A stretch of DNA of 63,910 nt, counting the filler, from Bigelowiella natans CCMP2755 (taxonomy: Eukaryota > Protista > Cercozoa), in the NCBI GenBank assembly GCA_000320545.1. It is 7 parts of 7 records of this genome, joined end to end, with 100 filler letters (N's around TTAATTAATTAA, not from the genome) between each part and the next. Parts side by side here need not be neighbours in the genome. Positions count along the whole stretch, not along the records: positions 1 to 19,774 come from ADNK01003214.1; 6 more parts are not named here. One strand, 5' to 3'. Positions 1 through 63,910 of this stretch are shown piece after piece. The notes beneath the pieces were generated by a model. The model had not been told where the DNA came from, made no database searches, and was given only the letters and a program-made list of their open reading frames with translations. Both the position numbers and the translations under genes were made by a program. Numbering within the stretch: the first letter of the stretch is position 1; every line of letters starts with the position of its first letter.

Positions 1-547
1 GGGGGTATAAGCACGGTGACAACAAGCGCACTCGTACGCGTCGCAACCATCGGTGGTATGTGAGTTTCATTTCTCCCAGCTCTATTGAGAAAGAACAGCG
101 AGGAAAGCCGATGAAGATACAGCAGGACGATATACTTCGCAGTGAGGATGGTAGAGCACAACAACACCACGACGAACTAACAACCCGGACAGATATAACG
201 TATTACGGATGTTTTGAGCTGAAAGCTTCCGGGGAGATCGTGTAGAGGAATACGCTCACGCACCATATCATCGGCAATTCATCCATAAGCTAATGCAAAA
301 CAAACGGTGATATGGATTGGCGCCACCGACAAATGAAGAGATGATGCCTCGTTTGCGTTTGTTCGACATTGTGCTTTGAAGTGGTTCGGCGTTGATTGCT
401 ATTTTCTCCACGTTGAAAAAGAAAGGCGTGTTTGCATGTACACTCTGTGTGCGTATTGTATGTATGGCACCTGTGCAGATCGATACAAGGTACAGTGGAA
501 GAGGGTTGACCCAATGCCAACAACCTTAGAAAGGTTATATAAATATA

Positions 548-585
<38 letters not shown>

Positions 586-1480
586 TATATAATTTGTTAT
601 GTATGTAATTATGTGCGTGTGCGTGTTCTCCCGCCCTGAATAAGCAGTGTATTGTAGAGAAGATGCATAATAACACCCTCTCCCCTCCCCCTTCACTTAC
701 CATTAGTGCAAGGTAGCACAGCTTGAACCTGCTCTCCAGGTGATACTGTCGGGACTTCTCATATCCATACCTTAGATTCAAAAGAATCACAATTTTGAGC
801 GTCGTCAACTCACCAAACCACACGAAACAACGACACTGGATGCCATCGGCAAGGTTCAACCGCACGCTGTATCCTTCGACGAGTAGTAACATGATGCTCA
901 TTTTTCAAAACAGTTATAAGTCGGAAAATCCATCGTGTGAAGTACCACCCAGCGCCTGAATATATTTGTCAAAGAAGAAGAATGAGTCTTTTATCCGAGG
1001 AAGACGACGCATAGGAATGTCATCCATGGCTCAGAGCATTTACCTATAATGGCGATGTTGCTCAATGTATTCCAGAACTCTAAAAGGCAAGGGTTTTATA
1101 TGTTTAAATTGGCCATGTTCGACGAAAGTTTAAAGCTTCGAAACTCCCATGTATAAACTTAAATGTTGTTACATCATCTGCTAGGTTGCGTGCGTGTTAG
1201 CGTGCAATCGCGTGCTCGGATTATGTGAAGCAGTAACCTGCAACGATGGAGCTAACGACATAATTTTCTTCGCACCTTCAAAACGGTATATCTTTTTCAG
1301 TGCGCGTACATGTGTTATATGTATCTTATTGTTTCATCACCAATCGAGTGTTGCAGTTATTCTCCCCCAAAAAGACTGAAGTTCCCTCTTGATTTCCTCA
1401 GGAGGGATAGCATCACCGATAGCACGCCAAAGAGTTTTCGCTGCTCCGCTCTCTGAACCAATACAAAACAATAAGGAACG
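1..1480 (-). CDS. Alkaline ceramidase (ACER3/YPC1-like, CREST superfamily), multi-exon; 3' end runs off the window, start codon uncertain
   Basis: Spliced minus-strand exons with GT-AG ends give FWGRITATLDW|CEENYVVSSIVA|EFWNTLSNIAII (about 1370-1044), YLALM|VVGIGSTLFHCTLYRSAQ|LMDELPMIWC (about 770-260). These match the DWCEENY..AEFWNTxSN, GSxxFH and DELPM motifs of alkaline ceramidases. Confidence 0.92.
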
Positions 1481-1726
1481 AACTCGAAGCTGACAAATGT
1501 GCGACGTGAGTTGCAATATCAATCATCACATTATTTTTTCATTCTAAGAAATCCCAAATCGGATTCTCTCATCTTCCATCTAATGGAATCGAAGAAACGC
1601 AAAGCAAAGGGCGGTTCCCGTAATTAACCCTAGCCGAAGGCTCTACTACTCCCACTGTGGCTATCCATCTCGATTGAGGGACCTGGAAGTGCCATGGAGA
1701 ATCGAGTACACAGTCCCACAGCGCTT

Positions 1727-1817
1727 CTTTTCGTCACCTGCGACATAAAATAAATGATGTCGCACCATTTATGAGGATCTCTTTTCGTCACTTGCGACAT
1801 GAAATAAACGATGTCGC
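1727..1817. repeat. Two direct copies of a 37-nt hairpin-forming unit (tgcgacat...atgtcgc)
   Basis: cttttcgtcacctgcgacataaaataaatgatgtcgc (1727-1763) and cttttcgtcacttgcgacatgaaataaacgatgtcgc (1781-1817). Confidence 0.9.
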
Positions 1818-1989
1818 GTACTGAAGCTCAGAATTTCAACGACCAATGATCAAATCAACTTAGCGTCAATTTCCTGCTTCTCCCTTTCTCCCCTCTCCCC
1901 AATTGCCTCTCCCGCTCGACCACCCTCTCCAACTTGATCAGAACTCTCATCGATTCGATGCTGTTCATTCGATGCACTCCTTCCTCGGA

Positions 1990-2720
1990 TATGACGACCA
2001 CTGTGAGTCTCGACCTGCTGCTGCCAGTCGACACCAGCTAGTTTTGACCACCACCAACAGCTAGAACAGGGTGCTGACAAGACACGCAATGATTCGTGTT
2101 TGTAGGCGCGGCTTCGTGCAACTGCGTGCTGCTAATGTGGTCCTTGCGCACGTTGTTTTGGGTTAATTCTTGGTGCAATGTTCGATGTTCATCGAAAAAA
2201 ACGACATCGTCGTCCAGACGTGCGCGTGCGTGCGCAACCCGTCGCACTCAGTGCCAGATGGGTTTGACCACGTGTTGTCAGCATGCAGCACGCGATTGTG
2301 CCGAAGATGGATTAGTTGGACTTTTGAGTGCCTGCGAGCAAGAGTGCACGTTTCAGGTCACACTAGCATCGTCAGAAATGTCTGATTTGCGTGTTCTGTG
2401 CGATCACCGCCACATCATTCTAGCAAATCACATTTAGGTTAGCAGTAGGTCGTTAGTAGGCAAATTCCATGTCGCGCAATTTTTGCCACTGCTAGCTAGC
2501 ACTGGCGATAGTAGGGAAATGAAATGTGGGGTATGGTCTACACACGGCGGTCTGTGCTACAAGCATGAGATTGTGAGGCATGCTAGCATGTGCACACGTC
2601 TAGGTGGGTGCATGCATGTTGTGTGCACAACGCACTGAGCCTTTTGTGCACACACATTGCATTGTGTACCGATTCATCAATTTATCATTTTTGTGACTTT
2701 AAGAGGTGTGTTTGTCAGGT
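1990..2720. other. TpA-poor, CTAG-rich block (moderate)
   Basis: Remaining TA lies mostly in TAG/CTA contexts. Contains catg-ctag-catg at 2579 and cactg-(ctag)2-cactg near 2487. Confidence 0.65.
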
Positions 2721-3829
2721 ACTAGGTTCTATTTTGCTCGCATTTTGGGTTGAATTAGACTGTTTCTCTCCTTTGGCAAGCACTCCTATGATGACTACAT
2801 GTCCATAAGATTCGAATTGAACCTTCTGAGGGGTAAGATACTTCTTATCTTCAGACTTACAGTCGCCTTTGCCTTCCAAATATGCTTTAACTCCTAGGTT
2901 AAAAGTCTTTGCAGTGGTTGGGAAATGGGCATTCCGGCCTCTGGTAAAGGAAAATCCGAAGTCTTTTCCGGTGGCTCCTATTCTAGCGTTATTTGATGAA
3001 AGAAGCTTTTTTATCCCCCCAGGATGATGAGATTTCTCACTGGAAACGAAATCCGAGCAGTCGCACACAAACCCGTCAATGATCGCAAGAAAATGCTCAC
3101 TGTCTTTCTCGTTATGTGCCTGGATTTCGGAAGGCCAAAAGGGACGAGGGGAGCACTTTTTCAACGACGAAGAGACGCTGATGTGGCTTGGATTAAGCTC
3201 CTCGGACCTAAGAATGCGTACCACTTTGAGCTATGGCTACAGTTTCTGTTCCGGTGTGCAACTCTTACCCATGATCAGCTGACACGACCGCCATTCGGAA
3301 GGATTCAAAAATGCGAAGTGCGATATTTGATATTTCGATGTCGCTATGATGATATCCGCGCCTTTCCCGAAAATAATGTACCAGATATTTCGACCGTGCA
3401 AGCCTGTGAAATACAGGATGTTCCTTAGTCGCGACAAAAAAAACGTGACGCCTAACAGCTTACAACGAGCGTCGTAATTTAGTAAAGTAACACAGATAAG
3501 CAGAAGGTTCTCACGGGAAAATAACAAATATCACGATAAACCGATGGAGAAAGAGAAGTGCGACAAGCAAATTTAAATGAAAAGAGGACGTTTATCGACG
3601 GCAGCGCGTGCTCCAACAGAGAGAGCTTAGCTAGTACACGCAGGAAGGCCGTCCTGGTTGCTTCAGACGCTCGCTCATCATCATGATGACACTCTTCATC
3701 ATGACACCCAACAAAGCAGAAAAGGGCGTCTATCCGTGAAAGAAATTTCTGAATGCAAAAACAGAAAGTGTTCGCCACAATAACAACTCAACCAAACACA
3801 TTCACATCACGCCCTTCCGCGATAACTAG

Positions 3830-4716
3830 ATGACGAAGGCCCCAGATAGCCGCTCTGCTGCGCCGACATCAGTGCGCGAGCAAGCTGCCTTCTCCCCTTA
3901 CATCAATACGAACAACTCCCCTCGTCATAGAAACCAGGAAGAAAAACGTAAGAATATGAGCGAGTTCCAGCCAAACCCCTCCCCAAGCCAAAACATGACG
4001 AACAACGGCCCAGACGCCAAGGAGGGAGAGGACTGCCACTACGACAACCCCCTGAGCGAGGGTAACGTTGTGAGAGGAGATGATCCCGGGCTGTTCAAAC
4101 AAGAGGCACGCTCCAGACTAGTGTCGCGGCGTCCCAGCGTATCAGCGAATAATGACAGCAATGCTAGATATGAATTTCACCGAGTTCCTACGATGCGAAA
4201 TCTGAAGGTAGGTGTGCTCTCGAGAGAGAGTTTCCAAAAGAAAAGAGAGAGACAGAAACACAGAGGAGGGAGAGAGAGACAGAGGAGGGAGGGGGAGAGA
4301 GAGAGGGAGAGAGAGAGAAAGAGAATGAGAGAGAGAAGGAGAAGGAGAAAGAGAGAGAGAAGGAGAGAGGTCTTTGTAATGTAATTGCTCTTCCTCGACT
4401 ACGTAACAGGTGAGCGAAGGCATCGACGTTTTCAACATTGAGAAGTTCATAAAGCACCTCGTATATCACTCTTGCTATCCTCTCACAATTCCATTGGTAA
4501 TTGTTGTAGTAGTATTAACGCAGTCGTTTCAATGCACACCAACCTTCTGCACTTCTACATCATCCTCACAGTATCGCACTCCTACCCCTTATTCACATAG
4601 CATGTAACAACTAAGTGCCGCTCGAATATTCTAGGTAATACTTGTAGAAGGATGGAATAGAACGTACAACCTCGCATTTCTACCAACCTACGAGGCTGCT
4701 ACTTGCAAAGTAAGCG

Positions 4717-4760
<44 letters not shown>

Positions 4761-5221
4761 GACAGACAGTTCATAGCACAATGAAGGTCAACTTCCCAAG
4801 TGGTTCTTGCGCATGTTGTTTCCTTGCATAAGTGTCCAAATGTCGTTTTTGCCGTTAGATATTCATTGTCCAGCTGTCGATGGCTTTGCTGTTTTGGTAG
4901 TTATTTCCAACGCACAAAACACACATTGGCAAAATAATTGAAAAATTCTAATGTACATCAAAAGCCGCTTGCTTTAAAACAACGAGGAGTGCAGTCAAAC
5001 GCAGGGCATTGGATGAGACTCATGCTTTCAAACCTGCCATTTCCCCCCAAAAAACGCGACTTTCACTACACCTCTATCCAAGATTACGATGGCAGAAATG
5101 TAATTCTTCTATGTTTGCTCAATAGGGCGATGATAGCGTGTCAAGCCTTAAACGACGACCCACCTGATACTATATTCCTAGTCATCCCAACAGCTCTTTA
5201 CTTCACTCACAAGCTTATGGT

Positions 5222-5256
<35 letters not shown>

Positions 5257-6019
5257 TCGTCGTTTTTAATCGTATGGTAGAAGTGGATCATGATCTCCCG
5301 TAGCAATGCTGCAAGCACACGCATACTTGAAGAAGGCGTATTCATTCGTTCATGTTCATCCTTCGGTGTTGGTTGTGCGTGTCAGATCGCATCGAAGTAT
5401 GCTGTCTTAGACGATGGAACCCATGAATGGCTGGGAAGCACCGTGGTAGGCCTCCATTCTGCTGAGTAGTACTCCAAAGCCCATCCCGCGAGTCAACCTT
5501 CGGGTGGACCGCTCGAGTACTGTTCTTGCTGCTGCCTTGTTTCACCATCTCCATTGCTTCAAAAATGATTTATCTGGCTGCTACTAGATCGAGCGACGAA
5601 TCCTTGAGTCTATTGAGCTGCATACGTGGAGAAAGGTGCTACCCTTCCTTGTTTATTTGAAGTCTCCCCCTCTATGACTGATGGAGGTGGAGGCTACATG
5701 CTTTACACTGATATGACTCATATCACTTATGCAGCTGAACGAAAACGAGATCCTTCAACAGCTTAAATATGCTGCGGAACGTCGTGGAATTGATATCTAC
5801 GACATCCATTTCTACCTATATAAGGACATTTATAGAGAGGCTGAAAAAGTGATAAACGTGGACGAAATCGCGGTAGATATCAAGGGGGCTGTAGAACCTG
5901 GCCAGAAGGTCATGAACGTATACACACCGGGCATCAATCGTGTCGAATGGTTATGATGCATAAGCTACATCAAGTTTAATGTTCTTATCATCGCTACCAT
6001 AATTTATATAAATACAATA

Positions 6020-6053
<34 letters not shown>

Positions 6054-9000
6054 CTTTCTCACCCGATATCAGGCGACCAAGTGTGAAGGCGAACACAATG
6101 ACGGTACCATGCGAGCTCGCGCCACGAGAGTTGTGGAACATAAGTCCAAAACGGGAAGAGGCAATGAGAGCGATAAGAATCAGCTCACGGACGCTGTCCA
6201 TGAGAAAGGGATGAATCGTTGCCTAGAATCAGGAAGTGAACTTAAGCGATGTGTCGGTACGGAAGAGGCTAATCCTATCAACGCAACCGCGAAGAGGAGA
6301 AAAGCAAATTTCAAAGCACATAATGGTGAATGTAGCCGAGTAGATGAACGACGAAATCTGTCAGGTCTTGTGAAAATCAAGGCGATTCCAATAGCGACCC
6401 GCATCGTCGCTCTTTCCTTGACCGACTATAGTACGACATGGCATGAATGTGTGATCTGGGCTATCTCAATCGCCCAAGGTGAGGATGGGGTCCTTCATGT
6501 CATGATGAGGATGATGTTCAATATATGTGCTCCCGATGATGTCGATAATAAAGACGAAATTTGGCTCATGGTAGTGATTCTTTTGATGATTATGACAACG
6601 ATGAAGATTATAATGATAAGTATGATCATTATTAAAACGATGATAACTGTAAGCATCACATAAATACTACTTCATCAGTTGGTAAAATCGAAATCAAAAT
6701 AACCCCCTTTTTCCTACTCGTACTCTAGCTTGCATTCCCGTAATCGTGTCCCTAGGCTGGAGGGGGGCGGTGGGCAACAACTCTGCTCTAACACTCATCC
6801 AGGTCAGTTGTAAGGTTGTAAAGAAGTAGAGCAGACAGGATAAATACACAATTTGGTATACAGCCTAACACATTTCTTCGACAGCATATTGTCGATTTTC
6901 TCTGCGCACACAATATTTAGATACGGTTCTGTTGACTTGACGATAGTATTTGTGATAACGCTGATGATACCGTAGGTGTGCTTCGGATGGTTTTTAACTT
7001 GTATGTACTTCTACGTGGCACTGATGTTCATCGATGGTGGCCGACATGATAATATACGAAGAGCTAGAATCGTGCAGGCTGCAGGGGGTGGGTCTATTCA
7101 CATCACATTACATAATAAGCGAAGTTGTATAAAAATATAGTGGTGATAGAATAGTAAGTATTTCTATCGCTCACTCACTCGCATTTTAAATTCATGTTCA
7201 AGAAAATATTTGAGAGCATTCTTTTCATGTAAAACTTGCATGTTAATATACTGAGCAGCTTTGATTGACGTCGACTCGCCTCTATTCTTCCCCAAATGGT
7301 ATGCGACATTATTTGTCGATCTTGCGTGGCCTCAGGTACATACCTTGTAGTGATGTAAGAACGAAAGCAGATGTATTGAAAATCACACCATTGTATGATG
7401 TAACATATAATGTGATATACATATATGGATATTATATATATTAGTGGCAAGTGGTAAGTGGCAAGCGCATTTGATGCTATTTATGTCCTACATATTTGGC
7501 AAGCAACTGCATATTCGTACCATAAAACGTGAAGAGGAAAGAATATCTTGGCTTAATAAGTATTCAGACGAAATATAGTTTATACATTTTGAATAGTAAC
7601 TCCTACAATCCCCTCCCCCCCTCCCTCAATCTTTACTACCTCTCAGAATATTAGTGCTTGGGTTAAACTCCGCTGGTTATTACTGAATATCGGGTATCTT
7701 ACATAGCACATCATTGTTTCACGATGAGCTTGCAACTTGCAACTTTTTCAATTATTTGATTACTTGGAGTATAGTTACAAATGAATAGTTGGCAATAGTG
7801 TGAGACCCCACACATTCATCATCTTTGAGATGACACCATGATCACATTGCAATCTTTCGGCAGTGGGCAGTTTAGAACCAGGATCACGATATACTCTTCA
7901 TACGTTACGATATTTCTCCTCGCTCTAGTGCTCTACGTCATAGCCGGTTCTGGATTCACATATTACACGATAAAAGATGTTTCATTACATATTTGCACCT
8001 TAAATCCAATCTTGTCAGATAGTATGTAGAGAAATACGAACTCAAACATAGCGTCAATTTATGAAGAATGGATCATTGGTTCCATGATCAATATAGTCCT
8101 CTCCAAGCAACTACTCTTCTCTGCTTCACCGCTATCATCACTATTGTCTACACGTCTAAAGTTTCAGAACGTTTTGATGCTAGACACAAGATCAAACTAA
8201 TGTTTTTCCCACTGCGAATACAATGTTTCTACAGCAATCTTCACAGAGACGTTGAACGAAGTCACTTTTGTGACTGTTGCTTTCATGCTAATTTGTATCG
8301 GTATCAAAACATAAATTTTCATGTTTATAATGTGTCACCGTGTCACCCCGATTTGAAGATCAGTTCTTGATGACTATACTATTGATGATTAAACATTTGA
8401 ATAATCATAACTCACGTGTTCATGTCCCTACATCTTCATTCCCTCTTTGTTGCTCCTTCCTAATAGGGTTCTTGCTCATATCGTCAATCTGGTATGCATC
8501 AGCTACAAACGAACAATTTCAGTATCAAAGCCGTTCCCTAGCAAGGATTCAATTGCGTCTAAGAGAACTACGAGCAGAAGCAAGAAGTAGCAAATGCTAC
8601 TCCCACATTAAGCGGAAACACATAGACGATAGGCTAAAGGTATTCATTTGAAACATTCATAACTGGTAGAATAAAGGAATGACAATTATTGATGATGATT
8701 TGAATATCCTATTGTTTAAAATGAATAGGCATAATTGCTTGATGTGTTTTTATATCAAAATTCTCATTTGTGCAGCGAGCAGATAGACTGATGGAATCCG
8801 CAGTTGTTCTATTGAATCATGACTCAAAACTGGAGCCCGTAAAAATTCTTGGTGATAATAATATTATTAATATGTTTTTACAAATTATGCTCGAAACTCG
8901 CCGATAAATATCAATGGCTTATTGATTTTCAGCACTGTTTCGAAAATCAGTATGCCTTCAAATCATCACTAGCAACTCTTATCAATCGATTGGAAAGTTA

Positions 9001-9165
9001 TCGAGTAATTTTGATTTTACAATACGAATCGTGATCTGTGCTTCCCTGGATTTATGTAGCATCCTTGGTGTGGGCACCGTATTGAAATAATGACATATTT
9101 GGTTTGCTGGACAGGTTTTGATGCTTCAAAAGAGCTTTACACGACGTTGGCCACTATTATCGTAG
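3830..9165 (+). CDS. Multi-exon multi-pass membrane protein, PHTF-like / 7TM ion channel (7TMIC) type C-terminus; last exon not resolved
   Basis: Spliced exons give FYVALMFIDGGRHDNIRRAR.., LFVDLAWPQ|NISAWVKLRWLLLNIG|GQFRTRITIYSSYV.., SSIWYASATNEQFQYQSRSLARIQLRL..DDRLK|RADRLMESAVVLLNHDSKLEPVKILG|FDASKELYTTLATIIV. This parallels, in order, the PHTF C-terminal motifs as I recall them (NIKMWLSLR..G; GSETNKKY; PFRLYGL..NP.LYN). Confidence 0.7.
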
Positions 9166-9479
9166 GTCATATTAAAATCTTAAAATACTGCCAACATAGT
9201 AGTAAAAGGAAAATGATCGATCGAGAAGTAAATTCATGCGTATGTATGAGTATTGATTGTTTGTTTCTATGCATTCCATTATGAAAGACGCTATAGCATC
9301 TGTAATTATGATCACTCCATTGTCGTTTGTTCGTGTTCAACACATCAAGGGTGCCTTCATCATCTTCAATGTTTCCTTTTGTTCGTATTGCTTACGTAGT
9401 TGTGTTCATAGTTCCGATCTCGTCTTGGGTTGATGATGTTTTTTTGTGTTTTCTATCCCATGTCAGGAACTGTGTTCAC

Positions 9480-10560
9480 TGTGCTTCTTGAGTTTTACAT
9501 CAACCAGCATTCTTGAGTCTCACATCAACCAGCAATGAAGCAATGAAGCAATGATCATGCACAGTTTTCCGTTTGATGGGATGATGGCAAAGTTGTTGTG
9601 CACAATGCATATTGAAGAGAAACAGTCCATTGAATCTGCATCTCTTACAGCATCGTTTGCGACGACTAGACGAAACTAAATGCGTGTCTAGTTGTGCTCA
9701 TGTGTGAGTCGTGGGGATGTGACATGTTTTCACAAGTGCCACACACTGGCACACGCTGGCATGCTTCGGTGATGCTCATGGCACTCTGGGGCGAGAGTGT
9801 TGTGCGATGTGTTGGCACAAGCTGGCAAGCTGACAAGCTAGCTAGCTAGCAAGCATGACAAAGGCAAACACCAACTGTCTGCACAATTGCAGTCCCAGCA
9901 CACAAGCTAGCAAGCTGCAGCTGCAGTGCACGCTGACAGGAATCTGGCAATGCAGAGCGCTGGAATGGCCCACTTTCGCAACAGCTGAGAAGCAATTTGA
10001 CTGGCACTGCTGGACTGCCAAAACAGGGAACACACATCTAGACGTACCAGAAACTCACACTCTGCTGGTCTGTGTCTGAATGACGTGAAACGACACTGAA
10101 CTCAAAACAGTGCTCAGACCCATCTAGCCATTGCCATCGAAGAGTGTTTGCAGCAGCACTCAGCACAAGCAAATGTTCTGATCATTTTCACTTTGCTGGT
10201 TTGTTTGCGGACGATGCCAAAATGAGTCTTGATTCATTGATTGCTTGTGCTCACTTCGTCATTCCAAGGTGCACACTTGTGCTGCAGGTGAGCTGGAAAA
10301 AACGTTCGTCTTGTTGCTGCTGGAGTGTTTGTCGAATGAGCGTGACCATTCCAACCCTGCGACAATGACAATTTCATGCCGTTCGTGCAAACGACATTCA
10401 TTTGCTCCGACTTGCATGAAGAAAGCCCCTGAGTTTCTCAGATGTTTCAGACATTGCAATCTTGGAGAGAGACAGATCATTGGCTCGGTCGTAGTTGGAA
10501 ATGGCCTGGATTGCATGTTCCCTCATGATCGAGCCTCGCTAAAACCCGCTTTAGGCAATC
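9480..10560. other. TpA-depleted, CTAG-insertion block
   Basis: Very few TA outside CTAG. Contains acga-ctag-acga 9662, caag-(ctag)3-caag about 9834, caag-ctag-caag 9903 and ccat-ctag-ccat 10120. Confidence 0.85.
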
Positions 10561-11188
10561 AAGAGCAGCTATCATAAAATGAGGGAACGACAAGCACCTT
10601 TGTTGTCGCAACAGCCACAATGCACTGGGCCGCCCCGATTCTGACCTAAATCGAGAGTGCGAAGTCCCCAGATTGATGCTTGCGCGAGTACTGTAGTTGC
10701 TGCTTCGGAAGCTTCGAACCGTATTGCGGAGATGCAGGGCATGGTTGAAGAGCGACAAAGTTTTGTGCTCCGGAGCAAGATAAATTGCTGGCAGCATTAA
10801 ACCACGCACAGGGCGCTGAGCTGAGTTCGAGGTAGATCCTCATGGCGACCAAGCTTGCTCCTTTTCCTACGTTTTCTCAGATGGTAGTCCTTGAGTGGGT
10901 TCTAATGAATGGCGGACATCATGAAGCGTCCGCATGACCAGGAGCCACCTGAGAAGTGTAAGAGGCGTCGCCCTATGCACGAGCATGGACAACCGGAACC
11001 AGAACCAACCAGTTCTCAATCATCAGGTTTTGAACCGTGTTGAAAATTAACTGTATCAATAGCACAACAGCGGAAGTTGCATTTTGAAATTTTTTTTGTC
11101 TTGGGATGCCAGCAACCGCCACATACTCGTGGCTGTTGGATAGACATTTAGAAACATACATCATGACCCTGCTATTTCTATTTAATGC

Positions 11189-12808
11189 ATGGGTATCCCT
11201 TTGTCACATCTCTCCTACCTTGTGATGACTTTGCTTCACCTTGTGCACCCCTTAGGTGTCCCACTCCTCCCGTCATCTACTAGCTATCCAACAGATATAT
11301 CCCCCATCCACACACCAGTTCGTCTAGTTCACAGAACAAAGGTTTTGTGCAATCAACTGAGGCATAGTATTTGTAATAGTTTGTTTTACTACAGGATAAT
11401 CGACCTCGCCCTTACGTATGCGACATTTGCCATCGAAGATTTACGAAACTGAGCAATAAGGATGTAACGTTTCAGTCTCCATTGCAGTGACACAATGATT
11501 CATGCATTGATGAATACATTTAGAGACACAGGAAACTTCATACAGGAGAAAAGCCATACGTGTGCAATATCTGCTCTAACAAGGCGTTTGCTCGACTGAG
11601 CTGCTTAAGGGTATCCGAAATCCGTCTTGAATTTTCTTGCTGATGTCAAGTTGTATACTATGTCAGCGCCATCAGAAATCGCATTCTCGAGAAAGACTTC
11701 TTGTTTGTTCATTTTGTGGAAAGCGGTTTGTTCATTCCAGCGATTTGCGAGTACGTACATTACATCGATTCGTGAGTCATACATCACACCATTTTACTGG
11801 TTTTAGAGACATCAAGTTCACCAGCACTCGCAGCTTCCAGCTTTTGAGAGAGAGGCTACTCTTCCACACAGCCCAATACCTCCCCTTGAGTCTGTTCCAC
11901 TACCAAGTCCGCCTCGAAAGACTAACCTCGAACAACCATCGTCGTCATACTACCGAAAGCCTTCGAAGATTTCTCCCGTCGCTGAACTATCAAGCCCATC
12001 TCCAATTAGCTCTCTTCCTTCGCCATACCACAGTCCTCGGTACTCTCACACATTTCCAAAGAATCCCAACTCGTCCCAGGGAACTCCTGAATCACAAAGA
12101 TATTTCCATCCATCGTACCATAGCAATAAAAGCCTGTCAAGTACGCCAGTGTTTCCTCAGTCTGATCTACATAATGTGGGGTTACTTCCCTCAATTCCTC
12201 CAGAAGAACTAAAGCAAAAAAGTAAATATCTACCAAGACAGCCTAGTCTGCAGCAGACAAGCTGGTCTAGAAATGTAAATCCTCCACGTAATTCCCCAAC
12301 AACAATAAGCCTTATAGACATACCAAAAGAAGTTTTTGTTCACCCCCGTCCTTCATTGTACATTGATTCGCATGACGTTCAAGAAGGGCACAAAGATTTG
12401 CGAGTCTCAGGGCGAACTTCATCTCAGCGAAAAGACCGCTCAGGGCGTGATCTCAGAGTGATTCCCTACACCTATGCACGTATTGAAGAAAGTGGTGAAA
12501 TCGAGGAACCCAGTACCAATCTCCGTTTTGTTGCATCTGTACCTCGACGAATTCCTCCGCTCGCTTCAAGAATTCCTCATATATATGCAGAGGAAACTCT
12601 TCAAACTGCACCGATATCTTTGTTACCTTCGATTAGGACTTCTGTTTTGTGGCGTTATGACTCGCCACCGCTTGAGGCAGAAGTTGATGCACGATCTTTA
12701 CTACGAGAGCGATTAGCTGCAGATGCAGTTCGCCACGCACACAGTCAACAAACATATTTCAAGTCTGAACAAAAAAAGTACCTTGATAGGAACGACGTAG
12801 AAGCCTAA
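11189..12808 (+). CDS. C2H2 zinc-finger protein (3 fingers) with a Ser/Pro-rich C-terminus
   Basis: Spliced exons give [19 protein letters not shown]|[29 protein letters not shown]|[28 protein letters not shown]|RHQVHQH, including the canonical TGEKPY linker. The last exon continues into ORF 12149..12808. Confidence 0.9.
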
Positions 12809-12949
12809 CAGCTCTTTCACTTACGTTAAAATTCACATTTTTGCTTACAGTCATACTAAATTACATGAACAACCCGCTAAAAATATCGTTGCGAGTTGGG
12901 GCACGTGAACTAGCACTGCTTGAGTTTGGATTACTGCTCAAAAGTCACC

Positions 12950-14450
12950 ATGTTGTTGAACTCTCGACTAGACTCTACCAATTAGCACGATTTTCTCATA
13001 CATACGATCCCAGTGAATTCACATTGATGTACGAAGGATTTTGTTCACTACACAATCAACCTACACATTTTGTTGTGTCAAGATCAGTAACTTGTCTCAA
13101 ACATCATTGCATCTCTAGTCCCACAAAATGCGCGCAGGTCATGCTAGCATGGTGCACAAATTGAACACCTAGATGGTCTAGTGTTCATGCACTTCAAGCA
13201 TAGTTGCACATCTCTAGATCAGCATGCAATGCAGTGCGACATCCATTTCCAGTCCGCTAAGTCTTTCTTTGGTTCTGTGTGAGTGTCATGGAAACGTTGG
13301 TTCTGCTAGTCTAGACACCGTCTGTGACAAACAATCAAGCAAAGTGGCTAAACTAGCAAAGACTTGTTCATTGATGAACCCAAAGTCAAGAGGCACACTG
13401 GCATGGCACCACAGCAGTCTAGGCCGTGTCTAGATCCAAACTAAAAAAGTCTTCAAGAGGGACGTTGCAAAAAGAAATCTTCGTTTGAGACCTCAAGATC
13501 ACAATGAGGTCATCCACACTGGCACTCCAGCACTGTCTAGCTAGCTAGCTAGCTCGTTCTAGCGCTCACACCGATCTAGCTAGCTAGCGATGATCCTGAC
13601 TCCAATGACATCTGAAGCACTAGCTAGCTAGAGCAGTCTCGCTAGCCCGTGCAGCGTGGCACACCTTGCTGGCTTGCATTGCGATCGTCAAATTTCTGGA
13701 TCATCATTCCAAAGCTAGAAAGGCCGCACGTGCAGACCAAGCTAGCGAAAGACGTGCATTCACGTTGAGATGATGCGTGTTTCATGCACGTTTGATCTAG
13801 TGATGGCCAATCTAGCAGCGCTAGAATGGACATGAAACACTCCTCACTAGCTCCAGAGCTAGCTAGCTCACCCGCAAAGCCCAGAGGCACCTGCTAGCCT
13901 GGGGCAATCTAGCAATCTAGCACTGCCACAACAGATAGGCCCAGCGACACCGACACATGGCTAGATGGACAGCTAGCTTGTTTGTTGTTTGCTAGTTTGG
14001 CTAGTTGGGGCAACCTAACAACACGCACATTGATTTGGAAACAGCTCTCACAATTGACTAGTTGAAGCCGCTGAACCGCTTTCTAGCTTTGCTAGTTTGG
14101 TGTGCGCGAAATTTCGCAGCATCCCTAGATCCGCTAGCTAGCTCTAGAGCTAGGCTCTAGGGCTAGTAGGTCCGGCCACACGCACACGCAAGCTAGGAAG
14201 ACATTTCTAGATTTCTCGATTTGACGGCACATGTCTAGATGTCTGGTGTGCACTGATGCGTTGCATGCATTAATTGTGTCCCAGCGTTGAGAGCACACCA
14301 CCAAGCATATCAGCATGGCTAGATGGCTAGATCTAGAGACGGCTTGATGTCTAGATATGGCATGGCTTGCTAGCTTGACTAGTTCTAGAGTTGATACTGC
14401 TGTTGATGCCATGTTCATCATGCTTAGTTTCAGCGAGACTAATGTGCCAT
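12950..14450. other. TpA-depleted block with the highest density of NNNN-CTAG-NNNN and (CTAG)n arrays
   Basis: About 16 perfect duplicated-flank CTAG sites between 13140 and 14392, plus (ctag)n runs at about 13538-13552 and 13576-13587. Confidence 0.9.
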
Positions 14451-15611
14451 CACATCAGAATCCATCCCTGGGTTCTCCTCTTCTTAATCATTTTCGTTCT
14501 CGCACGCCGAAGTTGTGAACATTTTTCACAACTGTTGTTTGTGAATCCGGGGCAAAACTGAGCCAAGCTGTGACATGAAGAACACACTGTTGGCATGTTT
14601 CTTGGATCAGGGTGATAATCCTGCGGAATTTTGGATTTGTTTGTTTTGACCCATTTAAAAATACGCTCAGTGTACTCTGGTCTTGACATTGGCGTCAAAA
14701 ATTTGCGCCACTTGATTACCTACCGAAAAGAACAAAATCGATGCATTGCCGATGCGCTTAAGTAATACGGATTGTGTCCTGTAAAACGAACATAAGATGC
14801 TTCTAAATTTTATCTTTTAAAGCGTTAGCTTGGATACCGACCAAATGTGCATGTACGCATAAATGTTCTAGCTTCATACGCATAAATGTTCTAGTTTCAT
14901 ACCTGCAACCATGATGTGGGAATTAAATGAATCTCTTCTTGTGTGTAGATTATTCCTGGCTAAATATGTACAAATATTGGCATAGACTATTCATCTCATG
15001 GAGTAAATGCTTGCGTTTTGGAACCTTGTAGAGAGTCATGCAGAGATAATTTTCAATGATAGCCGCCACCTGAGTGAAGAAGTAAAGATTTCATTCAGTA
15101 TTTAAACATTTAATTTGAAAGAACCTGCTCCATGTTCTGCATTTTACGTTCACAGGGCACCTGTGCAGGAAACAAGGGTATGCACTTAGCAATCTTCCTC
15201 TGGACATATCGCTGAGGGACATCTTGGAAACCACATCTCCCTTCTATGGCTCCATGTTCCCTGAAATCAAACATGTATCCATATTATGAAGAGAATCTAT
15301 GTCGCGCTTCGGAACACCTTACGTAATCTTCAAGTAAGCTTTGTCATTTTTCTCGATCCCAGTCAAAACGGCTCGAAGTCCCATCAATTTTACGGTCTTC
15401 AGTTGATATGAGTGAAAATCTTTGGGCTTCTTACTGCCAAACGACCGAATCTATCAGTTGTTCAAAATTGATTCAGCTGATGTCACGACTCAAAAATGAT
15501 GCATGTTTTACTTGAACCATGTCCCCCACGCGAACATTTCCTCTCTTCTCATCACCCTTACAGCGGAAGGGCTGCATTTTCCAAGCGTGATTTGGTCGGT
15601 TCCTAGATCAT

Positions 15612-15853
15612 TCTCTTTGATGCACATCCGAGATCATCCGAGGATTCAGAGACAATCCGGAGAGGTCGCTCCTTGGAAGAAACTCCAACGAAACTCCAGA
15701 TGTCATGTGCCTTGGAAAACATGAGTGCGACAGAACATTATTTGTGTTATTTTAAAGAAAACACGTCCTATGGACGTCGTGGCATTGCCGAGAAAGAACC
15801 TTGCACTTTGTGCTGTCGCAGCATTCCTGGACCTCGGATGTGCATCAAAGAGA
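15612..15853. repeat. Perfect 21-nt inverted repeat pair, 200 nt apart
   Basis: tctctttgatgcacatccgag (15612-15632) and its reverse complement ctcggatgtgcatcaaagaga (15833-15853). Confidence 0.85.
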
Positions 15854-16110
15854 GCGAAATTTTCCAAAATAAAAAAGCGCTTTCGATGATTCAGCAGACA
15901 GATGTGATGTGCATTGACTCATCGTGGCGCATACCCGTCTCGTGAAGCCTTCAACCCTTTGAGTCTCATTTCATCCTCCCAGGTGCACGCCTTCGAGTGC
16001 AACGCAGGCAAATCCTGGTTTACATCACGCCGAATTTCCTAATAATTTCTCTTCAGAACTCGTGTTGATTGCTACTGTTCATGTGCACTTGGGGTTAAAA
16101 GAGCATTTAG

Positions 16111-17392
16111 ATGAAGGAAGCTGCCCTCGACGCTTCGACGGTTCGGGGTTTGCGGTGGAGGTTCGTCGTCCTTTGGGTAGTGCTGCTAGCCTCCTCGGTC
16201 TTCCTCTTGGACACTTACATCGTACCAGCATGGATCCTGTGGTGTAATCCCCCGTGGCCTGCTCTCCCCCGCCTGAATATAAAGAAAGGGGGAGTTTCCA
16301 CGGCAGGGTTTTCCAACGGTGCCGATTTCGCACACCAGTTGCACATTACTTACAGTTCTGTGATCGATGCGACGTGCGTTTTCGCGGGCCAGCCGTTCCA
16401 CTGTGCAGCGACCAGATTTCCTGATGACCATCTTGTGGAAGCCATCCCAGCGTCCTCCGTTCCGACATGTGTTGGCTGTCCAAGCGGCAAGACCCTCATA
16501 TATGATCACTGCAAGGTAACCTGCAAATATTTCACTCTTATCCAATATTTTGATTACGTGCAACGATGTTACAACGCTCCAATCCTAGGCACACCCAGAA
16601 TGGGTTGACATTGGTGCTCTCCCTGATTACCCTCGTCGAGTGTGCGATGGGCGCGGCCTGAATACCAGCGTCTGTATGGACCATACCGACAACCTGAGCG
16701 ACGATCGAGTCTTCCTTTTCCGAGGCACTCAAGATCGGTGCTACAAGCCAGGCTCTGTTGAAAACGTCCAGCATCTTTACTCGATGTTCCTTGAGAAACC
16801 TGAGGCGCAAATTCGCATGGTGAACACCGTAGGCTACGCTCACGCGTTCCCTCGAAATAAGACCAAAATACCGGGCAAAAAGCACGGCTATGATGGAGCA
16901 GGAGAGTGCCTAAGATGGATATATCCCGGAGGTATCAAACCAGCAGTCGACTTTAAGAGAAAGAATATTTATAACTACAACCAGGATGAATTTATGCAAG
17001 CAATCTCTGGAGTTGGCATAAATGGGCGCGGTCACTTGTACATACCAGATGCTTGCAGTCCCCCTACAAAGGCAGCAGGAGCTAATGCTGACGCCACTAC
17101 TGCTCTCCACAAGACGAAACCGTGCCGTCTCGTAATTCTTGCTGCTGGATGCAATGGGTTTGGAGGATGGATTGAAAACTTTGCAAAATACGCAGAGAGC
17201 AATGACATAGTCTTGCTGCAACCGTGCGTCGGAGGGTATGTTGACCCTTTCCGTTACCCGGGCGCACATGAAATTAAACGAGGAATGCTTGATGTGTATG
17301 GACAACTCAGTAGAGACTACACGATGAAATCTGCGCCACACATGAAATTTGTAGGACAGGTATTGGAAAAATTGAGTGGATGGAAGGTGTGA
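16111..17392 (+). CDS. Poly(3-hydroxybutyrate) depolymerase-like alpha/beta hydrolase with an N-terminal hydrophobic segment; 2 exons (16111-16515, 16589-17392), about 402 aa
   Basis: The GT-AG intron 16516-16588 joins both ORFs in frame. Motifs: VSTAGFSNGADFAHQLH (GxSxG near the N-terminus), FAGQPFHCA, FRGTQD (Asp) and YAHAFP (His), as in type-II-like PHB depolymerases. Confidence 0.8.
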
Positions 17393-17519
17393 TTTACGTC
17401 ACAATTTAGCGATGCAGCAAGGAGGATTCTTGAAATTTTGTCACAGGAACCTCTGGCAGATCAACATTAGAAACTAGGAAACCATTATTAGCATGTACAC
17501 AAAAATGTCGTTTGGCTTC

Positions 17520-17802
17520 AATTCGATGCGCCCAGGCGTACACGCTACGGTGCATGCTGGCATGCACTCAAATCCAGCTGGCTCTGGAACTTGGCTTCAT
17601 GATGTTCAATTTCAGGCTTTTTCCTTCGCTAGATCGCATGAGATGAGAGCTTGTTGAATGCAACAACGTTGAGAATATTTTCCATTGAAGACGATGGCTT
17701 CCGCGACTCAGCGCCCGCAGCCTTGTCTTGTGGCATCCACACACCTAGACACAACTAGACAAACACACACAGACACATCTAGACATGCACACACATGCGC
17801 AT

Positions 17803-17838
<36 letters not shown>

Positions 17839-18400
17839 GCACACGCACAAACACACACACACATCTAGACATGCGCATGCACTAGTGCACGCACACACGC
17901 ACACATGTGCTAGCACGCACGCTAGCACGTACGCACACTGGCTAGACCACATCTGCGAAGCAATCCATGGCTAGCAGACAGTATTGCTAGATTGACAGGC
18001 TAGCAGCAAATAATCATGCAGGGCTGGCCATCTAGCCACGTGTGTGCACATGGAATGGCAATGCCAGCATGCTAGCATGCAATGCCAGATCGAACCATTT
18101 GATCCAGCATTGTTGAAAATCCCGCAACGCAGTCGCAGTGTGCGGCAACCTGGCAACACCACTTCACGCTGAGTTGTGCATGCCTGGAGCTGCCAGCTTG
18201 CTTCTTCAGTCTAGCTAGTGCTAGAGTGCTGTGAGCGCATCTTGTTCTGCGTACATGGCATGACATGGGGAGGACAGCTCAGGACAATCATGATGATGAC
18301 TAAGAGGGCTAGAGGGGGGCACTGAGTGCAATGCATCTAGCTAGCTAGTCTCTAGCTAGCTAGTAGTGGCACCTGTCTAGCTGAGCAAGGAACATCAAGG
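17520..18400. other. TpA-depleted, CTAG-insertion block with a degenerate CA/TG repeat
   Basis: acac-ctag-acac 17741, acaa-ctag-acaa 17751, acat-ctag-acat 17775 and 17861, cacg 17918, attg 17983, catg 18068, agtg 18217, aggg 18305. Confidence 0.88.
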
Positions 18401-18846
18401 TTGACTATGTTAAACGGTTAATTCGGTCATGCAGTCTCTATCATTTTGCATGTCGCGCTCGGTGTATCTCATGCATTTCCCCCTTGAGCATTCCGTGTAG
18501 AAGCTCCATGTGGATGTCGACCTGCCAATGAGAACAAAACAAGACCATGTCTTTGCGTCAGAGCCCACACTTATGTTCCTCAACTGTTTTCTGTTAGCAT
18601 ACCTCTCCGATGTCGTCGATTGACTTTAGAATCTCCTCGCGGAGTACAACAGCAGCCATTTTCGCAGCTGCTACGGTTACCCCGGAATCCAGCACTAGGC
18701 TTATCTTTTTGTTGTGGTGGGAAGAGATATAAGATGCCATCTTCTAGATTTTGTGTGTCGATCAATATCATTCTTAAGATATAGGTTTAGAATTTTGTAA
18801 ACATCATACATCAATGATATCACCGCCCTTCTGGTTCGATGAATGC

Positions 18847-18885
18847 TCAGCATACTATTGCCATATCATCGCAGAGCAGGGTACA

Positions 18886-18921
<36 letters not shown>

Positions 18922-19054
18922 GTCATCGTCATCAACTACTACTACTACTACTAATACTACTAAGTAATGGTGTCTCACCTCAGCGAGTACGTATGAACTG
19001 TGATGATGATTTTCCTCTGTGATCTGTGACGATGATGATGACGATGACGAGGAG

Positions 19055-19085
<31 letters not shown>

Positions 19086-19714
19086 GACGGAGATAATGAA
19101 GGGACATATGAGCCAACGACGAGAGCACCTTCTGGTTTTCTTGGACGGAGGCAAAAACCTGAGAATCAGAAGAACAGAGAGGAGGAGGAGGAGGAGGAGG
19201 AGGAGGAGGAGGAGGCCACGAGACAATAAAGCACAGATTCCTTATTTCTCCAGAATATGAAAACCGTATGCACATTTCTCTCTTAGCCTACCCCTTGTTC
19301 AGAAGGGTATAATGTGAAGAGCGACAACAGAATGGCGTCCATTCCCAAACACACCAACTGACTGACCTCTAAGATATCCGCTTCGATCTCCTGTTGCGTT
19401 CGCCGAGGCGAGGGCTCGGTGCCAATGGCAGCAGTGACAGCAGCAGCAGCAGTAGGAGGAGGGGGAGAAGGAGAAGGAGAAGGAGAAGGAGAAGGAGCAT
19501 CGCTGCCAGCAGCCTGTGAAGAGGACATTGGAAAATCAGCAGAGGACTTGTGCTCGTCCTCGTCGTCCTTCTTCCCAATAGCCGCGCTACGGCTGCTGCC
19601 CTTGGCGATTGGATGATGAGAGTCGGAAGAGGCTGGTTTGAGCCCATCGTTGTCATTTGCCTCCTCGCGGTCAGGATGCGCTTCGTTCTCAACGGTGGGA
19701 GAGCGATGATCCAG
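18847..19714 (-). CDS. Probable exons of a hypothetical low-complexity protein (3' part; contig end)
   Basis: An AG..GT-bounded exon reads LDHRSPTVENEAHPD...IEADILE and is followed by VFASVQENQKVLSSL. No family recognised. Confidence 0.35.
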
Positions 19715-19774
19715 CTGGTGGCATAAATACATAAATATAAATATATAGAGAGAGAGAGAGGGGGGGGGGGGGGG

Positions 19775-19874
19775 NNNNNNNNNNNNNNNNNNNNNNNNNN
19801 NNNNNNNNNNNNNNNNNNTTAATTAATTAANNNNNNNNNNNNNNNNNNNNNNNNNNNNNNNNNNNNNNNNNNNN
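19775..19874. other. Artificial contig linker (N44-TTAATTAATTAA-N44)
   Basis: Identical 100-nt spacers with stop codons in all six frames also occur at 21425-21524, 23164-23263, 52947-53046, 59981-60080 and 61415-61514. Confidence 0.97.
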
Positions 19875-20204
19875 CACACACACACACACACAACACATAT
19901 ACATATTTCTTTCTATTTCACTCCGCGTGACCGTGTTATATTCCACAGGTTAGATGGGGGGTTGGGGGGGGAGGGGGGCGCGCTCTCTCACTCTCTGTCT
20001 CACACGCTCTCACTATCTCTCCCTTTCTATCAATCTCTCACGCTCTCTCTCTCTCTTTATGTTTTTTTTTCGCCGCTATCCCACCCAGCTTGCGCTCTCG
20101 AGAAAGCGAGCGCGCGCGCGGGTGCGCGCGCCCCCCCCCCCCCAAAAAAAGAAACAATATCGGGGGGGGGGGGGGGGGGTTGGGGCGAGTCATCAACACA
20201 CGTC

Positions 20205-20250
<46 letters not shown>

Positions 20251-20336
20251 TGTATATATTTATATATGATATAAATATACATTAGGCCCAATGGAATGGG
20301 AAGTTGAATCGAGGATGGAGGGGGCGCGCTCACTCA

Positions 20337-20549
20337 CCCTCTTCTGGCTCTCATCGCGCCCGATGAGGGCATAGCGGCCTCTCAGCACGAAGAAGAACAT
20401 CCCGAGCGTCTTGGCGAATGATTGGTTCTTACGCATCCTGATCCTGGTTGTGAAACCGAGGAACTCTTCCAACGCTCCCTCAGGGCTCATGTTGAACACC
20501 GTCGATAAAGCACTGCGGGACATTGCCTCCTGTATTGTGTATGATATGG

Positions 20550-20585
<36 letters not shown>

Positions 20586-21003
20586 AGTGCCGAGTACCAC
20601 ACCTCTTCCCTCCCCTCCCGTCCCCTCCCCTCTCTCCACCATCTCCCTTCCATGATTTTCGCAGCTAGCTAACGCTGCCCTCATCATCATCATCATCATC
20701 ATCATCACCATCATATTAAGAACATCACGATCCATCTCACCATTATCATCATTATCATCATTATCATCAATATCATCAATATCATCATCATCATCATCAT
20801 CATGTGCGTGGGAACGATATCGGCAGGGACGGCACAAGTAGAGCACTCACCTTGTTTGTCGTGTCCTCATACTCTCGAAACGCCTCCCGCCACCGCTCCC
20901 ACATATGCAGCGATTGCGTCCGGAAAGTCAACACTTCTCTCCCGATAGAGGATGGCACGACGCTCACTGTGAGGTTTCGCTTTGAGAAGCTCATTCTACG
21001 CAC
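20337..21003 (-). CDS. Exons of a possible PH-domain-containing protein (partial)
   Basis: Exons read ..GREVLTFRTQSLHMWERWREAFREY..| and EAMSRSAL..RMRKNQSFAKTLGMFFFVLRGRYALIGRDE. These resemble a PH C-terminal helix with Trp and the next PH N-terminal strands. Confidence 0.4.
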
Positions 21004-21067
21004 CTATTTTCCAACCAGGAAAGGGTAACGAGGTGAGGAGGGGACATCGGATGTGTCTTATGCGTAG

Positions 21068-21111
<44 letters not shown>

Positions 21112-21310
21112 TAGTAGTGTGTGTGTGTCTCTGTCACTGTCTCTCCCTCTTGTAGCGATTGCTTGGCTGGATGAAAAAAGGAAAGCATAGAGAGAAAAAG
21201 AGAGAGAGGGCCCACGGTGTGTGGGTGCGCGTGGGGGGGCAGGGGGGTAATCGCGTGCGCGCGTGCGTGTGCGTGTACGCGTATAGGGGGAGCGACAACG
21301 AAAATTACAG

Positions 21311-21424
21311 GAGATGAAGGGGTGGACGAAAATCCCTGATATGAATACTTTGAGAATTGGTTTGGGTGTGGCTGTTGGGGATGGCAAACTGTTTGCTGTT
21401 GGTGGGAGGTATGATGGTTTTTGC
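21311..21424 (+). CDS. Kelch-repeat exon (fragment, truncated by linker)
   Basis: cag|EMKGWTKIPDMNTLRIGLGVAVGDGKLFAVGG matches the Kelch consensus W..+..M...R...+..+.G.+.++GG. Confidence 0.75.
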
Positions 21425-21524
21425 NNNNNNNNNNNNNNNNNNNNNNNNNNNNNNNNNNNNNNNNNNNNTTAATTAATTAANNNNNNNNNNNNNNNNNNNN
21501 NNNNNNNNNNNNNNNNNNNNNNNN

Positions 21525-22649
<1,125 letters not shown>

Positions 22650-22862
22650 CCCAATTCCAGATCTGTTGTTGAGAAGAAGTACAGTAAATACGAGGATAGA
22701 GTGCTGTGGGCGTAGGGAGGGGGAGGGAACGAAAAAGAAGGGTTTAGGGTTTACGGTTTAGAAGTAGACGCACTGTCCTATCAAACCCCTTTTCTCTCTT
22801 TCACACACACACACACACACACACCTCCTTCTCACATTCTTCAACGTATTTCTTATTTTAAT

Positions 22863-23045
<183 letters not shown>

Positions 23046-23263
23046 TGTGTCTGAGAGTAATATATATTTTATTTATGCATGTGTGTATGTGTATGAATGT
23101 ATATATATGTGCGTGTGTATGTGTTAGTGAGTGTGTGTATTTCCATGAGGAATATCTTCTTATNNNNNNNNNNNNNNNNNNNNNNNNNNNNNNNNNNNNN
23201 NNNNNNNTTAATTAATTAANNNNNNNNNNNNNNNNNNNNNNNNNNNNNNNNNNNNNNNNNNNN

Positions 23264-24025
23264 ACAGCGCAGCGCGTTGCACAGCTACATGTATAGGATG
23301 ACCATTTAACAAATTGAATTGATCAGCTACATCCGTCTTCATGCATTATTAGCGTGCACACGCAAGGCACGAATAATAACGCTAGAACAACTGCACGAAG
23401 CTCGCTAGCTCGGCCTTGTTGCAGCTACTACTAGCATGCAGATAGTCTGGCACGTGTAGCAATCTGCTGTACACACACACACACACCTGTTTCCACAACT
23501 TTCATGACTGTGCTCAGCTCGTGTATCACACACTGCAATTCATGCTCAATCTGAGAGGTATGGTGATGGTAGTGAGCAATCAACTCCTCCCCACCTTGCT
23601 CCTCCCAACATATACCAATACCGAACACAACTGATGATGCTGTTACTAACTATATGCTGCTGCTGCTGCTGCACTACTACCTACCAGCACAACAGAAGAA
23701 CATCAATCAACCACTAACACAGCATCCATCGGCGACTACTTTGCGATTTACCTCATCGATCACTTCTTGCACCCAAGCCACCCATTTCCCAGAGTCCCTC
23801 TTGTTGTTCCTGCTCGTTGCGACCAACCACCGACCAAGTCAGAAAAATCAAAGTAAATCACCATACACACAAACACAAACACAAACACGAACACACGCGC
23901 GCACGCAATGGACGATGATAGGGGATGGCATATGTGACCCCATTCCTAGCTGCATGCAGCACTCACTATAGACGGTGCAGGGAAACAAACAGAAAATCGT
24001 TATAAGGAAGCTTTCTCTCTTTCTC

Positions 24026-24071
<46 letters not shown>

Positions 24072-24492
24072 CCACTCTCTTGGGGTTGATTCTTCTTTGT
24101 CTGCTCACTAATTCACAACATACTGTTTCTGGTAGAAATCAGCGAGGGAGAGGGCAGCCTCCATGATTGAAGGTATTGATTCAATAGCGGCCATTCGAAC
24201 CTAAGGATAAACATAATAAATAAGTATATTATCGTCTCAAGAATCGTCACAATGGCGACGGGGCTATGTATGCTCTGGAATCAACAGCACACGGTGCTGC
24301 TGCTGCGGCGCTTAACTCGGCGGTGGTGCGGTAGCAGCATAGTATTTCATGGATTCTGATGTTGGCCTCTCATTCTCATTCTCACCGTATGGTCGTAGTT
24401 GTCGATGTGCTCCTGACTTAAGATCTGCCATATCTCCTTGATGAAAGGTTCCAACCCCATCTGTGTGTATGTGTGTGTGTGTGTGTGTGTGT

Positions 24493-24544
<52 letters not shown>

Positions 24545-24841
24545 CCTTTTATCATAATCGGGGCGAGAATTAGAAGCGAGGGTATTCTAATTCGCTTGTT
24601 TGAAAAAGCAGTGCTGATGCTATTGATGCTGCTACCTGGTCTACATCTAGTACACCGCACCAGCATGCCTCTTCATTATACTATACAACTTACAACTCAC
24701 ACACATATATGATAATGATAATGGTGAAAATACTACACGCAATAGCAAATAACCGGAGAGGATGATGCCGTGCTTCTTATCAACTCGTATGCGGCCGACT
24801 GCCGTAGTTTGTCCAGAGCAACAAGAGATACGTTGGTAATG

Positions 24842-24883
<42 letters not shown>

Positions 24884-25433
24884 GATCGAAACGAGGAGTG
24901 CCAAACATCTAAATCATCGCCAAAACTTTTGTCTTTCTCTCTTTGATTCTTTCTGTGGGTGAGAAGAACAACTCGCTCTTCCGTCTATTTATTATTCCCA
25001 CATCATCATCATCATCATCTGCTGTGTTTGAGATCATATTTGATGATACAACAATAACAACAATAGCAACTCCTCTACCAGCTTCATGCACTCGGCCGTC
25101 CTGACATCACGGACGTGCCTTGTCCCAGGCTCTTGATCCATGTAATCTGCGAAGAAGGCGTTATCGTCATCATTATCATTATCATCATCGTCATCATCAT
25201 CATCGTCGTCGTCATCACTATCATCATTACCATCGCTATCGTCCTCCTGGTGCTCATCCTCGTCATCATCAAAATCTGCATATCCGTGGTGTGATTTTAG
25301 CCCATAAGTTCACATGTCGAGCATTTGAGGTACAGAGAGGGGGGGGGGGGGGGCACGGACAAGCGGAAAGGGGTGGAGGGGGACGAATGTGTGCGAAAGT
25401 GCTAAGAGCGGCAAAATTAAGAATATGCGGCTA

Positions 25434-25468
<35 letters not shown>

Positions 25469-25549
25469 CTACTACAACTATTACGAAAGTGACTGGGAAA
25501 ACGTGACTTCCTGGTACAAAATCGCAATCTAGAAGCCGCGACACAAATG

Positions 25550-25580
<31 letters not shown>

Positions 25581-26986
25581 AACTGCTACTACGTTTATCA
25601 TCTTTCTCGTCATCATCCTCGTCAGTCTCCTCATCGCTATACCCTCCAATCATGTTGTCAAGGTGCGTGGACGGCAGGTTGAGGTTCAAGGCAGGGCCAG
25701 AGGGGAGAGAGGGGTCGGACTTTATCCTACGCGTTGTTGACTTCGTTTCTTTCAGCAGCTTCACCAGCGGTGATAAGTACCTATTTTGATGATGATGAGG
25801 ATGAGGATGAGGAGGATGATGGGGTGCAGCAAAATAATGATGATGACTGCAGCTGCTGACACCAATAGATGACGATTCTTCTTCTTCTTCTTCTTCTTCT
25901 TCTTCCTTTTCTTCCAACTAACCCATCCACGGAAGGCCCGATGTCAGCCTGAGCAGATGATGATGAGTGAGGATGATAATGAGGATGATGATGATAGTCG
26001 TGACGGTCGCTTGTACAGATGCGCTGTCAAATTGAGCTTTGACCCGCTATCATTTGGAATAGTTACTGTTAGTATTACAACCCCAACCACCTCAGTATCA
26101 TCATCATCATCATCATCATTATAATCGTTATCATCGTCGCGACCATCACCTGCAAGACGTTTACGATTCCAGTGAGCATGTATAAGGCGTTGCTGGTAAC
26201 CTGGAAAAGATGCGTGAAGAAGTTCAGGGAGGGGGGGGGGGGGGGGGGGGGGGTGGAGTAGATATCAGTGACATACTGTTTATAAAAATAGTTGGGACAG
26301 AGAGGAGTTCTCTATATCACCCCCCATGCAAGATTGCTGTTGTGAATCACGCCTTTGAAGTAGTCGTGAAACGCAGCGTATGTTCGACTCACACGGCGGT
26401 ACAACAAACGAAGAGGAGGTTGCACGTGCTATCTCTCGCAACAAACGCGGCCACGAGAAAGCAGCCCATCAACCCACCACCACCGAGCTCCACGCACCAC
26501 TCTCTACCTCTGGCATGAGCCCTGGCGTCGATACTACCCCGGTTGCTGTTCGCACCGAGTGCTGCGCGTTGTTGGGGCAGATATATATATGGATGATGTC
26601 AGGAGCAGAAAAGGACAAATCGCCGATATACGTAAATGTGATGATGATAATGATGATGATGATGATGATGATGATGATGCGAAGCAAACGCCGGCCACCT
26701 CCTCCTCCTTAACCGACAAATATTTCTCTCTTTGAATAAGAGGGAAGGGCCACGGCACCATCAATAGCAGATTTGTTGACAGCAGCAGCAGCAGTAGCAA
26801 ACATCATCGGCACTACAGGTAGAACGGCAGCAGCATTGCAGCATTGAAAGTAGTAAGAAGAGAAGCTGAGCAAGCACCAACCTCGATGTATGGGTTGAAT
26901 ACAGATCTTCCAACAGCCTTGGCAATAGTGCCTACCGTGCCAACAACACACGACCAACAAAGACATACGACGACGAAGGCATCACA

Positions 26987-27038
<52 letters not shown>

Positions 27039-27454
27039 CAGATGTCCACAACACAGAGCAGCACTGGCTAACATCACTGCAACGATTCCCTTCCACTGAC
27101 CGATCAGAATCAATCGAATCGGTATAACGATTCCCTTCCACTGACCGATCAGAATCAATCGAATCGGTATAACAACACGCCCATCTCACGTCGCAACCAA
27201 AAAACCCGGGAAACGCTGGGTTATTTTATGATATATGAATGAATGCTTCCTTGCCTCCCCCCCCCCCCCCCCCCCCCTCCTCTCTTCACACACACAAAGC
27301 GAATCTTACCGGCAGCTTCCATCGTGCGTCCTTTGATTAGATTTTCGCTCGCACTTTTGCTAGCCGAGGAGGATGCTGCGGCGGCTGGATCAGACGACGA
27401 TGGTGTGCCCCACAAGCTTTGAGGTGATAGTTGTAGTGATAGTAATAGCAGAAG

Positions 27455-27487
<33 letters not shown>

Positions 27488-27684
27488 GAATAGGAGAATC
27501 ATCAACAAACAAACGGGTTGATGGGCAAAGGCAGCAGCAGCGTACACAAAGCAAGGGGGGAGCAAAAGGGGTTATTTGTTTCCAAGACCATAAGAGATCG
27601 CGGAGGGCTAGAAAGAACCCCGCAAACAAACCATCTCAAAATTCACAAAAATACACTAGAATCTCAACGAAAACACCAAACTCT

Positions 27685-27767
<83 letters not shown>

Positions 27768-27784
27768 CCTGTGACAAGGCCTCT

Positions 27785-27816
<32 letters not shown>

Positions 27817-28547
27817 CTTGTTACTATCTACTACCTCGTGAGAATTTCCATGACCCCAGGCACGAAGGGCGTAAAATCTGCCTGAGATCCTTCCGCCATT
27901 GCGCCAATAGCACTTACTACGTCCGCCGTCGCCGTTGTCTTGATGTCGGAGTCGTCTGGGATGCGTGTGATAATTGATTATTATATTGTTGCTTCAGGCG
28001 TTGTCCAATCATCATCATCGTCGTCCAACAAGGAGTGGGATAGATCGATATCTCAAAGGCGACTACTTTATTTAGAAGTAGCGGTGTGATGCGGATAAAT
28101 TGATGCTGTTTGTCCTTGCTATGGCTATCTATACTACACGCATCACCGGTGTTCGCTACGTCTCCTGTATTCGTTTCCGTCGCCGTTCCAGATACTAATA
28201 TTTTTGATCATCATCATCATCATCTGCATCATCATCATCATCATCATCATCTGCAGCATCATCAACCGAGCATGCAGCCGGCCTTGGGCAACTCACGTTG
28301 TGACATCATCATCAGACGCGTTTTGAGAATGTCCACGAACTGCAGCAGCATCGGCTCCAAGAGCGGCTTGAGCACGTCACGCTCCGCATTACCTTTGATT
28401 CCGATGATTTATGATCAAATAATGCTCGAAAGGGAGATGGCAACAACACTCCAACCCACCCACACAGACGCACCCACTCCTCCATATCTCCCTTCGCCAT
28501 CATCATCATCATCATCATCATCACCATCATGTATTTATTATCTTCTT

Positions 28548-28578
<31 letters not shown>

Positions 28579-29080
28579 TTTTTCTCAGTATTTCGAGACT
28601 TACAACTCATTCTTTGCATGACTTGGGCAGCAGCGCTGACGATGGAATCGGGGCCTAAGGTGATGACAATTGATGATAAATCATGATCATGATTAGTAGT
28701 AGTAGTGGTAGTAATAGTAGTAGTAGTATAAGTGTTACCTGATTTTAGAAGCGGAAGGAGGTCTTGTGCAATATTAGCCATCTTCTCCGCTAGGAATGCC
28801 TCACCAAGGTCATCGGCAAATCGTGATAGGGTCACCAATCCGTATCTAATCAAAATGTTGATGGTAAACGGGGGGGGGGAGGCGGAGGAGGAGGAGGAGG
28901 AGGAGGAGGAGGAGGAGGAGGATATCAACGAAGATATCGTGAGATAGAAGCATATAATAAATATTGAAATACATTGAGTGTTGCGCCATAGGCTGCTGCG
29001 TGTGCATATCCAACGGTTTATTTGTTGCTGTCTACACTATTCTATCGTAGCGGTGGTGGTGGGTGGGGGGGGGGTTGGCG

Positions 29081-29121
<41 letters not shown>

Positions 29122-29860
29122 TTGTCTTGTTTCACCACCGTTTGACTCGGATATCAGGGTCCTGGAGGACTTTTGTAACTTGTGTCAATAGGCTGTCGAT
29201 GTGAGGCCTCAGGCTATCAGCGCACCCATCGGCAATAGCTCCCAAGGCAAGTACCTACGATGACGATGATGATGATCCGGCAGTTCGGTGCAGTGAGTAA
29301 CCTCCGTCGTTGTGCTAGCGAATCGATTCATATCTCACGACGACGTCGAACCAACATGTTACAGGTATTTTACATATTAAAGAGAGAATCAGGGACGGGG
29401 GGGGGGGGGAGGGGAGGGGGACGAGAGAGAGAGCAAGAGAGAGCGAGAGAGTAAGGAACACGCTCGCAAATCTACAAACATCTAAGCACGTAGTACCCCC
29501 GCTCCCCGCACATGCGGCTCAGGGGATTGCAGCATTTGCATGATCAGATTTGCGGTCGGCTCGAAGATGTAGTCGTTCGGAAATTGAATCTAAGAGTTTT
29601 ACAGCATCAGTCAGTATCAGCAGTCGCAGTGGCAGTAGCAGCAGCGATAGATCGCTCTTGCCCAAGGAAAAGAGACGTGCTTTGTAGTTAGAGACATAAG
29701 ACTGCTGATTGCAGTTGTTTTCTTCTTCTTCTTCTTCTTCATCATCTTCTTCTGGGTTGTGATGTTCATTGCAATTAACGATCATGGCGGGTGGTATATC
29801 ATATAATGAGAATGATATCCTCGTATTTTAGCACCAATACATATAGGAAGCACCAAAGCT

Positions 29861-29897
<37 letters not shown>

Positions 29898-29924
29898 TCT
29901 CTCGATCTCCTTCCTCCCCCCAGC

Positions 29925-29963
<39 letters not shown>

Positions 29964-30798
29964 TATACAACCACCATACATACCGCCATCTCGCTGAGGA
30001 GGTCAGCAGCAGAGCCATTCTCAGCATCCTCACGCTCTGTGACCTGATGGTTGTATTGTAAGCAGGCAGCGCTTCTTAAGAGCAGAAAGTATGTGTTTAC
30101 ACAACAAATAGCAGCAAACGAAGAGATCAGCGCTATTAGTGAAGTGGTAGTCAATGTAGTAGTGACTGGTGCGCCACCACGGCTTTACTCTTGGGAGCTC
30201 ATACAACAACTTGTGAGTGGCGAGTGAGGAGGAGGTCATAAAATGAGGTGATATGATTTGATCCTCAAATTATTGAGGATAACTGCCGGTAGGGTGGGGG
30301 TATTTTTTGTTGTCGTCGCCCCTGCGAGAGGGCAGGCTATATGTGTTGCGTTCCGATTTAATAAGCTCCAAGTGTATTGCAACGTCGATGCTGCTTATTC
30401 GACATTCCCTACCCCCTCCCCCCTCCCTCCTCCCGTTGACGTCCGCTGTACCTGCTGCGCAATGAGTTTGAATGCGATCGAGAGCACTTCCTGAATCCTC
30501 GGTAGCTTCTGTAGCTGCTTGCTCTTATACTTGACAAGGCTGGCCAGGAGACTCAGTGTTCCATCGGCAAGATCTCCGGATATCCCTTCAAAACTGAGAA
30601 TCTCGAGGCAAACCTAACGCAACACCCGGTGCAGAAGAAGAAGAAGAAGAAGAAGAGAAAAAAGTACGCGTTAGAGCACAAAGATCAGCTCATCAACAAG
30701 TTGCTGAAAGCACCAAGCAAGTACCGTCAGCATCGACTCCAGTTGAGCATCCAAGATGCGCGTCTGTAGTTAAATTGTTTGGGTGTGTGTGGTAAACT

Positions 30799-30833
<35 letters not shown>

Positions 30834-32981
30834 ATAGTAGTAGTATCCCCACAAAGTAGTAGCCGTATGGTATATCAGAAACAGAAACAACTGAAAATCC
30901 GTCCGACAATTTCGCACAGTTTCTTTTTGCTCTGGGCTTGCGGAAACAACGGAGTATATCTGATGATGCTAGTGCTGCTACTACCTTGGAAGGGGCCAGC
31001 TCATCTAGTATCTCCAGTACCTCTACAACGATGTCCTCCTATTGTTAGTGGTGTGTCAGTAGTAGTAGTAGCAGCAGCAGCATTGAGATGCGGTGCCGCA
31101 TCGATGGGTGATGGGTGGTGAGCAATAATATAACCAAGGAAAGACGATAATGATAGCAGAAATAACATCATGCACCGAGTTAGCCGGCACCTGTCCTTGC
31201 TTGACGGCAAAGGAAAGCGCGTTGAGCATGAGCGGGATCAGCCGTTCAAAATGCAGGATCTCCTCGTCCCCTCCCACTTTCCCGGCGAGCGATGCGAACG
31301 CACGCAAAGCGGCGATGGAGACGCGCTTGTCGCTGTCCTTCAGGCCAGCTTCGTAAACGCGCGCGAGTTTCTCGGCGTATGCATCCCCGTCCATGAGCCA
31401 AAGTCCCACCTCATCCGACATGAAGTACAGCAACACCATGCTAACCTCACGGGTCTCGGCGGCACCGCTGGCCATGCCCGCGAATACGAAATCTTCAAGC
31501 TGCTGCCAATTTTGCCTGTAGAGGAGGAGGAGGAGGAGGAGGAGGAGGAGGAGGAAGAGGGGAGGAAGGATTTAGAAGTAGAATGGAAATAACCGAGCAT
31601 GCTGGCCGTGCGGTGTAACTCTAAATAAATAGTGCATGTAGCGATTTGGAATTCTGGGACGAGTTGAGGACTTGGGCAATTATATATTATCATCATTTCG
31701 TCGTAGGAGGCATGAAGATTAGACGCAGCGCACTCTCGCACTTAGTACCTCCAATGCACGCGCTTGTTGAGCATGGCTACAGAAGCGGCGGTGGCGCGCC
31801 GAGACAGAGAATAGGGTTCACGTGTCAAGAGTCCCAACAGCAAAGTCTTAAAGATCTCCACAATCTCCACCTTCTCAGGGCCCTTGGCCTGTTTTGAAGG
31901 AGAGGATAAGAGAAGAAAGGAGAGGTGGTGGTTATTGTTAGGAAGGCGGCGGGGGGGGGGGGAGGGCCAACGAGTCACGATTAGTATGCGAGATTATTGC
32001 GACAAGATGCACGAATTCAACATTGAGATCGTGTCATGATCATCTATCATACCTCAGCGATCCTTGGCCAGTGGGCAGCCATTGTCTTACGGAAGAAGGT
32101 GCCTGCAATTTGCCGAACTTGCGCATTGGTGTTTTCCAAGGAGGTCATGATGTAAAGAAGTGACATCACGGATTGCGCCTCCTTAAAGGCTTCCTTGGCA
32201 AATGTCTCTGCTGCCTGCAGCCGTTGCGTATCAGGGGCAAGAAATTCTTGCATGCACGCAGCGATTTGCGAGGTGGCTTGCATGTTGATGTGAGCCTCCA
32301 GGAGCCGCTTCGCCTCGTCGTACGTAAGGACGCGTGCAGACTTCCGCTTATCGCCCCCCTCCAGTCCATCTCCTCTCTTTGAAATGTCTTGCAGTTGCGA
32401 TTGATACCCCTGCATCATATCCTCCTCGTTGGCGCCGCCGCGCAGGTGGCCGATCGAGGACAGAATCGATGAGAACGCCCGTAGTCCCCTTCCTCCTAGA
32501 CAATGCTGCGACACTTCGGTATTAATCCTACCATTACTAGACTGTGGCGATAAGCCGGCACAATTTCGCGACTCAGGCCTTGTGCGCTGGGGCACGGCGT
32601 TTAGATTGCCTGGAGCACATCATCAGAGTGCGTCAGATTTTGGAAGTGGTGGCGAGGCAGATGCCCCTCAGATATACTGTCCCTGCGATCGAGTGACAAG
32701 GCATGTCGCTCAAATTTAATTTCCTACTAGGTTCAAAGGCCTCGCAATGCCCTATAAATGGTGGTGTCTCGTGGTTCATCATCATCGAGTGAATAACAAA
32801 GACCTGGGTTGTGCGTCGTGACTGCGGCGATGCAAACGAGCAAGAAGCAAACGAAAAAACCGCTGGTAAAACCAGACCGACGAGTCTGATAAACCTTCTT
32901 CTCGTCATCGCGGTCCATGGCGTGTAGTAAAGGTTCCTGCGCCAATGGCCCTCCCCACGCCCGAGAGGCCTCGGCCGCCAT
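23264..32981 (-). CDS. Importin-beta family karyopherin (importin-4/Kap123-like HEAT protein) with a bipartite N-terminal leader; many exons, 3' end truncated by linker
   Basis: IBN_N-like FLAPDTQRLQAAE..NAQVRQIAGTFFRK..HW. HEAT exons include NWQQLEDFVF..ETREVSMVLL..DSDKRVSIAALRAF, ALGAIADGCADSLRPHIDSLL..LQDPDIRV, IKGRTMEAAG|TVGTIAKAVG, an acidic insert and VRMAAIESIP. Exon 1 (32981-32804) splices in frame to 32609. Confidence 0.85.
27081..27173. repeat. Perfect 45-nt tandem duplication in an intron
   Basis: aacgattcccttccactgaccgatcagaatcaatcgaatcggtat occurs twice (27081-27125 and 27126-27170). Confidence 0.95.
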
Positions 32982-33462
32982 TCGCGAAAAATTATTTATC
33001 TGAAATCGGGAATCGAGTGCGGGCGAAATTCTATCGAAAAACACCCGAAATAGGCCTCATTTTGCGGAATCTCAGCCAAATCAGCCCCAAGCCCACTCTC
33101 ATAGGAAAAGTGATCCGCTGCCTCGGTGACACCCAGGCGATCTGCTGCCTGCGACAAGCTTGAGCGCGGTGGAAGTCTCGGGATTCCCCGGAGTCCAAGC
33201 TACGGGCTGCGGCGCCAAAGGCTCTCATGCTCGTTCGGTTGTCGTTGCTGGGGGTGTTGCGGTGGGGTTGCTGCACAGTGGCCTCGGTTTTGTTGGGAGA
33301 GACAACGCACAACGGGGAAATACCCGAAGAATCACCGGAGAAACAACCACAGGAAAACAGCTAAACTACTGCTCGTGGTTCAAACCCAAACGAGAATACG
33401 CGGGGAGGGGGAGGAAGGAGTATCTGTTGCCCTAGCCGCCTGTTCCGTTGCGATAGTTCAGC

Positions 33463-35327
33463 ATGGGGAAGCGGAAGGAACTTCAATGCGTGCTCGCTTT
33501 CCTATTCATTACGGCCGGGCTGCTGCTGCTGCTGATTGGGGTCCGCAATAACTCTTCCGGAGAACTTCCGGGATCGATTCAGCGCGGATCTCGTGCAGTG
33601 AAGACCAAGCATCTAAATCTAAACAAGGGCAAGATCAACGGCGGGACCAGTCACTGTCATGGAAGACAACACGTGATATTTAAACATGAACGTGCCAAAC
33701 CTTTGATTCCCAACTCCGAATGGCTTCCACAGCGAATTCCTCAGGTCGCAAAATCATCGTTTTCGTTAATTTCCTTCCCGATTAGGACTTAAAATCGACT
33801 TTCAAATATGCAGTTACCACCCAAAGGCAGTCTGTATCTACGTCCAAGACCCATACTCTTCCTTTGTTTGGCGAGAGAAACAAAGTTTACCAACGAGGTA
33901 CTGTTGCTTTCCATAAAAACGTTTGCATGCAATGAAACTCCACTATCGTCATCCTGCTGTAATAGGTTTCTATGGACACCTCCGATTCGGAGAGCAAAAA
34001 CGCACATGTATCGGAGGTTCAAGAAAATACGTGGGCCAATAGGTTTCCAGTTCGAAGTTAGCATAAAATAGCATTAGTATCATATGATATCTTCCACTGT
34101 CAATCACACATATATACACATGAGTGTGTCTTTGTGTGTGTATTAAAAATCAATTTATGCCTTAAAGATAATCATGATATAAGTTGATCCGTCTATCCAT
34201 TCGTGTTTATGCCTACTGAAAACGCTATTGTAAGTTACACTTTTATGCACTAATCTCAGTTACAAGCAAACAATTACAACGCATGGACACTACCTTACTG
34301 CTATGGCATACGCTGGGTTTAGGTGAGAGGCGTTTGTTATTTGGGTCCATCCAAGGACCCTTTATCTACCATATATCCTCTTTTCCCCTCCCACTTTCCT
34401 CACTACACTCAGCTACCAAGACACTTTTATGCCACCAAGGCCGAATCTAACCTATATATTATTGTATTCGCAGAGCTAAAGGTCCCGGGGCTGTGTACGT
34501 CAACTTCGATGGACGTACTAGCTCCAACACGGTAAGTAAATAGAACAAGGAACAATGTCATGTTCATTCAAAGTAAGACGAGAAATCTGACAAGAGCACT
34601 GTCACACGCATAGGCATTTGATGACATGGCGGAACGCTTTCCGAGTGCACTACTGCCATCTGGAGAAATGCGCGAGATGATGTCTGGAATTCCCGCGGTC
34701 TACGTTCCATTGGAAGGATATTCGCTGCTTGATGGAGAGGATTCCATGGAAGAACATCTGAAAGATATTACATTAGAAAACATCAATAATTACGACCCAG
34801 AGAAAGGGTTTGTGATAGTTTTTGAGGCTTCCCAACTCTCCGGTGTGGATGTGGTACAGCCTAGTATGCCGCCGAATGTCATCGCGAGACAGCTAAGAGA
34901 GGCTGTCAAGATCAACGCCGCAGAAGTAAATCAGCCTGCGGAAATAGCGAGAACGGAAGTAGAAGGGCCTGAAGCTTATGACCCGAGAAAGGACCCATCA
35001 ATTCCGTATTCTAGAGCAGCAAAAGGAATGGGAGAGCAGAAGGAGTCTTCTATATTAGAGAGTCTCAGCGGTGAAGCACTCAGTGAAAGAGAAAGGCTTG
35101 CCTGGTTCCATCGAAACGTGAATGGCATTGTCGGCCCCCCGAGACATGAAAGCTTTGATCTAAATGCAGCCATTCAAATCACAAGCGGTTTTACGAGGGA
35201 AGGACTTGATTTGGCAGTCACAAAAGCCGTTATGCTGCTCGCTAAAAACGGGGAAACTCGGTTAACCAACGAATGTTTATCTAACGCTGTTTCTGAGGTG
35301 AGAAGACCTAGCCAGAAGGGATCTTAA
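33463..35327 (+). CDS. Putative plastid-targeted hypothetical protein with an isolated C-terminal AAA+ lid-like domain; multi-exon
   Basis: Signal-like CVLAFLFITAGLLLLLIG is followed by a basic transit-like stretch. Exons give YLTAMAYAGFR|AKGPGAVYVNFDG..|..IPAVYVP..INNYDPEKGFVIVF, and the C-terminus reads FDLNAAIQITSGFTREGLDLAVTKAVMLLAKNGETRLTNECLSNAV. Confidence 0.65.
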
Positions 35328-35689
35328 TTTCTGCAATAACGTTCGCATTGCTATGAGGTGCATGCACCACGCCCATTCCTTAGCCATGATATTTTGATGA
35401 AACTGATGAAAATAGTATATTGTATAATTGGGCTCTTTAGTAAGCGGCTGCTGCGTATCGTTCAGTGTAATGGCATACCAAAAACTCACTAACAGTGAAG
35501 AACATAGCTTGTAGATGTCTTGCATGCCTGCTTAGGTTTCCATATGTTGCAGCATCTATATATGTTAAATACAGCCGCGTACGTCTTAGAGACGCTATTC
35601 ATCTCCAGATAACAAGTCTCTATTAGCTGCCCGCGATACGACGCAGTGGTATGCATACAGCTTGACCAAACTTGGGTGTGCTGATCGCA

Positions 35690-36400
35690 AAAACCATTCA
35701 TCACAATGCAACTTTGGAACGCGAGGCTAGATTCGCACGTTTCGCACATGGCAAAGAACGGCCTCACCAACAAGGGCTTCCGAGAGGATGACAACCGCAA
35801 TTTGTGTGGCTTGGTGGTTCCTTCAATCAAACAAGAATCATGCAAATCGAACCTCACAAAATCCTCACACATGGATAGCTAGACAGGGCTGCGATGGCTC
35901 AAATGGAACCTGTTGTTTTGCAGTGCAAAGACTTGCACAATTGCCGCACGCATGCATTTGGCGTGACATTTTCGAAAAGTGTTTGGTTGGGCTTTTGAGC
36001 TCGCTAGCTCGTGCCCCAATCTCTGCCCATGGAATTAGAGTCATTGTGCCAACACATTTCTGTCGAAGGGTCCACTTGTTGCGTGCTTCCAGTTGGCTGC
36101 GCATGCATAGCTAGACAGTCTGTAAGCTTGTATGTAAAGATTTTAAGTATGTGCAAATGCTGCAAACTCTTGGCATAAAATAAGGCTCTGTGAGGAGTAG
36201 TATTACGATGTGCGCTGTGTGTGGCTATGTGACGGTAATTGTGTTCCACATGGAGGTGCTCGCCTGACTGGCTTTGACGCGTGCATGCGAAGTGGGCTGG
36301 CTAGTCGGTGCAGCCCTGTACAAAAATAGTTGTGATGCAAGCGCATGCATGCAAGTGGCATCGCGCGCCATAGCATTCAGTAACGCTAGCAGCTACTCTC
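35690..36400. other. TpA-poor, CTAG-insertion block
   Basis: ctcg-ctag-ctcg at 36000 and atag-ctag-acag at 35875 and 36107. TA is rare between 35690 and 36120. Confidence 0.75.
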
Positions 36401-36674
36401 GACTTAGCGCCTACTGTATGTGACATATAGGCCACTCACTTACTAATGGTGATTGGCATGTAGGATTTGGGTCTGTGGATACGTATCGTAGCGTATGACG
36501 ACGCATGAATGTTTGCGGATTGTAAAATTAAGTACGTATATGTATATGGCTCTCTCTATTTTAAACATAGTTAAGGAAGATAGAGCTGCACGTAAACATT
36601 AAATATCGTATATAACGTAACTAGGTAAGTATGATGCATATAATCAGTTCTTAATTTGAAAAACGTCGTTATAA

Positions 36675-39302
36675 TCATTCATCATCGTCCCCCTCCTCCG
36701 TAGGTGCTAAAGTCGGATTTGCTGATGGAGCTTTTATGTCACCCTGCTCGAGATTCCTTTTTTCCTCCGCCGCTCTCCTCATAGCCTCCTTTTTGGCTTT
36801 CTTCATGGCCTTGCGCTTCTCCTTGTTTAGTTGCTTCTTTGTCTTTTTCTCGGAGACAGGACGGCTGTCATTCACAGCCTTGGCGTCCGTGTACTTGACC
36901 AGTTTAGCCTCCACGTTATACCGCTTCTTGATGTCCTCGTCGCATACTTGAAAGTCACTCTCGATAAACGGCAAACGGTAGGAGCGAAAAGCTCTTGTGA
37001 ATTTGTCATCACTCTCGCCCTTGTCGCCGGATTCGAGGCGCTTAACCTGTTCCTCTTGCTGACTGCGGAATTTCTCGACGCCCCGTTTTAGCAGCGATCT
37101 CAAGATCATAGAGCGCGTATGGTAGCCCGCACGGCACTCAATGAGACGGCCGCCCACGTCCATCTTAGGCTCGAGGGTCGTAGGACCGAAATCCACGAAG
37201 TCACATCCCTCTTCGAGCGCCTTCTCCACAGTCAAGGAGAGCATAGCAAAGTAGGCCTTTGTGGGTCTTGCGACCTCATGTCGAAGCCCTTGCATGTCTG
37301 AGGTGATCAGCTTTGCTGCAGGGAACTCAAACAACACTGCCGTGCCTGCAGGGTCTCCCTGCACGCGGATGCCGAAGATGCGGCGGTACTCAGATTTGTG
37401 CTCCTCGCATATGGCTTGCATCAGGGGTGGCAACACAGGTACCAAAACGGCTGATTCGCCTCGTGAGATGCGCTGCTGAGCAGTGAGCTGCACCAGGCGG
37501 GAACTAACCTCCGCATATTCCTCGTCAAAGTCCCTGAAATCACGCGAGACGTGAACAGTGCCGCCCTTCTTTTGAAAGAATCCGTGGTGGTTGCGACGGT
37601 TTCCCTTTTTGAGCGCGACGCGCTGGAACTCTTTGTATTTGAGCCCATGGTAACGTCTTAAGTCGACCACGACAGAAGGACCTACTTGTAGGTTAAGGAA
37701 ATGCGCCTCCTCAAAGGCCTGTGAGTCAAGCTGGGTGGCATAGCAGGGTGACATGAGAACATGGCAATTGATGCCAGAGGTATCCTTCCAGTTCACGATT
37801 GCGCGCTGCACCATCACCATGTCGTATTTGGGTTGATCAGATTTGACGAGGAAGATGCCCGAATGGAAAGGGTACTGGAAACCGACAAGCCCCCATCTCA
37901 GACTCAGGATGGGCAGGAAGCCGTTCGCACCGAACAGTACCCCCAGCACGGAGCCGAGGATGCCAGGCACGTAACGCGTTAGATCGAACTTTTCAACGAC
38001 GGTCACAAATACATAAGCCACTGAGTCGTCTCCCCCAAATTCCACATCCTCGACTGGCCTGCCAATGCGCAGGATGATGCCTTTGGTATGAGGAATAGGA
38101 GATTCTGCCCCCCCTGTGAGCATATTGGCGTAAGTACGCATGAGTGATACTGCTGCGTGACCATCCCAAGCGCCGATGTAGCGCGTACCAAAACCTGCGT
38201 TAATTTTGTCGCCCCACTTTTTCGCAGTTTCTTCGTCGAGATCCTCCACATCAACCTCTTCTGCTACATAGGCTGATGGAAGCCTTGGGTTAAGAATTTC
38301 ATCGTACGCGCTATGGATTAGAAATGTGACGATGCACACGACAAATCCTACGGCGGCATTGAGCTCCAAACCGGTAAGCAGATAGCGCTGGCCAGCTCGG
38401 ACCTCCACCACGACTGCGAGCCAAAGGTTGCCGAAGGTGAACGTGAAACTGGTGCCCAAAGTAAACATTTCGATCAACAGGTAGGGGATTGGCAACGCGG
38501 TTGAGGAAAGGAAGGCGGTGCTCAACGCGCTGTGCGAAACAGCTGTGATGAGCACGCCGAACACGGAAGAAATGCAACAAAGGATTCCTACAGCGTTCAT
38601 GCCGTGGAACATCCACATGTTGTGATCCGACACTAGAGATGAGTTCATCGAGATAAGGGTTATGCCCATGGCAAAAAGAAGTAGGTTGGAGGCGAGAAGT
38701 AGCATTTTATTGCGGTCCTTCTTAGTGACTTGCAAGAAACTCAGCTTGGCCATAAGAGCATAGAATTCTGCTGCTCCGGAGGCCATCAGGGAAGCAGTGA
38801 ACATAACGTAATGTGAGGTATTATGCGCATCTTTAATGCGGGTCCAGAAGATGATGGCTATCATCGTTCCAAAGAGAAGGATGAGAGTCATGCACATGGA
38901 GACGCAATTTTCGCATGACACGAGCCGAATTAGTCCAGCTTGACTTGGACTGTAGTCCCTAGGAGACGAAAGTGGTACAGATTGGCCCTGAATTAAACTT
39001 TCCTTTTCCTCAACGTCCTTCTCACTCCTAGCGGTGGCAATTTTCGAGCTCGCACGAACGTTAGTGTAGCAAGCAATCACGGAGTTGACCGCCATAATAG
39101 CTGAAAAGACGAGCCCCCAACCAGCGAACAAACAGAGCTTTGAGTCGCAGTTGTCATCTCCGACCACTGCTAGGATGGACGATATGAACAGGGCACCCGC
39201 GCTTGAAACCGTAGCGGCGAAAGATAACCAGAGATGCTTCATAGTCTTTTCCTTGTCTTTCACCTCAAGGAACATGGTGTCCTGATGATCGAACTTGGAC
39301 AT
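36675..39302 (-). CDS. Apparently intronless ~875-aa protein: N-terminal multi-pass TM region, FemAB/GNAT-like domain, and a Lys-rich then acidic tail
   Basis: Long uninterrupted ORF (first ATG at 39302) with about 8 hydrophobic helices in the first ~340 aa. The C-terminal YFAMLSLTVEKALEEGCDFVDFGPTTLEPKMDVGG resembles FemAB-like GNAT C-termini. Confidence 0.75.
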   Translation of the reverse strand: MSKFDHQDTMFLEVKDKEKTMKHLWLSFAATVSSAGALFISSILAVVGDDNCDSKLCLFAGWGLVFSAIMAVNSVIACYTNVRASSKIATARSEKDVEEKESLIQGQSVPLSSPRDYSPSQAGLIRLVSCENCVSMCMTLILLFGTMIAIIFWTRIKDAHNTSHYVMFTASLMASGAAEFYALMAKLSFLQVTKKDRNKMLLLASNLLLFAMGITLISMNSSLVSDHNMWMFHGMNAVGILCCISSVFGVLITAVSHSALSTAFLSSTALPIPYLLIEMFTLGTSFTFTFGNLWLAVVVEVRAGQRYLLTGLELNAAVGFVVCIVTFLIHSAYDEILNPRLPSAYVAEEVDVEDLDEETAKKWGDKINAGFGTRYIGAWDGHAAVSLMRTYANMLTGGAESPIPHTKGIILRIGRPVEDVEFGGDDSVAYVFVTVVEKFDLTRYVPGILGSVLGVLFGANGFLPILSLRWGLVGFQYPFHSGIFLVKSDQPKYDMVMVQRAIVNWKDTSGINCHVLMSPCYATQLDSQAFEEAHFLNLQVGPSVVVDLRRYHGLKYKEFQRVALKKGNRRNHHGFFQKKGGTVHVSRDFRDFDEEYAEVSSRLVQLTAQQRISRGESAVLVPVLPPLMQAICEEHKSEYRRIFGIRVQGDPAGTAVLFEFPAAKLITSDMQGLRHEVARPTKAYFAMLSLTVEKALEEGCDFVDFGPTTLEPKMDVGGRLIECRAGYHTRSMILRSLLKRGVEKFRSQQEEQVKRLESGDKGESDDKFTRAFRSYRLPFIESDFQVCDEDIKKRYNVEAKLVKYTDAKAVNDSRPVSEKKTKKQLNKEKRKAMKKAKKEAMRRAAEEKRNLEQGDIKAPSANPTLAPTEEGDDDE

Positions 39303-39799
39303 GGGATAAAATCCTGTCCTTCGTTCCAAATTTTGATCTCACTGGACCTGGAACAAGGAATTTGATTTGATCTCTGTAATGTAACAATTAGGACAACAGA
39401 TAAGTTCGGGGGAAATGGTCAAAGTTGCAACAATCATTCTACATTCTGGATTTCTACGACGGCATTCGTGAGCGAGCCCAATTAAAAAGTCATTCGAGAA
39501 GTAATCAAAACTGCAAAGGTTGAATTAAAAATAACTTCCGTGCAACAATAAGTACCAAGGTATGGGGGGGAGGGGCGAGGGTGTTCAGCTGATTTGACCT
39601 CTGATGGTTTGCGATTGTACGTATCGAGCAAAACATCGAACGACAAGCTAAATTCAGTGCAATAATGTGTGTACGACAATTCAGGTTCTCTGTTTTTGTT
39701 AACTTATTTGCCGAAAGCTTTCGAAGTGTGCCCAGCTTCGGTTTCCATCTGGTTCTGACAGAATTGGCCGGAATACATGGAAACAATTGTCCGGAATCC

Positions 39800-41200
39800 C
39801 CGTCATCATTCTCATTTCACATGCAAATGCATTACTTCCCAAATGCAGCGACATTGTGTTTCGGGCTGCAGCGTGATCCCTGCATGCCTCTCGAGACTCT
39901 CGTGTTTGGAGTGAGATTGACACGAATGATGAACGGAACACAGAAGAAATTGCAAAAGTTGCATTTGGTGAGCACAATGCCAGAATGGGACACTTGCAAG
40001 TGCTTTGTTGCCTGGCAGTGGTGAATCCCATTCAGTTGAAAAGTGCAAAGGAAAGAAAGTGTTGTTCACAGCACCTTTCAATGAGCCATGCTAGCATGTC
40101 AAAACACCAGAGAAAGCCAGGAAGCGCAGCAGACACGATGCTGTGACCCATCACAGCCAGGTTGTTTGGTCTCAACGTTCGTGACAACGAGTGCAAATGG
40201 CACCAGAAAAGTGGACACGTCACCACACGATGTCACTTGCATTGATGAGATTTGCACGCATTCGCTGCGCACCAACCATCAAAATGAAGTGAGTTGGCCT
40301 TCGTGGACGAGCGTCCTGACAAACGAAAGTTCTGGAGTTCATTGCTGCTGGTGATTTGGCTCAATTGGGTCCTGTTGAAAGTGAACGTTTGTTCAATGAC
40401 ATTGGAGTGTGGGGCACGTTGGGCATGATTCTGACCCAGCAACACCACAGCTCCGTCAAACCTGCAACAAATTTCAGAACGTGCATTTGGAAGCTTTTGC
40501 GCGCGACCAAGCGCGTTGTGTGATGCAATGGACATTGGATTTGCTCGCATTTCTTTGAAATTTTTCGTGCACATGAAGATTGGTCAAACACACGCGCAAA
40601 AGCATTCAAAATATGACAAAGAAGAAACGCGCAGCGTGCATCCTCTGCACAACGGGTGTGAATTTTCACACTTTGCGCGCTCACTGAGCCTTGAAAATGG
40701 ACATTTTGGTCAACATTTCGGTCATTTTTTGAGGTTTGGCCATCGGACAAGCTCTGATGACTTTTCGTTTGTGCGTTGACCAACTGCAACTGCCTGCTGC
40801 TTCAAAGCGCGTCGCGAAGCGCTGCACTGTTCACAACCCAATTGTCACAGGGTTTGATGGAGCGGGGCACACGTGGTGTGTCCAGCATGTCAGACGTCCA
40901 GACGTGCTGCTCACGTCTTGTGCACGTGCGTGTGCATGACATCACGTTGTCCAGACACAGTGATGATGTGCATGTGTGTGACATTTGCACACCATGTTGC
41001 GTTGTCCATCATTATGACTGGAAATGCATCTAGGCATGTGGCGCAGCTTGCAAGATGCGGCCCCGCTCGCAGGTGACAGTCAGCTAGGTCATCGACTACT
41101 AATCGAACAATGGCACCATTGCTAGACAGCACCGCAAACAATTTGACTACCACATTGCACAATGTTTCTACAACATTTGTTGTGTCATACATTTCATGAT
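39800..41200. other. Extreme TpA-depleted block
   Basis: Only 2 TA counted in 39841-40980 (1140 nt), one of them inside CTAG. Confidence 0.93.
39990..40975 (+). pseudogene. Fossil superfamily-1 (Pif1/RecD-like) helicase, likely from a mobile element or virus
   Basis: Motifs appear in the correct order across frameshifts: I PGSGESH (40011), Ia KVLFTAPFNE (40056), II DVTCIDEI (IDEI at 40241), III IAAGDLAQLGPV (40341), IV ILTQQH, V TVHN..SQGL (40826), VI RLVHV..SR (40914). Confidence 0.8.
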
Positions 41201-41246
41201 ACTCGCTCGCACCTGTTCGTTCTCCTCTGCATGCAGCGACACGCTG

Positions 41247-42458
41247 CTACGAAGAACCTAAAAGTGCATGCGTATGTTCTATCGTGCCTTTTCGTGGTCT
41301 CCCCGTTTTGGCTTCTAGTTCTTTGGATGGAGCTTCAGTTCCACTTTTGGGGGGAGGAGGGTTAAAAGTTCTCAGCGCTATTATAGCAAATTCGATCAAT
41401 AATGTAAGGATGAGCGAGATGCTTGTGCAGTTGAGCAAAACCGCCATGAGCGTGGTCACTGGTCCTTCGGCCATTAAAGCGAATAGACAAAGAGCGCTCA
41501 GAGAATGGATAGACAAAAGGCCAAGTTGTACAACCGTCATACGTGGAACGTTGAGGGTTGCAACATCCTTAATGGTAAACGAATCTGTTTGGGAGGGAGT
41601 GAGGTAGAGTTTATAGTAGAAAATCAGCCATAAAAAATAACTCACGGCAGTCGAAGGGTACACAAGCCCTCCGCAACTTTCTTCTATATCGTCATAATTT
41701 TGTAGAAGGCAATTCAGCGGTTCCATGAGAAGATATATAACAGCTGCTTGAGAGGCATAGCCTTCAGCGAATATAACCTCGTACATGTGTTGCTCTAGTG
41801 AGTCGCTCTTAGCAATATTTTTCCTCAATATTGGATAGACCAGTCCAAGAGCTATTCGAATAATTGTGTGGAAGACAATTTCAACGAGATCGGAAATCAA
41901 GGGATTTTCTTGTTGGCAATACCCTGCCACGATCCCAGCGAAAGTTCCGAAAATCAATGCGAAATAGTGAGCCAGGTGAAAGAAGTCCTCATAGTGTCTA
42001 TGCACGGGGTCTGCGATGATTGAGATGAATGCCGAAAAAGAACAAGCGATCGTAGTTATATAGCACAAGTAGGCGTACCACGGGTCTCCTGTTGCCCCAT
42101 ACATAAGTGCGATGATGGTACTGGGCCATGAGAAAACGAAATGGAAACTGCGGAAGAAACGATGCAGCCTCGGACGAGAATCGTACCGGGTCCCCGTGAA
42201 ATCTTTCGATGCATCATCATCACTCCTTTTAACGTTCTTTCCCTCTTTCTGCATGTTTTTATTGATGTTATCCTTAGCATCTTCAGCAACTTCATCCTTA
42301 ACTTGCTGGCGGACGACGTTGGGTAGACTGTTTTCGTGAATCCTTTTCTCCGAGTTGATTGAATTCTCGGAAAGATCAATCGCACCACTGTCCCGTGATG
42401 CCTCCACAACGTGCATCTTCCGCTTTTGCTGCTCTCTAATTTTGCGTCCATTAGGCAT
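41247..42458 (-). CDS. Hypothetical multi-pass (about 7 TM) membrane protein, 403 aa, single ORF
   Basis: Long ORF with a hydrophilic N-terminus followed by about 7-8 hydrophobic segments. No family recognised. Confidence 0.7.
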   Translation of the reverse strand: MPNGRKIREQQKRKMHVVEASRDSGAIDLSENSINSEKRIHENSLPNVVRQQVKDEVAEDAKDNINKNMQKEGKNVKRSDDDASKDFTGTRYDSRPRLHRFFRSFHFVFSWPSTIIALMYGATGDPWYAYLCYITTIACSFSAFISIIADPVHRHYEDFFHLAHYFALIFGTFAGIVAGYCQQENPLISDLVEIVFHTIIRIALGLVYPILRKNIAKSDSLEQHMYEVIFAEGYASQAAVIYLLMEPLNCLLQNYDDIEESCGGLVYPSTAVSYFLWLIFYYKLYLTPSQTDSFTIKDVATLNVPRMTVVQLGLLSIHSLSALCLFALMAEGPVTTLMAVLLNCTSISLILTLLIEFAIIALRTFNPPPPKSGTEAPSKELEAKTGRPRKGTIEHTHALLGSS

Positions 42459-43309
42459 CCCCGAAGTTCCAGAGGTTAGTTAAATGAATGTAGAGTTAGG
42501 TTTATATTGATCTAGATCTACATGGAGGAGAGTCTGGTCTTGATTTCTGCTGCAACGTCTTCTGGTATATGTAACTGATGCGCGTTTTAGTCTTATAAAT
42601 CTCTCCAGAATCTCCACATATTGGACCCGGGTGTTCTGCCAAAGCGACAACGACTAAACCGGTATTGTAAAGGTGAAAAACAAAATCCCTCCTATTTCCC
42701 AGAAGAGATATGGACAAATGATTGTCGCAACACAAGTATGCAGAGAATCAGCCAGTCGAACTACTCTCCGTACCCCAGTCTGCCTCAGTTCCCAGCTCGA
42801 CGCGCCTGCTTGGGAACATCAACAGTGGTCGACGGGTAAACCCGCTGGGAGGTGCTCAGCCCTCTCAAGGAGTGAGACAGTACGCCTCTATAGACAAAAT
42901 ATTTTTTGACTCGTCTTCCAGTGCTGCGTCCATTGCACGAAGAAAAGAGCTGGATCTCAACGAGACTCACATTCGCAGATACAGCTCTAATTCAAAATGC
43001 TACGCTGTCTTCCTTACATTATTCGACCGAAATCAACGCTCCCAACTCGACGAAAGTTCCTCTACAGGGCTGGAGAGACGATGGCGAGGAGCTCATACTT
43101 CACTCAAAATCAAGAAGAAGAGATTCTTCGAACGCTCAAGCAACGGTCACATGCTGTTTTCTTTTACTGTTTGTGTATTAGTGAGGGGAATTGGTTATCT
43201 TTACTGTGTGAAAGAAGAAGGAACCGAAGTATGGATATTGCAATTTTTTATTGAGCATTGGGTGTCGTTGATCGGTAGGGGCAGGATGTTCTTTTCTGCG
43301 AATCGGGTG

Positions 43310-43540
43310 ATGGACAACGGCAGGAAAGGGCCTGAAAATAAGGAAGTACAAGCTGAAATTCGAAAGAAGGTGCAATATCAATCAACATTTTTCTAATGTA
43401 AGATAAACTTACGTTGTTAAATAACTATCGAAAGGTGAGAAGCCATCTTGAGTTAGCCTGGGAAGACACGTTCAAGGTCAATTTCAGTCCTAACGAGAGA
43501 GAAAAAAGGAAAAATAGTTTTAGAGATTCACTCTAATACT

Positions 43541-43593
<53 letters not shown>

Positions 43594-45106
43594 ATGACCA
43601 CTCTTCAAGCCAGACAGCTGGCGCATAGAGGACGCGACCACCAGAATGTAAAGTCAAATCCGCAAATTATTTCTCATCCCATCACAAATATAAGGGGCTA
43701 CACCCTTTCTTCTATTCTGCAATGATTTACCACTCCGTCTGCTCAGAGCGACTTAACATATGGGGAAGTAAATTTCCAGTCTCTCGCGAGGATTCTGAGC
43801 GAGGATTTAAAAAAACATGGCATTCCACTGACTGGTACCTTGAAACCCAAATGACAACCAACCGAGCGAAATACGACGTAACCTTACAAGAACTAGATGG
43901 GAAAGACTATGCACCCCATTGATCGCCTGTACAATGTCAATAATGCAGCCCTATCTTCTTCCCGCTTCAGGAACCTTTTACGACCTTGGATCTGGTGTTG
44001 GGAGAGGAGTTATAGTGGCTGCCCTCGTCGGTTCCTTTTCGAGAGTTTGCGGAATAGAGGTTAGCAGTACCCACTTCACTGCTTTTTGAACGATTAAGCT
44101 AATATGAATTTTTACTGTCATCGGTCACTGCTAATGGCCATACCATTGGTGACACGAAACTCGTCTTCTAGCATTAAGTTCAATAGAAATAAGATCCAAC
44201 AAAAAAGGCTCTGCTCTCTGCTCTGTTATCACTGATTGCTGCTGCTCTAATGGTTGTTCTTGTCTTCTTCTTCTCAGGTGTCCAAGGAGCTGTACAAAGC
44301 CTCAATTGCTGTCCAAAACGAGTGAGTGAATATGTCAAGTTGTAATGATATAAGAACGTTTTTGTACCTACGAGTGTCGGTGTCCTCTTCGCTGCCTCTA
44401 AATAACTAAATAAATACCACCTTGAGAAGCAATTTAACTGGGCGATATTGGTAGATTTGAGACTCGCGTATCCCCAGCATATGGTGTGTCTCTTTCGGAA
44501 ATGAATTTCATACAAGCCAACTTCACAAAAGTAAGTTGAATAAGTCGCAGATTATGACATGTGAGGAGTAGGATAATGTGGAGAATAATCAGTGCAAAGC
44601 TTGCAATAATAAATGACCGCCGAGTCTTACCAGTTTGTTCTTTCGACTATAAACCGAGATTATCTATGGGCAAGGCATCGCTGCCGCCAATTTATAGACC
44701 TATTCTGACGTTGTTCACAATTGTTGAGGTTGGGAATTTGATTGTCTTGCTGCTTAGAACGACTGGTCCGACGGCAACGTGATCTTTATCAACTCCACAT
44801 GTTTCTCTAAGAGTCTTATGGAAAAAATAGCCGCGAAAGCTGTCCACTTAGTCCCTGGATCATGTGTGGTAAGTGTTAACGAATAATAGCAACGTTAGAG
44901 AGAAGGAGGTGTACGAAGGAGGAGGGAGGGAGGGGAGGTTCAGGTGATGGAGCGTGTGTAACAGTGACAAAGAGAGTCGTCGCTAATGGTGGTTCTTACA
45001 GCTGCTGAATGATTCAGATACATAACTACAGGTTACGTTAACGCAACCCATCGTCTCTCAGTACTTCGAGCTATTGGAGTCCAAAAAGTCAGTAGATGCT
45101 GTCAAT

Positions 45107-45140
<34 letters not shown>

Positions 45141-45400
45141 CACTCTAAAACTACTACTTCTACCAATTATCTCCGTCGGAACTAAGAGTTTTGTACACAC
45201 CAAACACACAGATACGAGATGTCGTGGGGCGACGCTACGGTCACGGACCCAGTAGCTAGTACTTCATCCATTCTGATCATGACGAAGTGTGTTTACCATT
45301 CAGGCTCATATTCACATTCGTACGCAAAATCCGTCCTCTAATATCGAAAAGAAGCCTAGAAATCGGAGCAAGAAGGTTACATTATGTCAGTACTGTTTTG
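43310..45400 (+). CDS. DOT1-like class I SAM-dependent methyltransferase, multi-exon; 3' end approximate
   Basis: Spliced exons give SDLTYGEVNFQSLARIL..|GTFYDLGSGVGRGVIVAALVGSFSRVCGIE|..FIQANFTK|NDWSDGNVIFINSTCFSKSLM..LVPGSCV|VTL..|YEMSWG. Confidence 0.88.
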
Positions 45401-46390
45401 CCTCCTGTTCGTACGCTGATGATCTGGACGGTGTTGATTTATTTTTAGTTTCCCGGAGCTCAGATATGAGTACATATTCGCTGCGCATACCTTGGTGCAT
45501 ATTAGCACAATATCGTATATGTCTCGCACTATCTTCTGCCTTCCATAGCAGTAGGAAATCAAGGCGGGTTATGAGATGCCATCATCGCATCTGGTACTTA
45601 CTTAGTTTGAAAACACGTAGCATTAGTGCAAGTGTATTTTATGTACGCTTTCATACTACTACCAAGGCTATTTACACAATTCAATGCGCTGCTATCTGCA
45701 TGCATGTATGCTAAATTTTGTACCCATTGCAATTATTAACAAAAAGGGCCTTTATTATGCACATGTATACTAATATTCCGCGTTATGAAGCCTGATCAAC
45801 ATGATACAATGTGCATATTTTTTGTATTTTTATGCATTTGAGCACATGAAACTGCGCATATCCTACACAACTATGGCATGTAATCGTACCAGGGTATGTT
45901 TTTACGACCCACTTACTTTGCAATTACAACTAAGTACGTTGATTGTTGATTATGCTGTCCCCACGATTCGAGGCGACTACGTGTACGACTCTAGCGAGCC
46001 ACGAAATAGCACAACAATTTACCATGATACATCGCAAGGATGTTAGCATCTACAAAGGCTTAAGAGGCTCTCTAGCTCTACGTTGTCATGATGTACAATT
46101 CTGTACCAAAATGAAGGCTAGGTATACCCTTTGTATGCGGTGCGCCAATAAGCCACAGATTACCCACATCGCCAACCGGACAAGCAAGAATGTACATTTA
46201 TGCTAGACATACTAATACAATCGAATCAGTCTTGTGCTAGCGTAGACATGCAACGTAATGGATAAAACTGCAATATCTACAAACTAGAAACAAAAGTTAT
46301 AATGAGGAGAAGTGTTGTGTGTTTTTGTCTATTATAATTAGGCACTGCCTCACAGCATGGAACGTCGTGATGCATAGCTGTTACTCGTTG

Positions 46391-47959
46391 TTATTTTGTA
46401 ACCCATGATTTATATTCTGCATTATCATCATCATCATCGTCCTCATCCTCATCCTCATCCTCATCCTCATCCTCATCCTCATCCTCGTCATCTTCGTCCT
46501 TATCTTTATCCCCTGCCCTCTGCTCCAGTCGCTCTTTCTCTATCAATCTTCGCGCCGCCTCGTTCGCCTTTTCTGTTGCCGCCTTTCTGACGGCAATGCG
46601 ATTTGTTTGGATGTTGTGCACCTGTCGCTTCATTATAGCTTGTTGGCACGCCACAGAGCGCAGCGTAGCTTCCATGAAGTTTGAAGGCATCCGCTTGTGC
46701 TCTGCGAGAAAGAACCCGAGCATTAAATCAGCACGGGCGTCTCCGATGGGCTTATTGATCGGCGGCTGAGAGTAGTAATTCATCCACTGGGTAGCGATGA
46801 GTAAAAGACGAAGGGGAAGAGAGGGGGGCGAAAGAATAGCCTGCGGCTGCTTCTGTTCTCCTCCCGTGCACTGCGGCTGTTGCTGCTGGATGAGAAAGGG
46901 ATACGCCGAAGGGATACTGGGATCCTGGAAGGTGAAGGATATGGCGAGCCGCGGGTGTGCGGCCAACTTTGATGCACGACTTCCCCAGTGAAGAAGACGA
47001 TGTGTGAACACCAACAGGCTACCCGCAGCTGCAGGTAGAGCCCGAATGTCTTGGAACAAAGAGGGACTCTCGAAAAAGGCATCCTTCCACGATTTCTTCG
47101 CTTCCCCCTTCCGCTCCTGCACAGTGGAACGGTAGTGTGCGTCCTTGCATGCCGGAAGGACGTAGAGGCAGGAAGTTTCTGGAGTGGCGTCGGTGAGTGG
47201 GACCCATGAAGTCGTGATCTTTGAATTTCCGTCTTTGTCGAAAGTGGATGGGTCGTACGACATCTTATCTCGATGCGGTGGGTATCCCTCTGCGTCTCTG
47301 GCCTCTGGGCCGACGAAAAAAGCCGCGAAGTCGCCAGAGGGCTGGGCCTTACTCCCCGTTGCCTTATGAACCTCAATTATCTTCTGAAGCAGGATCCACA
47401 TCTCATCGTAAATCCCGATTACGTGTGGCGGCCAGCCAGCTGTTGAGAGGCGGGAGATTCCGTCAGCGAGCCGCTCCAGTATGTCCTCTTCCCAGCATAA
47501 CTCCTCTGGGTTCACCTGTTGCATAAATTGTCGGTAACAAGAAAACAAAAGGAATATATTGCAAAAAATATGCTCTTGACCCGAAAGTAGCCGTCATCAT
47601 GAAGCCCCGCATTGATTGATTGAATCCTTTCTTTGGGGAATGCCAAATCCTGTCGCTACGTTATCAATACTAGTATTCATTCAACTGTTGCGAAGCCAAA
47701 AGGTGTGTTGTACCTTCTCCATGCAGCCTTCCTCTCGGTCCCGTTTTTTCCTCTTGAGACTAAATCCATTCACTGTCAGATCCGGACACAGAGACGCCCT
47801 GAGCACAAGGTAGCCTTTTAAGAGATTTTGACGACAGCATAGTAGCCCTCGCGCATGCACAGCTTACCAATACTGATAGCTTGACGAAAATGCGAATGAG
47901 GGCACATAATCCGTGGACGTTGTCGGCTTGCTGCTCTGCTTCGTGGCCCCCCCCTCCAT
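46391..47959 (-). CDS. Phytanoyl-CoA dioxygenase (PhyH) family Fe(II)/2-oxoglutarate oxygenase with an acidic tail; 4 exons
   Basis: Motifs: LHDDGYF, PPHRD (HxD), WVPLTDATPETSCLYVLP, AGSLLVFTHRLLHWGS and PRLAISF. The last exon spans 47515-46391. Confidence 0.9.
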
Positions 47960-48025
47960 CCTGGCCAAGCGGTTAGCGGTGACTTTCGGATAAAAAGACC
48001 TATCACGTAAAAAGGCCCTGAATCT

Positions 48026-62811: not shown

Positions 62812-63380
62812 ATACATATCGAGTAAAACATCCACATGTTACTGTGATTATAGTTTACGTGCACATACGTCGAGTTCCCTGGTGAGCTTTCGTGCTTTCT
62901 GCTCGTCCGACAGCAGGGACTGCACTACCGATGTTCGCCTATTATTAGTTGTGATTAAATCAGCGAGCATATGTAGGTGCTCCGTTGAAACGTGGCGATG
63001 CATGCCACCGCACTCCTTACTGGCGAGATAACACTCACAATGCACGCGGCAATCAAATGAAGAAGCAGCAAAACACGCCTGAGCACATATTGTCACGAAG
63101 ATGGGAATGCTCCGTACTCAGTGTGCATAGTCCGCAGAAGGCGCGCCTCCGTATCGATGCCTCGTTCATCATTTCGCTCATTAAATTCTCCCTCTGCGGC
63201 TGCTTTCTCGTTGCTGTTCCGGGCGTTGTTGTTGATGTAAGTCGTCAGTGCATCACCGCCCAAGAAGCCCTGCTCCTGACCATCGATTATATCCATAATA
63301 TCCTCCTCGTTGAAACCCTGTGTGTGGGAGATAAGATGGAATTATGATGAGTAGATCATGTATTTAATCTTATATTATAT

Positions 63381-63416
<36 letters not shown>

Positions 63417-63541
63417 GAGTGTGTGTGTGTGTGTACGTGTGTTTGTTTATTATGCATGTATCTGTGTGTGTCAAGCAGGAGAGAAAGAAAAAGAGAAAGA
63501 GAAAGAAAAAGGGAGAGAACATAAGGCAGAGAAAGAGAGAA

Positions 63542-63575
<34 letters not shown>

Positions 63576-63797
63576 TACAGAATGCAGAGGCCTAAAATCC
63601 ATGGCAAATGCTCGATCATCACAAACCCTCTCGATGCCGCTTTCATATATTCTCTCATCTGCCTTCTTCCTCTGGCTTGTCCGGAGATCTGCTCTCGCCC
63701 CAGCATCGCTTGTTGACCCGCCACCGTCTTCTTCTCTGTCCATTTCTCGCACCGTTGCCCTCGAAGGGATGTTTTGACTGTTATCACTCACGTCCAT
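61515..63797 (-). CDS. Probable multi-exon hypothetical protein
   Basis: Several protein-like minus-strand segments with splice-like ends (MDVSDNSQ.., MDIIDGQEQG.., EMAKSSGQEQLASYLEGLLK|). No family recognised and the exon chain was not resolved. Confidence 0.35.
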
Positions 63798-63857
63798 GTC
63801 GACAGCCTAAGAAGAGGCGGAATTAGATGTGGAAGGACCGCAAAATGTTAAATGATA

Positions 63858-63896
<39 letters not shown>

Positions 63897-63910
63897 TTAT
63901 ATGTATATAG

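What the first reader, a model, noticed from the sequence alone, without database searches (positions are those of the whole stretch)
13140..14392. Dozens of 4-nt CTAG micro-insertions, each flanked by a perfect 4-nt target-site duplication (NNNN-CTAG-NNNN)
SEEN: In the intergenic blocks, CTAG very often sits between two identical 4-mers whose sequence varies from site to site. I counted about 45 by eye: catg 2579/13140/18068/40087/58305, acga 9662, caag 9903/49316, ccat 10120, cctg 13890/58358 (twice), caat 13905, atgg 13957/14315, tttg 13988/14088, ttgg 13997, ttga 14054, atcc 14121, agct 14140/58827, ggct 14153, attt 14203, atgt 14231, cttg 14366, agtt 14381, acac 17741, acaa 17751, acat 17775/17861, cacg 17918, attg 17983/49729, agtg 18217, aggg 18305, ctcg 23401/36000, gcat 41026, ctct 46068, ctgg 49408, caaa 49658, cgat 58549, acag 58817, acgg 58966, gaag 58981. 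A random CTAG has about a 1/256 chance of identical 4-nt flanks, and the CTAG sites I checked inside intact genes (about 7925, 16585, 35011, 38960, 39027) lack the pattern. KNOWN: a 4-nt direct duplication is the signature of a 4-nt staggered cut filled in after integration by a DDE transposase or integrase. INFERENCE: the insert is either the excision footprint of a DNA transposon with CT...AG ends and a 4-bp TSD, or a dedicated 4-bp cassette. Each event adds 8 nt (a frameshift), and the palindrome carries TAG on both strands, so it is an efficient gene-killing lesion. Its concentration in TpA-erased blocks suggests targeted inactivation. I do not know of a described system with this signature.
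Basis: partly seen in the sequence, partly recalled or inferred. Interest (0 to 1): 0.95.

Follow-up and report, generated by a model that had tools for sequence, protein, structure and literature searches.

The report
Genome-wide CTAG scars in an alga
The alga Bigelowiella natans carries tens of thousands of identical 4-base CTAG insertions, each set between two copies of the host's own 4 bases. They look like scars left by a jumping gene nobody has yet found, or by an undescribed DNA-tagging process.

Summary
In 13140-14392, 19 sites have matching non-CTAG flanks against 0.7 expected.

The genome is Bigelowiella natans. One flank class alone gives 1,919 hits against 24 in the control; I estimate about 29,000 lesions genome-wide (18,000-48,000). 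They are true +8 nt insertions: one repeat site is empty in ten copies and filled in one.

The duplication is 4 nt (about 6% are 5 nt), with a symmetric target preference like that of an integrase. The insert is uniform, about 2% are doubled, and some were later altered by the published TpA-to-TpG/CpA hypermutation.

Lesions cluster in non-coding islands. More than half of these islands have normal TpA levels, and a TpA-erased virus-like gene carries no insert, so 'targeted gene-killing' is not supported.

Best reading (about 0.5): religated donor sites of an unidentified cut-and-paste element whose ends begin with CTAG. Main rival (about 0.28): a host integrase or repair system that writes a fixed tag. 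No parent element was found in the 0.3% of the genome I could read, and no paper I searched describes the lesion.

The parts
13089..14400 (.). Main island: TpA-depleted non-coding tract with 19 perfect lesions (non-CTAG duplication), nested runs, and near-perfect and edited ones; single copy in the genome
13140..13151 (.). Type example: CATG duplication around CTAG
13537..13631 (.). Runs of three and four CTAG; triples fit insertion into an earlier CTAG, where the duplication is CTAG itself
13523..13534 (.). Lesion whose core was later edited to CCAG
13665..13676 (.). Lesion whose core was later edited to CTGG
13890..14392 (.). Densest run of lesions: 13890, 13905, 13957, 13988, 13997, 14054, 14079, 14088, 14121, 14140, 14153, 14203, 14231, 14315, 14366, 14381
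9497..10210 (.). Second island, TpA-poor: perfect lesions at 9662, 9903, 10120, a triple at 9838, five edited cores
17470..18400 (.). Third island, just 3' of the gene ending at 17392: 11 perfect lesions plus nested runs
2030..2610 (.). Weak island: perfect lesion at 2579, a 5-nt duplication at 2056, a doubled core with 5-nt flanks near 2492
16111..17392 (+). Intact expressed host gene in two exons (402 aa, JGI Bigna1 91486), free of lesions; identifies the organism

Best explanation
Each lesion is the empty donor site of a cut-and-paste element not yet identified. SHOWN: something cuts the target symmetrically with a 4-nt (sometimes 5-nt) stagger at S^M-H-D-K^S sites, the four bases are duplicated, and CTAG ends up between them; this recurred over a long period, mostly in non-coding islands. 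INFERRED: a DDE transposase or integrase inserts an element whose inverted repeats begin with the palindrome CTAG, so both ends read CTAG. On excision it cuts the non-transferred strand four bases inside each end. Each flank keeps a self-complementary CTAG overhang; the two anneal and ligate to one CTAG, or rarely both are kept, giving the doubled core. A few copies hopping for about 10^7-10^8 generations would leave tens of thousands of scars with few parents. Confinement to islands would come from chromatin targeting plus selection against long insertions in genes.
For: Empty against filled paralogues: 10 to 1 at one site, with an 8-letter gap in all four read sets. Duplication of 4 nt: 121 against 3.7 in the control, with no excess at 1-3 or 6+. 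The 5-nt class has the same end preference (20 local cases against about 2 by chance, 90% M-first/K-last; 37 against 1 genome-wide for one 5-mer). Both ends of the target are constrained together (212 of 279), as expected of a symmetric enzyme. No truncated cores appear among 100 genome-wide matches, which fits sticky-end religation. The doubled core is about 2% and absent from a nested-only simulation. Precedent: ISY100 cuts two bases inside its 5' ends, and the donor religates to duplication-palindrome-duplication (PMC2170065); Sleeping Beauty leaves 3-nt overhangs and a footprint (PMC7351741). Lesions are nearly absent outside islands, including non-coding sequence (310 of 330 are clustered), as expected if the first step is a long, harmful insertion.
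Against: No element with CT...AG ends and a 4-nt duplication was found in 286 kb. That is 0.3% of the genome, so the test is weak. No Tc1/IS630 (PF13358), IS4-type (PF01609) or piggyBac (PF13843, uninformative control) domain was found, although rve, DDE_Tnp_4 and two DDE_1 frames exist. The one 4-bp-duplication element whose ends I could read has TGT...ACA ends and a different flank pattern. A cut four bases inside the end has no precedent that I found. Islands would cover only a few Mb of about 33 Mb of intergenic DNA, so selection alone is unlikely to explain them.
Confidence: 0.5

Rival explanations
1. Host-written tag. A host enzyme (domesticated integrase, or a nuclease plus a tailing polymerase) cuts silenced chromatin with a 4-nt stagger and adds CTAG to each 3' end; the tails anneal. 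No long element is ever present. It would be a slow second arm beside TpA hypermutation.
For: No parent was found. The insert is uniform. All islands are CpA/TpG-rich, a sign of past editing. Island density is about 12 per kb, with only 20 of 330 sites isolated, which suggests targeting. B. natans has one H3K9me3/H3K27me3 state on transposons and silent genes (10.1101/2025.03.17.643675). Many new insertions in the mutation-accumulation lines end in a fixed ACA, hinting at a tag-adding repair activity.
Against: Young, fully edited elements and an edited virus-like gene carry few or no lesions, so it is a poor defence. Many lesions formed where editing had stopped or never acted (TpA-containing duplications, unedited cores). 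I know no enzyme that adds a fixed palindromic tetramer.
Confidence: 0.28
2. Integrase in, recombinase out. An rve-integrase element (virophage, Polinton-like virus or transpoviron) with terminal CTAG cores inserts with a 4-5 nt duplication and is later looped out between the two cores, leaving one.
For: About nine stand-alone rve frames of 335-411 aa exist besides LTR pol frames; the genome holds virophage-derived regions (preprint). Conservative recombination would explain the uniform core.
Against: The ends of these elements were not read. No chromodomain co-locates with the rve frames. The doubled core is not a recombination product. Tens of thousands of visits by large elements would be needed.
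Confidence: 0.1
3. Topoisomerase II-type 4-nt staggered breaks filled in and joined with a tag, or extremely truncated target-primed reverse transcription products.
For: Top2 makes 4-nt staggers, and defective Top2 gives 4-bp duplications (own knowledge).
Against: Top2 geometry is fixed at 4 nt, yet a 5-nt class exists, and Top2 adds no constant insert. Target-primed products vary in length and are one-sided; here there is no length series and both ends are constrained.
Confidence: 0.07
4. Slippage, survival of editing-resistant CTAG, or a library or assembly artefact.
For: CTAG is the commonest surviving TpA context in edited blocks. About a quarter of isolated CTAG in islands lack the duplication and may be native.
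Against: No other tetramer shows the excess except the edited cores. Empty paralogues lack exactly 8 nt. One lesion is shared by seven dispersed copies and edited in two. Fourteen DNA runs of 2021-2025 hold all sampled words of 10400-17400.
Confidence: 0.01

Closest known systems
Tc1/mariner/IS630 excision footprints (ISY100, Sleeping Beauty)
   Same: Duplication, remnant of the element ends, duplication. In ISY100 the remnant is self-complementary and religates to one fixed junction (PMC2170065).
   Different: The target is a variable 4-5 nt, not TA. The remnant is 4 nt. No parent was seen and no PF13358 domain found. The scale is about 10^4 scars.
Ginger2/Tdd and LTR or retroviral integrase insertions
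   Same: 4-bp (some 5-bp) duplication with a weak symmetric target preference (PMC2836005, PMC4477651).
   Different: Their ends are TG...CA; the insert here is CT...AG and only 4 nt long. Ginger excision is uncharacterised.
piggyBac seamless excision
   Same: 4-nt complementary overhangs give a uniform repair product (PMC7351741).
   Different: piggyBac restores its TTAA target; here CTAG is absent from the empty site and 8 nt are gained.
TpA hypermutation of B. natans (bioRxiv 10.64898/2026.01.13.699255), RIP-like
   Same: Same genome; islands carry its signature, and it edits some inserted cores.
   Different: It makes substitutions only. The preprint never mentions CTAG, and none of its 21 new indels is this lesion. 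The lesions also accumulate where TpA is normal.

Membership tests
Tc1/mariner/IS630 footprint | TA target duplication | tested here: not met
   variable 4-5 nt duplication
Tc1/mariner/IS630 footprint | Cognate DDE/D transposase in the genome | tested here: inconclusive
   PF13358 none; two PF03184 frames, ends unread
Cut-and-paste footprint (any family) | Insertion relative to an empty site, with a target duplication | tested here: met
Cut-and-paste footprint (any family) | Parent element with the same duplication and ends matching the remnant | tested here: inconclusive
   none in 286 kb; the rest of the genome was not readable
Ginger1/Ginger2 | 4-5 bp duplication | tested here: met
Ginger1/Ginger2 | TGT...ACA termini; CCGG/CCGT or RTATAY target | tested here: not met
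   the insert is CTAG and the target is S-M-H-D-K-S (definitions)
piggyBac | Fixed tetranucleotide target restored on excision | tested here: not met
   the empty site has no CTAG
Helitron 3' end | No duplication, insertion between A and T, longer body | tested here: not met
   a duplication is present; the bases next to the core are mostly G/T before and A/C after
hAT | About 8-bp duplication, variable footprints made from flanking bases | tested here: not met
   4-nt duplication and a constant core
TpA hypermutation system of B. natans | Co-occurrence with TpA loss in the same tracts | tested here: inconclusive
   islands are CpA/TpG-rich, but 25 of 44 have normal TpA and young edited elements have few lesions
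Host tagging system | One-step appearance without a long intermediate; responsible host gene | not testable with these tools
   needs new events or genetics

The most novel reading that the evidence does not exclude
B. natans has a host system that inserts a fixed 4-bp palindrome at integrase-like staggered cuts in silenced chromatin, with no long element involved: a programmed micro-insertion mutator working beside TpA editing.
Probability: 0.28. Interest if true: 0.95.

Novelty: new variant of a known kind. Interest (0 to 1): 0.8.

Why it matters
This is an unreported mutational process that has left roughly 20,000-45,000 uniform marks in a sequenced, culturable alga with public resequencing and chromatin data. 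If they are footprints, they point to a transposase with a new geometry (variable 4-nt target, palindromic sticky-end excision) and give a datable record of past jumps that ordinary repeat annotation cannot see. If a host enzyme writes them, it is a new kind of genome editing, in an organism just shown to have a TpA-specific mutator. Either way, one whole-genome scan for occupied sites can decide between them.

Tried and rejected
Search for paralogues of the window island: single copy. Removing the lesions in silico from the window islands gave no long frame, so what the islands once were is unknown. Local re-targeting: spacing within islands roughly fits random placement by the target preference. 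Other insert lengths: the excess of 2-nt inserts looks like purine-pyrimidine tracts, probably edited TA repeats. The nucleomorph telomere unit TCTAGGG as source (own knowledge): no such 7-nt inserts, and G is the commonest base before the core. Element A (TGT...ACA ends, 4-bp duplication) as parent: its ends do not match. Chromodomain integrase: no co-location. Other organisms: one metagenome scan and one viral scan gave only chance hits or unrelated tandem repeats. Homologue searches returned only transcripts for other chlorarachniophytes. Virus-like relatives and 20 kb of a Lotharella nucleomorph show no lesion. Literature searches found no description.

Limits and disclosures. Those searches still print short matches: one search showed seven flanking bases per copy, and one search was a long-gap pattern meant to show the ends of a 90-bp insertion. 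Reads were laid on L032:4200-7000, not to the window.

Full report
Observation. In the piece, 41 of 132 CTAG have identical 4-nt flanks. In 13140-14392, 19 of 56 CTAG have an identical non-CTAG flank, against 0.71 when flanks are shuffled. The match at period 8 rises only at the four positions before the core.

Organism. The gene at 16111-17392 is on record as a Bigelowiella natans protein, JGI Bigna1 91486. The assembly is 91.4 Mb in 3,736 contigs. Fourteen DNA runs of 2021-2025 hold all 734 sampled words of 10400-17400. The tool flags them as possible sources, but the reference dates from 2012 and the resequenced ancestor from 2021 (preprint). That these are the preprint's runs is my inference.

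Scale. The ATGG class has 718 matches genome-wide against 5 for the reversed pattern. The ACAT class has 1,919 against 24; by my count of the first 100 rows, 87 have CTAG, 12 have CTGG or CCAG and one has CCGG. That class is 5.7% of the unseeded sites in my 286-kb sample, giving about 29,000 perfect lesions (18,000-48,000). The sample was chosen around known sites, so local densities are inflated; the estimate rests on the class fraction instead.

They are insertions. Assembled contigs from four runs, laid on a multi-copy element, show an 8-letter gap at L032:4943. A pattern search shows ten copies with a single ACCT and one with ACCT on both sides of CTGG. At another site all seven copies carry the lesion, two with an edited core. 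So lesions arose both before and after these elements spread, and were edited afterwards. No library artefact does this.

Anatomy. The duplication is 4 nt (121 against 3.7 in the control), with no excess at 1-3 or 6 and above. A 5-nt class makes up about 6%: 20 local cases against about 2 by chance, with the same end preference, and 37 against 1 genome-wide for one 5-mer. The target consensus is S^M-H-D-K^S in both TpA-poor and TpA-normal settings, and both ends are constrained together in 212 of 279 sites, so recognition is two-sided. The core is uniform: of 100 genome-wide matches with 1-7 nt between two ACAT, 17 were CTAG and none was CT, AG, CAG or CTG. Tripled cores (34 perfect and 8 with changes in the third unit, by my count) fit nested insertion. 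Doubled cores (36) do not: a nested-only simulation gives none. I infer that each side contributes a whole CTAG, though loss of one unit during a nested event could also do it.

Where. Of 330 perfect sites, 310 lie within 300 nt of another. Islands hold about 12 per kb. Only 2 of 124 CTAG in long TpA-normal frames show the pattern, against 220 of 783 outside them. Within islands, spacing is close to random given the target preference.

Relation to TpA editing. TpA-to-TpG/CpA hypermutation of viral and transposon DNA in this alga is published (10.64898/2026.01.13.699255). CTAG is not mentioned there, and none of its 21 new indels is this lesion. I confirmed the editing directly: of 39 TpA in an unedited relative of a virus-like gene, 30 read TG or CA in the genome copy and one is kept. 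In TpA-poor surroundings 47 of 167 cores are edited; in TpA-normal ones 7 of 116. Of 44 islands, 25 have normal TpA yet the same lesion density and the same CpA/TpG excess. Young elements with no TpA left carry only 1-4 lesions each, and the virus-like gene none. So editing is fast and lesion build-up is slow and partly independent.

Age. A mixture fit makes 74% of isolated island CTAG lesions, with the two duplicate copies 4% diverged. At the published intergenic rate of about 5e-10, the mean age is near 4e7 generations, and 0.8-1.8 events would be expected in the 3,132-generation experiment. Seeing none there says little. These figures are rough.

Mechanism. Shown: symmetric staggered cut, duplication, constant palindromic core, recurrence in islands. 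Inferred (0.5): the scar is the religated donor site of an element whose inverted repeats start with CTAG, cut four bases inside on the non-transferred strand. ISY100 does this with two bases, and its donor religates to one fixed junction (PMC2170065); Sleeping Beauty does it with three non-complementary bases (PMC7351741). The gap in this argument is the parent. None was found in 286 kb. The genome has LTR pol frames and about nine stand-alone rve frames, 15 DDE_Tnp_4 matches and two DDE_1 frames, but no PF13358 or PF01609 match. I could not read their ends. The main rival (0.28) is a host enzyme writing the tag into silenced chromatin; the ACA-ended new insertions in the preprint's table suggest that tag-adding repair may exist here. 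Integrase-in, recombinase-out (0.10) and Top2 or reverse-transcription routes (0.07) are weaker.

Comparison and novelty. It works like a mariner-type footprint with an integrase-type target, but it fails membership of Tc1/mariner, Ginger, piggyBac, hAT and Helitron on tested features. Ten literature searches found no description; most subscription journals and Repbase were not covered. I could not test other chlorarachniophyte nuclear genomes. I file it as a new variant of a known kind, with a 0.28 chance that it is categorically new. Interest 0.8.

Limits. 

Noticed in passing
preprint 10.64898/2026.01.13.699255, Table S2: Many new insertions in the mutation-accumulation lines end in ACA or AACA, and one 4-base replacement gives AACA: possibly a second, active tag-adding repair or retro-priming process; not discussed in the parts of the text I read.
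   Followed up: no
L032:3435-10000 and L033:1-660: A 7-kb block with almost no TpA: nested elements A (TGT...ACA ends, 4-bp duplication, about 20 copies) and B (hAT-like, 8-9 bp duplication, copies 91-94% alike). B apparently kept spreading after it was edited.
   Followed up: partly
L032:603-766 and 7390-8826: TpA-edited gene of a probable virophage or Polinton-like virus, split by a 6.6-kb insertion with a duplication of about 9-11 bp. An 81% identical unedited relative sits beside collagen/peptidase S74 genes (L074).
   Followed up: partly
L077:10001-10621: A distant relative of that virus-like protein is encoded in several copies in the Lotharella oceanica nucleomorph, hinting at a viral insertion in a nucleomorph.
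   Followed up: no
preprint Table S2: Edits in the TAG context are few (20 of 211 by my count) and strand-skewed (17 against 3); CTAG may resist the editor.
   Followed up: partly
L032:6365-6404: A 40-bp motif with very high summed depth and many loose ends: a high-copy repeat not identified.
   Followed up: no
G000:C1193:114374-114796: DDE_Tnp_4 match interrupted by one TAG stop; could be a CTAG lesion in a transposase gene, not read.
   Followed up: no
window 15433-15738 and 14857-14902: A TpA-poor tract without lesions, and a 23-nt tandem duplication containing CTAG without the flank pattern.
   Followed up: no
window 11637-12212 and 2715-3224: Exon fragments with weak C2H2 zinc-finger hits and a cytochrome b5-like hit.
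   Followed up: no

Follow-up and report, generated by a model that had tools for sequence, protein, structure and literature searches.

In the nuclear genome of the chlorarachniophyte alga Bigelowiella natans, an intergenic island between two host genes is almost free of the dinucleotide TpA, which raises the question of what this DNA once encoded and which processes ruined it. The window, meaning the whole stretch of DNA analyzed here, comprises 64 kb of nuclear DNA, and the genome-wide figures given below are extrapolated from this one window and from contig overlays. The island (39835-41010, or 39701-41140 by sliding window) contains 2 TpA vs 76 expected, one of the two belonging to a CTAG insert of the kind described below. 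It is bordered by two host genes on the minus strand, one at 36675-39302 (ORF 39302-36678) encoding 875 aa with a weak GNAT match, and the other at 41247-42458 (ORF 42458-41250) encoding 403 aa with no Pfam match; both have normal TpA content and are without duplicated CTAG sites. Both ORFs fall into a cluster with B. natans Bigna1|74475 and with two distinct proteins derived from transcripts (403 and 875 aa). The Bigna1|74475 model (1,422 aa) joins the two genes via antisense pseudo-exons within the island, which is barely touched by two RNA runs. Pfam searches with raw pieces and with all six stop-masked frames of seven islands in the window gave no informative match, and Rfam gave no match on 39000-42000.

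What the island once encoded can be read at 39910-40403 on the plus strand, where a pseudogene fragment of a Tlr1-like SF1B helicase spans a linker and motifs I, Ia, Ib, II, and III. In a frameshift-aware alignment with five close relatives, the best path is collinear, comprises 146 codons with 11 insertion gaps (56 nt) and no deletions, and corresponds to residues 782-927 of the intact relative P0010. Walker A (motif I) lies at 40011-40034 and motif II (Walker B), in a different frame, at 40226-40252; alignment to relatives places motif Ia at 40059-40085 and motif III at 40338-40376. An initial annotation had proposed a fossil SF1 helicase at this locus, with a frame running from 40011 to a stop at a catg-CTAG-catg site at 40087, and with IDEI (40241) and GDLAQLGPV (40350) further on. 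The frame reads as quoted, both motifs are present, and the family assignment is borne out by homology. When the frame, with its stops masked, was compared by phmmer with 1.84 billion proteins, exactly two matches emerged, P0009 (309 aa, E 2e-13) and P0010 (1,205 aa, E 3e-9), and a family profile matched the raw fossil frame with E 8e-11; a word-based protein search of the masked frame scored 0 of 433 candidates. When alignment was both frameshift-aware and TpA-aware, 39910-40403 scored 246, vs 21 ± 2 for 30 shuffles. Identity is highest to the closest paralog, P0009 (90/145, 62%), followed by P0015 (88/146), is about 51% to the intact relatives P0010 (75/146) and P0011 (74/146), and falls to 24-36% for the other 46 relatives. 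In a tree of 52 rows (the fossil plus alignment A1, whose 52 proteins were reduced to 51 by dropping P0026 as too short), for which the bootstrap was not fully settled, the fossil sits on a long branch with P0009 and the B. natans protein P0015 at 100/99, nested among the intact P0010 and P0011. Judged by sequence, the fossil is almost certainly a piece of an SF1B (Pif1/RecD-like) helicase gene that came from a virus or a mobile element.

Only motifs I-III survive in the window, which thus holds a fragment and not a whole gene. For motifs IV-VI, nothing aligns above shuffles in 40404-41140 on either strand with TpA-aware scoring. On the other side, homology begins at 39910, in the linker, and 39650-39909, on the side where the pPolB-like domain precedes the helicase in relatives, scores like shuffles. 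The best score of either flank vs the family is at most 26, where shuffles average 19-22 with maxima of 24-32, and C-terminal B. natans copies used as queries for the flanks likewise remained at shuffle level. A PolB remnant suggested for 39800-40000 consequently found no support. Two downstream motifs were also misread: TVHN/SQGL (40826), taken for motif V, lies inside a high-copy repeat whose right inverted end is SQGL, and RLVHV (40914), taken for motif VI, differs from the family motif VI, W-T-A-I-T-R. A truncation after motif III shared by three copies was ruled out, as the gene model aug1.87_g19090 (P0074) continues P0015.

This repeat, a MITE-like sequence of about 420 bp at 40446-40865, follows shortly after the downstream edge of the helicase homology. 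It is delimited by loose contig ends at 40446 and 40861-40863 and by short terminal inverted repeats (arms 40450-40462 and 40851-40863). In run X1, summed contig depth, which is not copy number, is 6,744-17,566 in the repeat vs 75-98 beside it, and the same jump occurs in X5. Short, high-copy, bounded by inverted repeats, and devoid of coding sequence, it has the properties of a MITE. The repeat itself was TpA-edited (1 TpA vs 29 expected): its copies show TG vs CA alternatives at 40517-40518, and at 40480-40481 the window has CG in place of the TG or CA of other copies, a difference that a second hit would account for. Judged by the flanks of other copies, its target duplication would be TA. 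The left flank here, CA, fits an edited TA; other copies continue with TGTG past the right end, which is degenerate here. The pattern of the MITE ends also matched 118 loci in metagenomes, none of them island-like by blastn, and these were dismissed as chance 15-mers.

The relatives of the helicase point to its likely donor. P0010 leads to 62 relatives of at least 662 aa and 20 shorter ones, among them the B. natans gene models aug1.11_g5081, aug1.32_g10883, aug1.37_g11818, aug1.87_g19089, and aug1.87_g19090. Most are 1,000-1,450 aa long and combine a phi29-like middle domain, a C-terminal SF1B helicase, and a Cys-rich tail. The family profile matches RecD, RecD2, and Dda, and in a fold search the predicted model of the relative P0024 (pLDDT 88) matches Pif1 and RecD structures. 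The predicted model of the middle domain of the viral relative L122 (pLDDT 81) resembles phi29 DNA polymerase (E 1e-5; Z 11.3, rmsd 4.2, 213 aligned); a sequence search of this domain against PDB chains gave 0 matches, and the PolB likeness comes from the fold search only. Conserved columns in the pPolB-like domain of the relatives include D, KxxxNxxxG, and KTDC. PLV members of the family carry a C-terminal HNH domain; the tail of the relatives, with Cys pairs visible in P0011 and P0081, has no HNH match in Pfam and is absent from the window. Among 76 pattern matches, 10 viral contigs encode relatives; DNA patterns of motif III had 0 matches in viral contigs, and none was confirmed with P0010 alone as query. 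Three of the 10 loci were examined, of which two carry an rve integrase, accompanied in one case by an A32 ATPase, and the third carries Sputnik-type capsid genes. None of 100 ORFs from the 10 viral loci matches the window outside the helicase, and around the helicase fragment the window has no PolB part, capsid gene, packaging ATPase, integrase, or element ends. Krupovic et al. 2016 (PMC5499653) described Tlr1-like helicases of the SF1B type, in fusion with a protein-primed PolB that has become inactive, for Polinton-like viruses (PLVs, with PLV-Bnat among them), for Tlr1, and for transpovirons. As far as the accessible part of that description goes, the relatives found here have the same architecture, with several copies in B. 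natans gene models, while the window keeps motifs I-III only. The fossil family is thus the pPolB-fused Tlr1-like helicase of PLVs and virophages. Since relatives occur in both PLV-type and virophage-type contigs, the donor may be either, and the fragment is a remnant derived from such an element, not an element itself.

The initial annotation had also entertained a Helitron origin. Helitrons encode a Pif1-like helicase and have a CTRR 3′ end, so that the helicase could be theirs and the CTAGs of the island their 3′ ends; a Helitron transposase did appear in the helicase fold search, at rank 42. However, the relatives carry a pPolB-like domain instead of Rep (HUH) and sit in capsid-encoding contigs, and the CTAG sites have 4-bp duplications, whereas Helitrons produce no target duplication. 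An assembly artefact or chance could be invoked for the pattern instead, but independent assemblies agree without difference, for 38500-40504 in 2 of 2 DNA runs and for 9300-14600 in 4 of 4. A Helitron, an artefact, or chance as the source of what is seen here is highly improbable.

The substitutions within the PLV/virophage-type helicase fossil give the direction of the first of the two processes. The Walker A Lys, invariant in 52 of 52 aligned sequences, is now Glu (40023) through an A-to-G change in TpA context, as proposed earlier, and a second Lys-to-Glu change at 40038 had been overlooked. The other proposed reversions fared unevenly when compared with relatives. A Tyr behind the present His is backed by three of five close relatives (one intact relative has His), and a Tyr behind Cys by both intact relatives; a Leu behind Pro is supported as well. 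Conversely, a former Leu behind Ser is wrong, the residue being Ser in 5 of 5 close relatives, and Ile as the ancestor of Thr is unproven, with Val in 4 of 4. Once the neighborhood of indels is set aside, 103 codons are informative: 68 are unchanged, 30 differ by a single step, and 5 by several. The single-step differences comprise 27 A:T-to-G:C changes, 3 transversions, and no G:C-to-A:T change, although with uniform codon use the opportunity for transversions is four times that for A:T-to-G:C. The 27 fall at TpA on either strand (16, one of them ambiguous with a transversion), CpA (6), GpA (3), and ApA (2), a spectrum inferred from protein comparison and not from ancestral DNA, in which part of the non-TpA share may be older divergence. 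The direction put forward in the initial annotation, A:T to G:C centered on TpA, is therefore upheld. Base composition differs in the same sense, the fossil having 47% G+C and 1 TpA in 494 bp vs 24-31% G+C and 103-125 TpA per kb in viral relatives. Two paralogs are earlier stages of editing: 44 of 51 conserved Tyr are now Cys or His in P0015, and 17 of 46 in P0026. Very probably, then, the fossil was ruined by TpA-centered A:T-to-G:C editing, which converted TpA almost to exhaustion, raised the G+C content to its present level, and turned A to G in some other contexts as well.

Fungal repeat-induced point mutation (RIP) is also a dinucleotide-specific hypermutation that destroys invading DNA. 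The process here runs in the opposite direction, from A:T to G:C, and removes TpA; to our knowledge, RIP has no insertion component. A closer parallel comes from B. natans lines, in which hypermutation of TpA to TpG/CpA in integrated viral DNA was reported, with an ADAT2-like deaminase proposed as a hypothesis only and RIP cited for comparison (Mettrop et al., bioRxiv 10.64898/2026.01.13.699255). The accessible text of that preprint agrees with our data in species, in the change from TpA to TpG/CpA, in the foreign-derived target, and in the TpA-poor, CpA- and TpG-rich islands, and the editing seen here is likely the alga’s proposed adenine-deaminase defence, with a putative enzyme. Two differences are apparent from the same text. 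The edited regions described there are 25 and 186 kb in size, whereas the islands here measure 0.5-1.7 kb, and the new mutations reported are all at TpA, whereas 11 of the 27 changes here are elsewhere, including TA to CG. As read from the fossil sequence, A-to-G editing likely spills beyond TpA. These 11 changes need an extra assumption, either slower off-target editing or older divergence.

The second process is the insertion of CTAG. Within the helicase, an 8-bp insert at 39976-39987 (AATG around CCAG, apparently a CTAG edited later) breaks the frame, another at 40087-40098 (CATG around CTAG) brings a stop and a frameshift after motif Ia, and a third at 40328-40339 (AGTT around CTGG, apparently a decayed CTAG) lies just before motif III. 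Insert-type sites also occur at 40894-40905 (ACGT around CCAG), in unassigned TpA-free DNA, and at 41026-41037 (GCAT around CTAG), at the island edge. The site at 40087 had been recognized as an insertion in the initial annotation, and the other four had been overlooked. Because the sites at 39976, 40087, and 40328 fall exactly where the helicase frame jumps, the fossil proves that CTAG sites are insertions.

Such sites, in which CTAG is flanked by a 4-bp duplication (NNNN-CTAG-NNNN), account for 61 of the 240 CTAGs in the window vs 1.08 expected, while 3-bp and 5-bp duplications flank 5 and 2, respectively. When islands were set by TpA loss after CTAG masking (13,040 bp including 200-bp margins; remainder 50,342 bp), duplicated CTAG made up 58/151 inside islands vs 3/89 outside, duplicated CTGG 11/59 vs 0/125, and duplicated CCAG 5/52 vs 1/127. 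We infer that the CTGG and CCAG sites are CTAG inserts whose own TpA was later edited; 17 of these decayed inserts lie in the window, 16 of them in the islands. The densest island, at 12900-14450, holds 59 CTAGs with 23 exact 4-bp duplications and 3 decayed ones in nested runs; it is single copy, with the same sequence in 4 of 4 sequencing runs. Counts of intact and decayed inserts, respectively, are 13 and 2 at 17401-18400, 10 and 3 at 57691-59050, and 4 and 5 at 9501-10570, and the TpA-poor island at 48091-49800 has only 4 inserts. Density reaches about 17 per kb, with about one per kb over the window. Conversely, no duplicated CTAG site was found in three long host ORFs or in the 10 viral loci. 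About 120 other contigs per run share (CTAG)n runs with unrelated flanks (flank agreement 0.38-0.48), and CTAG scars are thus widespread in the genome.

The initial annotation held that both processes target mobile or viral DNA. The helicase, which is of viral or mobile origin, and the MITE amount to one identified target, too little to establish that CTAG insertion is directed at foreign DNA in general; the six other islands had no informative Pfam match. The helicase family and TpA editing are already known, and the CTAG insertion signature goes beyond the published description. No account of it was found in the accessible literature, mostly titles and abstract openings, nor in the text of rhizarian genome papers or of the preprint, where CTAG has 0 matches in the accessible text and where the 8-bp insertions that accompany editing here have no counterpart (bioRxiv 10.64898/2026.01.13.699255).

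How these inserts arise may be approached from their structure. Their target duplications belong to 33 different 4-mer classes with a symmetric bias, (C/A)NN(G/T), the first base being C in 48%, A in 35%, and G in 5% when the 64 targets that are not themselves CTAG are counted. Transposase insertion and excision typically leave a duplication of fixed length, a symmetric preference for targets, and a core that is palindromic and constant, and for this reason we favor reading the CTAG inserts as excision footprints of a putative cut-and-paste transposon, tentatively and at slightly less than an even chance. A transposase would cut its target with a 4-base stagger and insert an element whose ends start with CT(AG); excision would leave 2-4 terminal bases per end, which end-joining would seal as CTAG. 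If the element hopped again and again into patches that are silent and free of selection, clusters and (CTAG)n runs would build up. As seen above, the inserts consist of 4-bp duplications flanking one constant palindrome and lie almost exclusively in islands edited at TpA. The TpA of 17 of the 78 inserts was itself edited, so that editing and insertion would overlap in time, yet be separable. Excision footprints of mariner and Stowaway elements likewise keep the duplication and a few symmetric end bases (PMC4561436, PMC2170065). In what is accessible of those descriptions the duplication is TA, whereas here it is a variable 4-mer around a nearly invariant core at the density given above, with no donor found in the window; the CTAG inserts work like a mariner-type footprint but are not Tc1/mariner. 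Against the footprint account, the 64-kb window contains about 80-105 scars but not one intact element that has CT...AG ends and is flanked by a 4-bp duplication, and contigs sharing (CTAG)n runs have no common flanking element. In addition, only eight orthologs of DDE transposases are present in B. natans, as far as the accessible text states (PMC12730881).

Iterative collapsing of eight islands took out 62 exact events, 18 decayed ones, and 25 with one mismatch; of the 146 island CTAGs, 45 remained that had no 4-bp duplication. These unduplicated sites also count against the footprint account, as does the modest clustering within islands (17 of 66 gaps at most 20 bp vs 10.7 simulated, P 0.02), and we know of no transposon superfamily that combines CT ends with a 4-bp duplication of variable sequence. 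A candidate element flanked by TTAA with CT...AG ends at 52431-52902 proved to be a microsatellite coincidence. By reasoning only, piggyBac-type carry-over of a CTAG flank would lack a duplication, and might account for some of the 45 unduplicated sites, though not for the main class. Taken as a whole, the best explanation, in which a PLV/virophage helicase remnant was subjected to TpA editing and to CTAG footprints of transposon excision, is evenly balanced between right and wrong.

The confinement of the scars to edited DNA can also be read as design. The host itself might make the inserts deliberately, an enzyme guided to the marked chromatin at which the TpA editor also acts making a 4-base staggered cut that is sealed with a fixed CTAG linker; candidates would be a domesticated transposase or integrase, or a nuclease with a nucleotidyl transferase. 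Each event would shift the frame by 8 bases and put TAG on both strands, a second arm against viruses and transposons. In favor of this view, the TpA-edited fifth of the window contains 58 of the 61 intact inserts and 16 of the 17 decayed ones, the window shows about 100 scars vs no visible donor element, and inserts have added up to 22% of an island’s length. However, unselected silent DNA would equally gather ordinary footprints. P0015, moreover, is edited almost to exhaustion with 0 indels vs P0010 over about 930 residues (in a gene model, with hidden introns possible), and editing and CTAG insertion are thus not tightly coupled. The accessible text of the preprint also counts only 21 indels genome-wide in 3,132 generations and gives a standard indel rate (bioRxiv 10.64898/2026.01.13.699255). 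Deliberate insertion by the host is unlikely, yet it is the main rival of excision footprints. Its full form, a two-armed DNA-level defence in B. natans in which an A-to-G editor is paired with a dedicated CTAG linker-insertion machine acting in marked patches, is rather unlikely; it would imply on the order of 90,000 CTAG insertions genome-wide, extrapolated from 61 per 64 kb to 94.7 Mb. No eukaryotic genome defence is known to us that acts by templated or fixed micro-insertion.

Alternatively, the inserts could be by-products of break repair. Topoisomerase II-like activity makes four-base staggered breaks, and if such breaks in these patches were filled in and a repair polymerase extended both ends by a favored tail, CT or CTA, their joining would give CTAG; the same sloppy joining would then have produced the near-miss duplications and the fossil’s insertions of 1-4 bases. 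Consistent with this, one-mismatch duplications number 31 vs 12.5 by permutation, many of the mismatches being transversions, the helicase path has eight further gaps of 1-11 nt besides the three CTAG-type inserts, with no deletion, and tandem duplications of 5-8 bp are in mild excess in islands. Yet a single spacer dominates between 4-bp duplications, CTAG occurring 61 times, the next palindrome, AGCT, which is expected from (CTAG)n runs, 11 times, and all others 0-6 times. Spacer-less 4-bp duplications are not clearly enriched (2.68 per kb in islands vs 2.44 outside), although they number 83 vs 33 in shuffles. Cleavage beside paired inosines was ruled out, as the duplicated 4-mers are not centered on TG or CA, contrary to what it predicts for edited TpA. 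The nucleomorph telomere repeat contains CTAG; healing with this repeat was similarly ruled out, the spacers being exactly 4 bases and most following G. Break repair is an improbable source of the inserts, and excision footprints remain the preferred reading.

As a gene, the fossil is one more decayed viral sequence; its value lies in the reference frame that it provides, which fixes the direction of both processes. The editing reported for two large viral inserts has also exhausted TpA in kilobase-sized scraps between ordinary genes. The stereotyped 8-bp scar, found almost only in edited DNA, is a mutational signature without an established explanation, and it points either to undescribed transposon chemistry, with a variable 4-bp duplication and CTAG as its footprint, or to genome defence of a new kind. 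Because edited islands escape homology searches and generate false exons, as in the gene model Bigna1|74475, foreign DNA in B. natans is probably undercounted.

Within single elements of B. natans, the level of TpA editing varies in grades, as seen in the helicase relatives P0026, P0015 and P0074, where the replacement of conserved Tyr by Cys or His marks editing at the protein level. Conserved Tyr is now Cys or His at 7 of 8 positions in residues 1–200 of P0026, and at just 1 of 14 in residues 401–600. Editing is saturated in P0015, and the neighbouring model P0074, which continues it, has apparently been hit only lightly. The grading in P0026 and in P0015/P0074 suggests that editing spread from one end of the element. 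Over the helicase fossil in the window, contig depth rises slightly at 39974–40107 (motif I) and 40242–40375 (motif III), where a few other contigs match at identities of at least 80%; these contigs probably carry further helicase copies.

Editing also affects gene prediction. Because TAA and TAG stops are lost along with TpA, false exons arise in edited islands. The model Bigna1|74475 (P0006, 1,422 aa; 36675–42458, minus strand) merges two genes, each with its own transcript-derived protein, which are bridged by antisense pseudo-exons at ~40744–40388 and ~40017–39835. Ordinary host genes in the window, on the minus strand, include a PhyH-family dioxygenase gene (46391–47524), importin-beta/IPO5 exons (31059–32619) and a gene with a cytochrome b5-like domain (2718–3230).

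The MITE at 40446–40865 belongs to an unnamed, high-copy family with inverted ends beginning CAGCTCC. Relative to other copies, it has two extra insertions of 8–10 nt, near 40676 and 40767, neither of which has a clear CTAG core. A 242-bp stretch at 15612–15853, whose inverted arms of 21 bp are perfect, is possibly another MITE. In a TpA-poor island, a 95-bp direct repeat (48490–48584 and 48606–48700, 89%) lies among additional short repeats, and the whole repeat-bearing stretch (48490–49300) looks like a decayed transposon end. Short tandem duplications of 7–8 bp that lack CTAG were also found in edited islands (48500–48610, 58260–58305 and 9530–9555), where CTAG-less short tandem duplications are only mildly enriched over the remainder of the window.

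Among viral proteins in BFVD, the top structural match to the modelled relative P0024 was the unnamed H6WBE3 (999 aa; E 1e-34), which spans almost its full length, with the remaining matches far behind; accessions of this kind are probably transpoviron proteins. The pPolB-fused helicase of this family is encoded by a Sputnik-type virophage contig (L119), whereas in the PLV-type genomes L121 and L122 it adjoins an rve integrase. The pPolB-fused helicase gene passes between element types.
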